A DNA stretch of 60,482 bases, filler included, from Hausera hauseri (taxonomy: Eukaryota): the NCBI GenBank assembly GCA_046269625.1. It is 12 parts of 12 records of this genome, joined end to end, with 100 filler letters (N's around TTAATTAATTAA, not from the genome) between each part and the next. Parts side by side here need not be neighbours in the genome. Positions count along the whole stretch, not along the records: positions 31,469 to 36,583 come from JBJURY010331160.1; positions 36,684 to 40,632 come from JBJURY010864409.1; 10 more parts are not named here. One strand, given 5' to 3'. Numbering within the stretch: the first letter of the stretch is position 1; every line of letters starts with the position of its first letter. Below the pieces are notes generated by a model. It was not told the DNA's origin. It ran no database searches and saw only the letters and a list, made by a program, of their open reading frames with translations. Positions 1-60,482 of this stretch are shown here, piece by piece. The position numbers were made by a program, and so were the translations under genes.

Positions 1-728
1 CTTAGCGATATATTTTCTAATACAAATGATTAAGGCAGTAATCCGAGCAGTAATAAATGGGTATCATATATTTACATTGAGCGAATTTTCATGTAAAATA
101 CTGACTGCAATCATAACGCCTTTTGGAAAGTTCTTAAAGGCATACAAAGAAAATAGATGGAAATAGGACGCAGAACGCCATGTCGGTTATTATAATCGTA
201 AACGAAAAGGAAAGCCTATGTTCTTGTACAAGCGAAATTATACAAAACCTAATACGCGAAAAAATAATTCAGATGATGATGAGCCTAAGGTAGGAGAAGT
301 ACTTTCAGTAATAAACAGACATAAGACGCATTCTGTCATTAAAGCACCATTGCCTATGATACCTCCTATCTCTCCAGTCTATGAAGACTGTGACAAATGA
401 TTAATAAGCTCATATCAGACCGAAATCTATAGAAGGACAATTAGTTTAGAAGACCCCTATGAAGAAACGAAACGTTACGGAGTCCTACGGAAAATGTGTT
501 AACGACAGCCCCTCGACGACCCCAGAATACTGTGTTCCCCTAGATAACCTCGAAATATAAAAAATAGATCACCTGTCTGGGAAAATCCCAGGTTAAAAAC
601 CTTCCGGAATATAGAACCACACACTAACTATCGAGAACCATTAATTAGTATACATGAAACGAAAGAATTGAGCATCGAAAACAATGAATTATATCCAAAC
701 GGAGAATTAAGACAATTATTGGAAAACA

Positions 729-3700
729 GTGTCCTCCCCGGAAATTCGAATTAACGGGCATGAAATATCGGCGTCTAAACGCCCAAAAGTTGCATCAAAC
801 TGTTTCGGAACAGTAATAGAAGGAAGACCCTTCGCCAAAATCATCATTGAAGGCTGGGAAGTTTACGCATTAATCGATACAGGTTCTGAGATGTCTTACA
901 TTAAAAATGATTCAATACCCCAAACGCTAAGAGGACAATTATACCCACCATCTACGAAGGACCCAGGAAGTACAGGAGCTTTTGGCCAAATGTCGAGACC
1001 TATGTTCAAATAGAGCTCAGAATTTCAAATAGTTGAACAGTTTTTCCGTCATGAACTTGCAGTTATGGAACAATTAACTGACGATGTAGTTTTAGGGTGT
1101 GATATACTCAAGAGACTTGCATACAGGAAAATTAATAGAAATCAGACCAAATAAAGGCGTAAAAAACGCTAAGGATAAAAAATTTGGAGAAATGTGGATA
1201 CTAATAGATGAAAATATTCCACCGAGAACAGAGATAATAATTTACGCGCAAATTCAACAAGATGACGATCAACCGGTATATTTCGAACCAAAAGCGACAT
1301 TAAATCCGAATATAATACTCAGTAACATACTGACAAGAGTACAATCCGGTCGTGTACCGATCAGAATAGCAAATAATGCACCGACCTCCGTCAAGCTTCA
1401 TGCTTATACTATTTAAGAAATACCTATAGAGTATCGTCTATAACTATTGAAGAAAAGCCTTACATGTGTGCCGAATTCCCACCTCATGTCTAAACTAAGT
1501 TTTCACCTGAATCCTACTACCGATTTTATGAATTGTTGTGCCGCTATAAATCAATCATTGCTAAAGACCACGAAGATATTGGTAGAGTAAAAACATTAAA
1601 ATTGGCTATCCCGCTTAAGAAAAAGCCTGGGTCAAATGAAGAAATAGATCTTGAGGACCAAAAGATGCCGAAATGGTATCCTCCGCCACATTCACTAAGG
1701 CCCGAGCTAACAAAAGAAGTCGAACGGATGCTTAAAGCCGATATAATTAGGCCCAGTTCTAGATCTTGGTATTCACCAATCATCATGGTTAAAAAGAAAG
1801 GTACTACAAAACATCGATATTGTATCGACTACAGAGCATTGAATAATCTTATGATGAAAGATTCTTTTCCATTGCCATCAGTAAAAGAGGCTCTATACAG
1901 ACTCTCAGATGCAAAATGGTTTACCACTCTGGATTTACAATTCGGATATTGGCAAGTAGAAATCGAGGACGAATATCGATATAAAACAGCGTTCAAGACA
2001 CATGATGGCGTCCTTGAATTTAATGTCATGCCATTCGGTATTACTACCAGACCAGCTATTTTTACAAGAATGATGAATAAAATGTTAATGGGACAAGACC
2101 ATACTTTTGCATACTTAGATGACGTAATGATAGCGTCAAAAACAGAAGAGGAACACTTGAGGGATATTGAACACGCTGATGCGACTGGAACAGGCCGGAT
2201 TGAAATTAAATGCGAAATGTAAATGGGCTCAAAACGCAGTATCCTACCTTGGCCATATAGTTGGAGAAGGAGGATAAAAACCAGATAAATCATTATTGAA
2301 CAAAATATCAGATTGCATGGAGCCACAAAATCAGAAGTATTTAAGGCATTGGCTAGATCTATGGATATTATGCCACTTATGTGCCGGACTACTTGAAAAT
2401 AAATGCATCCTTGTATCGTCTATATGAAAAAGGAATTAAATGGAAGTGGACGGACGTCGAACATAAAGCTTTGGACGAAATGAAGAACGTATTAATAAGT
2501 GAACCAGTTTTACTATATCCAGACATTAACTTACCCTTTATAATCAAGACAGATGCCAGTAAAGAAGGTATTGGATATGAATTAGCGCAGAAAAGAGAAG
2601 ATGAATAATTAGAACACCAAACTGCTTATAGAGGACGCTCCTTGAAGAAGGCCGAGAAAAACTATTTCGTTACTGAATTAGAAACTCTAGCTGTAAAAGA
2701 AGCGCTTCGACATTTCAACGTTTACATGTACGGGCAGAAAATTATAATTGTCACTGATCACAAAGCCGTCACTCTTTAAAAGGCCAAGCAAATAACCCGA
2801 CATGCAGATTTAACAGATGGATTGAAGAAATTTCTAGATACAATATCGAATTCCAGTATAAGCCAGGAAATTAACATGTAGATGCCGATGCACTATCAAG
2901 ATTAAAGACCAAAACAAGTGCAATAACTGTAATGAAGAAAAGTCAGCTTGAAGAAGTAATAGATCGCCAACGTGCCTTAATGTTAGATAAAGCGATTAAA
3001 ATCTCAACCGAACAAAGAAAGAATAGAATTATCCAGCAGATTATAGAATTTGCTGAGGAAGACATAATACCAAAAGGACGACAATTAAAAAAACATCTAT
3101 GTAGACACGGACACAAATATTGCGTCCTGAACAACAAGAACCTCGAAAACCTTCTATATTATGAGCGAAAAGGAAGAAACTGACAGTTATTCCGAAAAAC
3201 TTACGAATTGAAGTTTTGATGTCGGAACATGATGTATATTTGACCGGACACATGTCCTGGAAGAAAACATTAGAAAGAATATTGAATAAATACTTTTGGC
3301 CCAGAATCTATATTGATGTAAAGAATTGGGTGAATGCTTGTGAAGTATGCGAGACCAAACAAAAGAAGACGAAAAATTACATGTCGGAACTGAAACCAAT
3401 CGACGCACCTGGCAGACCCATGCAGGCCATGTCAATGGATATCATAGGACCACTACCTACGACTCATAAGAATAATAATTATCTTAACTTGTATTGATCG
3501 ACTAACTCATTTTGTCGAGTTGATAGCGTTAATTGATCAAAAGGCAGAAACTTTGGCAGAAGCTGTAATAGGAAGAATCATTTGATGATATTGACCGCCA
3601 GACCAAATATTAACAGATCGAGGAAGAAATTTTACAAGTGAACTATTCGAGAAGATTATTAAAATATTTGAAATTGAACGGTTAACTACTACCGCGTATC

Positions 3701-4300
3701 ACCCTCAGTGTAATGGAATGGTTGAACAAATGAATGCAACTGCCATACGCATACTATCAACAGTAGTAGCTAAGGACCAAAAAGATTGGGACGAATTTTT
3801 AGAAGGAACTTAGTTTGCAATCAATACCACAGCACATCCGGCAACAAGATTTATGCCATTCTTCATGATGTATGGATGTGAAGTTGTTACCCACAGACTT
3901 AGGAATGATGCCATACACGGTCAATTCCAACGATTTAGAACAAAACTTCGCAGAAGTATTACAGACGCAACTACAAAAGTGTTGGGAAATCGCCAAGGAG
4001 CTATCCCACAAATATCAAGAACAGTTTAAAAAGCAATATGATAAGAAACCGAAACCGCATGATTTAGAACAAGGAAATTGGGTTTATGTACATTATACAG
4101 TAGCTAAGAAAGGTACGTCATTAGAACTGACTCGTACAGGCAGAGGACCGTACGAAGTTACTAAAGTTACGCCAACTACGGTGTATTTCAACAAGAATGG
4201 AAAGGAAGAAATCGATCAGTACAAAGAGTCGTTAAGACGGAGATACGGCCCAATGAACGTTACAATTTATGTCAATGCGAGAAAAAAATTTCCTCAATAA
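729..4300 (+). mobile_element. pol: Ty3/gypsy LTR retrotransposon pol, degenerate (PR-RT-RNaseH-INT)
   Basis: Protease ALIDTGSEMS; RT RYCIDYRALN, TLDLQFGYWQV, VMPFG, AYLDDV; RNase H TDASKEGIG; integrase H..GH..WPRI..CEVC and MDIIGPLP. Gypsy domain order with many stops and frameshifts. Probable gag remnant at 1-700. Confidence 0.95.
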
Positions 4301-4685
4301 TTGCTAGACCGATATCATACGTTCAGATAGTTTTAGCGCTACGATTAATTGCTTCTTATATCCCAAGAACACAAACTCAATGGTGGGACGATGAAACTAC
4401 GCTAGGAGACGTATATGGAATTCGCAAGAGCGGATCAAAGCCGAAATTTATTATAAAGGAAAACAAACCAATGGCCGAAGAGATACAGAAACGAGAAGAC
4501 ACTATTTTGTTACAATCAATGAAGGTTCATTACTTTTCGCCCGACTCTGTGTGTTGGATTTAAAACTTGGAGACCATATCACTATTTCGGAAGATTTCAA
4601 GTTGTACTATAGGATGTAGCAACAAAAGAAGTAAAAAACTGCGATTTTGAACCCGGAGATTATACACAGTGCTGCGACATAGATT
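4255..4685 (+). pseudogene. Possible env-like extension after the integrase
   Basis: Frame reads ERYNL..., then hydrophobic ISYVQIVLALRLIASYIPRTQT-QWWDD, and later the Cys-rich NCDFEPGDYTQCCD. Truncated by the contig end. Confidence 0.4.
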
Positions 4686-4785
4686 NNNNNNNNNNNNNNN
4701 NNNNNNNNNNNNNNNNNNNNNNNNNNNNNTTAATTAATTAANNNNNNNNNNNNNNNNNNNNNNNNNNNNNNNNNNNNNNNNNNNN
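4686..4785. other. Artificial contig spacer (N44-TTAATTAATTAA-N44); the same spacer occurs at 9243, 13586, 20687, 26438, 31369, 36584, 40633, 45540, 52104 and 56420
   Basis: Identical 100-nt spacer with a six-frame stop 12-mer occurs 11 times. A separate 10-N scaffold gap lies at 21015-21024. Confidence 0.98.
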
Positions 4786-5005
4786 AAATGCAATATTTTA
4801 CATTAAGGATTAAATTGATGGACAAAGGTTTACACAACTCCATTCAGACTTTCCATAGTTGCGAATGACGACGCATTCAACAACATTGAACAACTCGCTG
4901 ACAATGGTGCCTGACAAAATCCAATGTCCATATCGTGATCATGGACCACATTGTGCTTACACAAAATGTTTATGGCTTTGTACTGACTTTGTTTCATGCA
5001 AATAA
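4786..5005 (+). pseudogene. 3' end of Polinton DEDD-like exonuclease gene (paralog of 9344-9800)
   Basis: IFYIKD...CPYRDHGPHCAY; collinear DNA similarity to 9585-9800. Confidence 0.65.
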
Positions 5006-5121
5006 ATAAATATATGTACGTATTTCCTTCTTTCTGTAAATAATGATCATGTCATGTTTAGCAGTATTGGTCAATTAAATAATTCAAAAACCATAAATAC
5101 GTGCAGGTTATAATAATAATA

Positions 5122-5489
5122 ATGGAAACTGTACACATTTATTACGAATGACATCAGTAAAGTGAAGGTAATTTGTATCACGGTTATAACAGACAATACT
5201 CACAAAGTAAATGTCTATTGTTTACAATGAAAACAAATCGGTATGAACAAATTTGATAGTTGACAGTGGTTTCGTGTTGAGTAACGATATCCGAGATACA
5301 TCGTCGGTTTTTCTTAAAGGAAATATGGCGAAAATTGTCAGTTTGCATTGCGGGGAAACAGCGGCAGCAAAATTAGTTTTGCCACCGGAAGGATCTAAAG
5401 GCCATCTAACATTGAAGTTGAAATGATACAAGGGTCTGTACGGCGTTAAATCACCAATATGGAAACTGGGGAAGTTTACTATGATTTAA
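5122..5489 (+). pseudogene. Polinton accessory region: RING-gene remnant (METVHIYYE*) plus internally deleted unknown ORF
   Basis: Collinear with 10356-11009 (LSNDIRDTSSVFLKGNMAKIVS...KGHLTLKLK), lacking roughly 10490-10770. Confidence 0.7.
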
Positions 5490-5800
5490 CCGACTTACTT
5501 TGTGTGTTTTTGTGATTTTAGTTTTTCTCCGATCAATATATAAATTTAATCATTGTTTGTTTTCTCGTACAAGGTTGTTGTTTTACTTTTACTTCTATCA
5601 TACGTTATAATAATAGGTTAAGTAAGTAACCGAAAACAAAACACAAAAGATATTGAACAAATTACATTATTAACATTGACACAAAACAATGCACAAAAGA
5701 TAATCATTGTCAATAATTGCCACAATATCCAGACTAGATTGAATTGTCTGTATCTGACCTGATCTGATCTGACACCACCGAAAATATTTTATTTCAACCT

Positions 5801-8800
5801 TCAATGTCTATACGCCCCATTTTTATTCCGCCTCACCCACTTTCGCTTATCATTGTTGTATGACAAAGCGACTTTCGCACTAGTTATTGTATACAGCTGG
5901 TGCTCAATCGATCGGATGACCGTTTGAGACACAACAGTTTTTGATTGTCTTTGTTCTTCTTCTTCTTCATAGACACGGCGATGATCACGGCGGTTTATTT
6001 CCGTCTGGGCCAACTGAATTCCTTTGGCGCCCATTTTTGGTCCACAGTCGGTTAAAAGTCTACAACAATTTGTCGTAGAAATATGCATCCCTGTTAGTGA
6101 ACCCGACCTTCACTTTTATCCTTGAAGCATCCGATTTTGTTTGTGATGGCGCTGATGTACAAAGTGTGATACTGTAGGTAATTGGACGTGTCCAGTAATC
6201 CATCTGCCATCATTTGCCGCCGTATTTGTTTGCGATTGAGGTTATGCAGTTCGAAGAAAAAACTATCTGTGTCACCGGCAATTATATTGATCCTGCATCC
6301 ACTGCCTCCGCCAAACATTTGCCGGTATCGTGCCAAATCGCGATACTGCAGCTTATACATTTACAACTTGCTCAGATCCAATACCACTTGTCTGATATAA
6401 CTTGGCAAGTTTAGTACGACTTCTTCCCTGTTTAAAAGCACGGCAACCAATCCGTAGGAAATGTGCATTTACCACCAAAACTGCTCCTTACTCGTGTTCG
6501 TGACCAACCGCTTTTCGCTATTGCACAGGTGTACATCGAGCCGATTTTTCAGATTCTCCATTGTTTTCCATAGAGAGAATTATTTTTCGGTTTGGGATAG
6601 TCTTTTTCAAACTATGTACAAGCTGCTGCTCGTTTTTCCGAATTCCGACTGATATACGGCTTGAATATGGGAGCCTGTGCAAATCGGATTGCGCAATGAA
6701 GCTGTGTGACGCGTACACCCAACAACATGTAAAATTGCAACAGGTGCTAACGAACTATGTAATTTTGCTTAAGCTCATGCGTCATAAGCAGCTTCTTCAC
6801 CTTTGAGCCCGGCGGACGTTGGATGATTGGTCTGACCGGCAGTTCATCCAAAAAGTCACGCAGCTCATCTAATACCACGAGATCAACTTCCATCAGGTAT
6901 CGAATTGAGCTGTTTTCTGTTGTGTTTGCTCTCGGCAGATTTTCTATTATGTCGTCCAGCTCTTGCTTGTCTACTATCCATTCGAATGAACTGTACGGTA
7001 AGGGTTGTGAAAGCGCCCAGCCGTACAGGTTATTAATGCCGATACACAACAGTGATGTGGAATCATCGCTGGTTACTTGATGCTTGTTAACATCAAACAT
7101 TCGGTACATTTCCGGGTCTTGCAATAGCTTGATATCCCGATCCAGTAACATCAGAGCTGATGCCCAACTCATTCCGGGTATTGAGTAAAAGTTGAGTGGC
7201 TTCAGTCTATCTTCTGTCAACCCTTTAGCTCGAATTGCCTGAAACATATCGGCTAACAAGTACACATTCAATTTCAGATAGTAAAGCATGTACTCCAACA
7301 GGTTTCTGCAGTCAAGCTCTGCCCAAAACAATTGTGCTTTGTGATATTCTTCTTCTGTTATACTGGGCCATTGTGGCGGTAATTCATCAGTCGTCTGGAG
7401 CCGCTCGTACTATATCGCAAAGTCATACGGGAATATGCCTTTGCTACGCGTTACATGCACAGGGAACTAAGTCATTGCTAGCGGCACATTTGGTAAGGAA
7501 TTTACCTGCTTTGACAGAGATTCATGGAGAAATTAAGATGAATCAAGAAATCATACCTGGAACCGGTTTATACGAGCAGGAAGTGATAGGCATTTCTCCA
7601 TCGTAGTCGGAATTACGGATAGTTCCCAGTTCGGAAATCCACTTATTACCCATTTCAAAATATGGTGACAATCATAACTCCTGAAGTTATTAAATACCAC
7701 CAGTAGGAACGGCCGCAAACGCCTTGCCAAATTGCATGAATTGCATGCTGTTCCCAAGTATCGACCGGTAAAATGATCGTGATCCGATACGAATTGTTCC
7801 TGCGCATCAAAGGGTAATATTTTTTTGGCACAGATAACATTCGTCGGTGGCTGCAAACATTAACAGTTCATATTCGTCTGTCCACATCAAGGGTTTGTTG
7901 CTATTTCTACTCTACTAGAATGCAATTTGCGTTTTTACTATTGTTTCCAAGTGACGCAGGAAATCACGGATACACTTCCAGCCGTGAAAAACGTAATACT
8001 ACAGTTGATCAGTGGCTTTTATTGGGACTAACAACATACCGACATCGATTGGAACGAGCTTTTGATTATATACATTTTGCCGTGGTAGAAATGCTTCAAT
8101 GTCAGCACACATCACGTATGCCGGACTATCGAATTTTGACCAGTCACTGAATCTCAGCTCCTTTTTGATTGCCATGACGAACATTGTGGTTTTCGAGGAA
8201 TTTTGTCTGCACAGAGTGACATGTTTGTCCCATTTTATTTCTGATCTGAATTCGTGAAGACATACGGGACAACATTTACATCGTACAGGCTTTTTGATAA
8301 ACTGGTCATGTTCCATGTTCAACAGTCTGTCCAAATTTGTCACGGCCACGAAATGGAGTTTTTCCTTTTGTTTTAACAGCAACAAATTTATTGGGCGGCC
8401 ATTTGGGTTCCGACTACGATAGGTTATATGCACATAAGGATTTTTGTAAATTTTTCCATCCGCAGGTATTTCTATTATTGTGTTGTCCTGGAATACGTTG
8501 ATTGCCAGTGTCGTATTACGCCGCTCAAATGTCGGCTTGGATTTCAGTTTCATCGGCATCTAGCACCCATCGTAATTTAATTCGGAAAAATATTTCTGAT
8601 ACTGTTTTAGACTATATGCACTATGCCTGTCCACTTCGTCATATTTCAATACCGCCAGAACATTGTAAAGAAAACAGTATTAGTTGTTAGTATTTTTTAC
8701 ATTCACTACCGCCAGAGACTGCTTCAGAGCTGCGGGTGTCGGTATGAATTATCGTCTAGACAAATATATTATGTTACTCGACTTTGTTAAGATAAAGCCG

Positions 8801-9173
8801 AGGGTGACAATTTTTATAATTCGCCATCCACTACCCTTTTTTGTGTATTTGGCGATTTTCTCCTAGAGCCTTTCGCCTACATCAACAATAAAATCTTTGG
8901 CGTATGGTACAGCTCGATGTGACAGGTACCATTGTTTTCTGTCACCTTCCAAATTTTCGAATTCTGCCAGTGCATAATATTGCACTTTGCAGTGATGTTG
9001 GAATTTCTCCAATTCTGATTCCAACCGGTTGCGCACATTTTGCGAATATATCTGAATTGCATTGTTGTTTTCGCCATCGCTGACATGTTCGCTTTTATGT
9101 CCACGTACAATCTGTTCAGATCGTACTTGACTGTAATATTGTGAATATTGGCATCCTGTTGCTCCTGTTGTAG

Positions 9174-9241
<68 letters not shown>

Positions 9242-9242
9242 G
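5801..9242 (-). pseudogene. polB: Polinton/Maverick protein-primed family B DNA polymerase, degenerate
   Basis: KGSGW-type N-region; ExoI CADIEA; EndoVII-like DHDHFTGRYLGTACNSCNL; NNFRSYDCHHIL; KGIFPYD; YLKLNVYLLAD; INNLYGWALSQPLPY; AGDTDSFF. Multiple frameshifts. Confidence 0.95.
9157..9242 (+). repeat. (TTG)n microsatellite, the poly-Gln (CAA) tract at the pPolB N-terminus
   Basis: More than 20 perfect TTG units running into the gap. The minus frame reads QQQ..QLQQEQQDANIHNITVKYDLN, matching 56890-56960. Confidence 0.9.
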
Positions 9243-9343
9243 NNNNNNNNNNNNNNNNNNNNNNNNNNNNNNNNNNNNNNNNNNNNTTAATTAATTAANN
9301 NNNNNNNNNNNNNNNNNNNNNNNNNNNNNNNNNNNNNNNNNNT

Positions 9344-9800
9344 TTCCAAGATGATAATGCCCGGTACATAATAAAGGAATTATGCATTATGGATGTCGGT
9401 AACATTTTCGAACCGCTTGTGTACATATTCAAGCCCGGTATTGTGTAGAAAAACTTGACGGAAAAAGCGAAAATTACAAATGGATTTTTCTTTGGACATC
9501 GTTATCGACTTCATTGGAATGAAGGCAATTCTGTTTTCTGTGGCGTGTATTATGGGAGACATTTGTGATCGTGTTGACATTGCAAATACAATATTTTACA
9601 TTAAAGATCAAATTGGCGGACAAGAGTTTACACAACTCCATTCAAAGTTTTCCGTGCTGCGAATGACGACGTATTCAACGTCGAGCAGCTCCCTGGCGAT
9701 GGTACCTGACAATATTAGATTCCGTATCGTGATCATGGACCACATTGTACTTATAAAAATGTCTACGGCTTTGTTTTGACTATATTTCATGCAAATAAAT
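9344..9800 (+). pseudogene. Polinton accessory DEDD-like 3'-5' exonuclease
   Basis: Across frameshifts: FQ..YIIKELCI..YIFKP..NLTEKAKITN..LHWNEG..FYIKD..PYRDHGPHC. This matches the KEL/FKP/LxWxxG/YVKG/C-H-C pattern of Polinton/adintovirus DEDD proteins. Confidence 0.65.
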
Positions 9801-9905
9801 AAATGTATTTCACTGTTTCCTTTTTTCCCGTAAATAAGGTACGTCGTATTTGTCAGTTGAATAATTCAAAACTATAAATACGGGTAGGAAATAATATTAA
9901 TCGTC

Positions 9906-10385
9906 ATGGAAATAGTTAATCAATTGAAGCAATTGCAAAATTTTGATGGATTATCAATTTCACACTTGACACGATGGTGGCAAATACTTGATAATGGGCT
10001 GGTTGCGAGAGCAGCAGGTGATTTTGGATTTAAAGAAGATTTGGCGTCAATATCATTGAAGACAGCAACAACAGACTGTAGCTCTGTAGAAAATCTAATA
10101 ATTATATTAAATAAAATGTTCATTCACCGATTGTACGATACAAATTAATTTGATACTGTTGAAAAGGTACGCAGTGAATTAACGAACATGAAAGAGAAAA
10201 TAATGGACAAAGTATGAGACTCTCAGTTTTTGTGTGTACTATGTAAACAAAGAAGAGTGGATACGGTATTCTTAATGTGCAGGCATCTCGTTGTTTGTCA
10301 AATGTGCACCACCACCAAAGTAACTCACCAATATCCAGAATGTAAATGTGCTATAATGGAAATAGTGCACATTTATTACAAATGA
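9906..10385 (+). pseudogene. C-terminal C3HC4 RING (IAP/MIB-type) E3-ligase-like gene, 159 codons with two in-frame stops
   Basis: In frame with ORF 9906: CVLCKQRRVDTVFLMCRHLVVCQMC..YPECKCAIMEIVHIYYK*. One Cys has become Tyr. Confidence 0.8.
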
Positions 10386-11009
10386 CTTCTTCAATAACGG
10401 AACATAGGCTTCAATGATGTGGAGGTAATTTGTATCATTGTGACATAAGACAATACTCAAAGTAGATGTCTATTGTTTATAATAAAAACAAACCTTTGAT
10501 ATAAATATGGATGCAATTTTATTTCACGTTTGTCATCTTTAAAAGATGTCTGGAAAACAATTCAGCAGGTGAGAGTCTCTCAAAAAACCACGGTACAGCG
10601 AATATTCGCTCAGAAATTCCCGGTTGTATAATGGATACAACTTACATTATCTGCGCAACGCTATTCAATTGCCCTTGACGCAAACGGTCAAAATCAAACC
10701 GGTGAAATATGGTTTATTGGTGAAAAAGATCATCGGCGATGATTTGGATACAATGGAAGACACAATTAGAAAGTTGACAATGATTTGGCGTTAAGTAACG
10801 ATATCCGCGGTACATCGTCAATTTTTCTTAAAGGAAATATGGTGAAAATTGTCAGTTCACATGGTGGAAAAACAGAAGCAGCAGCAGCAAAAGCAGTTTT
10901 GCCACCGGTAGGAGCTAAAGGCCATCTAACATTGAAGTTGAAAGGATACAAGTATTTGCACGGTATTAAATCACTAATATGGAAGCTGGGAAAGTTTATG
11001 CTGATTTGA
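10382..11009 (+). pseudogene. Conserved Polinton ORF of unknown function, convergent on polB
   Basis: The C-terminal 74 aa are conserved in the second copy (5270-5489). Disrupted upstream. Confidence 0.55.
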
Positions 11010-11191
11010 CTAACTTCATATTATTTCTTGTCACATTAAGTTAAATAGGTAAATTAAATGATAATAAAACAAAAGAGAAAACACAACGAATAATATAAAT
11101 TATTTATACAAAACAAACAGATCACAATAAATTGTAAAAATAATTTGATCCGTCTGCACCGAATTAATGCGTACGTGTTTTTTTCGAAACA

Positions 11192-11903
11192 TCAATATCC
11201 GTACGCCCAACTCTTATTTCGCCCCACCCATTTACGCTTATCATCATTGCATGATAAAGCGACTTTTGTATTGGTCACCGTATACCACTGGTGCTCAATG
11301 GACCGGATGATCTTTTGTGACACAACAGCCTTTGATTGTCTTTCTTCTTCATAGATATGACAATAATCGCTATGGTTTATTTCTGTCTGAGTCAACTGAA
11401 CTCCTTTTGTGCGCATTTTCGGTCCACCATCAGTTAAAAGACTATAACATTTTGGCCGTAGAAATATCCATTCCCGATACTGAACCCGACCTTCATTTTC
11501 ATCCTTGAAGCAGCCGATTTTGTTGGTGATCGTACTGCTGTACAACGGATGATCCGGTGGATAGTTGGACATATCCAGTAATCCATCTGACTGCATTTGC
11601 TCCAGTAGCTGTTCGCGATTGACTGTTTTCATCCGCAGGAAAAAATTATCTGTGCCACCGGCCATCAAACATTTGCCGGTAACGTGCCAAATCGCGATAC
11701 TCTTGCTCATACATCCGTAACTTGCTCATGTCCAATATTACTTGTCCGATTTAACTTGGCCGATCCAGAACGACTTCTTTCCTGTTTAACATCACCGCAA
11801 CAAATCTATCGGCAAAGTGCATTGACAACTGACTCTGCGCCTTACTCGTGTACGTGACCAAACGCTTTTCGCTATTGCATGGGCGTACATTGAGCCGCTT
11901 TTT
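11192..11903 (-). pseudogene. polB: pPolB C-terminal fragment (second copy)
   Basis: KIGCFKDE, WIFLRPKCYSL, KRKW..WAYG; similarity to 5801-6550 ends abruptly near 11903. Confidence 0.92.
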
Positions 11904-11904
11904 A

Positions 11905-12087
11905 ATGAAGAATTTCCGAAAAACAATTGTTAAACATAAACCTACCAAGCGGGTGCCCGGCAAGAAACGTATATCAAAGCAAACAGCCGCTACAGTCAAG
12001 CGATTAATCAATTCTATGCTTCGAATAACAAAAGCAGCAGCAGCAGCAACTAGACGAAAATTACCGTCACAGTGGCAACGGTTATAA
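11905..12087 (+). CDS. Small Lys/Arg-rich protein, putative Polinton DNA-condensing core protein
   Basis: 60 aa, very basic (MKNFRKTIVKHKPTKRVPGKKR...), immediately upstream of the pX-like gene. Confidence 0.4.
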   Translation: MKNFRKTIVKHKPTKRVPGKKRISKQTAATVKRLINSMLRITKAAAAATRRKLPSQWQRL

Positions 12088-12122
12088 ACAACTACGTCTC
12101 ATCAGCATCAATACGTCAAAAA

Positions 12123-12458
12123 ATGCGATTCAAACGTAGTCAGCCGTACTTTATTGCTTTGCTCAAGGTAACTACGAGACGAAAGCGAAACATGCTGCGG
12201 TCATTCACACAATTTGTAGTACACAATTTTATGGAAATTTTATGCAATATCGTTGTGGGTCACATTGACATTGGTAGTGGAAAGCGGAATTTATTAAAGT
12301 ATCGAAAACGACTCATTGGCTTTGCCAACGCCCGTAGTAAACGACTGAAACGAGAGGTCATGTACCAGCAATATGGCGGATTCCTTGGTAAAATTCTACC
12401 GATTGTCACGTCATTACTGGGTGGACTCATTGGTTCTGCAGTAAAGTATAAACAATGA
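12123..12458 (+). CDS. Polinton/adintovirus pX-like (GasderminX-type) virion protein
   Basis: EILCNIVVGHI..LLKYRKRL..KRE..QQYGG^FLGKILPIVTSLLGGLIG: an adenain-like xGG^F site followed by an amphipathic helix. ORF intact. Confidence 0.8.
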   Translation: MRFKRSQPYFIALLKVTTRRKRNMLRSFTQFVVHNFMEILCNIVVGHIDIGSGKRNLLKYRKRLIGFANARSKRLKREVMYQQYGGFLGKILPIVTSLLGGLIGSAVKYKQ

Positions 12459-12557
12459 CGGTAAGTATATAATGATTCGCCGATATGGGTGTATGGTTTT
12501 TATCTTTCTGTCCCATTTTACCGAATCTTTCATTTACGTTTCGTTCTCGTTGTTGTA

Positions 12558-13585
12558 ATGCTAACAAAAGCGCCATCATCGACGACAACGACGGGCTACG
12601 TGTGGTTCGACCTGCGTCATCCTGTCGGGTATACTGGCGTCGATAAACTGGAAAGACTGTCAAACAAACTCGGCAACAGACCCAACGTTGGTTCGGGAAA
12701 TAGTTAGCATGTAGCCTAAACAAACCGATAGGAAGGCGGATTCCAACTCGTGTATACCGTGCTGCCGGTTTAAATAAAGCGTGGCAAATGGACCTGATAA
12801 AAATGATTCCATACGCCAGCATCAAGGATGGGTATCGGTACGTGCTGACATGTATTTATTTGTTTAGTATTTTGCACGTGCAATTGCTGTGAAATCTAAA
12901 TCCGCTAAAGAGATTGCAGACGCTGTTCGGACACTGATACAACAACAACAGCCGAAGCATTTACAAACGGATTTGTGTAAGAAATTCTACAACGCCCACG
13001 TTGCAGCGGTCTTGAAACAGTTCGGCGTAAACTACTACTCGGTGTTTTCTCAAAACAAGGCTGCATCGTTGAAGGATTTAATCGAACATTGCGCGGTCGC
13101 CTAAACAAATTCTTTACGGAGCAAGGCAACAAGCGCATAGTAGATGTACTGCCGGATATTATTCATATATATAATCATTCGATATATCGTGGAATCAACG
13201 GAATGCGCCGAGTTGACATAATCGATGATTTGGACATGTGGCTTTATTAAAATGGAACAAAACGACAGGCAATTAAACGCCCAAAATATAAAATGGGTGC
13301 TTACGTACGTATTTCGAAAATAAGTACGACGCCATTCATTAAGAATTTCAATTAGAACTGAAGCGACGAGGTTTTGCGCATTTGGGCAATCAACACAAAA
13401 CAAACAGCTTTCATGTACGTTTTAGAGAATGATAACGGTGAGGAAATACATGGTAAATTTTACGAATAGGAACTGCAGGTTCTGCCCGAAAAACCCTATG
13501 TATATCGTATTCAGGAAATTCTACGTTCACGTGGCAAAGGTTTGAATAAACAATATCTCGTCAAGTGGCACGGATACACTGCACC
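12558..13585 (+). pseudogene. int: Polinton retroviral-like (rve) integrase with C-terminal chromodomain
   Basis: HPVGYTGVDKL, WQMDL, GYRYVLTCI, LQTD..KFYN, EGFNRTL, YVRISK, GKFYE, IQEILRSRG..YLVKWHGY. Confidence 0.93.
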
Positions 13586-13685
13586 NNNNNNNNNNNNNNN
13601 NNNNNNNNNNNNNNNNNNNNNNNNNNNNNTTAATTAATTAANNNNNNNNNNNNNNNNNNNNNNNNNNNNNNNNNNNNNNNNNNNN

Positions 13686-16600
13686 GATATGCACAGAAAG
13701 TTCCTTACCCTCTTTAGAAATAATGGCATTGTGGGAGTGTAACTGGACGAGTTTGTAAGGCCCCAAATACCGTGGTTGAAAGCCGCACGGCGTTTGATTT
13801 TTTAGCAATACGAATTTTGCCGAAAACAGGTCTTCAGGTAAATATGTTTTGTCTTCGTGGAGTAACCTGCAGAACGAATCTTTACTGATCGTAACAAAGT
13901 GATTTTGCACTGCCCGTATCGTTTCATCTGTAAGAGTGTCGTCTAGGACAGTAAGTTCGAATAATGACCGTACAGGGGCTCCGAATAAGGCTTCAGTAGG
14001 TGAACAGCCGGTAGAAGTAGACGGAGTGTTCCGCCAGCCAAGCAGAACAAATGGAAGAAGATTTGTCCAACTAGTGTTTGACTCGGCAAGTATTCTTAAT
14101 GACGTTTTCAATGTTCGGTGGAAACGTTCTAAAAGGCCATTCGATTGGGAGTGATAAGGCGTAGTATGTATGTGCTGGATCCCCAATCGGTTAACAAGAA
14201 ATTTGAACTGTGGACCCTGGTCCGTGAGGTGACCCAAACCTGCTAATCCATGTACGAATGAAAATGTCAGCTACGGTGTCGGTATTTGTGCTCCGCAGAG
14301 GAATGGCTTCTGGCCATGGCGAAGAACGGTCCATCATGGTGAGAGTGAATTGATGACCGTTGTCCGGAGGAAGAGGGCCGACGATGTCAATATGCACGGA
14401 TTCGAAACGCGATGTGCATGGAAAGTAGAATAGTGTAGCTTCAAATGCTTAGCTGTTTTGTATTTTTGGTAAACCACACACTCCTTAACCCATATTTGCA
14501 CATGGGGACACATTGACGGCCAAACTACTTGTCGGTGGAGTAAACGAAAAGTGGCCTTAGCGCCAAGGTGGTGTAGCGAATGTGCACTGTTAAACACTTG
14601 CCGTTGTAAAGGTGGTGCGAAAATTATTACGGAATGACTTGGTTTGGAGTGTCTAAAGCCACGCCGTCAACATTTATGCAAGACTTAAAAGTATTAAGCA
14701 CGTCCTGAGGTGGCTGGTTCTGTTGAAGTTGTACGTGAGTGAAGACTGGTGAAAAATTAATCGAACCAACCATCCTAGATAAGAAATCGGCAAATAAATT
14801 GTTAACCCCGTTAATATGTTTTATGTCAAAGTTAAATGTCGAGAAATATGATATCTGTTGTTCTTGGCGCGAGGAAGGATGTTTCATACCCATGATGTTT
14901 AGCAAGGGCTTGTGATCGGTCTCTATGGTAAAATGGCGAGCTACAAGTAGGTGGGAGAAATGCTTTAAAACGAGAACGATGGCCAATAATTCCTAATCGA
15001 ACGTTGAGTACCTAGTTTCAGGAGGTGTTAACGTGCGTGAAAAAACTCCAAAAGACGGTTCTTTCCCTTATAGATTTGATGAAATACAGCCCCCATGGCA
15101 GTGATGGAGGCGTCTGCGGTGAGGATCAGCTGTGCATCATGCTTGAGGAAAGCCAATATCTCGACAGCTTTTAAACCTCCCTTTGGCTTTTCGAATTTGT
15201 TTACTGGTCCAGGGGTCAGTTGTATTGGCTGGTGTTTTTCAACCACTGAGGTGAGCAAATTGTGTGGTAAGTTCAGAGCAGTACGGCACATACTTGTGAA
15301 CAAAGTCCAAAGTGCCCCAAAAGCTCCTTATTTCTGTTGTTGTTCAAGGTAGCTTCACGTTTTAGCACTTCAACTCAATCGGGATGAGACGAGTAACCTT
15401 CGGAAGAAATAATGCGACCAAGGTAGTTTATACGCTACTGGAAAAAGTGACATTTGGCAAAATTAATTTGCAGGATATACTGGTGTAAACGTTGAAAGAT
15501 TGATCTGAAATGTTCTTCGTGTTGTTGGGTTGAGGAAGAAACGATTAATATGTCATCAATATAGGAACGAGCATATGGCAAATCAAAAAGAATAGTATCG
15601 ATGTGGCGTTGAAAAGTCTGTGCAGCATTCTGTAGGCCAAAAGGCATGTACAGATATTCGTAAAGGCCAAAAAAGTAGTGACGGCTGTTTTTTCGATATC
15701 CTCAGGTGCCACAGGAATTTTGTGGTAGGCTTTGTATAAATCAATGGTAGAATAAATTGTAGTTGAATGGAGACGGTGTAAGATATCCTTAATGAGTGGC
15801 AACGGGTATGCATTTTTATTGTCAAAGTGTTCAACTGATGATTGTGGTTCCTTGGTTGAATCAGAAAATTTTAATAGTCCCAGCATTATATAATAACGAA
15901 AACGACAAACGTATTAGTCTACTATTTATTTTTTTTTAAATTCTTTTCATTAATCATAAATCGTTATTTCTATACAGATTTAAAACATATCAACGTACAC
16001 ATATATACATATTTATATACAGTTCATATTACAGTTTGAGAATTTCGTAATAATGAGCTTTGAATATTCGATGAATATTTTGGTTTTGGAAGAACGACAA
16101 GAAAACACTTGAGCTAAACTTTTGTTGAGGTGTTGATTAACCTACCTTTGAACTTTGTTTCAATTATCGCTTGTCGTTATATTGTCAGAGGATCTCTCAA
16201 TCTTAAACAGGAATCCACAAATTCGAATCGTTGTAGTCTTGATGAAACACTACGGTACGACGAAGCAAACCGACAAAAGTGCATCAATTCGTCGGCAAAA
16301 CAATTAGCAACAAAAAAACAAAAAATTAAGGTAACACGACACTTGTTGGAATTTGAAAAGTCTGAGCAGCATTCTGTAGGCCAAAATGCATGTACAGTTA
16401 TTCGTAAAGGCCAAAAGGAGTAGTTACGGCTGTTTTTTCGATATCCTCAGGTGCCAAAGGAATTTGGTGGTAGGCTTTGATATATCAGTGGTAGAATAAA
16501 TTATAGGAGAATGGAGGCGGTGTAAGATATCCTTAATGAGTTGCAACGGGTATGCATCCATTATTGTCAAAGTGTTCAACTGACTATAATCACCACATTG

Positions 16601-19060
16601 TCTAAAAGTTCCGTCCTTCTTTTGTACGACATGTAATGGTGACGACAATGGGGTTTTGGAGCGAGGTACAATGCCGAAACGTTTGAGTTCTAGAAATTTG
16701 GCTTCAATTGCCTGTCTACAACAAGGAGATAATGGATGCACTTGTGGGAGGATAGGTCTTTGATGTTGTGTCACAATGTGGTGAAAAGTGATATTTGCTG
16801 GTGTAAAAGACCTGTCTTTTTGAATTCTTCTAGAACAGGATACGTTGATGAATTGCTGCAGACATGCCGGTAATAGTGAATAGTTTGGTGGGAGCGAGGA
16901 GGTTTTATCAGTAACTGTGGTTTTATCAGTAACAGTAGAAATTTGGGCGTTATTTGGTGATCGAAAATCAAGTGGTATTCGATGCAGGATGGTAGTAGTA
17001 AAGATGGTATTGTAGCTGGTAGTTTTATCTAATGATTTGGCAGTGGTAACGGAATCATTTTCATCGCCGTCCAACCCCAATCGTCAGTAATATTGTTCTT
17101 TAGTAATTTATAAAAGAAGGTACCATGATTGTAAGAAAAAGTTTGTTCAACGTTTTTTTAATATCGGCTTTCGAGTTTCATTCACCCGTATAACAGCTGA
17201 AATTGTATCGGCGTGATCAAATCGCTCCTTATTGCAACCACTTTTTAAGCAACGTTGTTTGCAATCGACAGGGAGATTATAGTGCGAAAAAAAGTCGGAT
17301 CCTAAAATGGCTGTTTGGATGTTCGCAATGGTAAACGTCCAGTGAAACATTGAAGGAAATGTCGGAAGGTTAAAAGAAAGCCTGCATGTACCGGAAACGT
17401 GTAGCGGTTGTCCGGAAGCGGAAAATAGAGGTTTAATTTTAGATGAAATGTGTTGAGTTGGAAAGGTTAGCGGCAGTAATGAAATCGCTGCACCTGAATC
17501 GATAAAAAAGTCTATGTGGCGGGTTGTTGGTAACGTAGTTACTACTTTTACGGTAAATACGGCGAAAGAAAGTTTTCGGCTGGTACAAACTGAAGAATGG
17601 CCTTCGACAGGACTCGCCGTAAGCTCTGGCGGGGGCATTAGTTTTTTGGCAGTGGTGAATATGGGCGACTGTTAGAAGGTAAGAGAGAATGTCCTACGTT
17701 CCTATGTTGAGTGTTTCTTCTAAAGGTACAACCATGGATACACTTATGTACATCATTCTTAAACGTTGCGTGGTAGGTGCAAATAAGGTTGTGCTTTATG
17801 AGTGAACCTCTTGTGGTAAAAACAGATCAGCGATCGCTCAGGAGAAGGTGACAGACCTCTGTGTATAGAGCGTGTGTGATCGGAAGCGGAACTCTCTCGT
17901 TGACTCATAGAGAATTTATTTAATCTGTCATTGATATTGATTATTGTATTATGCAGGTCTGCGTTTTCGGCCAGAAACTGTTGCATTTGATATTCAAATG
18001 TGCTGTCGTTTGCTGTAAGCGTTACAGAAATGACAGGTTGCGTGTTGAGATGCAAAATCCCGTACGTTTTGTCTGCAAGTTCGGCTAACTTATCCAGCGC
18101 CGTCGATTCCTCGACGACTGTAAGCAAGGCCCTGATCTAAATCGTTAATGCGTTTAGAAAGTAACGCCGCAACACACCGGAATTATTTTTTGTAACGCCG
18201 AGTTTTTGCAGTTGAGAGAGAGGTTCTGAGAAAATCGGATGGTTTTTGTGTACCCATAGCGTTATCATTGAAGAATCGATGGATGATGGAATCTATGGAC
18301 GGCTCCGTAAGTTTTAAAATTGCATAATAGAGATGAGTGTACGGGTATGATTGTTGAAAGATGTCTAAAATATCGTGAAGAGATGTCTTTACTGTGTTTG
18401 GTAAGAGACAAAGTAAACTATGAGCTTTGGCTGAAGGATCAGTAATGTTGTTAGACTGCAGCCAAAGCTTGTGAAAGTTAAACCAGGTTTTGCTGGACTT
18501 TTCATGGTTAATAACGTATTCCGTGCACTGAAAAGAAGTGTGTTTGGATGGCGGGATGGAAGGTGTATAAGTAATGAAAGTAGATGGCATGGTGACGGTC
18601 GTCGATTTTTAATAAAAAGTGAAAGGTGATGGTTTAGAGTTAGTTTTTTCAGTAGTGTCACTGGTGGACAAAGAATCCATGCCTCCACGAATACGAATGT
18701 GTACGTGAATAATGATACATCGGATTGAAGGAACAGAGAGGTTGCGAAAATTGACATTAATTACAGGTAGGTTGTTGTGAGGTAAAAGTCAAAAAAATTA
18801 GCGATATTTAGTACATAATTGCGCAGATAATGTGCGTCTATAAAATACGTTGTATTGACTGAGAAAATGGCAATGATTTAGAAAGAATAAAACGTAAAGA
18901 GTCGGTGTTAGCCCTAGTGGTTGATGTGGTGACGCAACGGACCATAGCGTAGGATCCACTGACATTGGACAGACGGTCGGGGAGTCGGTCACGCTGTGAT
19001 GTACCAGAAACTCAACAGCTTTGTTGTACGTACTGTGGAGAATTTCCGCCAACGAGTCGG
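13686..19060 (-). mobile_element. Ty3/gypsy retrotransposon, near full length and degenerate (gag 18590-17638; pol to 13686)
   Basis: gag LDKLAELADK and ICFYHKRF; protease FFIDSGAAIS; RT MPFGLQNAAQTFQR and SYIDDIL; RNase H TADAS and ETDHKPL; integrase HIDIVGPLPP and ERFHRTLK. Degenerate tRNA-Trp-like PBS near 18983-18993. Confidence 0.95.
17641..17647 (-). promoter_or_regulatory. gag-pol -1 frameshift slippery site A-AAA-AAC just before the gag TAA
   Basis: Minus strand CCAAAAAACTAA followed by GC-rich CCGCC..GGCG. The heptamer is conserved in the second copy at 21130-21136. Confidence 0.75.
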
Positions 19061-19074
19061 CATAACTTCTAATA

Positions 19075-19810
19075 TTTGAATCATTTTTAGGGGTCTGAAC
19101 AATGTCAAATCTTGTTAGACATATATTTATTCTGCCGTCTTTATGTCATTTTCGCTTAAATCAAGTCTGATGAGCTGTAATGCAGCATCAAGGCGTTCAG
19201 CAATTGCTATACCGCTGTTGCATATTAATTTGCAACATGGCAGACACGGCCTCCGTAATAAACGATTAGTCAGCAAACCTGCACGAAATGAATGGGCAGT
19301 ATCACTAGAAATCAGGTGGTTGTCAGTATTGAGAAACTGTAAACGTTTTATGGCCTTTAGTATGTCGGTCAAAGCTAGAATTCCAGTATAAGGTATGGAG
19401 TTTCACCGGGTACTGAGACTGGTCAAACCATGTTCTAGCCTTTCATATTCGGTTTTATTATGTGGATGTATGGGCTGATCACAAATACCTTCAGCGATAT
19501 GGCCTAACCCGACATTCCATAGGGAATTATGTTTGACATTCAATAACTCCAAATGGCAAATGACATTGAGCAAAGAACCTAATCGGATATCGGTGGACGG
19601 AAACATACGATTAAGTGTCAAAGATAAATCGCTCAAATGAAGATTTAATATCAGGGCTGAAGAACGTATTAGTGGGTTATATGAACAAAAATCTAAAGTA
19701 TCTAAGTAAATGGGCCTTAAATGACAATCGCAACGGAGGGCCATGTTTAAAAGGGGTGATATTGTGTCAACAGCAAACATGTGATGAACAAAAACGTAAG
19801 AGAAAAACAA
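19075..19810 (-). pseudogene. PPP1R37: RNI-type LRR host gene fragment, PPP1R37-like, intron-free and degenerate
   Basis: LELLNVKHNSLWNVGLGHIAEGICDQ..GLTSL..YTGILAL..GLLTNR..CKLIC..IAIAERL..LIRLDLSENDIKTA parallels remembered PPP1R37 sequence (GLAYICEGL...GLISNRS..KLTCEGAVAVAE..LRLDLRENEIKT). Confidence 0.7.
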
Positions 19811-20061
19811 GTAGAAATTGTTAATAAAAGAAATTTAAAAAAATGTTTGCCAGACGAATAGTACACAGTGATAAATCTCACCCCATCGTGCACTAGTTTA
19901 TTCACGGTCGGCAGTACAGTTTTGCACTGTGGAACAGCAAATCGACTTTCTCACGTCGTGTCATCCTACCAGCGACCTGCGTACTCAACGGCTCTTTGAA
20001 CAAACCCACCAGTTTGTTGTGTCGTCTGGTTTTTATCCAATATTTTCTGCTTGGCTCCTTT

Positions 20062-20420
20062 TTACAGACGTGTGTAATCGATATTTTTACTCGCTTCACT
20101 CTGCAGTCTATTACGGATAACCTCACCAGTCGACAGCAGCTGTTGTTGCTGTTGCAGCTGCTGTTTCATCAGCGATGATGCCATAGGCCCTTTATTACAG
20201 AGTTTGATGGCGATTAAATGATTCGACGATTCCGCATGGTGACTGAGTCGATTCTTAAACGACGGGCACCTATCAGATGGATCAAACTCCATATAGCCCT
20301 TTGTAAAAGGAGTCTCCAGTAACATTTTCGAACCGATTTTCCGGCTTTTACACAAATAGTACAGGTATAATGAGTCTTATCTTTGCAGCGAAACCACGGA
20401 TACAACTGCATAATGGCCGA
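20062..20420 (-). pseudogene. Possible TTF-type zinc finger (hAT transposase/ZMYM-like N-terminus)
   Basis: LYPWF..YTCTIC..FTKGY..LSHHAESSNH read across a frameshift. Confidence 0.35.
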
Positions 20421-20786
20421 ATAAATCTTCAGTGGCATGAAAACCGAAATGGCGAAAACATATAGCGGATACGGCTCCTCACTACTTTCGATCTTCGTAT
20501 CCCCATAAGGTAATTGCCTACTGGAAGTCCCTAGTTTCTGTCTATAATTTGGTTTGGCCGGCAGGCATAAGCAACTCCCCTCCCGCCCGAATGATTTTAA
20601 TACTGTCCCGACGAGCCATTCGTCCTCGTGCCCGATCATGAGGCACTGATCGCCAATTTGTGTCATCCGCCAATTCTGGACATGTCNNNNNNNNNNNNNN
20701 NNNNNNNNNNNNNNNNNNNNNNNNNNNNNNTTAATTAATTAANNNNNNNNNNNNNNNNNNNNNNNNNNNNNNNNNNNNNNNNNNNN

Positions 20787-22545
20787 GAAAGAAAGTCGGA
20801 TCCTAAAATGGCTGTCTGGACCTTTGCAACGGTAAACGTCCAGTGGAACATTTGACTAAATTTCGGAATGGGAAAAGAAAGACTACATGTACCGGAAACA
20901 TGTAAAGGTTATCCGGAAACTGTAAATAGAGGTTTATTTTTGGATGAAGTGTGTTGAGTTGGAAAGGTGAGCGGCAGTAAAAAGTCGCTTCACCTGAATC
21001 GATAAGGAAGTCTANNNNNNNNNNTAGTTACTGATTTTATTGTAAATACGGCGAAAGAGAATTTTCTTCTGGTAGAAACTAGAGAATGGCCTTCGCCAGG
21101 TCTCGCCGTAAGCTGTGGCGGCGGAATTAGTTTTTTGCCAGTGGTGAACTTGGGCGGCTATTAGAAGTCGAGATAGTACGTCTGACGTTCGTATGCTGTG
21201 TGCTGCTTCTAAAGGTGCAACCAGGAATACACTTATGTACATCATTCTTAAATTATGCGTGGTAGATGCAAATAGCTTTATTAATCTGATACTTTCGGGT
21301 GTAAAAGCGACACCTAAGATGAAATTTTTGCGCTTTATAAGCAAACCTATCATGGTAACAGCAGATCGGCTATCGCACAGGAGAAGGTGACAGACCTCTG
21401 GGTACAGAGCGTCTGTGATCGGAGACGTAACCCTTTCGTTGAGTCATAGAGATTTCATTTAATCTATCGTTTATATTGTTTATTGTATTGTGTAGACAGA
21501 ATTTTTGGTTCGCAACTGTTGTATTTGATATTCTAATGTATTGTCGTTTGTTGGTAGAGCCGCAGAAATGATAGGTTGTGTGTTTAAATGTAAAATCTCG
21601 TACGTTTTCTCTGCAGGTTCGGCTAACTTATCTAGCGCCGTCAATTCCTTGACGACGGTAAGCAGGGCCCTGATCTGAATCGGTAATGTGTTTAGAAAGT
21701 AACGTCGTAAGAGATCGGAATTATTTATTTTTGTAACCCCGAGTGTTTGCAGTTGAGCGAGAGAGATTCTGAAAAAATCGGATGGTTTTTGTGTACCCCT
21801 AGCGTTATCATTGAAGAATCTATGGATTATGGAATCCATAGATGGTTCCGTGAGTTTCAAAACTGCATTATAGAGATTGGTGCACGTGTCGGATTGTTGA
21901 AATATGTCTAAAATATCGTGAAGAGAAGTTTTTACTGTGTTTGGTAAGAGGCAAAGTAGGCTATGAGCTTTGGCTGACGGATCAATAATGCTGTTAGACT
22001 GCAGCCAAAGTTTATGAAAGTTAAGCCATGTTTTGCTTAAAATAAAATAAAGTATTCTGTGCACTGAGAAAAAGTGTGTTTGGCTGGCGTGATGAAAGGT
22101 GTATAAGTGGTAAAATTAGGTGGTGTGGTGACTGTCGTTGATTTTTGGAGAAAAGTCAAGGGTGATGGTTTAGAGTTAGTTTTATCAGTGGTTTCAATAA
22201 TGGGTGATGAATCCGTGCAACGACAGATACGATTGTGTACTTGAATAATAACATATTGGATTGGAGGAACAAAAAGGTTGCGAAAATTGAAGTTAATTAC
22301 AGGTAGGTTGTTGCAAGTGAGGTAAAAGTCAGAGATATTGGCGAAGTGTAGTACATAATTGTGGAAGTAGGGTGCGTCTATAAAAGACGTTGTTCTGTGT
22401 CCGAATAGTTGGTATTTATGGAGAAAAACAAGACGGAGAGTGTTGGTGTAGGCCCTAGTGGGATATGTGGTGACATAAAGGCCGTTGCGTAGGACCCACT
22501 GACATAAGACATACGGCCGGGTAGTCGGTCACACTGTTATGTATC
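20787..22545 (-). mobile_element. gag: Second copy of the same gypsy family: 5' UTR, gag and protease
   Basis: Collinear DNA similarity to 17285-19000. Gag ORF 21480-22064 is nearly identical in protein to 18183-18590 plus 17759-18127. Confidence 0.93.
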
Positions 22546-23049
22546 TGAAGATCCGGGGTGACAGGATCCCCTCCGGTGGGTCCGGTCATAGATGTATATC
22601 GTTTCGATAGTACAATCGTATTGCCATGGGGAAAAGCAATGAACTGGAAAGTATCAGTAGAAACTTTTTCAGTCAGTGGCATTGTCGAAATAACGAGTTT
22701 TGACAAATAAGGTAGATGTCGTTGACACATGAATGTCGAAAATTCCATGAGACAAATGAAAGAAATCTTCAACAATGATTCCAAGTGACAAGATTTCATC
22801 AGATAGTAAGTCAAAAAAATATAGCAACAGCAGGAAATAAAATTTATCTGTAAAAGGTATGATAAAAAACAACTGCCGACAAATCCGTACACAACAACCA
22901 TTCTTACCTCATCGTGCACCCGTTGCGCAAACGAGTATAGGGTACAAGTGTACATAAAAACCATAGATGGCCCAAGTGATATCTGGCATGCAACATCGCC
23001 AAAGCGGAACTAATTGACCCATAGACTGAAAACGTCGAGTACCATTTGT

Positions 23050-23530
23050 ATCACGTGTAATGTAAACAGCAACTCACCATTTGCCACACTGGTGTCGTTG
23101 ACGCAGAGTTACCACCGGCCAGAATCTGGGTTGCAGAAAAGATCTGGCACAATCTACCTAAATCGTGCTAACGCAGTCATGAAACGCATATTGCGAATGA
23201 CTGAGACGATCGTGATCACATTCTTCGTATCTATCCGTTCAATGCTGTCTTTTGGATCTGCAAAACCACTATTGTCCAACGATGGCATTCGAAGAAACGG
23301 TCGAATTTTCGATAAAACAACATCTTCACCATGCCGAATTGGAAGTACGTCGAATTCGTCGGCACTGCAAAGTTCTAAAAACCGTAATATTTTTGAATTG
23401 GCCTGCAGTGAATTGCTGAACATTTCGATTGTAGCAAAAGTAATGTAATAAAATGCAGCGATCATTCCCAAATTGGTCGGCGTTACATCAGTATCGTGCT
23501 ACTGAACGATGTTGAACGCACTTTCATTGG
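23050..23530 (-). pseudogene. SNRNP200: SNRNP200/Brr2 second Sec63 domain fragment
   Basis: DVTPTNLGMIAAFYYITFATIEMFSNSL..EFDVLPIRHGED..FADP versus remembered Brr2 [40 protein letters not shown]..FNDP. Confidence 0.85.
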
Positions 23531-24155
23531 CATTTTCTTCATTGTTATAAGCCGTGTTTTCTGTAGTTTCAAAGTATGAAATAAGCTTCGGTATCACGAT
23601 ATTCCAAATAGGAGGCAAATTCTTGTGGAGACTATAAACAAGCACTTTCATGGCCTTGATTATACTCAACCCTCTGTAGTTGTTTAATAAGGGAACCCCA
23701 GCAAGAACCAGCTGAGTGTGTTGACCTTAGTAATGTTATAGTTGAAGTCTATAAGGTAATCTACGTCATCGTATACATCGTTAGATTCTGGCACGTTATC
23801 ATCAGCATTGATACTTCCATCGATATCATTGGTACTAACTGTTGAAAATAAAGTATGTACAGAGTTGAAAATGACACCAGCAGCATCAATATAATTAGTT
23901 TGAGTCACCAAATCAAGACGATATGGCCAAAGTACAGGTCTTCGTGGTTTTATAGTACTGCTGCCCAGTTGAAAAACGTTTTCACTAAAGCTTCTCAACT
24001 GTCCAGATGAAAGCTGCTGAGCAGATGAGTCTAGCAGACCAAGTTTCATAATCTGCGACACAGATACGATTTGTGAAGGAAGTGCACAATTATGAAATAT
24101 AAATTCAATAAATTTTGTCCCACCAACTTCCTAAAAATGATCCTGACCGCTTATT
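23530..24155 (-). pseudogene. MROH1: MROH1-like (maestro HEAT repeat) N-half fragment
   Basis: GGTKFIEFIFHNCALP..VLWPY..RGLSIIKAMKVL..LHKNL..IWNIVIPKLISYF versus MROH1 GGEAMIEYIVQQCALP..VLWPYLL..WETTVPLLLGYL. Confidence 0.75.
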
Positions 24156-25580
24156 GCGATAAGAGATAAACGACGCGCTTCAGCAGATTTGTCACCAAGT
24201 CTGGATATTAACTGGTTCATTATGATGTCTATCATATTTTCTGCTTAAGGTTGTGCTAGACTTTCAACTGTAATTGTATAGACCGATCCATAAAATGCAG
24301 TAACAACAATTCGATGCTTCTTATAATGCTAATGAGCATACATACCCATGTGAGTAATAATATCGGGTATTTCGGAATTCGTATTCTGACAAAAGCTTCG
24401 TGAAAAAAGGAATGTAAAAGCCTGAAATTCTTCATTTTCCAGTTTCTCCCATCCATTTTGAACATTGATTTCCTCACTAAGTTCATGGGATATCGAACTA
24501 ATTATAAAGATTTTTAGGGTTCCCGAGGCAATTCTAACGGGTTTGAAATGAACAGCCAAATTTGCCTCAAGACCATTTTTCTTTACTTGTGACTTGTCAC
24601 TAAATGGTGTACAAATAACAGTTATACCAGAGGTCATTATAATAAGTCAAAATTTTACTATACATTTTCATCAGACGAGCTTCGCCACATTCAATACTTT
24701 CCGAGAACAAAATCTGTAAACAATTCAGCGTAGCCAACCAGGTAACAAGAAAATCTAAGAACTTTGTTCGGTTGACCTTTAGTTTTTCGCTGACTTGGAT
24801 CATCTCTTTCTTCAAACGGTATAGAACGATTAAGAAGTTCAATCAAATGAACTATACATTTGTCCAGTAGGTGGATTTAATTTGAAATATTGCATAATAT
24901 TTCTTTCCATATATCATCCAGTGGCAAATATTGTGTCATAACAAAATTTATAATTTCGACTGAATAATTAGGTGTAAATATATTTAGTGCACTAAGTACT
25001 CCTTTTCGTGGGTTATCAATTAGTGATGGAAGCACGTCATGAAGAGTTATTAAAATATTGATAATCTGTTCAGAAAGATCAGCATGCCGTAGTATAAAAA
25101 ACGTTTAGCATTACACATACTGCAGAGGCTCTATGCTTTTGTTTGTCATTTAATCCCGAGTAAAGACTTGCCATAAAGTCGTCAATTGATTGAACTTGAA
25201 GTTTTTACAAATAACTTTCAATACGTCATTTACGGCAGCAGACAAAATGTTGCTACCAAACCTTTCTAATCTTTCCTTTGCGGATATCAATGAACTCATC
25301 AAAGGATCGTTATTTCCATCTCGACCTAATAGGATTTTAAACTGAATCTTGAGCAATATCGAGACACCGTCAACAGTTAACTGACGGACACTAATATCAG
25401 GATCGGCAAGTCGAGGGATTAAATCGCCAAAAATTATTCCCCTACAATTAAATTGAGTTCCACTATTGTTTGTGTCCGATAATTCTTCGTAATACGGAAG
25501 CAAACATTGGTTGAAAATAGAAAGGGCCCGTTTTCGAATAAAATCACTTTCACATTTGATATATTGCGGAAAACATTGTA
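24155..25580 (-). pseudogene. MROH1: MROH1-like C-half fragment, intron-free and degenerate
   Basis: RKRAL..GDLIPRLADPDISVRQLTVDGVSILLKIQ..KVICK..LPLD..IPFEE..GWEKL..RIVVTAFY..LGDKSAEARRLSL versus MROH1 PRCAD..RQEAVDCVYSLLYLQ..GWELL..QRVTTTAF..DTCASVRRLVL. Confidence 0.8.
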
Positions 25581-26537
25581 CAATTGTACAATTGCTGCAA
25601 TGTTTGTTTCATTAAAATCGTTAGGCTTTAAGCATCTGGCAATTTCTGCAAATCAAGTGATTCTGTTGACTTCTGACACCATTGTAAAATTCGGTATTTC
25701 ATAATTCAAGGACTTAACCAAATGCTTCAACGTAATAAACATAGGGTATAAATATCCATAGCAATAACATTTTTAATTCCGTATCAAATTTTCAATCTTT
25801 ATTGAACAATTAATAACACATCAATCCTTTACACAATTGAAAATCCGCAATATCAAAATTAATAATGCATTTTGGTCACGAAATTGTCAATTTTGATTTG
25901 TTTGATAAAGGTTGTTTATGATTGTTTTTATTTTGAGTATCGTCTTTTGATGCTTCTTTAAATTTCGTGCCGTTATCCTATGTGAATTTCACTGGTGTTA
26001 AAAACCAATCAGCTATGTACAGTGTGCAGGCTCAACAATGCAATAACGAAATGAAAATGAAGTCATAAATACTGACACACATGCCTTCACAGAAACCTTT
26101 CTCTGCAAATCAATCAGGGCCACATCTACACCCACTGAAAACGTTCTATTAATTTGCTGAGCACAGTCGGCCATGCAAGGAAAGAAATATGTAAAATTGA
26201 GACAACGGTAAACAGCTATATTCTGGCACGATGAGATAAAAACAAAAGAAGTGCACGGAATCTTCGGCAATTACAAAATAAATAACAACGAAAGAGAAAA
26301 ACAATAACAGTATATTTGCAGGTTAATAAAATGGGTCCAAAGAGCACGACCTTGTTGGGCACAACAAGTACCATTTATGGAAACATCACAAATCAATCGC
26401 GATTACTCAAAGTATTTTTCTGCATTTGTACATAAGANNNNNNNNNNNNNNNNNNNNNNNNNNNNNNNNNNNNNNNNNNNNTTAATTAATTAANNNNNNN
26501 NNNNNNNNNNNNNNNNNNNNNNNNNNNNNNNNNNNNN

Positions 26538-27500
26538 TTTTGAGGAAATCAGATTCCTGGGATTTGAAGCATCCCATCGAGAAGTTGAACCAGACGATTC
26601 CCTGGTATCCAACGTCACAGATATTAAAGAACCAGCCAATAGAAAGGCAGTGGAAAGTTTCTTGGGAATGGCCAACTATTTTGGAACGACAATCCCAAAA
26701 TTCTCGCACAAAACGCTATATCTCAATAAACTAAGAAATTGCAAGGAAGTTTTTAAATGGACCAAAGATTATGATGGGGAATTTATCAATCTAAAGAAGA
26801 TAATATCAAAGAAACCGTCAGTAAAACAAATTGATTCTCGTAAGATGATTATAGTCACAAATTGATGCATCCGCGGACTGTATTGCGGCAGTAATGTCAC
26901 AAGACAACCATCCAGTTATAATAGTATCGAAAGTATTATCAAAAGCCAAAAGGAACTTTTCAAATATAGAACGCGAGGCATTAGCCGTTACCTGGTCAAT
27001 TTTGCGCCTAAAACAATTCTTACTGGCCAAAAAATTCATAGTCCTAACTGATCACAAATCACTACAATATTTACTTCCAAGGATATCAGAAACTACCACA
27101 GACAAATCACAAAGACTAAGTAAATGGCGTCTTAAATTGATGGCATATGACTTTGATATTCGTTACGTACCAGGAAAATCTATACTTAATGCGGATGCAC
27201 TGTCTCAATTAAAATATTGAAACAAAGAAAAGCAGGACTCGGAAGATGAGAGAACAGAGACTTTGTTTTACGCGGATCCGGTCCGCTTTGAACGTTTCTT
27301 CTTAGATGCGAAGGAATTGCAGAGATAAAATGCTAAAGAACATAATCAACCCCACTCGTAATGGAAAATGGGATAAGTGCTCGCATGGGGAATTGTCCTA
27401 CAAGAGGGTTGCGGGAAAGTTAACCATCGAAAATCACTTGTTGTACAATGTACCAAGTTAGCGATACCGGCTAGACTGAGGAATAAGTTATTTGATCTGA
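26538..27500 (+). mobile_element. pol: Gypsy pol fragment (RT end, RNase H, start of integrase)
   Basis: ESFLGMANYF, DAS, FSNIEREALAV, TDHKSL, WRLKLMAYDFDIRYVPGK..ADALS. Confidence 0.92.
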
Positions 27501-28600
27501 TTTGTTAGTTTCATTGAACACGTAATTACATCGTCATTGTTTACGTCAACGGCTGAAATCCGTTCGAAATTTGGTGTTGAATCTTGAAACGTACAAAAAT
27601 CTGCAAATTCATCAAAATCCTTATCGTTCTCTTTGTTAGTTTCGTATAAATTAGTTTCGATCTCATTTCGGGATAATTAAGCACGAGTAGAACTTTCTCC
27701 GATAGGGGTTGGGTGGTCTTGATCGATAGATTGTTCTTTTCTTAATGAAAGGTCACGTGATTCGTTGACATTGACAGATTTATTGACAAATGACGCAGAA
27801 GAAAGATTCGCAAGGCTGTTTATGTTAGATACATTATCATTGGACAAAATTGCTGACGATCCGTCTGGAACATCGTTAGAAAAATAACTGAAATCAGCAA
27901 AACCCCCAGTGACATCAGTTTGTTCAACGGATATGTTATCTTCATGCTCTATCACATCATCGTTGTGAAAGTTTAAGGCAAAGGGGTAACCGTACAGATT
28001 AGTGACACCATGTGATGGAATACTGTGAATAAAATTTCCGTAATCTAGTCGACCGCTGTAAAAATTATTGATATAATTATCGAAATGTCTTTCTTCAGAC
28101 AACTCCGATACTTCATCATCATCACGGATAACATTGGAACCGACGCAATCCAGATTTAACCCGTTTTGTTCCATAAATCGATCGACATGCTCTGTTAACT
28201 CAACAAAACTTCTTGCTTCTAGCGGTTCAATATTATTATGAAACAAATCTTTTCTGTGACTTGGTGCAATATTACCAGTTAGAATATTACGCTTAGATAT
28301 ATTACTGGTAGAGGGTTCAGAGAAACTTGATAATTCTTGTTCAGGACTTGAATTTTCTTGTTGGCCGTTATTTTCATGTTCGTTGCAAAGTATAAAAGAA
28401 TTTTTGATATATAAGGAAAGGTCATTATTTTTGACTGGAAAATCTACACTTAAAGTGTGAGGAAAACTTGTAAATTTTAAATCTTTATCATTGAAATCAT
28501 TTTCAGTATGCTATATTACTTTGTCAGAACTATAATGTGGAATAGGAGAAGGCTCAGTAGCAATATATGGAATCATATCATTCATAATAAATCGCAAAAT
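27501..28600 (-). pseudogene. Acidic low-complexity host gene fragment inserted in gypsy pol; aftiphilin/synergin-like motifs
   Basis: Long, mostly open minus frame from MNDMIPYI (~28585) with GGFADF and DFDEFADF (AP-1 gamma-ear-binding type motifs). A TTTTCAG acceptor lies near 28613-28619. Confidence 0.4.
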
Positions 28601-28862
28601 AGAGCTCTAAAATCTGAAAAACGAAAAATTATAAATGGTAACGTTCAGACGATTGTTAATTTGTATTGATAGAAACATATAGTCAGAATATATCAAAAAA
28701 TTCAAAGAATGTCAATTTTTACTTATCAAAAAAGTAATTTTTTTGTGCAACAACAAGAAAAATATTGTTAATTTTTTCTTGGCCAATGTGAACACCACAT
28801 GATTCATAAAGATAACCATTCAGGAATACAGTCAACATTACAGAGATTGTTAATGACGGCTT

Positions 28863-29230
28863 TGTGGTGCCCACTGTGCATTATGACTCCTTAGACCATT
28901 GTTGCCGGGCAAAGCCGGGTATTACGGTTTTGTCCCGGCGGCATCGTTGGCCCAGGCCCGATTTTCCTCCTTGGAGAATCTTGCCGTTGTGTGGCATTAG
29001 CTTAGTCGTTCCTGTTTCATAACTGCAGGCTACAAACAGTAAAACCAATCGCTACCAATTCTCGGACCAAAAGGCTTTTACAGCGGAACATTTACCGATT
29101 TCGTTTCAAATTCGGAAAACATTATTTTAGTCGCAAAGAAAAACTAAACCAAAGATGTTATGGCCTTTATCGTTACAATGAATGCAGTATTAAGTCTGTA
29201 CAAAAATATTGTGCCAATCCCACTTCTGTC
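28863..29230 (+). mobile_element. Putative LTR remnant
   Basis: Starts TGTGGTGCCCAC, identical to the post-PPT LTR start at 54078(-). GC-rich island; right boundary uncertain. Confidence 0.4.
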
Positions 29231-29235
29231 ACGAA

Positions 29236-29399
29236 TGTAATTTAGGTCATTACAATCAAAATCTTTAACGAAATCAACGAAAGAAATTTGACATTTTGGA
29301 TGCAGCAATTTTGGTTATGTAGGAGTAAATTACAGCACCCCAAAACGTCCGTAGTTTTGGTCAAATTTCTTTCATTGATTTCGTTGACCTAAAATTACA
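29236..29399. repeat. Imperfect ~165-bp palindrome (MITE-like)
   Basis: Left arm TGTAATTTAGGTCA..ACGAAATCAACGAAAGAAATTTGAC; right arm GTCAAATTTCTTTCATTGATTTCGTTGACCTAAAATTACA. Inner arms are also complementary. Confidence 0.8.
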
Positions 29400-30200
29400 G
29401 ACATGGCGGCCAAAAATGACGAAGTTTGTATACAGCCAAATAAAAAATTGCAGAGTGCAAAAAAGCAGACCTCAGTGTGATAAAGATGCGGACACCTGCC
29501 GAAAGCAGCTCCGTTTGAAAGAATTCATATGGACATGGCTGCATATAACAGACACAGATAATTTGCTAATCATCATGGATGCAGGATCTGGTTGGATCGA
29601 AGCATTTCGCTGCAATGAGTACTCTACAGACACGGTTATAAAATGTATACGAACAATTTTTACAAGATTTGGAGTTCTCTATTAATGGTCCCTAATTTGT
29701 GAGTTAAAGTCTAAACGCATGGTTACAAAACTAAGCAGCATCAAAGATGGAAACCCCGCCATATAACCCAGATTTAATGGATGAGTTGAAAGGGCTGTCC
29801 AAACAGTAAAAGAAGCAACAAAGGCATGGAAATTTAATACAATGACAATCAGTTTTGATGATTTTCTAAAAAATTTTGTTTCATCACAGAATATACACGA
29901 GGACTAGGGGTCTTCTCCCGCAGAGATGATATTCGGTAGAGCGATAGGACCACCAGTTGTTTCAAAATTCTCACAAGGTAAAACGGTTCTGTACTACCCG
30001 TCAGAGGACTAATAAGTCAGTGAGGCGACATTTATATTGCCAGAGGGAAGGAACACATCCTGAGTTATGGACAATAACAACAAACAATTTCCAACAACGC
30101 TAGCTAGCAATAATCAGTTAATTCAGTCAGAAGAAGCCGGCAAAGAGGATAACGCCGTACGGAAAACTTCGCGAACACAAAGACCACCAAATACCGAGTC
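29400..30200 (+). mobile_element. Continuation of the gypsy integrase
   Basis: WRPKM..KNC, IIMDAGSGWIEA, IFTRFG, NG*VERAVQTVK, SPAEMIFGR. Confidence 0.88.
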
Positions 30201-30362
30201 GTCCAAAAAATGTCCTTTTTTGCATATCTATTTTATTTTTAGTGATATTTATACATTAGAATTTCTGTTAGATGTGTTTAACATTTTAAATTTATATTTG
30301 AATTAGAATAGCGGGAATTCAATACGTTAACTTAACTGCCTGTTTTATTTATTTTACATGAA

Positions 30363-31368
30363 ATGGAACCAAAAGGTGAAAATGTAAACTTTTTCATCAT
30401 GATTATGGTAAGGAATAAGAAGAAATCTTCAGAAATACATCATCTTCTTTCAAATGCTTGGGGAGAAAATAATGTTATTACTGTTTGTCAGATCCAGAGG
30501 TTAACAAAGGAAATGCGTGAAGGTGATGGACAGAACGTTATAAGGAAACCAGGTTCTGGAAGAAGAAGAACATCTCTGACAGCTGAGAACATTCAAGTTG
30601 TACGTAAATGATCGAAAACGATCCTGATGTATCACGATGTGCTTTGAGTCGTTTGACTGACATTCCGAAAACACCTATATAACGTATTCTTGTGAGGGAA
30701 CTACATAAGCACAGTGTTTGTGCTCGCTGGATTCAGCATATATTGACGGACGAGATGAAACTAATGAGAATAAATGTTGTAAATGTTATTCTGCAAGAAA
30801 TTAATGGAAATGTCATGGTCATAGATGAAAAGTGGATGTATAAAGAACTAATACCTCTTCATGAGAATTTCAGATGTCGGACTGATGTCGGAGGAGACTG
30901 TCCAGAAGTGTCTCGACGAATCATCTCTGATAAAAAGTACGACATTATTGTTGCCATCAATTTTCGGGGAGATTACTATCACGAGGTACTTCCAAGAGGC
31001 GCGTCTATTACTTAAGTAAAGTGCATTCAGTTTCTGACATCTTTGCTGCAGCATCGTCGACAAGGAGACCTTGTTATAATGCACGATAATGCTCGCTTAT
31101 TAAGTCTCGAATGACAGAAGAATTCCCTCATGAACATGGTATTCTTAGGGTTCCCCAAGCGCCATATTCACCTGATACGAATCTTCTGGAATTCATTTTT
31201 CGTAACATGGAAGTGAAAAGAAAAGAGACAGTTTTTAATACTATTGATGATATCAGATTGTTCGTTAATAACTTTTTCTTTCATGTAAACAGGCGGTTAC
31301 TATTCAGAGAGCTGGACAATCTTAGAAATGATTTACAGTGGATTATAGATCATGATGTACAATATGTA
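30363..31368 (+). mobile_element. Mariner-type transposase, degenerate
   Basis: HTH with GSGR; WIQHIL (WVPHEL motif); VIDEKW; MHDNAR; APYSPD. Confidence 0.9.
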
Positions 31369-31656
31369 NNNNNNNNNNNNNNNNNNNNNNNNNNNNNNNN
31401 NNNNNNNNNNNNTTAATTAATTAANNNNNNNNNNNNNNNNNNNNNNNNNNNNNNNNNNNNNNNNNNNNCATTTGCCACATCAGAGCTAACATCATACGTT
31501 TTGAAAAACCGTTCACATATTTAAAACATTTACAGTTGATGCACATGATATAGGTGAATTCAAACTCCAGGAAATTATTCACGATGTAGTATAGAAACAT
31601 CCATTGCATGTCTTTTTTGCTTAAACCAACTAGTATTTACAAAATATAATAAGACA

Positions 31657-31965
31657 ATGAGGAGTGTTAGAGGAAAACGGAAAGTTAGTCTCAAGAGGAA
31701 ATTCAATCAATTGTACATTTATTCAAGCATCGTTGAACCAATTTATGTCGGACATACAAAGGTTCCTCTACTGCAACCAGTCTGGTTAAATAGCAGCTAT
31801 AAATCAGGGAATTTAGTAAATATTGAACTCGATCATACATTATACCTACCGGTGGCAACATGATCTTTTAATCAATTGGAAATAAACATTCGAAATGATG
31901 GTGGAAATGTAATTGATATTTCACTTAGATAGAAAACCAATTTAAGACTTCATTTTTGTCGTAAT
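31657..31965 (+). pseudogene. Polinton minor capsid (penton) 1, C-terminal part
   Basis: LYIYSSIVEPIYVG..VPLL..YLPV..FNQLEINIRNDGG..LHF. Confidence 0.85.
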
Positions 31966-32960
31966 GTCGCCTAGTGAGTTTGTACCTTGTTTTGAAAAGC
32001 AAATTTCCGAATAGTACACCAACTCAGTTTAATGCCGATTACGAAAATGCAACCAATATAAATGATAGTTGTTGCAAGGTTGGTGTGAGAGTCTGCATTT
32101 ACAAATAACCCCTAACTATTCGAAAAGGAGCGGAAATTCAGTATGTCACAACAAGTAAAACAAAATTAATGGTGTATAGTTTGGAATTGCTCGAGGAAGT
32201 TAATAAGCCGGATTTCAAATTGGCCCGAGATTATTCCAACCTATCTCATGAATTTATTTCATTCGGGGCGTCATCGTGTTTTAAAAATTGGTTCTACTGC
32301 CCCATTTGAGATTATTTTTACTTTGAAAGATGAAAATGCATTTGGATTCAGATCCATATTTAATACATTACAGAAATACTTATGAGCAAAATGAACGCCT
32401 TAGGACGTTTACATGTGTTAATTGGTAATTATCTAATACATGTATTTCGAACACCGACAGTTAAATTACCCATACCTGTATTTATTAGAAAGAATCAAAA
32501 AAGTCTATTTTATTTAACACGAGTGATATTTACAACTGCTCAAGAACTCTGCACATACATGCCAAGTAATTGTGGAGCTGTACTTGAAAAAAATAAATAT
32601 TGACAGTTTTGATAGTCGGCTTTTCCCTAAAGGAGAATATTACAAGTGTAACCTTTGACGATTGTTTGGCTTAAATGTTGGATTTAGATCGTCTTGAATT
32701 CAAACGTGAAGATGGATTAATTAGAGCAAAACGTAAGGTAAATCTCCATGTCACTTTGAATCAGGTATACATTTATTCGAAAAATGTTGACGCAATTTAT
32801 GTTGGAGGTAGCAGAAAACCTTTACTGAGAAAATTGCGCATAAAAAGCTCAAATAAACCCGGTGAATTGGTACAGAAATACAGCCGAAATACCTGTTACC
32901 GGTTTCAATGTAAACATTAAACTAACAAGAAATATTTGTGCAATAGTCTACAAGTACAAT
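31964..32960 (+). pseudogene. Polinton minor capsid (penton) 2
   Basis: N-terminus MSPSEF..FPNST..F..KVGVR; C-terminus VYIYSKNVDAIYVG..KPLLR..PGE. Confidence 0.8.
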
Positions 32961-32989
32961 AAAGAAACACATACAACAGACTTGAATCC

Positions 32990-33599
32990 CCAAACATTTT
33001 TAGAGGCTAAATTGCATGTGCGACATGTACATGTTAACTAACCGGTAATTATTTGCCATCATCAGAATGCAATATATCCGTTCCAAAAGACAAAAGTGGT
33101 AACATTTACATTACCACAAGCCTCCCATGGTGAATACAAGGACAATTTGGTTTACGATGAGCGACTGCCAAAATTGGTGTTGATTGCATTTCAATTGTCA
33201 AAGCAATTAAGTGGCGATTATGATTCATTTTGCCATACCTTTCAACACAATTATGTAGAGTCAATTACTCTGACGAGAAATGTTGACTATCATGAAATGT
33301 GCCAAACCGACTTCACTGAAGGTACATATTGGCTACACCGAAGCCTATGTCCAATACATTATTTGTAATATGGACTTACTAAACCATGGCCTAAAAATGG
33401 AATTACAATGGCTAATTTCAAAGAAACATGCTGCTATTTCACATTTGTCCTCGCACCGAACTTTCATATAGACCAGACGCAATTTCCGAAAACAGGAAAT
33501 ATGAAATTGGTTGTGCGATTTAAAAAAGCTTTTCCGGAATCAGTGACAATGAATGCATATGGACTCTACATTACAAAAGACGGGGTTGTCATAATATGA
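32990..33599 (+). pseudogene. Polinton major capsid protein (hexon/PY), C-terminal part
   Basis: AIYP..KVVTFTLP..DNL..LPKLVLIAF..GDY..FQH..GNMKLVVRFKKAFPESVT. Confidence 0.85.
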
Positions 33600-33659
33600 A
33601 CAAGGGGTAATATGAGCGAAATCTGTCATACGAAGCAGTTTATTATTTATATTTGTTTT

Positions 33660-33960
33660 TTACCAATTAATGTAGTACATTTCAGATTGATTCGGCTTTG
33701 AAATGTCGTCTTGGTGATCAATTTAAAGGTGTTTATCCACTGGGACGCCTTCTGGATTACATATATGACGGTGCTTACATCATCAATTCACACAGCAGAA
33801 ATCTACCGGGCAAGCACAGATTGCTGTGTCCGAGCGCACGTAATTCGTGTCTTCGACACGATCGGTACATTCTATCCCCGAGACGTGACAACGGTTGAAC
33901 GAACGCCGCAACCATTAACTACTTTATGTGAAAACTTGCTTAGCTTGGCTTATTGAACAA
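33660..33960 (+). pseudogene. Adenain-like cysteine protease (Polinton PRO)
   Basis: FKGVYP..AYIINSH..PGKH..VFDTIG. Confidence 0.8.
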
Positions 33961-34118
33961 TGTAATTAGTACATAAACGTCGCGCATTTCAATAAATTTT
34001 TGTTTTTGAACATGTCTGTGTTTTTCACTGAAATCGAATGTTTTCAAAATGATAATAATTGCGTTATTAATAAATTATGTATAATGGATAACTGTGACAG
34101 TCTTCAGCCGTTGCACTA

Positions 34119-35913
34119 TAGTGCGTTTCATATCAATGAAAAGGCACCCTTAAATTTTACCCTACCTTGAGTTATATGTCGGCCAGAGTCCTAATCTTTT
34201 TTATATTTTAAAGAGCATAAAAAATAACAGGGCTAATGTGTTTTAAGAGGAAAACTCTTACCGACTTTTTCTGGAAGTCATGAAAGTATGAAAAGTGACC
34301 GTTTCACGTCAATAAAACACTTTCAGGTTGGAAGATTTTTATTGAATTTAACCATCGAAAAACATCATAGCTACTTTAAACACTTTGAACAAAACTAATA
34401 GAAGTTTTAAGAACGATACAATTTGAAAAAAATTTTGTAAAATAATCTTTAGTAGTCGGTGACTCGTCCTGATCGATTTATCACTTGAAAAATTCTATTT
34501 TTCATGCTGTAAACAAGATTTTTAATGACATTTGCATCCAAATTGTTCCAGGCAACTAAGATCTCTTTTAGCTCAGGAACTGTCGAGAATTGTTTGCAAT
34601 TTTTGTAAACCTCTCTTACCATGAGATCCCAAAGATTTTCAATGGAGTTAAGATCGGGTGAGCGACTGTGCCAATCCATTACATTCACCCAATTTTCGGC
34701 CATCCATTGCTTTGTATAGTTACTTACCAGCATTGTCTTGCTGGTATTCGTAAGCCAACTGTGGAAAGAGGGCCAGAAAAGAGAACAAACTTTTATCCAA
34801 AACATCAACGTAATCTTGACTTTTCATTCGACTTGAAATGAAGCGGATGTCGACTAATCCATCAGCAAAAAAACGCCCAACACATTACAATACCACCATC
34901 GAAATTCCTTGTACCAAAATAAATTGGTTTCTTACGTAAGTCACGCTAATAATGTGTATAACCTTCGGGACCGTCGAGGTTCCGTTTTTTTTTTCGTCCT
35001 TGAAAATGACTTTCGTCCAATCCTTTGTCATATTATTCCGTACAAAATCCAAACGAGCATCTTTATGTTCTCGTTCAAGAGTTAGCTGTTTTAACAGCGT
35101 TTCCCGTTTGATTTGAGGAGTTGTCTTTAATGCTCATCAAACAGTCGATTTTGACACTTCAAACTTGAATCCTTCCCTGACCTGATTCATTGAGCTTCCA
35201 TGAATATTATTGGCAATTTGTCTAAAATCTCGAGCTAAAAGATTATTTTTGTCATTTGTGCGCTTTCTTTTCCATATGTAGACGTGCCCTTCAAATAATT
35301 ATTAATTAGAGTAGGCGATCTCTTAGGCGAATAGCAATTTGTCGGTTTGATGTTTTCAGAGCATGTAGAAGATCTATTTGATCCTCCTCATAGTCGGAAA
35401 GAATTGCGCAAAGTGGTATTTGACTAAAAAATCAAAAATTTTGATTTTGTGTAAAAACAAAAGAAAAAAGCCGTGTTAGTTGCCTGGAATAATTCGGATG
35501 CAAATGTTATTAAAAATCTTGTTTACAGCATGAAAAATACAGTTTTTCAAGTGATAAATAGATCAGGACGAGTAACCGACTATTAAAGATTATTTTACAA
35601 TTTTTTTTCAAATTGTATCGTTCTTAAAACTTCTATTAGTTTTGTTCAAATGTTTTCAAAGTAGCTATGGTGTTTTTCAATGGTTAAATTCAATAAAAAT
35701 CTTCCAACCTGAAAATGTCTTTATTGATGAGAAACGGTCACTTCATACTTTCATGATTTCCAAAAAAATTCGGTAAGAGTTTTCCTCTTAAAACACATTA
35801 GCCATGTTATATTTTATGCTTTTTAAAATATAAAAAAAATTAGGACTCTAGAATACATATAATTCAAGATAAGGCAAAATTTAGGGGTGCCTTTATTGAT
35901 GTAAAACGCACTA
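34119..35913 (-). mobile_element. Complete Tc3-like (Tc1/mariner) transposon with ~440-bp TIRs and TA TSD; transposase (35418-34449) degenerate
   Basis: TIRs at 34119-34559 and 35476-35913 (TAGTGCGTT...AACGCACTA), flanked by TA. Motifs DEKK.NLDGPEG..RDLRK..RNFDGG and SPDLNSIENLW. Confidence 0.93.
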
Positions 35914-36237
35914 TATACCGTTGTAACCATGCGCAAAACTTTTGTTTTGTTTAGTCATAAGTTTTTGTGCGTGTATCATTTTTATATTGTATATCATGAC
36001 ATTTGAATGAGAATTACACAATTGAAAAAAGCAAAATAACTTAACAAGCAAAATATTTAGAAAAATCAATTGTAAATTATTTAAATGTTCAAATTGTAAT
36101 TTTCATTCATAGAAAAAATTAAAAACCAATATTTTGTTGCATTTGTGTAATAGTGTGATTATATAATACCAATAACAACAATAATAATAATAAACGTTGG
36201 TGGGAAAACAATGAGTTTTAAGACACTTATTAATCAG

Positions 36238-36519
36238 TTACTTAATTAAAATGACAAGTTTAAAATAATAGTAACCTGAATGGAATGTGCAAGTCGGCAA
36301 CCTTTGAGTTGAAACTTTCGACTTTTCAAATCTACAGCCTACATATCGGGTATTAAGAAAGCAATTTCTTTTTACGCTTACTTTGTCTTTATGTTTCTGC
36401 GATAAATGAGACAGAAGTTGACTTCTTAAGCGGAATATAGAATTACAGTGCCGACAATTAAAAAGCTTCGATCGTCTTATTATTTCAACCAAGTGTTTTT
36501 CTTTCATATGACTAAACAA
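36238..36519 (-). CDS. C2H2 zinc-finger exon (FNCRHCNSIFRLRSQLLSHLSQKH)
   Basis: Canonical C-x2-C-x12-H-x4-H. The AT-rich upstream region ends TTTAG (probable acceptor). Boundaries uncertain. Confidence 0.6.
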   Translation of the reverse strand: MFSHMKEKHLVEIIRRSKLFNCRHCNSIFRLRSQLLSHLSQKHKDKVSVKRNCFLNTRYVGCRFEKSKVSTQRLPTCTFHSGYYYFKLVILIK

Positions 36520-37302
36520 TAAATTAAAAAATTACAATTTGAATAAATCCAGAATAAGTAATATTCTAAATTCTACTTATAAANNNNNNNNNNNNNNNNN
36601 NNNNNNNNNNNNNNNNNNNNNNNNNNNTTAATTAATTAANNNNNNNNNNNNNNNNNNNNNNNNNNNNNNNNNNNNNNNNNNNNTCCTTATTCTGCCCTCT
36701 CCTTTTACAAAAAGATAAATTTCTCCCAGAAATATCTTTTTCAAACTACTATATTAACTTAAGTCTCTACTTATGTAACCCCGGTAACAAAATGTATACA
36801 ACAACTTTATTACTGGATCTAAATGATCTTAATCTGTACGTATATACACCAACTCAAAATTATTTGCTTTCGCAAGAAATCTGTGATACCCAACTTTGAA
36901 AATATTAATACTACTTGGTCATAAAATCGGGAACTTAATCTAGAGTTAAGGAACTCGTACTCAGCAATCGTTATATTAGGAATCTGATACTTCAGTTTAC
37001 AGTCATATTATCTCCCACGTTAAGTATACGAGCCTTTGCAAATCAACTTAATGTTAATGGGAACTCTATCAGATCTATATGATTAAATAGTTATCTCAAC
37101 CCCTTATTCTTAAATTGTGAATGCATCATGTCTGCTTACTTCTGGACATCTATGATCCTCGACTGCTACTTCATCAACGACTAACAACTTCATCAACTAC
37201 TAACTACTTCTCATTTGTCACCTATTTGCATCAACTTTTTTTTTTCCATTCTCATCTCTTCTTTCAGTTACAATTCATCTGTACTCATCTGCCGCAACTG
37301 TC

Positions 37303-38187
37303 TTAAATCATTGCCGAAGCAAACTGGTACCCTGTTCGAAGGCTATTCCACATTCGACTAACGACATTTGTTTCCACCTTATGTGTCTTTCGTCCGACAC
37401 TTTCAACAGTGTCCGGTGGTCGTGACCTTGTTTGCAAATCAACTGTATCTCTATGCTTCCTTATGACTTTCTCTTGTTTAATACGCCCACTCTTCTTCCT
37501 AACGTTATCTCCACATTGAGTCAAAGTGTCCGCATACAGCTTCTCTACACCTTGTAAAGCAGAATCCTTTCCTTGATACCTCACATGTCTATCTTCACTA
37601 GCTTGACAACTTACTTCCCTCATTTCGCACATTAACTGTCGAATATCTGCCAATTCGTTATCCGTTGGAGCAGAAAACATGTGAAACTCTTGAATTCTCG
37701 CTTCTATTGCTGCTTGAGAACGTTTACACTGTTCATGAACTTCGAGAACCTGTCGATCCATCTCATTCGTGGCTGCTATGGCATCCTCATGAACCTCGTG
37801 ACTAACAATAATGTGATCAACCTCATGTGATTTCCTCTCGGGACGTCTAACTTGATCAACCTGTTTGACACTAACATTCGCCTGCAATTCAGCCATTTCG
37901 ATGTAATTATCAAATAACTGCAGCGCTAACTCCTCAAGTGCACGTGCTTTGGGTAGTAAATCGATGTGGAACTTTTCCTCCAACATGTGTCGTACTTGTT
38001 TAGCAGAGAGGGTGGAAAGATCGGCTGCCTCAAAAATGCTTTCAATAGCTGCTGTTAACTGTTCGGTATTGGGCTCAATACTCCTCTTATACACACGAGC
38101 GTTTCTCAGACTCATTTCTGTAACCAACCTGTGTCTTCGATGCGTAATATCATCCATAGCATCTGGAACATGTTTGCTTGCCATCAA
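37303..38187 (-). CDS. DEK-C-like domain plus coiled-coil protein (294 aa), probably a frameshifted continuation of the 532-aa ORF
   Basis: PNTEQLTAAIESIFEAADLSTLSAKQVRHMLEEKFHIDLLPK fits the DEK C-terminal pattern (P.D.EL..AI..IL..ADL..VT.KQVR..LE..F..DL..K). The frame stays open back to about 38250. Confidence 0.75.
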   Translation of the reverse strand: MMASKHVPDAMDDITHRRHRLVTEMSLRNARVYKRSIEPNTEQLTAAIESIFEAADLSTLSAKQVRHMLEEKFHIDLLPKARALEELALQLFDNYIEMAELQANVSVKQVDQVRRPERKSHEVDHIIVSHEVHEDAIAATNEMDRQVLEVHEQCKRSQAAIEARIQEFHMFSAPTDNELADIRQLMCEMREVSCQASEDRHVRYQGKDSALQGVEKLYADTLTQCGDNVRKKSGRIKQEKVIRKHRDTVDLQTRSRPPDTVESVGRKTHKVETNVVSRMWNSLRTGYQFASAMI

Positions 38188-38191
38188 ATCA

Positions 38192-39790
38192 TTAGCCTGT
38201 ACTGGTTTCTTTCTTTTCTGTATCTCTGTTCTGCTCCCACTGCAATACTTCTATCTGCTCCACACCCTTGCAACAACTTTCCTCTGTCAATGCACTGGCA
38301 TTCGCATGTTCATGCCACGTCCAGGTCGGATAATCCGAAAGAATATCCTTGCACAAGTCCATATACCATTGCTTAATACACTTTACCTCATATGTGGTAT
38401 CTGAATATGCTTGATACAAACGGTCTAAAGCCTTTTTCGTAAACTTTCCTTTTTCGATAATCGCACACCAAACGTCCTGACATCCCGATATCAAGTCTAA
38501 AGACAATAGCAACTCATGTTCACCTGTAGGTAAGACTTGCGTTTCGAGCTTTTTAACATATTTTCTCACTTTATCTCGATGTAGATCCGAAGTTTTGATC
38601 AAACTACACATGTCATGTTTAAGGTTTATGTATTTCTCGTCTATCTTATGCTTTTGTTTACCAATTGTACTTAAGCTGTCTTGCAATTCTAAAAGTAGTG
38701 TCTCTTTTTCTAACAATTGCTTTCGCAGATTGTCTACTTCTATAACATTTATCGTGTTGGTGTCTAATCTTTCTTTTAATTCTTGATTATCGTATCTTAA
38801 TTGCTTATTTTGTATCTTTAAGTTCTCTATGATTTCTACAAGTTCTTTAGCTTTGTGATTTAATTGTTCTACATGGCCTTGTAAATTTACAATTATCTGC
38901 TTATTCGCTTTGTCTGTTTCTGTCATAACCTCAACTTCTTTATTCTTATTGTTCGCCTTGTCCCGAATTTCTTCTCGCTTACTAGACGCACTAAGTTTTG
39001 TAGTAGCTTCTTCAGACTGCTTGTTCAGTGTTTCATGAGCTTGGTGGAAAGATCTATCAACACCGGCTTCCATGACTCTGTCATTGTCCGACAAGTCTGA
39101 TTCCGTAATGCCGATCCCTGTATCTGTAGAACCATCCATTTCTTTCTCATTTGCCTCATTTGTTACCCTATTTCGCTCCACATGTATGTTCGAAACTGAT
39201 TGCATGGGACCGTTAACTACCTTTTTACTTTTAACTTTCAAGAAAGACTCGTTAACGTGCATACTATGTCGTATCTTGTCCTTCAGCTCTACTGATTTTT
39301 GTCTCGCATGCACCTTAAGTTCGGAATAAGTTTTCGTATCTTCTAATATATTCTGATCAGTAGTAAGCTCAGCGTCACTGTCTAATAATGCTCCTAGATG
39401 TTTAATGTTCTCATGGGGTTCAAAATGTTCTGATCTTAAATTAGTTTCAAGTAGTGAGCTACCCTGATTTTTGCATTCTCTATCTTGACTCCAACATTTC
39501 GGCAGTTCTAAGTCATTACAATTCCTATTATTATTCTTCATTTGAGACTGTAAATCTTGAACCTTATCAACTAGCTGTGTCATTTTAATCAGCACTTTCC
39601 TTAATGTGGGCTCATAGCTAGGCTTAGGGAACCAATAACAATTACTTGCATAGTGTCCGTATCTACCACATGTAAAGCATTTGACTGGAAGGTATCTCTT
39701 ATGTTCGAAGGACTGTAGTCGAGCATCACTAGTGCAATTCGGACTGGACCCAGGGGACAATGCTAACAGTGCGTCAGCCTTACAAACCAT
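38192..39790 (-). CDS. Gag-like CCHC zinc knuckle plus long coiled-coil protein (532 aa)
   Basis: CFTCGRYGHYASNC at 39679-39638; heptad-rich K/E/L central region; no internal stops. Confidence 0.8.
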   Translation of the reverse strand: MVCKADALLALSPGSSPNCTSDARLQSFEHKRYLPVKCFTCGRYGHYASNCYWFPKPSYEPTLRKVLIKMTQLVDKVQDLQSQMKNNNRNCNDLELPKCWSQDRECKNQGSSLLETNLRSEHFEPHENIKHLGALLDSDAELTTDQNILEDTKTYSELKVHARQKSVELKDKIRHSMHVNESFLKVKSKKVVNGPMQSVSNIHVERNRVTNEANEKEMDGSTDTGIGITESDLSDNDRVMEAGVDRSFHQAHETLNKQSEEATTKLSASSKREEIRDKANNKNKEVEVMTETDKANKQIIVNLQGHVEQLNHKAKELVEIIENLKIQNKQLRYDNQELKERLDTNTINVIEVDNLRKQLLEKETLLLELQDSLSTIGKQKHKIDEKYINLKHDMCSLIKTSDLHRDKVRKYVKKLETQVLPTGEHELLLSLDLISGCQDVWCAIIEKGKFTKKALDRLYQAYSDTTYEVKCIKQWYMDLCKDILSDYPTWTWHEHANASALTEESCCKGVEQIEVLQWEQNRDTEKKETSTG

Positions 39791-40732
39791 TTTGACTGCC
39801 TGTGATCCGCATACAAATGTGTCAACTCAATCTCAAGGTATCTCTTATCCCTGTCTTTACATAAACCCTGTGTCAACACTATTGCCTCACACTATTATCA
39901 CTTAATAGCTTGCCTTGACTACGTCTCAGGAAAATCTCTTCTACAATAAGTCTCACCAATTAGTTTTACATCAGCATTTACATCATGTAACTTCTTGGAA
40001 ACAACAACAGCTTAAATCATAATCATCAGAGTATTCTTAACTCGTGACTTTACAATATGTCAGAACCAACTGTGATTTGGCAACAATTAGCACATTTATC
40101 TTCTGAATAAATACTAACACATCTCAAACTTCTCAACTCAATATATTGCTTCAACGGAATTCGTCTTGTCTCCTCAACTGGGGGATCAATACCATGTGTT
40201 CATCAACTGGGGACTAGGACTAGCCATGGTAAACCGCTTTATCAACAAAAAAACCCACTTATGGCTTATACTTCACTATCCCAATCTTTAGCTCAGCTTT
40301 AAACAAAATCTTTGTCTCAACCTTAACCAAAGTGTTTATCTCAACAAAAGTTCAACAAACTTCTAAACCTCACAACAAAATATTCATACAACTGTCTCGT
40401 CTTGTCTTCACCAGTGTTCACTGTGGCAAGTGTGTGTCAGCTGCGGATCAGCGCCTGTGTCATGGGCATCAATTGGAAAGTGTGTTTGTGATAGCGTCAG
40501 TCATGGGCATCACGTAATAAAAGGGTTGTGTGGTAGGGTCGCCATGAGCATCAATTCACCAGAGGTATTTTCTTCAAGGTTGGTGTGTGATCGAGTGCCT
40601 GAACTCAACAACCGGTTCAGAGAGGCCACTAANNNNNNNNNNNNNNNNNNNNNNNNNNNNNNNNNNNNNNNNNNNNTTAATTAATTAANNNNNNNNNNNN
40701 NNNNNNNNNNNNNNNNNNNNNNNNNNNNNNNN

Positions 40733-40860
40733 AACCAGAGATCATGGGAATTTATTACTAGAAAATCGGGGAGAAAAAAATCCCAAGTGCTTCCACTGGG
40801 ATTTGAACCCCGTACCTCTAGCTCTCGAGGCGGACTTCATACCTCGAGACCACTGAGCCC
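40733..40860 (-). mobile_element. tRNA-Pro-derived SINE (head 40860-40789)
   Basis: GGGCTCAGTGGTCTCGAGGTATGA..GAGGTACGGGGTTCAAATCCC resembles tRNA-Pro with A and B boxes. The acceptor and anticodon stems are broken and a non-tRNA body follows. Confidence 0.7.
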
Positions 40861-41449
40861 CTAAGAGAAGAAATTAAACGTTCTTTTGACACGCTGCAAA
40901 AGCTGGCCATCAACAACAAAATGTGAAGGAAAGGCTTAGATGATGGATTGCCCCTCTTTCCGAAATGAGAACATCAGTTACAGTGTTTAAATGTAACCCT
41001 ATAGCTCCCGTAGTTGAGACTCTGTCTACGAGCTGCAAAATGTAACGTTAGTTGAAGTCGGCCACGATGTACCAGGATATGTTAATTCAGTGAGGTTCCC
41101 TGTAATCACACGCAATCACCAGTCTGTTACCATAACGCTGCGTGAGCTGTCCTTGTACTTCTAAATAACACATAACAAGGTTGTCTCGGTCAAACGTTAG
41201 ATAGAATTAAAGCTCCTCGCCCCACACCTGAAGTATGTACGTTCGTTTCCAATATAAGGTATGCGATTGGCTTTTTCGTCTTGTCAGACGGTCTTAAAAG
41301 CAGAAAATACCGTCTGCTGTCCCACTGACCAGGTTTTTTTTTTTTTTTGAGTGCTAAATCTACCAACGATTGACTTACAAATTCTCCACAGTATGAGCAT
41401 GCTATACCTATATTATTTTCTCCTTCATTGTTGCATCTAGGTCTTTTTG

Positions 41450-41680
41450 TCATTCAGTTTGTCCAATAATGCCGCATCGAATGTTGTTTTGCCTCTGGAG
41501 AGATAACTCCCTTCTCAAGCAAATTACTGCTAGCTTTTCCAAGTCACTAACATCAATGAGAAGGTTGATGTTTTACAGTTATCATTGCATCTCGTGTTTG
41601 GTCGTCCTCATCTCTTTGTCCCCTCTGACAACTCAACCAGTCAAATCTGTCTGGAAATGCGTCTGTCAATCACTCTACTA
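41450..41680 (-). mobile_element. RTE-clade LINE 3' remnant
   Basis: RVIDRRISRQI*LVELSEG..GRPNTRCND resembles the RTE C-terminal RM.D.R.P.QIL.GEL..G.R..GRP..R..D. Confidence 0.5.
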
Positions 41681-43641
41681 ATACACCCTTTTATGCCAAA
41701 TGTACCCAACATTTAAAGGGAAATGAACATTTAGTACAACAAAACACTAAACACATATACAAACACTTAGTACAGTTACAAGAACCACCACTATATAGAA
41801 GAATAAAAAGAGGATACAGTCTCTTCATTACAAACTACAAGGACATCTTCACAGATCTGCACAAACTGCCAGTACAGCCACAAGCTAAGGAAGTTACATA
41901 CAGACTCTTGTTCAGCATGTCACCTATCATACAATCAACACCACAATCTACTATCTTTCCAAGGTGTAGGTTATGTAATACAGGAATTCGCGAGACCGAG
42001 GACCATATTTTTTTCCATTGTTCCACTGTTACTCCTGCAATAAAAGCTCTTCACAGACTCATCACACCACACGCAAAACAGGCAGACATTTACAGAGCAA
42101 TTTTTCTGAACACGATACCCGTCACTGACAAACAAACTAAAACGACGTTGTTAGCTCTAATAGCAGACTACAGACTGTTGGTTTGGACGTGTAGAAATAG
42201 AGCAGTGTTTGATGGTAGAATGTGTGATGCGGAAATCTTTTCTGAGAAACTCAAACGTACAATTCAGAATCGACTGCAGTAACAACAATATACACCATCA
42301 CACACCAGAACCATCTAATTCTCTTTGTTCCTGTGAATAAGACACCAAGTTTTGTGATCTGACTGATATGCAAGTGGTCTGAGCGAGTGGTCCTTGTGTA
42401 TCCTTGGACTCAGATTTCCATTTCATGTTATAAAATGCAAAACCCAATGTATAGTCACACTTTGTAGCACCTTTTATCATGAATTTCATATATTACAAAA
42501 TGTAAAATGTAAACTGTTTGAAATGTGCTAACATATTTAATGTCCTATATAAATAGTTTGAAATGTGTCCAGATATCTAATATAAAACATATTTTATTTA
42601 GACTTTTGATTACTTATCTAATGCACACTTCTTTCATACAAAAGTCGTTATCGACTTCCTTCTTGACGTTCCATACTCTCTCTTATGTAATCCTATGTCT
42701 CTTCCCACGTGTTGGGTTTATTTCCCAATCACCGCCAGTTGTCTGGCGCTGTCCTTTCCCCTTATCTGCCATGCATCTGATGGTAATCCTCCTCATACCA
42801 AGCATCGCTTTTTATCTCTACCCTTTCCTCCAGTCTCAAGTTACTTTCTGCAGCTCTCGGCACCTTCAACAAGTCAAGCGGATTCCATATACTTCACTTT
42901 AAACCCGCAAGTCTTTACTCATGTCCCAATGACCAATCCCTATAGTCTCTTAGATGTAAACCCTTCCTATATTCTTTTTCTGCGGCCACAGGCCACTTTA
43001 ACCGTATGTAAATAGATTTCGTTGTACCACCTTTCAAAGTACGGCAGGAATGGTTATGTTTTATAAATTTGTAATTTTGCCCAAATAAGGCTGACATCTT
43101 TCTAGTGTAAATAAATCCAGTCGCAAAGACCAGAAGATCAGCAAATAGACAAGGACCACGCCCTTAAGAGAATAGACAGAGGCACTCAATTAACTTCCCA
43201 TGTTAGTCACCATCTATCAATAAAAGGGACTAGTCGTGCATAAAGCATGAATAGCTAGGGTCCTGAATAGAGAACAAAAGAGCGACAACCACTCCTAAAT
43301 TCTGACAAAGTAAAGTGTCGACAAAACATGTTGACACCTGATAGCGTCAGTAAGACCAGAGACGCCACCCCGTCTGGCCTTAATCCATTATCAACCCTGA
43401 AACAGCCAACCAACCCAATTGCCATGACATTTTGTATGTAATCATGCGTTGTGTGTGTAAGTACAGGAGCGTGAGTGCGTGGGGTTAAAATTATACAAAC
43501 AACAATCCGATGTCACTGAGAGAATGTACTGAACGCTAGCTAAATTTTTTACGATATGTATCAGACATGCCATATTTTGTATTACATTTCATTGAAATTG
43601 TCTATGAAGTCAATAAAAGCTTAAAAAAAAAAAAAAAAAAA
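41680..43641 (+). mobile_element. 5'-truncated Tx1/L1-like LINE: ORF2 C-terminus (41680-42282), ~1.3-kb 3' region and poly(A)
   Basis: zf-RVT CRLC..ETEDHIFFHC and LVWTCRNRAVFDG. AATAAA near 43613 and an A-tract at 43623-43641. Possible TACTAA TSD. Confidence 0.8.
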
Positions 43642-45085
43642 TTTACTAAAGATTTCCGTGGAGAGGAGCAATACAATGAGTCTATAGAATATTTTTCAAA
43701 CCCTACAACCTAGGGTGCATACTGAATAATAATGGTTGGTTTAATGGACACATTATTTCAATAATTGTGACTCTCGCAATATATTGTGACCTGTAAATTG
43801 TCACTGGGTCTTAACGTGTCCGAATATTTCCTTCATTTATAGTATAATGCATATTTTTCAAATCATGATGAGGTGTCAATATGTGCAGCGTAGACCGACA
43901 TGGATTTTTTTTTTATCTCTCTCTGGACATCTGACTCGCAGGCTGAAGGAGAGTAAGAGGCCGAAAACCAGTGATATGCTATGGCTTGATTAAATATCCA
44001 CATTTCTTTTAATTATGAATTCACTTGGTTTATAGAAGAAAAGAGAAAACTTTCACTCATTCATTAATTTTGTTGTTGGTTTTTTTTTTTTTTACCCTAC
44101 ATCTTGAGCTTCATGAACCCTTTCCTGTACCGCCACCTTGTGTTAATGCTAATCCGTGAGTCACGTGCACCCCTTTTGTTGTTAATGAAGGTTTAGTGTG
44201 TACGTTTGTGTACATATGTAACCACACTGTAGATGTGCTACAAAAAAAACTGAGTAATGGCTTGAAGTTATCTCTTTTGAGTTTTTTTCAAGTGGCCCAA
44301 TATTTCTTTTGGTGTTGCAGAAAAGCATTGGTGCTGCACGGTGAAGGAGTATAGAATATTAGGGGTTTATGTGTGTTTGTTTGTTTGTTTCGCCCCTTCT
44401 GAATTGAAAATTATAGTGTTGAGAATTCACTGTGGCAGAGTTAATAAAACGCTCAGCATACAAACTTTGTTTGTTGTCACTACGTTGAGTGTAGGAAGCT
44501 GTTAATTTATGTTTGGTTTACTAAATGTTTGCCACATTTCATTACGAAGCTTTGTTTTTTTTTCAGTTGTGTGTGGTTGAAAGTGGATAATGGTTGCCCA
44601 TTTCATGTTATACATTGTAGTCTGCTACTCATGAGTTCTGTTTTTAAATTTGAACAGTTTGCCATTTCCTTGTGTATTTGTTGCATTTAAAATAACTGTT
44701 CATTATTGCTGATATATTTTATTGCAAATGCTGTAAGTACTTCTAAGTAGGAAACACTAGTCTAAGATAAAGATGGTGTATCAACAGGAATCATTGGCAA
44801 GAACAGAGTCAGAATGTGTGTTATGGTTGGTAGTATATCCGCAAATTTTAGTGACTGCTAGAGCCAGATGGAACGATTTGGGGGGGGGGGGGGTTACTTA
44901 ATGAAAGTTATTCTTTCAATTTATTTGTTAATTTTATTCACTGGTTTTGTTTATGTCTGTCTTTATTTAAAAAAAAAAATGTGTATTAGTGATATGCCTA
45001 ACTTAACAACCAGTTTTCTTGTTTCTATTCTTCATTTCTTGCCAACTGTTAGTAAAGTTTAAAAACAATTTAAAAAAAAAAAAAA

Positions 45086-45539
45086 TTGTCTGGCTATTAT
45101 TGGCCAAATACCAAGATACACATACACAACAACACTGGCGACTTTCGGGATGATGTTGCTTGTGACCGACTTGGCACGCACTTGTGGAGAGCACTGCGCA
45201 GGCCGTGTACCGTGGGCGAGACCACCGGGCAGAGCAGAAAGAGGCGCTCCTCCGATTCCCCCATCTCGTTGCAGAGTCTGCAAAGGGCCGCAGTCGTGGA
45301 GCCAGAGAATGTGCGCTTGATTGGTGTCATATTGTAAAGTAGGCTGTAGGTAATCTCTGTGGCTCTTGGGTCGGTTGCCGTGTTGTGTAGGTTTGCAAAA
45401 ACCTCTGTGTAGTCGAAGACGAAGTAGTCGTATTCGTTCTTTATGCGGCGAGCCATGGGTGGTGCTTGCGCCTTGGCGAGGTGTCTGTAGATCGTCTTGG
45501 TGGGTTAATGTATCAGGCGACTGTTGTGGCGTATGTAGT
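45086..45539 (-). mobile_element. Second, diverged Tx1/L1-like ORF2 C-terminal fragment
   Basis: RRIK..Y..LH..P.A.E.TY.LL..M.PI..CRLC..ESEERLFLLC, homologous to the 41790-42100 translation. Confidence 0.8.
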
Positions 45540-45639
45540 NNNNNNNNNNNNNNNNNNNNNNNNNNNNNNNNNNNNNNNNNNNNTTAATTAATTAANNNNN
45601 NNNNNNNNNNNNNNNNNNNNNNNNNNNNNNNNNNNNNNN

Positions 45640-48600
45640 CCGGAACTGGGTTAGTCCAAAACTTATTTCGACTAAACTTATTGCCGTGAGTCCGATTTTG
45701 CAGGTGTCCGAAACAGGGTCAGTCGAAAATTTGTTTGAACTCAATTAATAGCGGGGAGTTCGAATTTACATGTGCCGAAACCGGGTCAGTCGAAAATTTG
45801 TTTCAACTCAATTAATTGCGGGGAGTCCGAATTTGCAGGTGTGCGGATGAGGGTGAGTCCAAAATTTTTATGACTCAATTCATTTCGGTAAGACAAATGC
45901 GCAGGTGTCCTGAAACTGGGTCATTCTAAAATTTTTTTCGACTAAACTCATTGCGGTGAGTCGGAATATGCAGGTGTGCGGAACAGGTTCATTCCAAAAT
46001 TTGTTTCGACGTAACTCATTGAGGTGAGTCGGAATTTGCATGTGCCAGAACTGGGTCAGTCCAAAATTTATTTAGACTAAACTTATTGCCGTGAGTCCGA
46101 TTTTGCAGGTGTCCGAAACAGGGTCATTCCAAAATTTTTATCGATTAAACTCATTGCGCTGATTCCGAATATGCAGGTGTCCGGAACTGGGTCATTCTAA
46201 AATTTTTTTCAATTAAACTCATTGCGGTGAGTCCGAATATGCAGGTGTCCGAAATAGGGTTATTCCAAAATTTTTATCGATTAAACTCATTGCGCTGATT
46301 CCGAATATGGAGGTGTCAGGAACTGGGTCATTCCAAAATTTGTTTCAAAGTAACTCATTAAGGTGAGTCGGAATTTGCATGTGCCAGAACTGGGTCAGTC
46401 CAAAATTTATTTCGACTAAACTCATTTCGGTGAGACAAAATGCGCAGGTGTCCGGAACTGGGTCATTCCAAAATTTTTTTCGATTAAACTCATTGCGGTG
46501 AGTCCGAATATGCAGGTGTCCGGAACTGGGTCATTCCAAAATTTTTTTTGATTCAACTCATTTCGTCAAATCTAATATTCACGCGTCCGGAACAGGCTGG
46601 TTCCAAAATTTGTTTCGACGTAACTCATTGAGGTGAGTCGGAATTTGCATGTGCCAGAACTGGGTCAGTCGAAAACTTATTTATACTAAACTTATTGCCG
46701 TGAGTCCGATTTTGCAGGTGTCTGAAACAGGGTTAGTCGAAAATTTGTTTCAACTCAATTCATTTCGGGGAGTCCGAATTTGCCTGCGTGCGGATGAGGG
46801 TGAGTCCAAAACTTTTTTCGACTCAACTCATTTCGGTGTGTCAAAATACGCAGGTGTCCGGAATTGGGTCATTCCAAAATTTTTTTCGATTCAATTCATT
46901 TCATCTCGACGTAATTCATTGAGGTGAGACGGAATTTGCAGGTATCGGAACTGGGTCAGTGCAAAATTTTTTTCGACTAAACCTACTGCAGTGAATCCGA
47001 TTTGGCAGGGGTCCGAAACGGGGTCAGTCGAAAATTTGTTTCAACTCAATTAATTGCAGGGAGTTCGAATTTGCATGCGTGCGGATGAGGGTCAGTCCAA
47101 AACTTATTTCAACTAAACTTACTGCCGTGAGTCCGATTTTGCAGGTGTCCGAAACGGGGTCAGTCGAAAATTTGTTTTAACTCAATTAATTGCTGGGAGT
47201 TCAAATTTCCATGCGTGCGGATGACGTCAGTCCAAAATTTGTTTCGACTCAACTCATTTTGGTGAGTCAAAATACGCAGGTGTCTCGATCTGGGTCATTC
47301 TAAAATTTTTTTCGATTAAACTCATTGCGGTGAGTCCGAATATGCAGGTGCCCGGAACTGGATTATTCCAAAATTTTTGCGATTCAAATCATTTCGTCGA
47401 ATCTGATATGCACTTGTTTGTAAAAGAGTCATTCCAAAATTTGTTTCGACGTAACTCATTGAGGTGAGTCGGAATATGCAGGTGTCGGAACCGGGTCAGT
47501 CTAAAATTTATTTCGACTCAACCCATTGCAGTGATTCCGAATATGCAGGTGTGAGGAAAAGGGTCATTCCAAATTTTGCTTCGACGTAACTCATTGAGGT
47601 GAGTCCGATTTAGCAGGTGTCCGAAACAGGGTCAGTTGAAAATTTGTTTCAACTCATTTAATTGCGCGGAGTCCGAATTTGCAGGCATGCGGATGAGGGT
47701 CAGTCCAAAATTTTGTTCGACTCAACTCATTTCGGTGAATCAAATTACGCAGGTGTCCGGAACTGGGTCATTCCAAAATTTTTTTGGCTAAACTCATTGC
47801 AGTGAGTCCGAATATGCAGGTGTGCGGAACAGGCTGATACCAAAATCTGTTTCGACGTAACTCATTGAGGTGAGACGGAATTTGCAGGTGCCGGAACTGA
47901 GTCAGTCCAAAACTTATTTCGACTAAACTTATTGCCGTGAGTCCGATTTTGCAGTTGTCCGAAACAGGGTCAGTCGAAAATTTATTTCGACTCAACCCAC
48001 TGCAGTGAGTCCGAACATTCAGGTGTCCGGAACTGCACCATTCCAAAATTTTTTCCGATTCATCTCATTTCGTCGAATCTGATAAGCACTTGTCCGGAAC
48101 ATAGTCATTACAAAATTTGTTTCGACGTAACTCATTGAGGTGAGACGGAATTTACATGTGCCAGAACTGGGTCAGTCCAAAATTTGTTTCGACTAAACTT
48201 ATTGCCGTAAGTCCGATTTTGCAGGTGTCCGAAACAGGGTCAATCGAAAATTTATTTCGACTCAACCCACTGCAGTGAGTCCGAATATTCAGGTGTCCGG
48301 AACTGCGTCATTCTAAAATTTTTTCCTATTCATCTCATTTAGTCGAATCTGATATGCACTTGTTTGGAACTGGGTCATTCCAAAATTTATTTCGACGTAA
48401 CTCATTGAGGTGAGACGGAATTTGCAGGTGCAGGAACTGGGTCAGTCCAAAATTTGTTTCGACTCATCTCATTGCGGGGAGTCCGAATTCGCAGGTGTCC
48501 GAAACAGGGTCAGTCGGAAATTTGTTTCAACTAAGTTCATCGCGGTGGTCCAAATATGCAGGTTTTCGGAACTGGGTCATACCAAAATTTTTTACCATGC

Positions 48601-51600
48601 AACTCATTTCGTCGAATCTAATATGCACAAGTCCGAAACAGGGTCATTCCAAAATTTTTTTTGGGTAAACTCATTGCAGTGAATCCGAATATGCAAGTGT
48701 GCGGAACGGAATCATTCCAAAATTCATTTCGACGTAAGTCATTGTGGGGAGCTCAATTTCCAGGTATCGGAACTGGGTCAGTCCAAAATTTATTTCGACT
48801 AACTTAATTGCCGTGAGTCCGATTTTGCAGGTGTCCGAAACAGGGTAGGTCCAAAATTTACTTCGACTCAACACATTGCAGTGATTCCGAATATGCCGGT
48901 GTTAGGAACAGGGTCATTCCAAAATTTGTTTCGACGTAACTCATTGAGTTCAGTCGGAATTTGCATGTGCCAGAACTGGGTCATTCCAAATTTTTTTTCG
49001 ATTCAACTCATTTCGTCGGATCTAATATGCACGTGTCCGGAATAGGCTGATTCCAAAATTTGTTTCGACGTAACTCAATGAGGTGAGACGGAATTTGCAG
49101 GTGCAGGACCTGGTCAGTCCAAAATTTGTTTGGACTCAACTCATTGCGGGGAGTCAGAATTTGCTTGTGTCCGAAACAGGGTCAGTCGTAAATTTGTTTC
49201 AACTAAGTTCATTGCGGTGGTCCGAATATGCAGGTTTCCGGAACTGGGTCATTCCAAAATTTTTTACCATGCCACTCATTTCGTGGAATCTAATATGCAC
49301 GTGTCCGGAACAGGGTCATTTCAAAATTTCTTTCGACGTAACTCATTGAGGTGAGTAGAAATTTGCAGGTGGCGGAACTGGATCAGTCCAAAACTTATTT
49401 CGACTAAACTTATTGCCGTGAGTCCGATTTTGCAGGTGTCCGAAACAGGATCATTCCAAAATTTTTTCGATTAAACTCATTGAGGTGATTCCGAATATGC
49501 AGGTGTCCGGAACTGGGTAATTCCAAAATTTTTTTCGATTCAACTCATTTCGTCGAATCTAATATGCACGTGTCCTCAACAGGCTCATTGCAAAATTTGT
49601 TTCGTCGTAACTCATTGAGGTGAGAATGAATTTGCAGGTGCCGGAACTGGGTCAGTCCAAAACTTATTTCGACTAAACTAATTCCAGTGAGTCCGATTTT
49701 CCAGGTGTCCGAAACAGGGTCAGTCTAAAATTTGTTTCAACTCAATTCATTGCGGGGAGTCCGAATTTGCAGGCGTGCGGATGAGGGTGAATCCAAAATT
49801 TTCTTCGACTCAACTCATTTCGGTGAGACAAAATGCGCAGTTGTCCGGAACTAGGTTATTCTAAAAATTTTTGCGACTAAACTTATTACGGTGAGTCCGT
49901 ATATGCAGGTGTGCGGAACAGGGTCATTCCAAAATTTCTTTCGACGTAACTCATTGAGGTGAGTCGGAAATTGCATGTGCCAGAACTGGGTCAGTTGAAA
50001 ATTTATTTCGACTAAACTAATTGCCGTGAGTCCGATTTGCAGGTGTCCGGAACTGGGTTAGTCCAAAACTTATTTCGACTAAACTTATTGCCGTGAGTCC
50101 GATTTTGCAGGTGTCCGAAACAGGGTCAGTTGAAAATTTGTTTCAACTCAATTCATTGTGGGTAGTACGAATTTGCATGTGTCCCAAAGTGGGTCATTCT
50201 GAAATTTGTTTCAACTAAGTTCATTGCGGTTGTCCGAATATGCAGGTTTCCGGAACTGGGTCATTCCAAAATTTTTTACCATGCAACTCATTTCGTCGAA
50301 TCTAATATGCACGTGTCCGGAACAGGGTCATTCCAAAATTTTTTTTGGCTAAACTCATTGCAGTGACTCCGAATATGCAGGTGTGCGGAACGGGGTCATT
50401 CCAAAATTTCTTTCGACGTAAGTCATTAAGGGGAGCTGAATTTCCAGGTATCGGAACTGGGTCAGTAGAAAATTTGTTTGAACTCAATTCATCGCGGGGA
50501 GTCCGAATTTGCAGGTGACCGAAACATGGTCAGTCGGAAATTTGTTTCAACTCATTTTATACCGGGGAGTCCAAATTTGCAGGCATGCGGATGAGGGTCA
50601 GTCCAAAAGTTTTTCCTTCTCAACTCATTTCGGTGAGTCAAAATACGCAGGTGTCCTGAACTGGGCCATTCCAAAATTTTTTTCGATTCAACTCATTGCG
50701 GGGAGTCCAAATTTGCAGGTGTCCGAAACAGGGTCAGTCGAAAATTTGTTTCAACTCAATTCATTGTGGTGAGTCCGAATTTACAGGCGTGCGGATGAGG
50801 GTCATTCCAAAATTTTTTTCGACTCAACTCATTTAGGTTAGTCAAAATACCCAGGTGTCCGAAACAGGGTCAGTCGAAAATTTCTTTCAACTCATTTTAT
50901 TGCGGGTAGTCCGAATTTGCAGGTATGCGGGTGAGGGTCAGTCCAAAAGTTTTTCCTTCTCAACTCATTTCGGTGAGTCAAAATACCCAGGTGTCCTAAA
51001 CAGTGTCAGTCCAAAATTATTTCCACTCAACCCATTGCAGTGAGTCCGAATGTGCAGATGTATGCAACGGTGTCATTCCAACATTTGTTTTGATTCATCT
51101 CATTGCGGTGAGTCCGAATTTGCAGGTGTCCGAATCAGGGTCAGTGGAAAATTTGTCTCAATTCAATTCATTGCGGTGAGTCCAAATATGCAGGTGTCCG
51201 GAACTGGATCATTCCAAAATTTTTTTCGATTCAACTAATTTCGTTGAATCTAATATGCACGTGTCCGGTACGGGGTCATTCCAAAATTTCTTTCGACGTA
51301 ACTCATTGAGGTGAGTCAAAATTTGCAGGTGTCCGGAACTGGGTCATTCAAAAATTTGTTTCAACTCAATTCATTGCGGGGAGTCCGAATTTGCATGCGT
51401 GCGGATGAGGGTCAGTCCAAAATTTGTTTCGAATCAACTCATTTCGGTGAAACAAAATGCGCAGGTGTCCGAAACTGGTTCATACTGAAAATTTTTTTGA
51501 TTAAACTTATTGCGGTAAGTCCAAATATGCAGGTGTCCGGAACTGGGTCATTCCAAATTTTTTTCGATTCATCTCATTTCGTCGAATCTAATATGCACGT

Positions 51601-52103
51601 GTCCGGAACAGGCTCATTCCAAAATTTGTTTCGACGTAACTCATTGAGGTGAGACGGAATTTGCAGGTGCCGGAACTGGGTTAGTCCAAAACTTATTTCG
51701 ACTAAACTTATTGCCGTGAGTCCGATTTTGCAGGTGTCCGAAACAGGGTCAGTCGAAAATTTGTTTGAACTCAATTAATAGCGGGGAGTTCGAATTTACA
51801 TGTGCCGAAACCGGGTCAGTCGAAAATTTGTTTCAACTCAATTAATTGCGGGGAGTCCGAATTTGCAGGTGTGCGGATGAGGGTGAGTCCAAAATTTTTA
51901 TGACTCAATTCATTTCGGTAAGACAAATGCGCAGGTGTCCTGAAACTGGGTCATTCTAAAATTTTTTTCGACTAAACTCATTGCGGTGAGTCGGAATATG
52001 CAGGTGTGCGGAACAGGTTCATTCCAAAATTTGTTTCGACGTAACTCATTGAGGTGAGTCGGAATTTGCATGTGCCAGAACTGGGTCAGTCCAAAATTTA
52101 TTT
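45640..52103 (+). repeat. Satellite DNA, ~68-bp monomer (about 95 copies) with higher-order structure
   Basis: Consensus approximately CCGGAACTGGGTCATTCCAAAATTTTTTTCGATTAAACTCATTGCGGTGAGTCCGAATATGCAGGTGT; 45640-46073 equals 51670-52103. Confidence 0.97.
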
Positions 52104-52499
52104 NNNNNNNNNNNNNNNNNNNNNNNNNNNNNNNNNNNNNNNNNNNNTTAATTAATTAANNNNNNNNNNNNNNNNNNNNNNNNNNNNNNNNNNNNNNNNN
52201 NNNACTTTATATTGGCTCTTTATTGATTTAACTTTGAATTAAATTTAAACATTAATATTCGTTTAAATTCCTCCTCACAGCCATACCAAAACACAAAACC
52301 GACACAATGAATACTGTTGGCACAACGATAGAAAGCACATGAGCACAAAGTTTAAAACGCAATGAAAATCACACAGGATCACTTGTCAAAAATAAGATCA
52401 AAAAATGGCAAACTATAGAAAGAAAACTGTTGTATAAAATAAGCACAAAAATCACACCATCGCGGTCCAACAAATGTGTGTTGTTTGAAATTATGACTC

Positions 52500-53930
52500 T
52501 TCAATTTTGCTGAAACTGTTAGACGTTTCGATAATGGCACTTTTTGTTGAAAGCAATCTGGTCAAACCGTGTCGACTTGAATTCTGATTGGAAGTAGGGC
52601 TGTCTTGTGATGACTTACTGTCTGTATTTACAGCCGAGTCAATCTGATTTTTTGTAAACTGTTCTTCGGTGTTTGTTTTTCGAGAATCAAATATTTGCTC
52701 ATAATGCGATCCAGTTGCAGATTGAGATGAAAGATTTGAACTTAGTCTCGATGATAAAGAATCTTAAGATAATGGTAGTCTTTCAACATTTTTTATCTTA
52801 GAGAATAATAGAGAGATTTTCGACGAGGAGAATCTTCAGGTGGTTCGTCATTTTCAACGCACGCAGTCTTAATTGACATTTGAGGAGACTGTTTGAGACT
52901 CGAATCACCTTTGTCATAAGTACAGTCATGTGATCGGAGAGAATTAAAAAATTCCACTGTCGCAGCTACCATTAATGTCTTCGACTGAACTCAAATGTTT
53001 TTCTGAACTTTTATTGTGATGATTATAAAGACGACCATAAGAATCCATTGATTCCATGTGCTGCAGTTTTTGTGATTTAAGATGATGCAAATTCGTCTAT
53101 TGATAAAAAGGAGTGGCTTCATATACTTTCGCTTCAGAAATTTTCCGTATAATATCAGCACCGCGAGTTTCTATATACATATGAATGAGCCCATCTTGTA
53201 CAAGATCGACTGAAATACTTTGCTGAAATACTTTGAGCCAACGTAATGCTGCCGTTTTTCTGTGTTATAATACAGAACAGTTTTTGTTCGTCTGATCAAA
53301 TCATTTGAGTCTGGTTGAGGATAAATACTGGAATTAATCGCCTCACGTTCTCTGCCGATTTTCCAGTAATACGGACCAATAAATTTATTTTTCTTTTCAA
53401 AAGATTTACAGTTAAACGCATTGTAGAGCATCAAATGTTGATAAAGTAAAGTCTTCATTTCGTGGTTTACAATCGATTACATTTGTCGACGAAGAAACGA
53501 GTTGTAAACATCTCACTTCCGGTGGATAGGGTCTCATCTTAAAGATGCAGCAATTCAACGAGAATAACGTTGATTCATTGCGTATTTGAAGTTTCTGAAA
53601 TAGTCGACAGCTTTTTACATTCGGCTTTTGGAATATGGACAACAGGTTCAGTGGAATTTCATTGTTTTCCACAGAACTTGTAACTTTGGTATCGTCATTG
53701 GTTTGAAGGTCGGGATCTTCATCGAGTAATGGTGAATCGGTGGTAGTGATTGGTCGCTCATTGTCATTGATTGCTGTTGTCGAATAGAGTGAGTCAGATT
53801 GACGAGAACTGATTAAATGATGAGGAGCGGTCTTGATAATGGAATAATCTGAATGATAATTCACGTTTGAAAGGACTGGACTCTTGCAACTTCGGAAACA
53901 TTTTTAAAGAGGTCTGTCTTTCAGAGAAAA
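52500..53930 (-). pseudogene. Degenerate host-like coding fragment of unknown family
   Basis: Overlapping ORFs 53412-53864 and 53171-53458 and further open stretches downstream. No motif recognised. Confidence 0.35.
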
Positions 53931-53949
53931 ATGAAACACTCGCATGAGG

Positions 53950-54090
53950 CCTTGATATCATGGATACTCTTTCGAGGCGGAAAGTCGGGTTCGACTATGG
54001 GCCCGACGCGTCGGCAACAGAGGCCCAGCCGTGCCCAACCAAACGGGCCAGAGGGCAAGGGCCGCTGTGGGCACCACATCAGCCCCCCGT
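53950..54090 (-). mobile_element. Gypsy PPT (ACGGGGGGCTGA) and start of 3' LTR (TGTGGTGCCCAC, 54078)
   Basis: G-run followed by TGT downstream of the integrase and its pyrimidine-rich (minus-strand) 3' region. Confidence 0.65.
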
Positions 54091-56125
54091 TGTAAAGTGA
54101 AAGCTATAAAGGGTAAAAAAGACAGAAAGAAAAAATGGCAAAACGAAAATGTGTCTGTGTCAGCTGGTCTTAGTGTGAACAAGGAGTTGGGTGCCTTCTA
54201 CTGATTTTTCCCTCCTATACTTGCTGAATATGAATCTGCGTGTTTTATGTTTTTGCGGTGTCTTTGCTTGCAGAGTTTGAAGTTCGGGAAAAATTTTCGG
54301 ATTTTGTTGTGAGTATTGTGTCATGCAAAGACGAGTTAGAAAAAGAGAAAAAGAACATGAAGGGGAAGAGAGAATGTTGAAGACGGATGGTTAAAAGTAT
54401 TTAAGAGACCTTTAGAAGACGGAGGAATAATAAAAAGTGTAATGGCGGATAAAGGAAGATGTAGAAAGTTTGGAGTAGAAGTTGGAATGAAATTGTGTGA
54501 ACGAGTGGAAGTGGAAGACGAATCAGATGTAGTGGTAGAGAAAGAAAGAGATGGGACAGAAATAAAGAAACGAAGAAGTTGCGAAGTGGAAATTGATGTG
54601 TGAGGAGAAAGGGAGGAAGAAAGCGCCGAAGATGAGGAAGGCGTGGAAGGAGAAGAGAGAGAAAGGTACATGGCGAAAGAGAACGAGATGATGGAGAAGG
54701 CAAAAGGAAGTAGTTAGAGGGTGGTATACATAAGGTTGGAATGATGAAAGGGGTAGATGTAGAGATTGGTGAAGTTGAAGTGGTGTTTGACGGAGGGGGT
54801 ATTGTAAGAGAAAGCAGGTTGTTACCAGGGAATGGAGAAGGTGTTAAAAGGCTTGAAGGTGCAAAATCGGATAGGGAGAAAGAGTCTGAATTGCGAAAAG
54901 AAATTGAAGTTGCAGTTTTGGAAGAAAATGTAGGGGAAAGTAGATTAAGAAATTGAGCAGAGATGGAAGTTGAATTGTTGGATTGCTGCGTGTCGTATAA
55001 AGATGTTGGTGGAGACGTGACATCGATGGGAGACGCATCGTCGATGAAGAAAGCCGGTTTAGCATTATTGATGTGAACGGTTACTTCTTTGTCGTCTTTG
55101 CAAATGATGATGTTGTGGGAGTGTAAGCGAATTACTTTGTAAGGGCCAGCATACTAAGGCTGAAAACCACACGGCGTCTGATTCTTTAGCCAAACGAACT
55201 TGGCAGTATATAAATCTTCGGGTATGTAGGGTTTATTTGCGTGTAACAACATGCAAAATGAATCTTTGCTGATCTCGACGAAGTGTCTCTGTGCCGATTG
55301 TATGGTTTCATCTGTAGGAGTATTGTCCAGCTCAGTCAGCTCGAATAATGATCTGATGGAAGTGCCATATAATGCTTCTGCAGGTGAACAGCCCGTAGAA
55401 GTAGATGGTGTGTTCCGCCAGCCAAGCAGAACGTACGGAAGGAGTATGGTCCAATTGCGATTGGACTCAGCAAGGATTTTAAGAGTCGTTTTCATCGTTC
55501 GGTGAAAGCGTTTGTGAAGGCTATTCGATCGGGGATGATATGGTGACGTGTGAATGTGGTTAATTTCGAACCGATTGACAAGAGCTTTAAACAGGTTGGA
55601 TTCGAACTGTGGCCTTTGGTCCAAAATGATGTGGCGAGGTGATCCAAACCTGCTGATCCAAGTGCGGATAAAAATGTCTGTGATTGTTTCTGTGTTGGTA
55701 CTCCGAAGCGGGACAGCCTTTGGCCATTGCGAGGAACGGTCCATCATTGTGAGGATGAACTGATGGCCGTTGCCTAAGGGTAGTGGGCCTACAAGGTTAA
55801 TATAAACAGTTTCGAAACGAGACGTTCAGGGAAAATAATATAGTAATGGCTTTAAGTGCTTAGTAACTTTGTATTTTTGGCATGTCACATACTGCCCAAG
55901 CCATGACTGCACGTCAGAGTGCATCGACGGCCATACTACGTGGCGTTATGAGTCGAAAAGTGTCCTTGGCACCAGGATGGTGCAACGAATGGGCGCTGTT
56001 GAATGCTTCTTTTGAAGCGACTCAAAAAGGATGACTTTGGGATTATTAGGTTTTGAAGTGTGAAAGACCACACCGTTAATGGTTTTGCACGATGTAAAAG
56101 ATTTAAGAATGTCAGGAGGTGGCTG
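54091..56125 (-). mobile_element. Third copy of the 13686-19060 gypsy family: integrase and low-complexity 3' region
   Basis: ORF 55154-55747 is highly similar to 13638-14397 (MMDRSS.WP.A.PLRSTNT..RFHRT.KT..LLGWRNTPSTSTGCSP). Confidence 0.92.
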
Positions 56126-56777
56126 GTGTGGTGCCGCGGCCGTGAGCGCGGACGTAACTCTGTCTTTTGAATCAGACATAGATCTCAACATCGTGGTGTT
56201 CTATTGGATGCCATTAGATATTTTGTGTTTAAGAACAGTGTACTTGGGAGCTTGGGTTCGTGTCCGTGGATGGATTTGGTCTCCCTCATCGACATCATTG
56301 ATTATAATATTTTTTGTTGTTGAACCTTTATTGTAACTCTTATATGGTTATATTTGGTATATTTTTTATAACAGTAAATGGATGTTTTATAGTCTGTTGA
56401 AATTTTGTTATAATAACTTNNNNNNNNNNNNNNNNNNNNNNNNNNNNNNNNNNNNNNNNNNNNTTAATTAATTAANNNNNNNNNNNNNNNNNNNNNNNNN
56501 NNNNNNNNNNNNNNNNNNNTTACGCGGCCCAAGAAGATGATGCTTGCGCCTTGTCCCACATACCACAATACTGTACTAGTAGAGTCATAACGTTGATGGT
56601 CGCCATACTGCAATGGAGCAGTACTATGGCATCTCTACAACACTGCACAGTAAATGGGCCTATGTTTGTCCCGGTTGTTGTTATATAGTTGATGATGATT
56701 AAATCAACTATGAACAATTCTATAATTTACACAAAGACCACTTAACCCAGTTTAAGCGGTTGAAGAAACAAATATTT

Positions 56778-59700
56778 ATGGACAACAGCAGCAGCATCCT
56801 GTCAACAACAAAAACAAACAAAAACAACAACAACCAATAAGAAACGTCAGGCCTCAACAAGTCTTTACGACTTAATCAGAAACAGTACCCAGCAGCAGCA
56901 GCATCAACAAAAACAGCAGGCCAGTATTCCCAACATTACAGTCAAGTACGATCTAAACATATCGTACATTGATATAAATGTGAACATGTTAGCGACAACA
57001 ACAACAACAACAACACAATTGAGACATGTTCCGCAAAATGTGCGCAACCCATTAGAATCCGAAGTGGACAAATTCCAAAATCACTGCAAAGTGCAATATT
57101 ACGCACTTGGAGAATTCGAAAATTTGAAAGGTGACAGAAAACAATGATACCTGTCACATCGAGCCAAACCGTATTACTACGATTTTACTGTCGATGTAGG
57201 CGAAAAGCTGAACAAAAAAATCTTCAAATACACGGAAAAGGGTAATGGATGGCGAATTATACGAATTGCCGCCCTCGGCTTTGTCATAACAAAGTCGAGT
57301 AACATAATATATTTGTCTGGACGATCATTCATACCGACACCTGCAGCTCTGAAACAGTCTCAATGTACAAAACAAGAACGATGAATACTGTTTTCTTTAC
57401 AGTATTCTGGCGGTATTGAAATATGACGAAGTGGACAGAGTGCATCTTGTCCAAAACAGTATCAGAAATATTTTTCCGAATTGGATTTCGATGAAAGCTG
57501 GATGCTGATGAAACTGAAATCCATTCCGGCTTTCGAACGGCGTAATTCGACACTGCCAATCAACATGTTCCGGTACAACACAATCGTAGAAGTACCAGCG
57601 GATGAATAAATTGACAAAAATCCTCATGTGGTTATAATCTATCGTAGTCGGAACCCAGATGGCCGCTCAGTAAATTTGTTGCTATTGGAACGCAAAAAAG
57701 TACCATTACGTTGCAGTGACAATTCTGGCCAGACTATTGAACATGCAGCATGACCATTTCCTTTAAAAACGGATAGTATAAATGGCGTCCTGTATGTCTT
57801 CATGGATTCAGGTCGGAAACAACATTGGAGAAACATGCGACTCTGTGCAGACAAAATTCATCAGGAAGCACAATATATGTCATGCACGTTAAACAGGAAT
57901 GCAGGTTCACTGATTGGCCTAGAATAGACAGTCCGGCATGTGTGGTATATACTGATATCGAAGCTATCTTACCACGGCACATCTATGACCAAAAACATGT
58001 TTCAATCGACGTCGATATGTTGGTTGTCCCAATAAATGCCGCAGGTCAACTTTAATATTGTTTTCCACGGATGGAATTGTGTATGCGATTTCTTGCAGTA
58101 GTTGCAAACCATAGTGAAAACTGAAATCGCACCCTGGTACAGCAGAAATAGCAATAAATCCTTGATGTTGACAGATGAAGATGGACGCCTCACGTTTGAA
58201 TCACAGATGAATGTTACCTGTGCAACAAAATATTACCGTTTGACGTACTTGAAAGGCTTCTACCGGATCACGATCATTTTACTGGTCGATATCTCGGAGC
58301 AGCATGTAATTCATGAAATTTGGCAAGGCGTGTGCGGTTATTTTTACCGGTGGTATTACATAACTTCAGGGGTTATGATTGTCACCATATTTTGAAATGG
58401 GCAATAAACGGATTTCCGCACTAGGAACTATCCATAATTCCGACTACGATGAAGAAATACCTGTCACTGTCTGCACGTATAAACCGGTTTTAAGTAGGCT
58501 TCCTTGATTCATTGAAATTTCTCAGTGAATCATAGGCAAAGCTGGTAAATACCTTGCCATATGTGCCGATATAACTGACGCAGTTCCCCGCACATATTGC
58601 ACGCAGCAAAGGTATATTTCCATATGACTTTGCAACATCATATGAGCAACTTCGAACAGCAGAGGAATTACCGCCGCGATGGACAGGCATCACAGAATAC
58701 GAAAATCTGAGAACACAGAGATGTTTGACAGAACTCGGCCGTAAAAACATGTTGGAATACATGCTACAGTATCTCAAACTGGACGTGTACTTATTAGCCG
58801 ATGTGTTCCACGCGTTTCGAAAGAAAGCATTTGCATAAGATAGGCTGGAGCCACTCAACTTTTATTCCATACCGGGAATGAGTTTGGCGTCAGCTCTAAT
58901 GTCACTGGATCGAGACATTGAGCTACTGAAAGACCCGAAAATGTACCGGCTGTTTGATGTTGGTATTCGCGGTGGTGTGACATTTGTCAACAAACATCAG
59001 GTCCGTGCTACCGATACCGCATCATAGCTGTATAGCGACATTAATAACCTGTACGGCTGGGCGCTTTCACAACCCTTGCCGTACGGTTCATTTGAATGGG
59101 TTGTCGACAGACAAGATCTGGACGACATAACGGTCAACCTACCACGAGAAGATATGGCAGGCTCAGTCGGATACCTGATGGATGTCGATCTCGTGGTACC
59201 AGATGAGCTGCATGACTTTCTGGATGAACTGCAGGTCGCACCAATCAGCCAATGTACGCCTGGTGCGAATGTAAAGAAGCTGCTTATGATGCATGAACCC
59301 AAGCAAAATTACATACTTCATTGACGTCTGTTTCAATTTTACATTCAATTGGGTGTACGCGTCACATAGCTGCATCGCGCAATCCGATTTGCTCAGGCTC
59401 CCATATTTAAGGCGTACACAGATGTAAATTCGGCGAAACAAGCTGTAGCTTGTACAAAGTTCAGAAAGGAATACCACAAGCTGAAAAACAATTCCCTATA
59501 CGGAAAAACAGTGGAGAATCTGAAAAAGCGGCTAAATATGCGCGTATGTAACTCGGAAAAGAGGCTGGTTACGTATGCAGCAAGACACAGTTTCGGAGGT
59601 CAATGCATATTGCCAATGAATTGGTTGCGGTGCTGCTAAACAGAGAAGGCGTTCTGTACCGGCCAAGTTACAGCGGAAAATCAGTATTGGACCTGAGCAA

Positions 59701-60245
59701 GTTGCGGATGTATGAGCTACTGTATCGCAATTTGGCTCGTTACCGGCAAATATTATACGGCTGTGACTTTAGTATAATTGCCGTTGACACAGACAGTTTT
59801 TTCCTGCGGCTGAAAAAAGTCAATCGCGAACAGCTACTGCAGTCAGATGGATTACTGGACACGTCCAGCGATCCACCGGATCATCCGTTGTACAGTAGCT
59901 GGATCACCAAGAAAATCGGCTGCTTCAAGGATGAAAGTGAATGTCGGGTTTAGTATCGGGAATGGATATTTCTACAACGAAAATATTATAGCCTTTTAAC
60001 CGACGGCGGACCGAAAATGAGCGCCAAAAGAGTTCAATTGGCCAAGACGGAAATAAACCACAGTGATTATCGCTGTATCTATGAAAAAAGGACAATCAAA
60101 GGCTGTTGTGTCACAAACGATCATCCGATCGATTGAAAACCAGGTGTATGCGGTAAACAATACAAAAGTCGCTTTATGATGCAATCATGATAAGCGTAAG
60201 TGAATGGGGCGAAACACGAGTTTGGCATACGGACATTGGGGTTAA
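56778..60245 (+). pseudogene. polB: Essentially full-length Polinton pPolB (third copy), degenerate
   Basis: Poly-Q N-terminus, EKGNGW, FIPTP, YTDIEA, DHDHFTGRYLGAACNS, HNFRGYDCHHIL, FLDSLKFL, KGIFPYD, YLKLDV, DINNLYGWA, KLKNNSLYGKTVEN, AVDTDS, LAYGHWG*. Confidence 0.95.
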
Positions 60246-60482
60246 AAAAACATGTTCGGTGGTGTCAGATAAGATCAGATACAGGCAATTCAATTGGGTC
60301 TGGATATTGTGACAATTATTGACAATTATATTTGTTTTATTTCAATGTTAATAATTTACTTTATTGAGTGCCTTTTGTGTTTTGTTTTCGGTTACTTACT
60401 TAACTTATTATTATTAAGTAAAACAACAACCTTGTACGAGAAAACAAAATATGTAACACGAATACATATATTTATTCATGGG

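Follow-up and report, generated by a model that had tools for sequence, protein, structure and literature searches.

A six-gene block facing polB in a decaying Polinton family of Hausera hauseri, with predicted ssDNA-binding, Maelstrom-like and RING proteins

Introduction

Three small genes, ORF1, ORF2 and ORF3, lie in tandem opposite a polB gene in a stretch of Hausera hauseri DNA, which raises the question of whether they act together as a single weapon against the host or belong to a broader set of Polinton genes. An initial annotation, made from the sequence, described them as a Polinton accessory cassette of a DEDD-like nuclease, an IAP-type RING E3 ligase and a possibly uncharacterised ORF, and proposed that the ligase and nuclease form a counter-defence module. 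IAP homologues have been reported in adintoviruses and animal Polintons (Starrett et al. 2021, PMC8502044), and the available Suppl. Fig. S2 of that paper places the labels MAEL, SSDBP, IAP and dUTPase, without folds, on adintovirus maps, while ‘mael-associated’ insect polintons appear in the accessible text of Pannagram (10.1101/2025.02.07.637071). The window analysed here, meaning the whole stretch of 60,482 nucleotides, consists of 12 stretches joined end to end, with the three-gene block on stretch 3 (Table 1).

Table 1 Coordinates of the features discussed (window positions unless a contig is named)
Feature	Position	Strand	Basis or content
Host contig of the three genes (stretch 3), JBJURY010679773.1	9343-13585		DNA search
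ORF1, Maelstrom (MAEL)-like DEDD-type gene	9344..9798	+	motifs in homologues
ORF2, BIR-less RING gene, helical N-terminus, C-terminal C3HC4 RING at ~10233-10343	9906..10385	+	PF13920
Segment absent from the RING-less sub-lineage	9911..10350	.	contig comparison
ORF3, predicted OB-fold ssDNA-binding protein, T7 gp2.5 / giant-virus type	10546..11009	+	model of homologue
polB 3′ fragment, protein-primed, convergent on the block	11219..11876	-	tblastn map
Core/protein-VI-like ORF and integrase, inverted relative to the family's usual order	12008..13584	+	integrase: weak rve on sister fragment
Second copy (stretch 2)	4787..5480	+	ORF1 3′ part, RING remnant at ~5119-5152, partial ORF3
polB of second copy (stretch 2)	5828-9137	-	
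TBP-like gene	L033:6800-7199; L176:7344-7982	-; +	PF00352
ORF-U, ORF3 paralogue	L035:5976-6341; L043:6990-7351	-; -	P0006 match

Results

Copies of the block and loss of the RING gene

A DNA search of the genome with the block returned 56 matches, mostly at 78-88% identity (40 scored of 3212 candidates), so the three-gene observation is not a matter of chance. In protein searches of the genome, ORF3 had 1702 candidates and the RING gene 3517, of which 150 were scored in each case; these figures count candidates and not copies. Stops and frameshifts are scattered throughout the copies, with stops at 31 of 3911 aligned codons in the RING gene, 34 of 5670 in ORF3 and 26 of 2768 in ORF1; this Polinton family is old, amplified and decaying.

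The copy on stretch 3 is rearranged, since all that is left of its polB is a ~660-bp 3′ fragment, after which an inverted core/integrase piece follows. On stretch 2 the RING gene is reduced to its last ~10 codons. The earlier observation of three tandem plus-strand genes facing polB is therefore partly confirmed: it stands for stretch 3 and for other contigs, but the two independent contigs once counted within the window shrink to one, as stretch 2 retains a RING remnant and a partial ORF3. Stretch 12 (56520-60482) and stretch 2 each carry a decayed but almost full-length polB of this family, the two being 77% identical.

To follow the RING gene we used 25 informative contigs that hold both flanking genes, drawn from 56 not chosen by RING score. 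ORF3, RING and ORF1 are all present in 19 of them, and the RING gene is absent from the other six. All six break at an identical junction, joining window position 9910 to 10351, which indicates that a single RING-less lineage has spread and hence that the RING gene is not needed in cis. The RING loss on stretch 2 is near-identical to this junction. A deletion through short repeats at the start and end of the gene was considered and rejected; the junction overlaps, but not as a simple repeat collapse.

Gene order of the element

The order of the element was established from natural marker fragments mapped on 60 whole contigs and 11 window stretches, the contigs then being read rightward. Rightward polB meets six leftward genes, namely ORF3, RING, ORF1, dUTPase, ORF-U and a TBP-like gene, beyond which the genes run rightward from the ATPase through a core-like gene, the integrase, two minor-capsid-like genes and a major-capsid-like gene to a protease-like gene. 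The three genes of the initial annotation are the right half of this six-gene block as it is oriented in the window. The genes from TBP-like through polB occur together in L033, L035, L043, L048 and L052, whereas L176 joins the TBP-like gene to the integrase and capsid-like genes, and L174 adds the protease-like ORF.

PolB in sister copies matched PF03175 above the cut-off (E 4.7e-11, L041), which, together with the mapped gene order, bears out the Polinton context originally proposed. The integrase matched PF00665 (rve) weakly and below the cut-off on a broken sister fragment (E 0.017), as did the adenain-type protease with PF00770 (weak, E 0.0073, below cut-off). Pfam matches support the dUTPase (E 6e-20) and the TBP-like gene (PF00352, E 1.8e-13), and the TBP-like ORF found 32 matches among PDB sequences, nearly all named TBP, the best being 1mp9 (E 2e-10). 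By eye, a stretch upstream of this gene resembles the first TBP repeat; searches gave no match there. No Pfam family matched the capsid or ATPase ORFs, and the capsid, core/protein-VI-like and packaging ATPase labels are tentative assignments from motifs and from ORFs standing in the expected order. Likewise, the two tandem genes between the integrase and the capsid-like gene (L161, L168, L169, L177) are presumably minor-capsid-like. Upstream of polB, sequence common to the copies begins at a distance of about 1.3-1.4 kb. No terminal repeats turned up in these contigs, the right end lying outside the reach of the longest element-bearing ones (~10 kb).

ORF3 and its paralogue ORF-U

The window copy of ORF3 is frameshifted near 10770-10776. 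Searched in full with HMMER, a stop-free copy found five proteins at E≤0.001 among 1.84 billion: P0005, which is 55% identical, the distant P0008 and P0009, the repetitive P0007, dropped as spurious, and P0006 (E 3.9e-7). P0006 maps to ORF-U, the gene between dUTPase and TBP, making ORF3 and ORF-U paralogues; it carries a longer N-terminus, acidic and basic. A word-based homologue search for ORF3 found none among 74 candidates, and the ESM Atlas gave no usable match for P0006.

An AlphaFold model of P0005 built on a 13-row alignment adopted an OB fold at pLDDT 81.8 and pTM 0.72, while a single-sequence fold of the genome copy reached pLDDT 33. Comparison with 48,161 chains in VIA-align ranked T7 gp2.5 first (1je5, Z 6.6, rmsd 3.8, 107 aligned), followed by DUF2815 (4klk), ASFV CP312R (8hw5) and the Enc34 SSB (5odk) at Z 6.2 each, with the following row at 4.7; the tool calls values of Z below 8 common, and these top scores of 6.2-6.6 are to be read in that light. 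Foldseek ranked the same gp2.5-type group first in the PDB, none reaching E 0.001, and among viral models returned nine at E≤0.001, of which the six named ones are all giant-virus proteins. The likeness to gp2.5-type SSBs (1je5, 5odk/5odl, 4klk, 8hw5) thus consists of a predicted OB fold over 104-132 aligned residues, from which ORF3 differs in its 7-16% identity, its shorter length, its two paralogues and its setting in a protein-primed replicon. T7 gp2.5 carries an acidic C-terminal tail. The ORF3 family is without one, ending at or just past the last strand in both alignment and model. An excess at third codon positions persists in ORF3 (0.379, p 7e-4). The available part of PMC11253617 reports T7-like SSBs from Nucleocytoviricota and from mriyaviruses, mriyavirus PEV_26 being an example.

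The scores are moderate, and a fold is no proof of function; with three structure searches in agreement and the gene adjoining polB, ORF3 is nevertheless quite probably an ssDNA-binding protein, so that a gene once listed as possibly uncharacterised now has a predicted function, its top four structural matches being viral and of ssDNA-binding type.

ORF1 is MAEL-like at the motif level

In the window copy of ORF1 the 5′ end with the D-x-E motif is cut off by the contig start, and stops and frameshifts follow. A profile search gave 12 homologues among 2135 candidates, of which 11 full-length proteins were aligned and one 76-aa fragment was left out. Both D7 and E9 are kept in 10 of 11, and E22, H64 and a C-x(3-4)-H-x3-C-A motif in all 11, but no conserved third acid was seen in this alignment, and the fourth DEDD position is K in nine, Q in one and N in one, an acid in 0 of 11, making nuclease activity doubtful. 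The family has the E-C-H-C zinc motif of the Maelstrom (MAEL) domain, at the level of motif only, and a basic residue (K151) four positions past the last Cys. An excess at third codon positions persists here as well (0.372, p 0.017).

Fold-level searches added nothing to these motifs: none of the 13 members searched matched a Maelstrom or exonuclease family at E≤1, and Pfam, PDB, PHROG and the DnaQ profile gave no support for the fold. A DnaQ-type DEDDh exonuclease was rejected, with an hhalign probability of 1% (control 0.1%) and the four acids of that class incomplete. Of the checks the initial annotation called for, structure prediction gave an OB fold for the ORF3 homologue, and profile searches confirmed no fold for ORF1; the “DEDD-like nuclease” of that annotation survives as a motif, not as a profile match or a complete set of acids. 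For comparison with the host, no Maelstrom was found in the Hausera hauseri assembly (0 of 3 candidates).

According to the accessible sections of PMC4408791, metazoan Maelstrom binds RNA, is inactive as a nuclease and carries an ECHC motif that binds zinc but no DEDD, and in Bombyx MAEL the D122/E137 spacing and R306 match D7-E22 and K151 of ORF1, though the Cys-His-Cys spacing is unlike. An endoribonuclease report, known from its title as cited in PMC7968707, leaves the “inactive” status of Maelstrom unsettled. As far as the excerpted descriptions in PMC4408791, PMC2628886 and PMC7968707 go, ORF1 resembles the Maelstrom MAEL domain and the arenavirus NP exonuclease in having a Glu 15 residues past the first Asp and a C..H..C close to the C-terminus, and metazoan MAEL in its non-acidic fourth DEDD position, but differs in its ~160 aa, its retained D-x-E, its tighter C-H-C spacing and the absence of a PF13017 match. 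On these sequence motifs, ORF1 is best called MAEL-like.

A fragment of a more distant MAEL-like gene lies at window 34012-34119 (stretch 7), and a second Polinton family may therefore be present.

ORF2 is a RING gene without BIR

Read with X at stops, ORF2 matched PF13920 (zf-C3HC4_3) at 28.3 bits (cut-off 27, E 1.5e-6), and the two in-frame stops of the window copy fall at codons 81 and 104, so the RING interrupted by two stops, and the profile check suggested for it, both held up. The window copy has seven of eight zinc ligands, with Tyr at ligand 7; across the family, all eight are present in 16 of the 30 top-scoring copies and in P0004, each column being kept in 23-30 of 30, as the ligand check proposed at the outset required us to look for. 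The closest PDB sequences are the RINGs of cIAP1, cIAP2 and XIAP (E 3.4e-6 to 4.6e-4). ORF2 shares with these (6hpr, 3t6p, 3eb5, 4ic2) and with the MYLIP RING a C-terminal C3HC4 RING and a short aromatic tail, but in 27 of 30 copies Met takes the place of the Pro that precedes ligand 3, and in 28 of 30 Lys stands at the linchpin. A cationic residue at this position is described as common in the available part of PMC12326332.

No BIR family was found at E≤1 in three copies, as had been expected from the start, and in this ORF2 differs from cIAP1, cIAP2 and XIAP. The label “IAP-type RING E3 ligase” accordingly holds for the cIAP-like RING, but ORF2 is not an IAP, because it has no BIR. Its sequence makes it a likely, predicted ubiquitin ligase, and a dispensable one. 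The N-terminus shows an xGF...AL register resembling a UBA, at a probability of 1% and with 39 of 2000 shuffles equalling the score; a further shuffle test did not place it above shuffles, and the PDB search found no UBA match. For a UBA in ORF2, four sequence tests gave a register match and none was significant. A predicted complex of residues 1-80 with host ubiquitin scored 0.00, which favours neither side.

Selection on the RING gene was read from codon positions, because pairwise NG86 dN/dS values of 0.3-0.65 were distrusted for their lack of transition correction and score-based selection of copies. Among 29 copies not chosen by RING score the third-position excess is absent (0.340, p 0.37), whereas between sub-families, at dS near 0.55-0.76, pairwise dN/dS is 0.33-0.43 in a set chosen on protein score, a choice that pushes the ratio downward. 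The dN/dS comparison planned originally thus gave low ratios between sub-families, but codon-position counts did not repeat them. Outside the genome, ORF2 has one homologue among 18 candidates, the intact P0004 (70%).

Elsewhere in the assembly, at L175:8-2522 (+), a different type of RING gene (zf-RING_2, E 1.8e-9) comes after a 576-aa ORF, with a Polinton fragment on the same contig. The sole IAP-type UBA (PF21290) found in the Hausera hauseri assembly lies at L053:244-411; to us it reads like vertebrate Livin/BIRC7, and the sequence may be contamination. At least 150 ubiquitin-like matches occur in the genome, many divergent and some in open frames of more than 1000 codons; the family may be mobile or expanded.

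Discussion

Starting from the observed gene order, copy decay and common RING deletion, we think it probable that the block consists of decayed accessory remnants of a multi-copy Polinton, with ORF3 a replication SSB, ORF1 a Maelstrom-like RNA-binder with a weakened nuclease site and ORF2 a dispensable ubiquitin ligase. The block brings together genes of several, mostly known kinds and is not a single anti-host weapon. During copying, protein-primed PolB would displace one strand, which ORF3 and ORF-U could coat, while the dUTPase would guard the nucleotide pool and keep uracil from the DNA. The TBP-like protein may act at promoters of the element or the host, ORF2 may recruit a host E2 and tag some target, and ORF1 may bind RNA, perhaps blunting piRNA silencing.

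The initial annotation's alternative, in which ORF1, ORF2 and ORF3 form one counter-defence module whose ligase and nuclease remove host antiviral or silencing factors with ORF3 helping, gains from the adjacency of the three genes in 19 of 25 contigs, from a RING closest to those of cIAP and XIAP, and from the ECHC motif common to Maelstrom and the arenavirus NP exonuclease, which is said to suppress innate signalling in the accessible portion of PMC7968707. As a unit it is unsupported and decidedly unlikely: ORF3 resembles a replication SSB, the dUTPase, ORF-U and TBP-like genes sit in the same block, the fourth acid is missing from ORF1 in all 11 homologues, ORF2 has no BIR for caspase binding, and one lineage lost the RING alone. 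No more than two of the three genes suit a counter-defence reading, and for ORF1 and ORF2, judging by their sequences, a role in host interaction or counter-defence is plausible. Another reading takes ORF2 as a host IAP tail acquired by the Polinton lineage and carried as a passenger of little function, with which the single outside homologue of its N-terminus among 18 candidates, the deletion common to six of 25 contigs and the absent codon-position signal agree; we regard this as very unlikely, as the eight ligands persist across sub-families at dS near 0.55-0.76 with dN/dS of 0.33-0.43, a ratio biased down by score-picking, and the outside homologue P0004 is intact.

For ORF3, the moderate Z, the 7-16% identity and the missing acidic tail would also suit a pair of OB-fold proteins with another job than coating ssDNA, be it in annealing, in binding RNA or in the virion, all the more as the SSBs of protein-primed viruses are described, in the available parts of Kazlauskas et al. 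(PMC4889955), the Bam35 paper (PMC8276246) and the P12 paper (PMC11886824), as non-OB or only distantly related to OB folds. That gp2.5-type viral proteins came first in three independent searches, that the gene adjoins polB with a dUTPase close by, and that adintovirus maps carry an SSDBP label, in the portion of PMC8502044 at hand, makes such a job unlikely. We think ssDNA coating the more probable role of ORF3 and ORF-U. A bolder proposal, which we hold only tentatively and think somewhat doubtful, is that the lineage carries a giant-virus-like mini toolkit in which a TBP-like factor and a dUTPase stand beside paired gp2.5-type OB-fold SSBs, with the MAEL-like and RING genes as an anti-silencing arm; if so, a protein-primed replicon would use the canonical SSB class reportedly missing from such replicons, and a Polinton lineage might supply its own basal transcription factor.

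The element resembles adintoviruses in its pPolB and, on weaker profile matches, in its putative integrase and protease-like gene, as given in the accessible part of PMC8502044. The adintovirus labels MAEL, SSDBP, IAP and dUTPase sit on different maps and name no fold or family, and their identity with ORF1, ORF2 and ORF3 is therefore at label level only. The synteny check proposed initially yielded these single labels, but no locus from the IMG/VR and JGI scans. Matching longest contigs of outside homologues, 10,226 bp for each of P0011 and P0012 and 10,087 bp for each of P0009 and P0019, hint at synteny of the block outside this genome. No TBP label was found in the available supplement of PMC8502044, whose main text, in the part available, names TBP only in a figure legend, in the section on viruses from non-animal datasets. 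Searched by term, PMC11161782, 10.1101/2023.08.22.554363, PMC8097293, 10.64898/2026.10.13.758929 and 10.64898/2026.06.19.733378 yielded no Polinton SSB, TBP or RING gene. In the literature so covered, none assigns a gp2.5-type SSB or a TBP to an animal Polinton, though bioRxiv supplements and GenBank annotations may already name them.

Most of these gene kinds are known, and the less familiar part is the combination of paired gp2.5-type SSBs with a TBP-like gene; the surprise is limited because the copies are dead and adintovirus maps already label most of the kinds. The SSB pair beside polB supplies candidates for the way in which Polintons deal with the strand displaced in protein-primed copying, and it also suggests that genes have been shared with giant viruses. 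For host interaction, the candidates are the MAEL-like and RING genes.

Other features of the window and the assembly

Contig L083 (contig C12, 108 kb) is bacterial, has a very high AT content and carries carA-like and dnaQ-like genes, so that the assembly is not purely host DNA; its features are what we take to be typical of a reduced endosymbiont. Stretch 7 of the window contains a 445-bp inverted repeat (34117-34559 / 35476-35915, 91%). Retroelement pieces (RT, integrase, zinc knuckle, zf-RVT) and Maestro HEAT-repeat and DEK_C matches occur at 1494-2219, 13641-14270, 38195-39826, 41629-42279, 55157-55825, 23687-25608 and 37306-38250, and positions 45640-52103 (stretch 10) consist throughout of degenerate tandem repeats whose period is close to 67-68 bp.

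What the first reader, a model, noticed from the sequence alone, without database searches (positions are those of the whole stretch)
36684..40632. Pol-less LTR-like element encoding CCHC knuckle, coiled coil and DEK-C-like chromatin domain
Seen: the contig is bounded by an LTR-end/PBS-like signal at one side and a PPT at the other, which is where LTR repeats would break an assembly. It has no protease, RT or integrase. Instead it carries ~830 intron-free codons, far better preserved than the other elements here, with an N-terminal gag-type knuckle, long coiled coils and a DEK-C-like helical domain. Known: DEK-C occurs in DEK, Slingshot and SWIB-type proteins as a DNA/chromatin-associated module; I do not know it as a standard retroelement domain. 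Inference: a non-autonomous retroelement family with a captured chromatin domain (targeting, anti-silencing or parasitising helper particles), or a gag domestication in progress. This is the best candidate for an undescribed system in the window.
Basis: partly seen in the sequence, partly recalled or inferred. Interest (0 to 1): 0.8.

Follow-up and report, generated by a model that had tools for sequence, protein, structure and literature searches.

The report
Pol-less repeat variant with DEK-C frame
This short contig is one copy of a minor, enzyme-less variant of a repeated mobile-element family: an orphan zinc-knuckle/coiled-coil gene sits inside an abundant backbone that already carries a DEK-C DNA/chromatin-binding domain. 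That makes it a moderately interesting parasite-of-a-parasite, not a clearly new system.

Summary
The domain calls hold. On the minus strand there is a 532-codon ORF1 with a canonical CCHC knuckle and long coiled-coil helices. A 294-codon ORF2 follows, and its DEK_C domain passes Pfam's cut-off and matches the DEK and Uaf30 structures. No protease, RT or integrase is present.

- The roughly 830 codons are two ORFs in different frames, not one.
- Contigs from public runs show that the piece is composite. The leader (40632-40221) and the 3' module with the DEK_C frame (38221-36684) have 20-30 times the depth of the ORF1 interior in the best-holding run. In three sister organisms they flank a different interior of at least 3.4 kb. 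DEK_C therefore belongs to the abundant backbone, and ORF1 is the substitution specific to this subfamily.
- ORF2 shows no clear purifying selection between forms (8 synonymous and 17 non-synonymous changes, two of them stops).

The LTR class is unproven. The purine tract at the 3' end is unusual, the 'PBS' could not be tested, and no LTRs or TSD are visible. Neither ORF has a full-length relative in any database searched.

Best reading: the internal region of a non-autonomous recombinant retroelement subfamily that depends on a full-length partner, whose interior could not be fetched.

The parts
40221..40632 (-). Backbone leader, shared and high-depth. The backbone's likely start codon, ACC ATG GCT, is at 40227.
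   Evidence: Depth is 4951-6743 in X1, against about 212 for the interior. The loose end 'before 40247' aligns to the piece down to 40221, including the ATGGCT. In this copy the ATG opens only 13 codons. X3 and X4 contigs diverge at 40593.
40461..40556 (-). Three copies of a 14-nt motif spaced 41 nt apart in the leader. Copy number varies between organisms.
   Evidence: Repeat family D1. X2 and X3 skip 57 nt at 40476-40534.
40283..40345 (-). 24-nt tandem repeat, 2.6 copies, in the leader.
   Evidence: TRF score 77.
38222..40220 (-). Subfamily-specific interior of about 2.0 kb: 430 nt of untranslated sequence plus nearly all of ORF1. It replaces a longer interior found in the common form.
   Evidence: X1 depth is 137-350 here, against 2392-7559 in the flanks. 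X2-X4 depth is 0-4 here, against about 9-36 in the flanks. Contigs of X2-X4 leave the piece at 38221 and near 40221-40247 and run on for 1090-2165 unlike letters. An X1 contig (187 nt, depth 92.5, 2 differences) bridges 38221 (table 8).
38192..39790 (-). ORF1, 532 aa, an orphan protein. Its last 9 codons and its stop lie in backbone sequence, read in a different frame from the backbone's.
   Evidence: No relatives were found. 20 ATGs lie upstream of its start.
39638..39679 (-). CCHC zinc knuckle (C-X2-C-X4-H-X4-C), ORF1 aa 38-51.
   Evidence: Pfam PF00098: 21.9 bits, cut-off 20.8. It is the only such motif in six frames. There is a weak similarity to HIV-1 NC knuckles, E = 0.04.
38591..38962 (-). 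Coiled-coil region of ORF1, aa 277-400.
   Evidence: AF2 helices 277-344 and 349-400, the best-scored part of the model at pLDDT 56-74. Heptad score is at least 0.5 across aa 297-421.
38201..38581 (-). C-terminal helical region of ORF1 (aa 404-530), fold unknown.
   Evidence: Short helices at pLDDT 40-59. No family found.
37303..38187 (-). ORF2, 294 aa, with its first ATG at 38184. It is part of the high-depth backbone. Its frame stays open upstream across the 38221 junction in the common form.
   Evidence: the junction reads TKRARQAALR-QKRKKPVQANDLMASK. Depth. There is no full-length relative among 1.84 billion representatives.
37936..38073 (-). DEK_C domain, ORF2 aa 39-84.
   Evidence: Pfam PF08766: 38.8 bits, E = 8.5e-10. 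All 7 library hits align through or beside this stretch. The model matches 1q1v at rmsd 2.5 over 58 columns, and 7z0o_G.
36684..37302 (-). Backbone 3' untranslated tail, with a 19-nt tandem repeat at 37168-37210. It ends in a polypurine tract at 36706-36684.

Best explanation
The piece is the internal region of one copy of a minor, non-autonomous, recombinant subfamily of a repeated mobile-element family, most likely a retroelement and possibly of LTR type.

The family's backbone has two parts. The first is a leader of about 410 nt that ends at the backbone's start codon (40227). The second is a 1.5-kb 3' module containing a DEK_C-bearing reading frame and a 620-nt tail that ends in a polypurine tract. 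In most copies these parts flank a longer interior (at least 3.4 kb) that probably encodes the replication enzymes.

In this subfamily about 2 kb of foreign, intronless sequence has replaced that interior. It carries ORF1, with a CCHC knuckle, a coiled coil and a helical C-terminal region. It may have come from a co-packaged cellular or other-element RNA by template switching. The swap truncated ORF1's native end, so that it now stops 27 nt inside backbone sequence, read out of frame.

Such copies would be propagated in trans by full-length relatives through the retained end signals. ORF1 would act as an oligomeric nucleic-acid-binding protein. The DEK_C frame, if it is made at all from this RNA (its ATG lies 7 nt after ORF1's stop), would bind DNA or chromatin.

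Shown: the composite structure, the domain identities, the depth contrast, the intact ORFs and the lack of pol. Inferred: the retroelement class, the capture mechanism, trans-mobilisation and the protein functions.
For: Domains: Pfam zf-CCHC and DEK_C both score above their curated cut-offs. The DEK_C fold is supported by a confident model and by matches to 1q1v and 7z0o_G.

ORFs: they are far longer than chance allows.

Composite structure:
- In X1, mean depth is about 4400-6000 for 36684-38267 and 40248-40632, against about 212 for 38268-40247.
- In X2-X4, single contigs cover the flanks at depth about 9-36 and leave the piece at 38221. All three runs show the same loose end there, which is unlike the piece.
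- They also leave near 40221-40247 and continue for 1090-2165 unlike letters.
- An X1 contig bridges the 38221 junction.

Family behaviour: 916 X1 contigs lay on the piece, in identity classes from under 90% to over 99%.

Frames:
- The backbone frame of ORF2 stays open across the junction in the common form.
- ORF1's stop lies in backbone sequence in another frame.
- The backbone ATG at 40227 is conserved in sister organisms but opens only 13 codons here, and 20 ATGs precede ORF1.

Strand and ends: the sense strand is 58% purine, and a purine tract (22 of 25) sits exactly at the 3' contig end.
Against: - No LTRs, TSD, RT, IN or PR were seen anywhere.
- The PBS is unverified.
- An X3 contig runs 97 nt beyond 36684 without breaking. 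This is not what a sharp LTR boundary would usually give in a de Bruijn graph.
- Depth summed over contigs is not a copy number.
- In X2-X4 the backbone may be low-copy.
- ORF1 has no relatives, so neither a cellular nor an element origin is shown.
Confidence: 0.55

Rival explanations
1. One reading: an independent pol-less LTR family whose own evolution captured a DEK_C chromatin domain. ORF1 is its gag, and ORF1 and ORF2 together form one ~830-codon product.
For: The knuckle, DEK_C, lack of pol and PPT-like end are all real.
Against: DEK_C sits in the part shared with a 20-30 times more abundant form that has a different interior. ORF1 and ORF2 are in different frames. No gag capsid profile matches ORF1. 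ORF1's stop lies in out-of-frame backbone sequence.
Confidence: 0.12
2. The element belongs to a different class, and the piece is a deleted or recombinant internal fragment of it. One option is a non-LTR (LINE-like) element, whose ORF1 proteins often combine coiled coils with CCHC knuckles and are followed closely by ORF2 in another frame. Another is a two-ORF DNA transposon.
For: The ORF1 architecture (knuckle plus coiled coil) and the 7-nt gap between ORF1's stop and ORF2's ATG in another frame. No LTR was seen. An X3 contig runs past the 'PPT' end without a break. That LINE ORF1 proteins have these features is established knowledge, not tested here.
Against: No RRM, endonuclease, RT or transposase profile matches. 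There is no poly-A or simple repeat at the 3' end and there are no TIRs in the piece. The knuckle is N-terminal rather than C-terminal.
Confidence: 0.18
3. Host genes or a domesticated gag: a cellular locus encoding a knuckle/coiled-coil protein and a DEK_C protein, repeated only through segmental duplication.
For: Both ORFs are intact. In X2-X4 the backbone appears as single contigs at uniform modest depth. Plants have a domesticated Copia gag fused to DEK_C, PC4 and knuckles (PMC9784723).
Against: Hundreds of diverged contigs in X1 and a 20-30-fold depth excess of the flanks. Differences in ORF2 look near-neutral, with stop codons in the abundant form. No orthologue was found among 1.84 billion representatives. 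ORF1 matches neither PF14223 nor PC4. 20 upstream ATGs precede ORF1.
Confidence: 0.08
4. Assembly chimera: a low-copy ORF1 locus wrongly joined to high-copy repeat ends in a short-read assembly.
For: The sharp depth steps coincide with the junctions.
Against: An independently built Logan contig of X1 (depth 92.5, 2 differences) spans 38221 with 58 and 128 nt on either side. It may, however, come from the same reads as the source assembly. ORF1's end continues smoothly into backbone sequence.
Confidence: 0.05

Closest known systems
Non-autonomous LTR retrotransposons that keep only a gag-like ORF (TR-GAG), or that lost pol and carry foreign sequence (maize Bs1, barley BARE-2)
   Same: No pol. 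They retain leader and 3' signals, carry an intronless ORF between them, and co-exist with more abundant full-length relatives. Bs1 replaced its interior with transduced host gene segments that form a hybrid ORF (PMC13317346). TR-GAG is a recognised class.
   Different: Terminal repeats were not seen here. ORF1 matches no gag capsid family. The origin of the inserted segment is unknown. These classes are described in plants, and the source organism here is unknown.
Plant domesticated Copia gag genes with DEK_C (HadGAG2 / Ctrg10)
   Same: They combine retroelement-type zinc knuckles with a DEK_C domain (PMC9784723).
   Different: Those are single multi-exon host genes with PF14223 gag and PC4 domains. 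Here PF14223 and PC4 are absent, the two domains lie in separate ORFs and frames, and the sequence is a multi-copy repeat.
Retroelements whose polyprotein carries a chromatin-reading module (chromodomain of chromoviral Ty3/gypsy integrases)
   Same: A small DNA/chromatin-binding domain lies near the 3' end of the element's coding region. In the common form the frame is open upstream of it. The chromovirus comparison is established knowledge, not tested here.
   Different: The domain is DEK_C, not a chromodomain. No integrase was seen, so fusion to pol is conjecture.
DEK_C-domain proteins (DEK, Uaf30/Tri1, SWIB-DEK_C proteins)
   Same: The sequence profile and the predicted three-helix fold match.
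   Different: Outside the roughly 55-residue domain there is no similarity to any of them.
LINE ORF1 proteins with coiled coil and CCHC knuckles
   Same: Coiled coil plus knuckle in a first ORF, followed by a second ORF in another frame. This is established knowledge about LINEs.
   Different: No RRM or CTD was detected. The knuckle is N-terminal. ORF2 lacks endonuclease and RT.

Membership tests
LTR retrotransposon (internal region) | Paired long terminal repeats with TG..CA ends | not testable with these tools
   The piece ends before any repeat, and no long direct repeat lies inside it.
LTR retrotransposon (internal region) | Target-site duplication | not testable with these tools
   No flanking DNA is available.
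LTR retrotransposon (internal region) | Primer-binding site complementary to a host tRNA 3' end, next to the 5' LTR | tested here: inconclusive
   TGG lies at 40628-40626, 5 nt from the contig end. No host tRNA was available, and none lies in the piece. The T-loop complement is absent at the expected offset (read from the sequence). TGG occurs 44 times in 3949 nt. Sister-organism contigs differ over these 39 nt.
LTR retrotransposon (internal region) | Polypurine tract next to the 3' LTR | tested here: met
   22 of the last 25 nt are purines, in the top 0.33% of windows. A 12-nt pure run lies at 36706-36695. Its adjacency to an LTR is not shown.
LTR retrotransposon (internal region) | gag (capsid plus nucleocapsid) and pol (PR, RT, RNase H, IN) | tested here: not met
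   Pfam at E <= 1 finds only zf-CCHC and DEK_C, with no gag, PR, RT or IN families. A non-autonomous derivative would be expected to lack pol.
TR-GAG type non-autonomous element | A recognisable GAG domain between terminal repeats | tested here: inconclusive
   Only a knuckle is present (21.9 bits, cut-off 20.8), with no capsid profile. The ORF1 model is of low confidence, pLDDT 44.7. Terminal repeats were not seen.
DEK_C domain (PF08766) | Profile match above the curated cut-off and a matching fold | tested here: met
   38.8 bits against 24.8, covering profile positions 1-46 of 54. The model has pLDDT of about 90. Matches are 1q1v (prob 0.93, rmsd 2.5 over 58 columns) and 7z0o_G (prob 0.98). 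Foldseek E-values are only 0.2-0.4 because the domain is short.
zf-CCHC (PF00098) | C-X2-C-X4-H-X4-C with a profile score above the cut-off | tested here: met
   CFTCGRYGHYASNC scores 21.9 bits against 20.8, which is marginal.
Non-LTR (LINE) element | ORF2 with endonuclease and reverse transcriptase; ORF1 with RRM/CTD or C-terminal knuckles | tested here: not met
   No such profiles match either ORF. The knuckle is at aa 38-51 of 532.
Plant Ctrg10/HadGAG2 domesticated gag | PF14223 Copia gag, DEK_C, PC4 and knuckles in one multi-exon protein | tested here: not met
   PF14223 and PF02229 are absent. The domains lie in two ORFs. The sequence is multi-copy.

The most novel reading that the evidence does not exclude
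The abundant backbone is an autonomous retroelement whose polyprotein ends in a DEK_C domain. That domain would serve as a DNA/chromatin tether for integration or nuclear retention, an undescribed counterpart of the chromoviral chromodomain. The ORF1 subfamily is a parasite of this element: it swapped the enzymes for its own oligomeric knuckle protein but kept the DEK_C module.
Probability: 0.2. Interest if true: 0.6.

Novelty: new variant of a known kind. Interest (0 to 1): 0.38.

Why it matters
Mobile elements that carry chromatin-binding modules choose where they land or how they escape silencing. In the literature I could search, DEK_C appears with retroelement parts only in domesticated plant gag genes. 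A repeat family with DEK_C built into its backbone would add a new kind of tether. Its pol-less offshoot, with an orphan knuckle/coiled-coil protein, would be a workable case of interior replacement and trans-parasitism. The element class and the partner's content are not established, so for now this is a lead and not a discovery.

Tried and rejected
- ORF1 relatives: none found by word-indexed search of the whole protein or of aa 401-532. The ESM Atlas gave 0.75 for the whole protein and at most 0.85 for the part, and those hits were generic coiled-coil proteins. PDB phmmer found only weak NC knuckles.
- ORF2 relatives: a full HMMER scan of 1.84 billion representatives gave 7 hits, the best at 1e-8. 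Six carry DEK_C, and their best stretches match the query in or beside its DEK_C domain; the seventh, P0002, matched aa 125-177 and has no DEK_C. They come from a chytrid, a bee, a spider and unnamed sources, so they give no taxonomic clue. PDB phmmer found nothing.
- Related loci: protein scans of the metagenome and viral collections found nothing. A 20-mer scan of metagenomes gave 18 chance hits with no extended similarity. An alignment query was too weakly conserved to run.
- Rfam and tRNA scans: no hits.
This prevented reading the common form's interior and the sequence beyond the contig ends.
- ORF1 fold: the AF2 model was too uncertain (pLDDT 44.7) for a fold search.
- Programmed +1 frameshift: I looked for a signal in the overlap of about 70 nt and saw no known slippery motif.
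- Gag domestication: rejected because the sequence is multi-copy and changes between forms look near-neutral.
Full report
**What is in the piece**

All coding potential in 36684-40632 is on the minus strand. ORF1 runs 39790..38192 (532 aa) and ORF2 runs 38187..37303 (294 aa, first ATG at 38184). The longest stop-free run is 544 codons, against a maximum of 224 in 300 shuffles. Both ORFs show coding-type base composition by codon position, and the flanking 840 nt and 620 nt do not. ORF2 is in the +1 frame relative to ORF1, with four bases between ORF1's TAA and the TTG that opens ORF2.

**Domains**

- Pfam finds zf-CCHC at ORF1 aa 37-51. The score is 21.9 bits against a cut-off of 20.8, so it is marginal, but the motif CFTCGRYGHYASNC is canonical.
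- Pfam finds DEK_C at ORF2 aa 39-84 (38.8 bits against 24.8, E = 8.5e-10).
- An AF2 model of ORF2, built with a small alignment, reaches pLDDT of about 90 over aa 41-100.
- The only high-probability Foldseek hits for that model are Uaf30 in the UAF complex (7z0o_G, prob 0.98) and the DEK C-terminal domain (1q1v, prob 0.93, rmsd 2.5 over 58 columns). Their E-values are weak (0.2-0.4) because the domain is short.
- ORF1 is predicted all-helical, with two very long helices (aa 277-344 and 349-400) and heptad signal. Overall confidence is low, pLDDT 44.7.
- No protease, RT, RNase H, integrase, transposase or gag capsid family appears at E <= 1.

**No relatives**

- ORF2 was scored against 1.84 billion representative proteins. 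It has only seven hits, the best at 1e-8. Six carry DEK_C, and their best stretches match the query in or beside its DEK_C domain; the seventh, P0002, matched aa 125-177 and has no DEK_C. They come from unrelated organisms.
- ORF1 has no hit by word search, either whole or with aa 401-532 alone. The ESM Atlas gives nothing useful, and the PDB gives only weak similarity to retroviral NC knuckles.
- Metagenome and viral contig scans gave nothing related.

**The piece is composite**

Ten public runs from ten differently named organisms hold parts of the piece, and one (X1) holds 76% of its sampled words. Contigs of four runs were laid on the piece.

- In X1, 916 contigs fit, at identities from under 90% to over 99%. 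This is how a repeat family behaves.
- Summed depth in X1 is about 2400-7600 over 36684-38267 and 40248-40632. It is only 137-350 over 38268-40247, a 20-30-fold step.
- In X2-X4, single contigs cover the same flanks at depth about 9-36, while the interior has depth 0-4.
- Contigs of all three runs leave the piece at exactly 38221 with the same loose end. That loose end is unlike the piece, and the contigs continue for 1501-2165 letters.
- On the other side, contigs continue for 1090-1274 unlike letters. The apparent break at 40247 is an alignment clip, because the loose end still matches the piece down to 40221.
- An X1 contig (depth 92.5, 2 differences) bridges 38221. The junction is therefore not peculiar to the source assembly, although it may rest on the same reads.

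The leader (40632-40221) and the 3' module (38221-36684, which includes the DEK_C frame) form a backbone. That backbone usually flanks a different interior of at least 3.4 kb. The knuckle/coiled-coil ORF1, with 430 nt upstream of it, is a 2.0-kb substitution found in a minor subfamily.

**Details that fit a substitution**

- The sequence ACC ATG GCT at 40227 is conserved in the sister-organism loose end and looks like the backbone's start codon. In this copy it opens only 13 codons.
- Twenty ATGs precede ORF1's start.
- ORF1's last nine codons and its stop lie inside backbone sequence, read in a frame different from ORF2's.
- In the common form the ORF2 frame stays open across the junction: TKRARQAALR, then QKRKKPVQANDLMASK. 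Ten open codons are not significant on their own. They are compatible with DEK_C being the C-terminal part of a longer backbone protein.

**Constraint**

I mapped the 25 listed substitutions between this copy and the abundant form onto ORF2. Eight are synonymous and 17 are not. Random changes would give 21% synonymous. The changes are spread evenly over codon positions (8, 7 and 10). Two create stops, Q238* and W280*. One indel is an in-frame 6-nt deletion. This is at most weak purifying selection. The intact ORFs in this copy indicate that it is young, not that it is constrained.

**Element class**

The sense strand is 58% purine, and the last 25 nt contain 22 purines (top 0.33% of windows). 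A PPT-like tract at the contig end is therefore more than chance. The 'PBS' is a TGG 5 nt from the other end. No host tRNA was available, the expected T-loop complement is absent, and sister-organism contigs differ over exactly these 39 nt. No LTR or inverted repeat is in the piece. An X3 contig runs 97 nt past the PPT end without breaking, which sits uneasily with a sharp LTR boundary. I rate a retroelement of LTR type as the most likely class but unproven. A LINE-like or other class remains open.

**Most likely mechanism**

The piece is a non-autonomous recombinant. The enzyme-coding interior of a DEK_C-bearing element was replaced by an intronless foreign segment. Template switching onto a co-packaged RNA, as in maize Bs1 (PMC13317346), is the obvious route. 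The cis-acting ends were kept, so full-length relatives can propagate the variant in trans. ORF1 would be an oligomeric nucleic-acid binder and DEK_C a DNA/chromatin binder. These functions are inferred from the domain families only.

**Comparison with what is known**

Gag-only and gene-carrying non-autonomous LTR elements (TR-GAG, Bs1, BARE-2) are established. The one published combination of retroelement parts with DEK_C that I found is a domesticated plant Copia gag, HadGAG2/Ctrg10 (PMC9784723). Its defining PF14223 and PC4 domains are absent here.

I classify the finding as a new variant of a known kind. Those facts are the terminal repeats, the partner's enzymes and whether DEK_C is fused to pol.

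Noticed in passing
window 40461-40556: Three copies of a 14-nt motif (CATGGGCATCAATT-like on the + strand) at exact 41-nt spacing in the leader. X2 and X3 contigs skip 57 nt here, so the number of copies varies between organisms. It could be a set of protein-binding sites.
   Followed up: partly
window 38374-39138: Short contigs of the ORF1 interior occur in X2-X4 at 98-100% identity to the piece but at depth of only 2-4, well below the backbone's depth in those runs. They may be rare copies of the ORF1 subfamily or carry-over between samples. I could not tell which.
   Followed up: no
window 38858-39063, 39624-39795, 39885-40043: In X1, besides the main ORF1 contigs (depth about 90-113, 0-2 differences), there are diverged versions at 86-89% identity and depth 5-10. 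These could be older copies or the source gene of the captured segment.
   Followed up: no
window 37476 and 37349: The abundant backbone form has stop codons at ORF2 codon 238 (X1, X2, X3) and codon 280 (X1-X4). Its DEK_C protein would be about 57 residues shorter than in this copy, or it may be decaying.
   Followed up: partly
window 39791-40632: 20 ATG codons, all opening ORFs of at most 14 codons, lie upstream of ORF1's start. Ordinary scanning from a full-length transcript would rarely reach ORF1.
   Followed up: partly
L006, L017, L018 (NKAJ01 contigs): Three contigs of one metagenome assembly share the 20-mer used as a probe but show no further similarity to the piece (blastn empty). The cause is probably an unrelated repeat that contains the word by chance.
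   Followed up: yes
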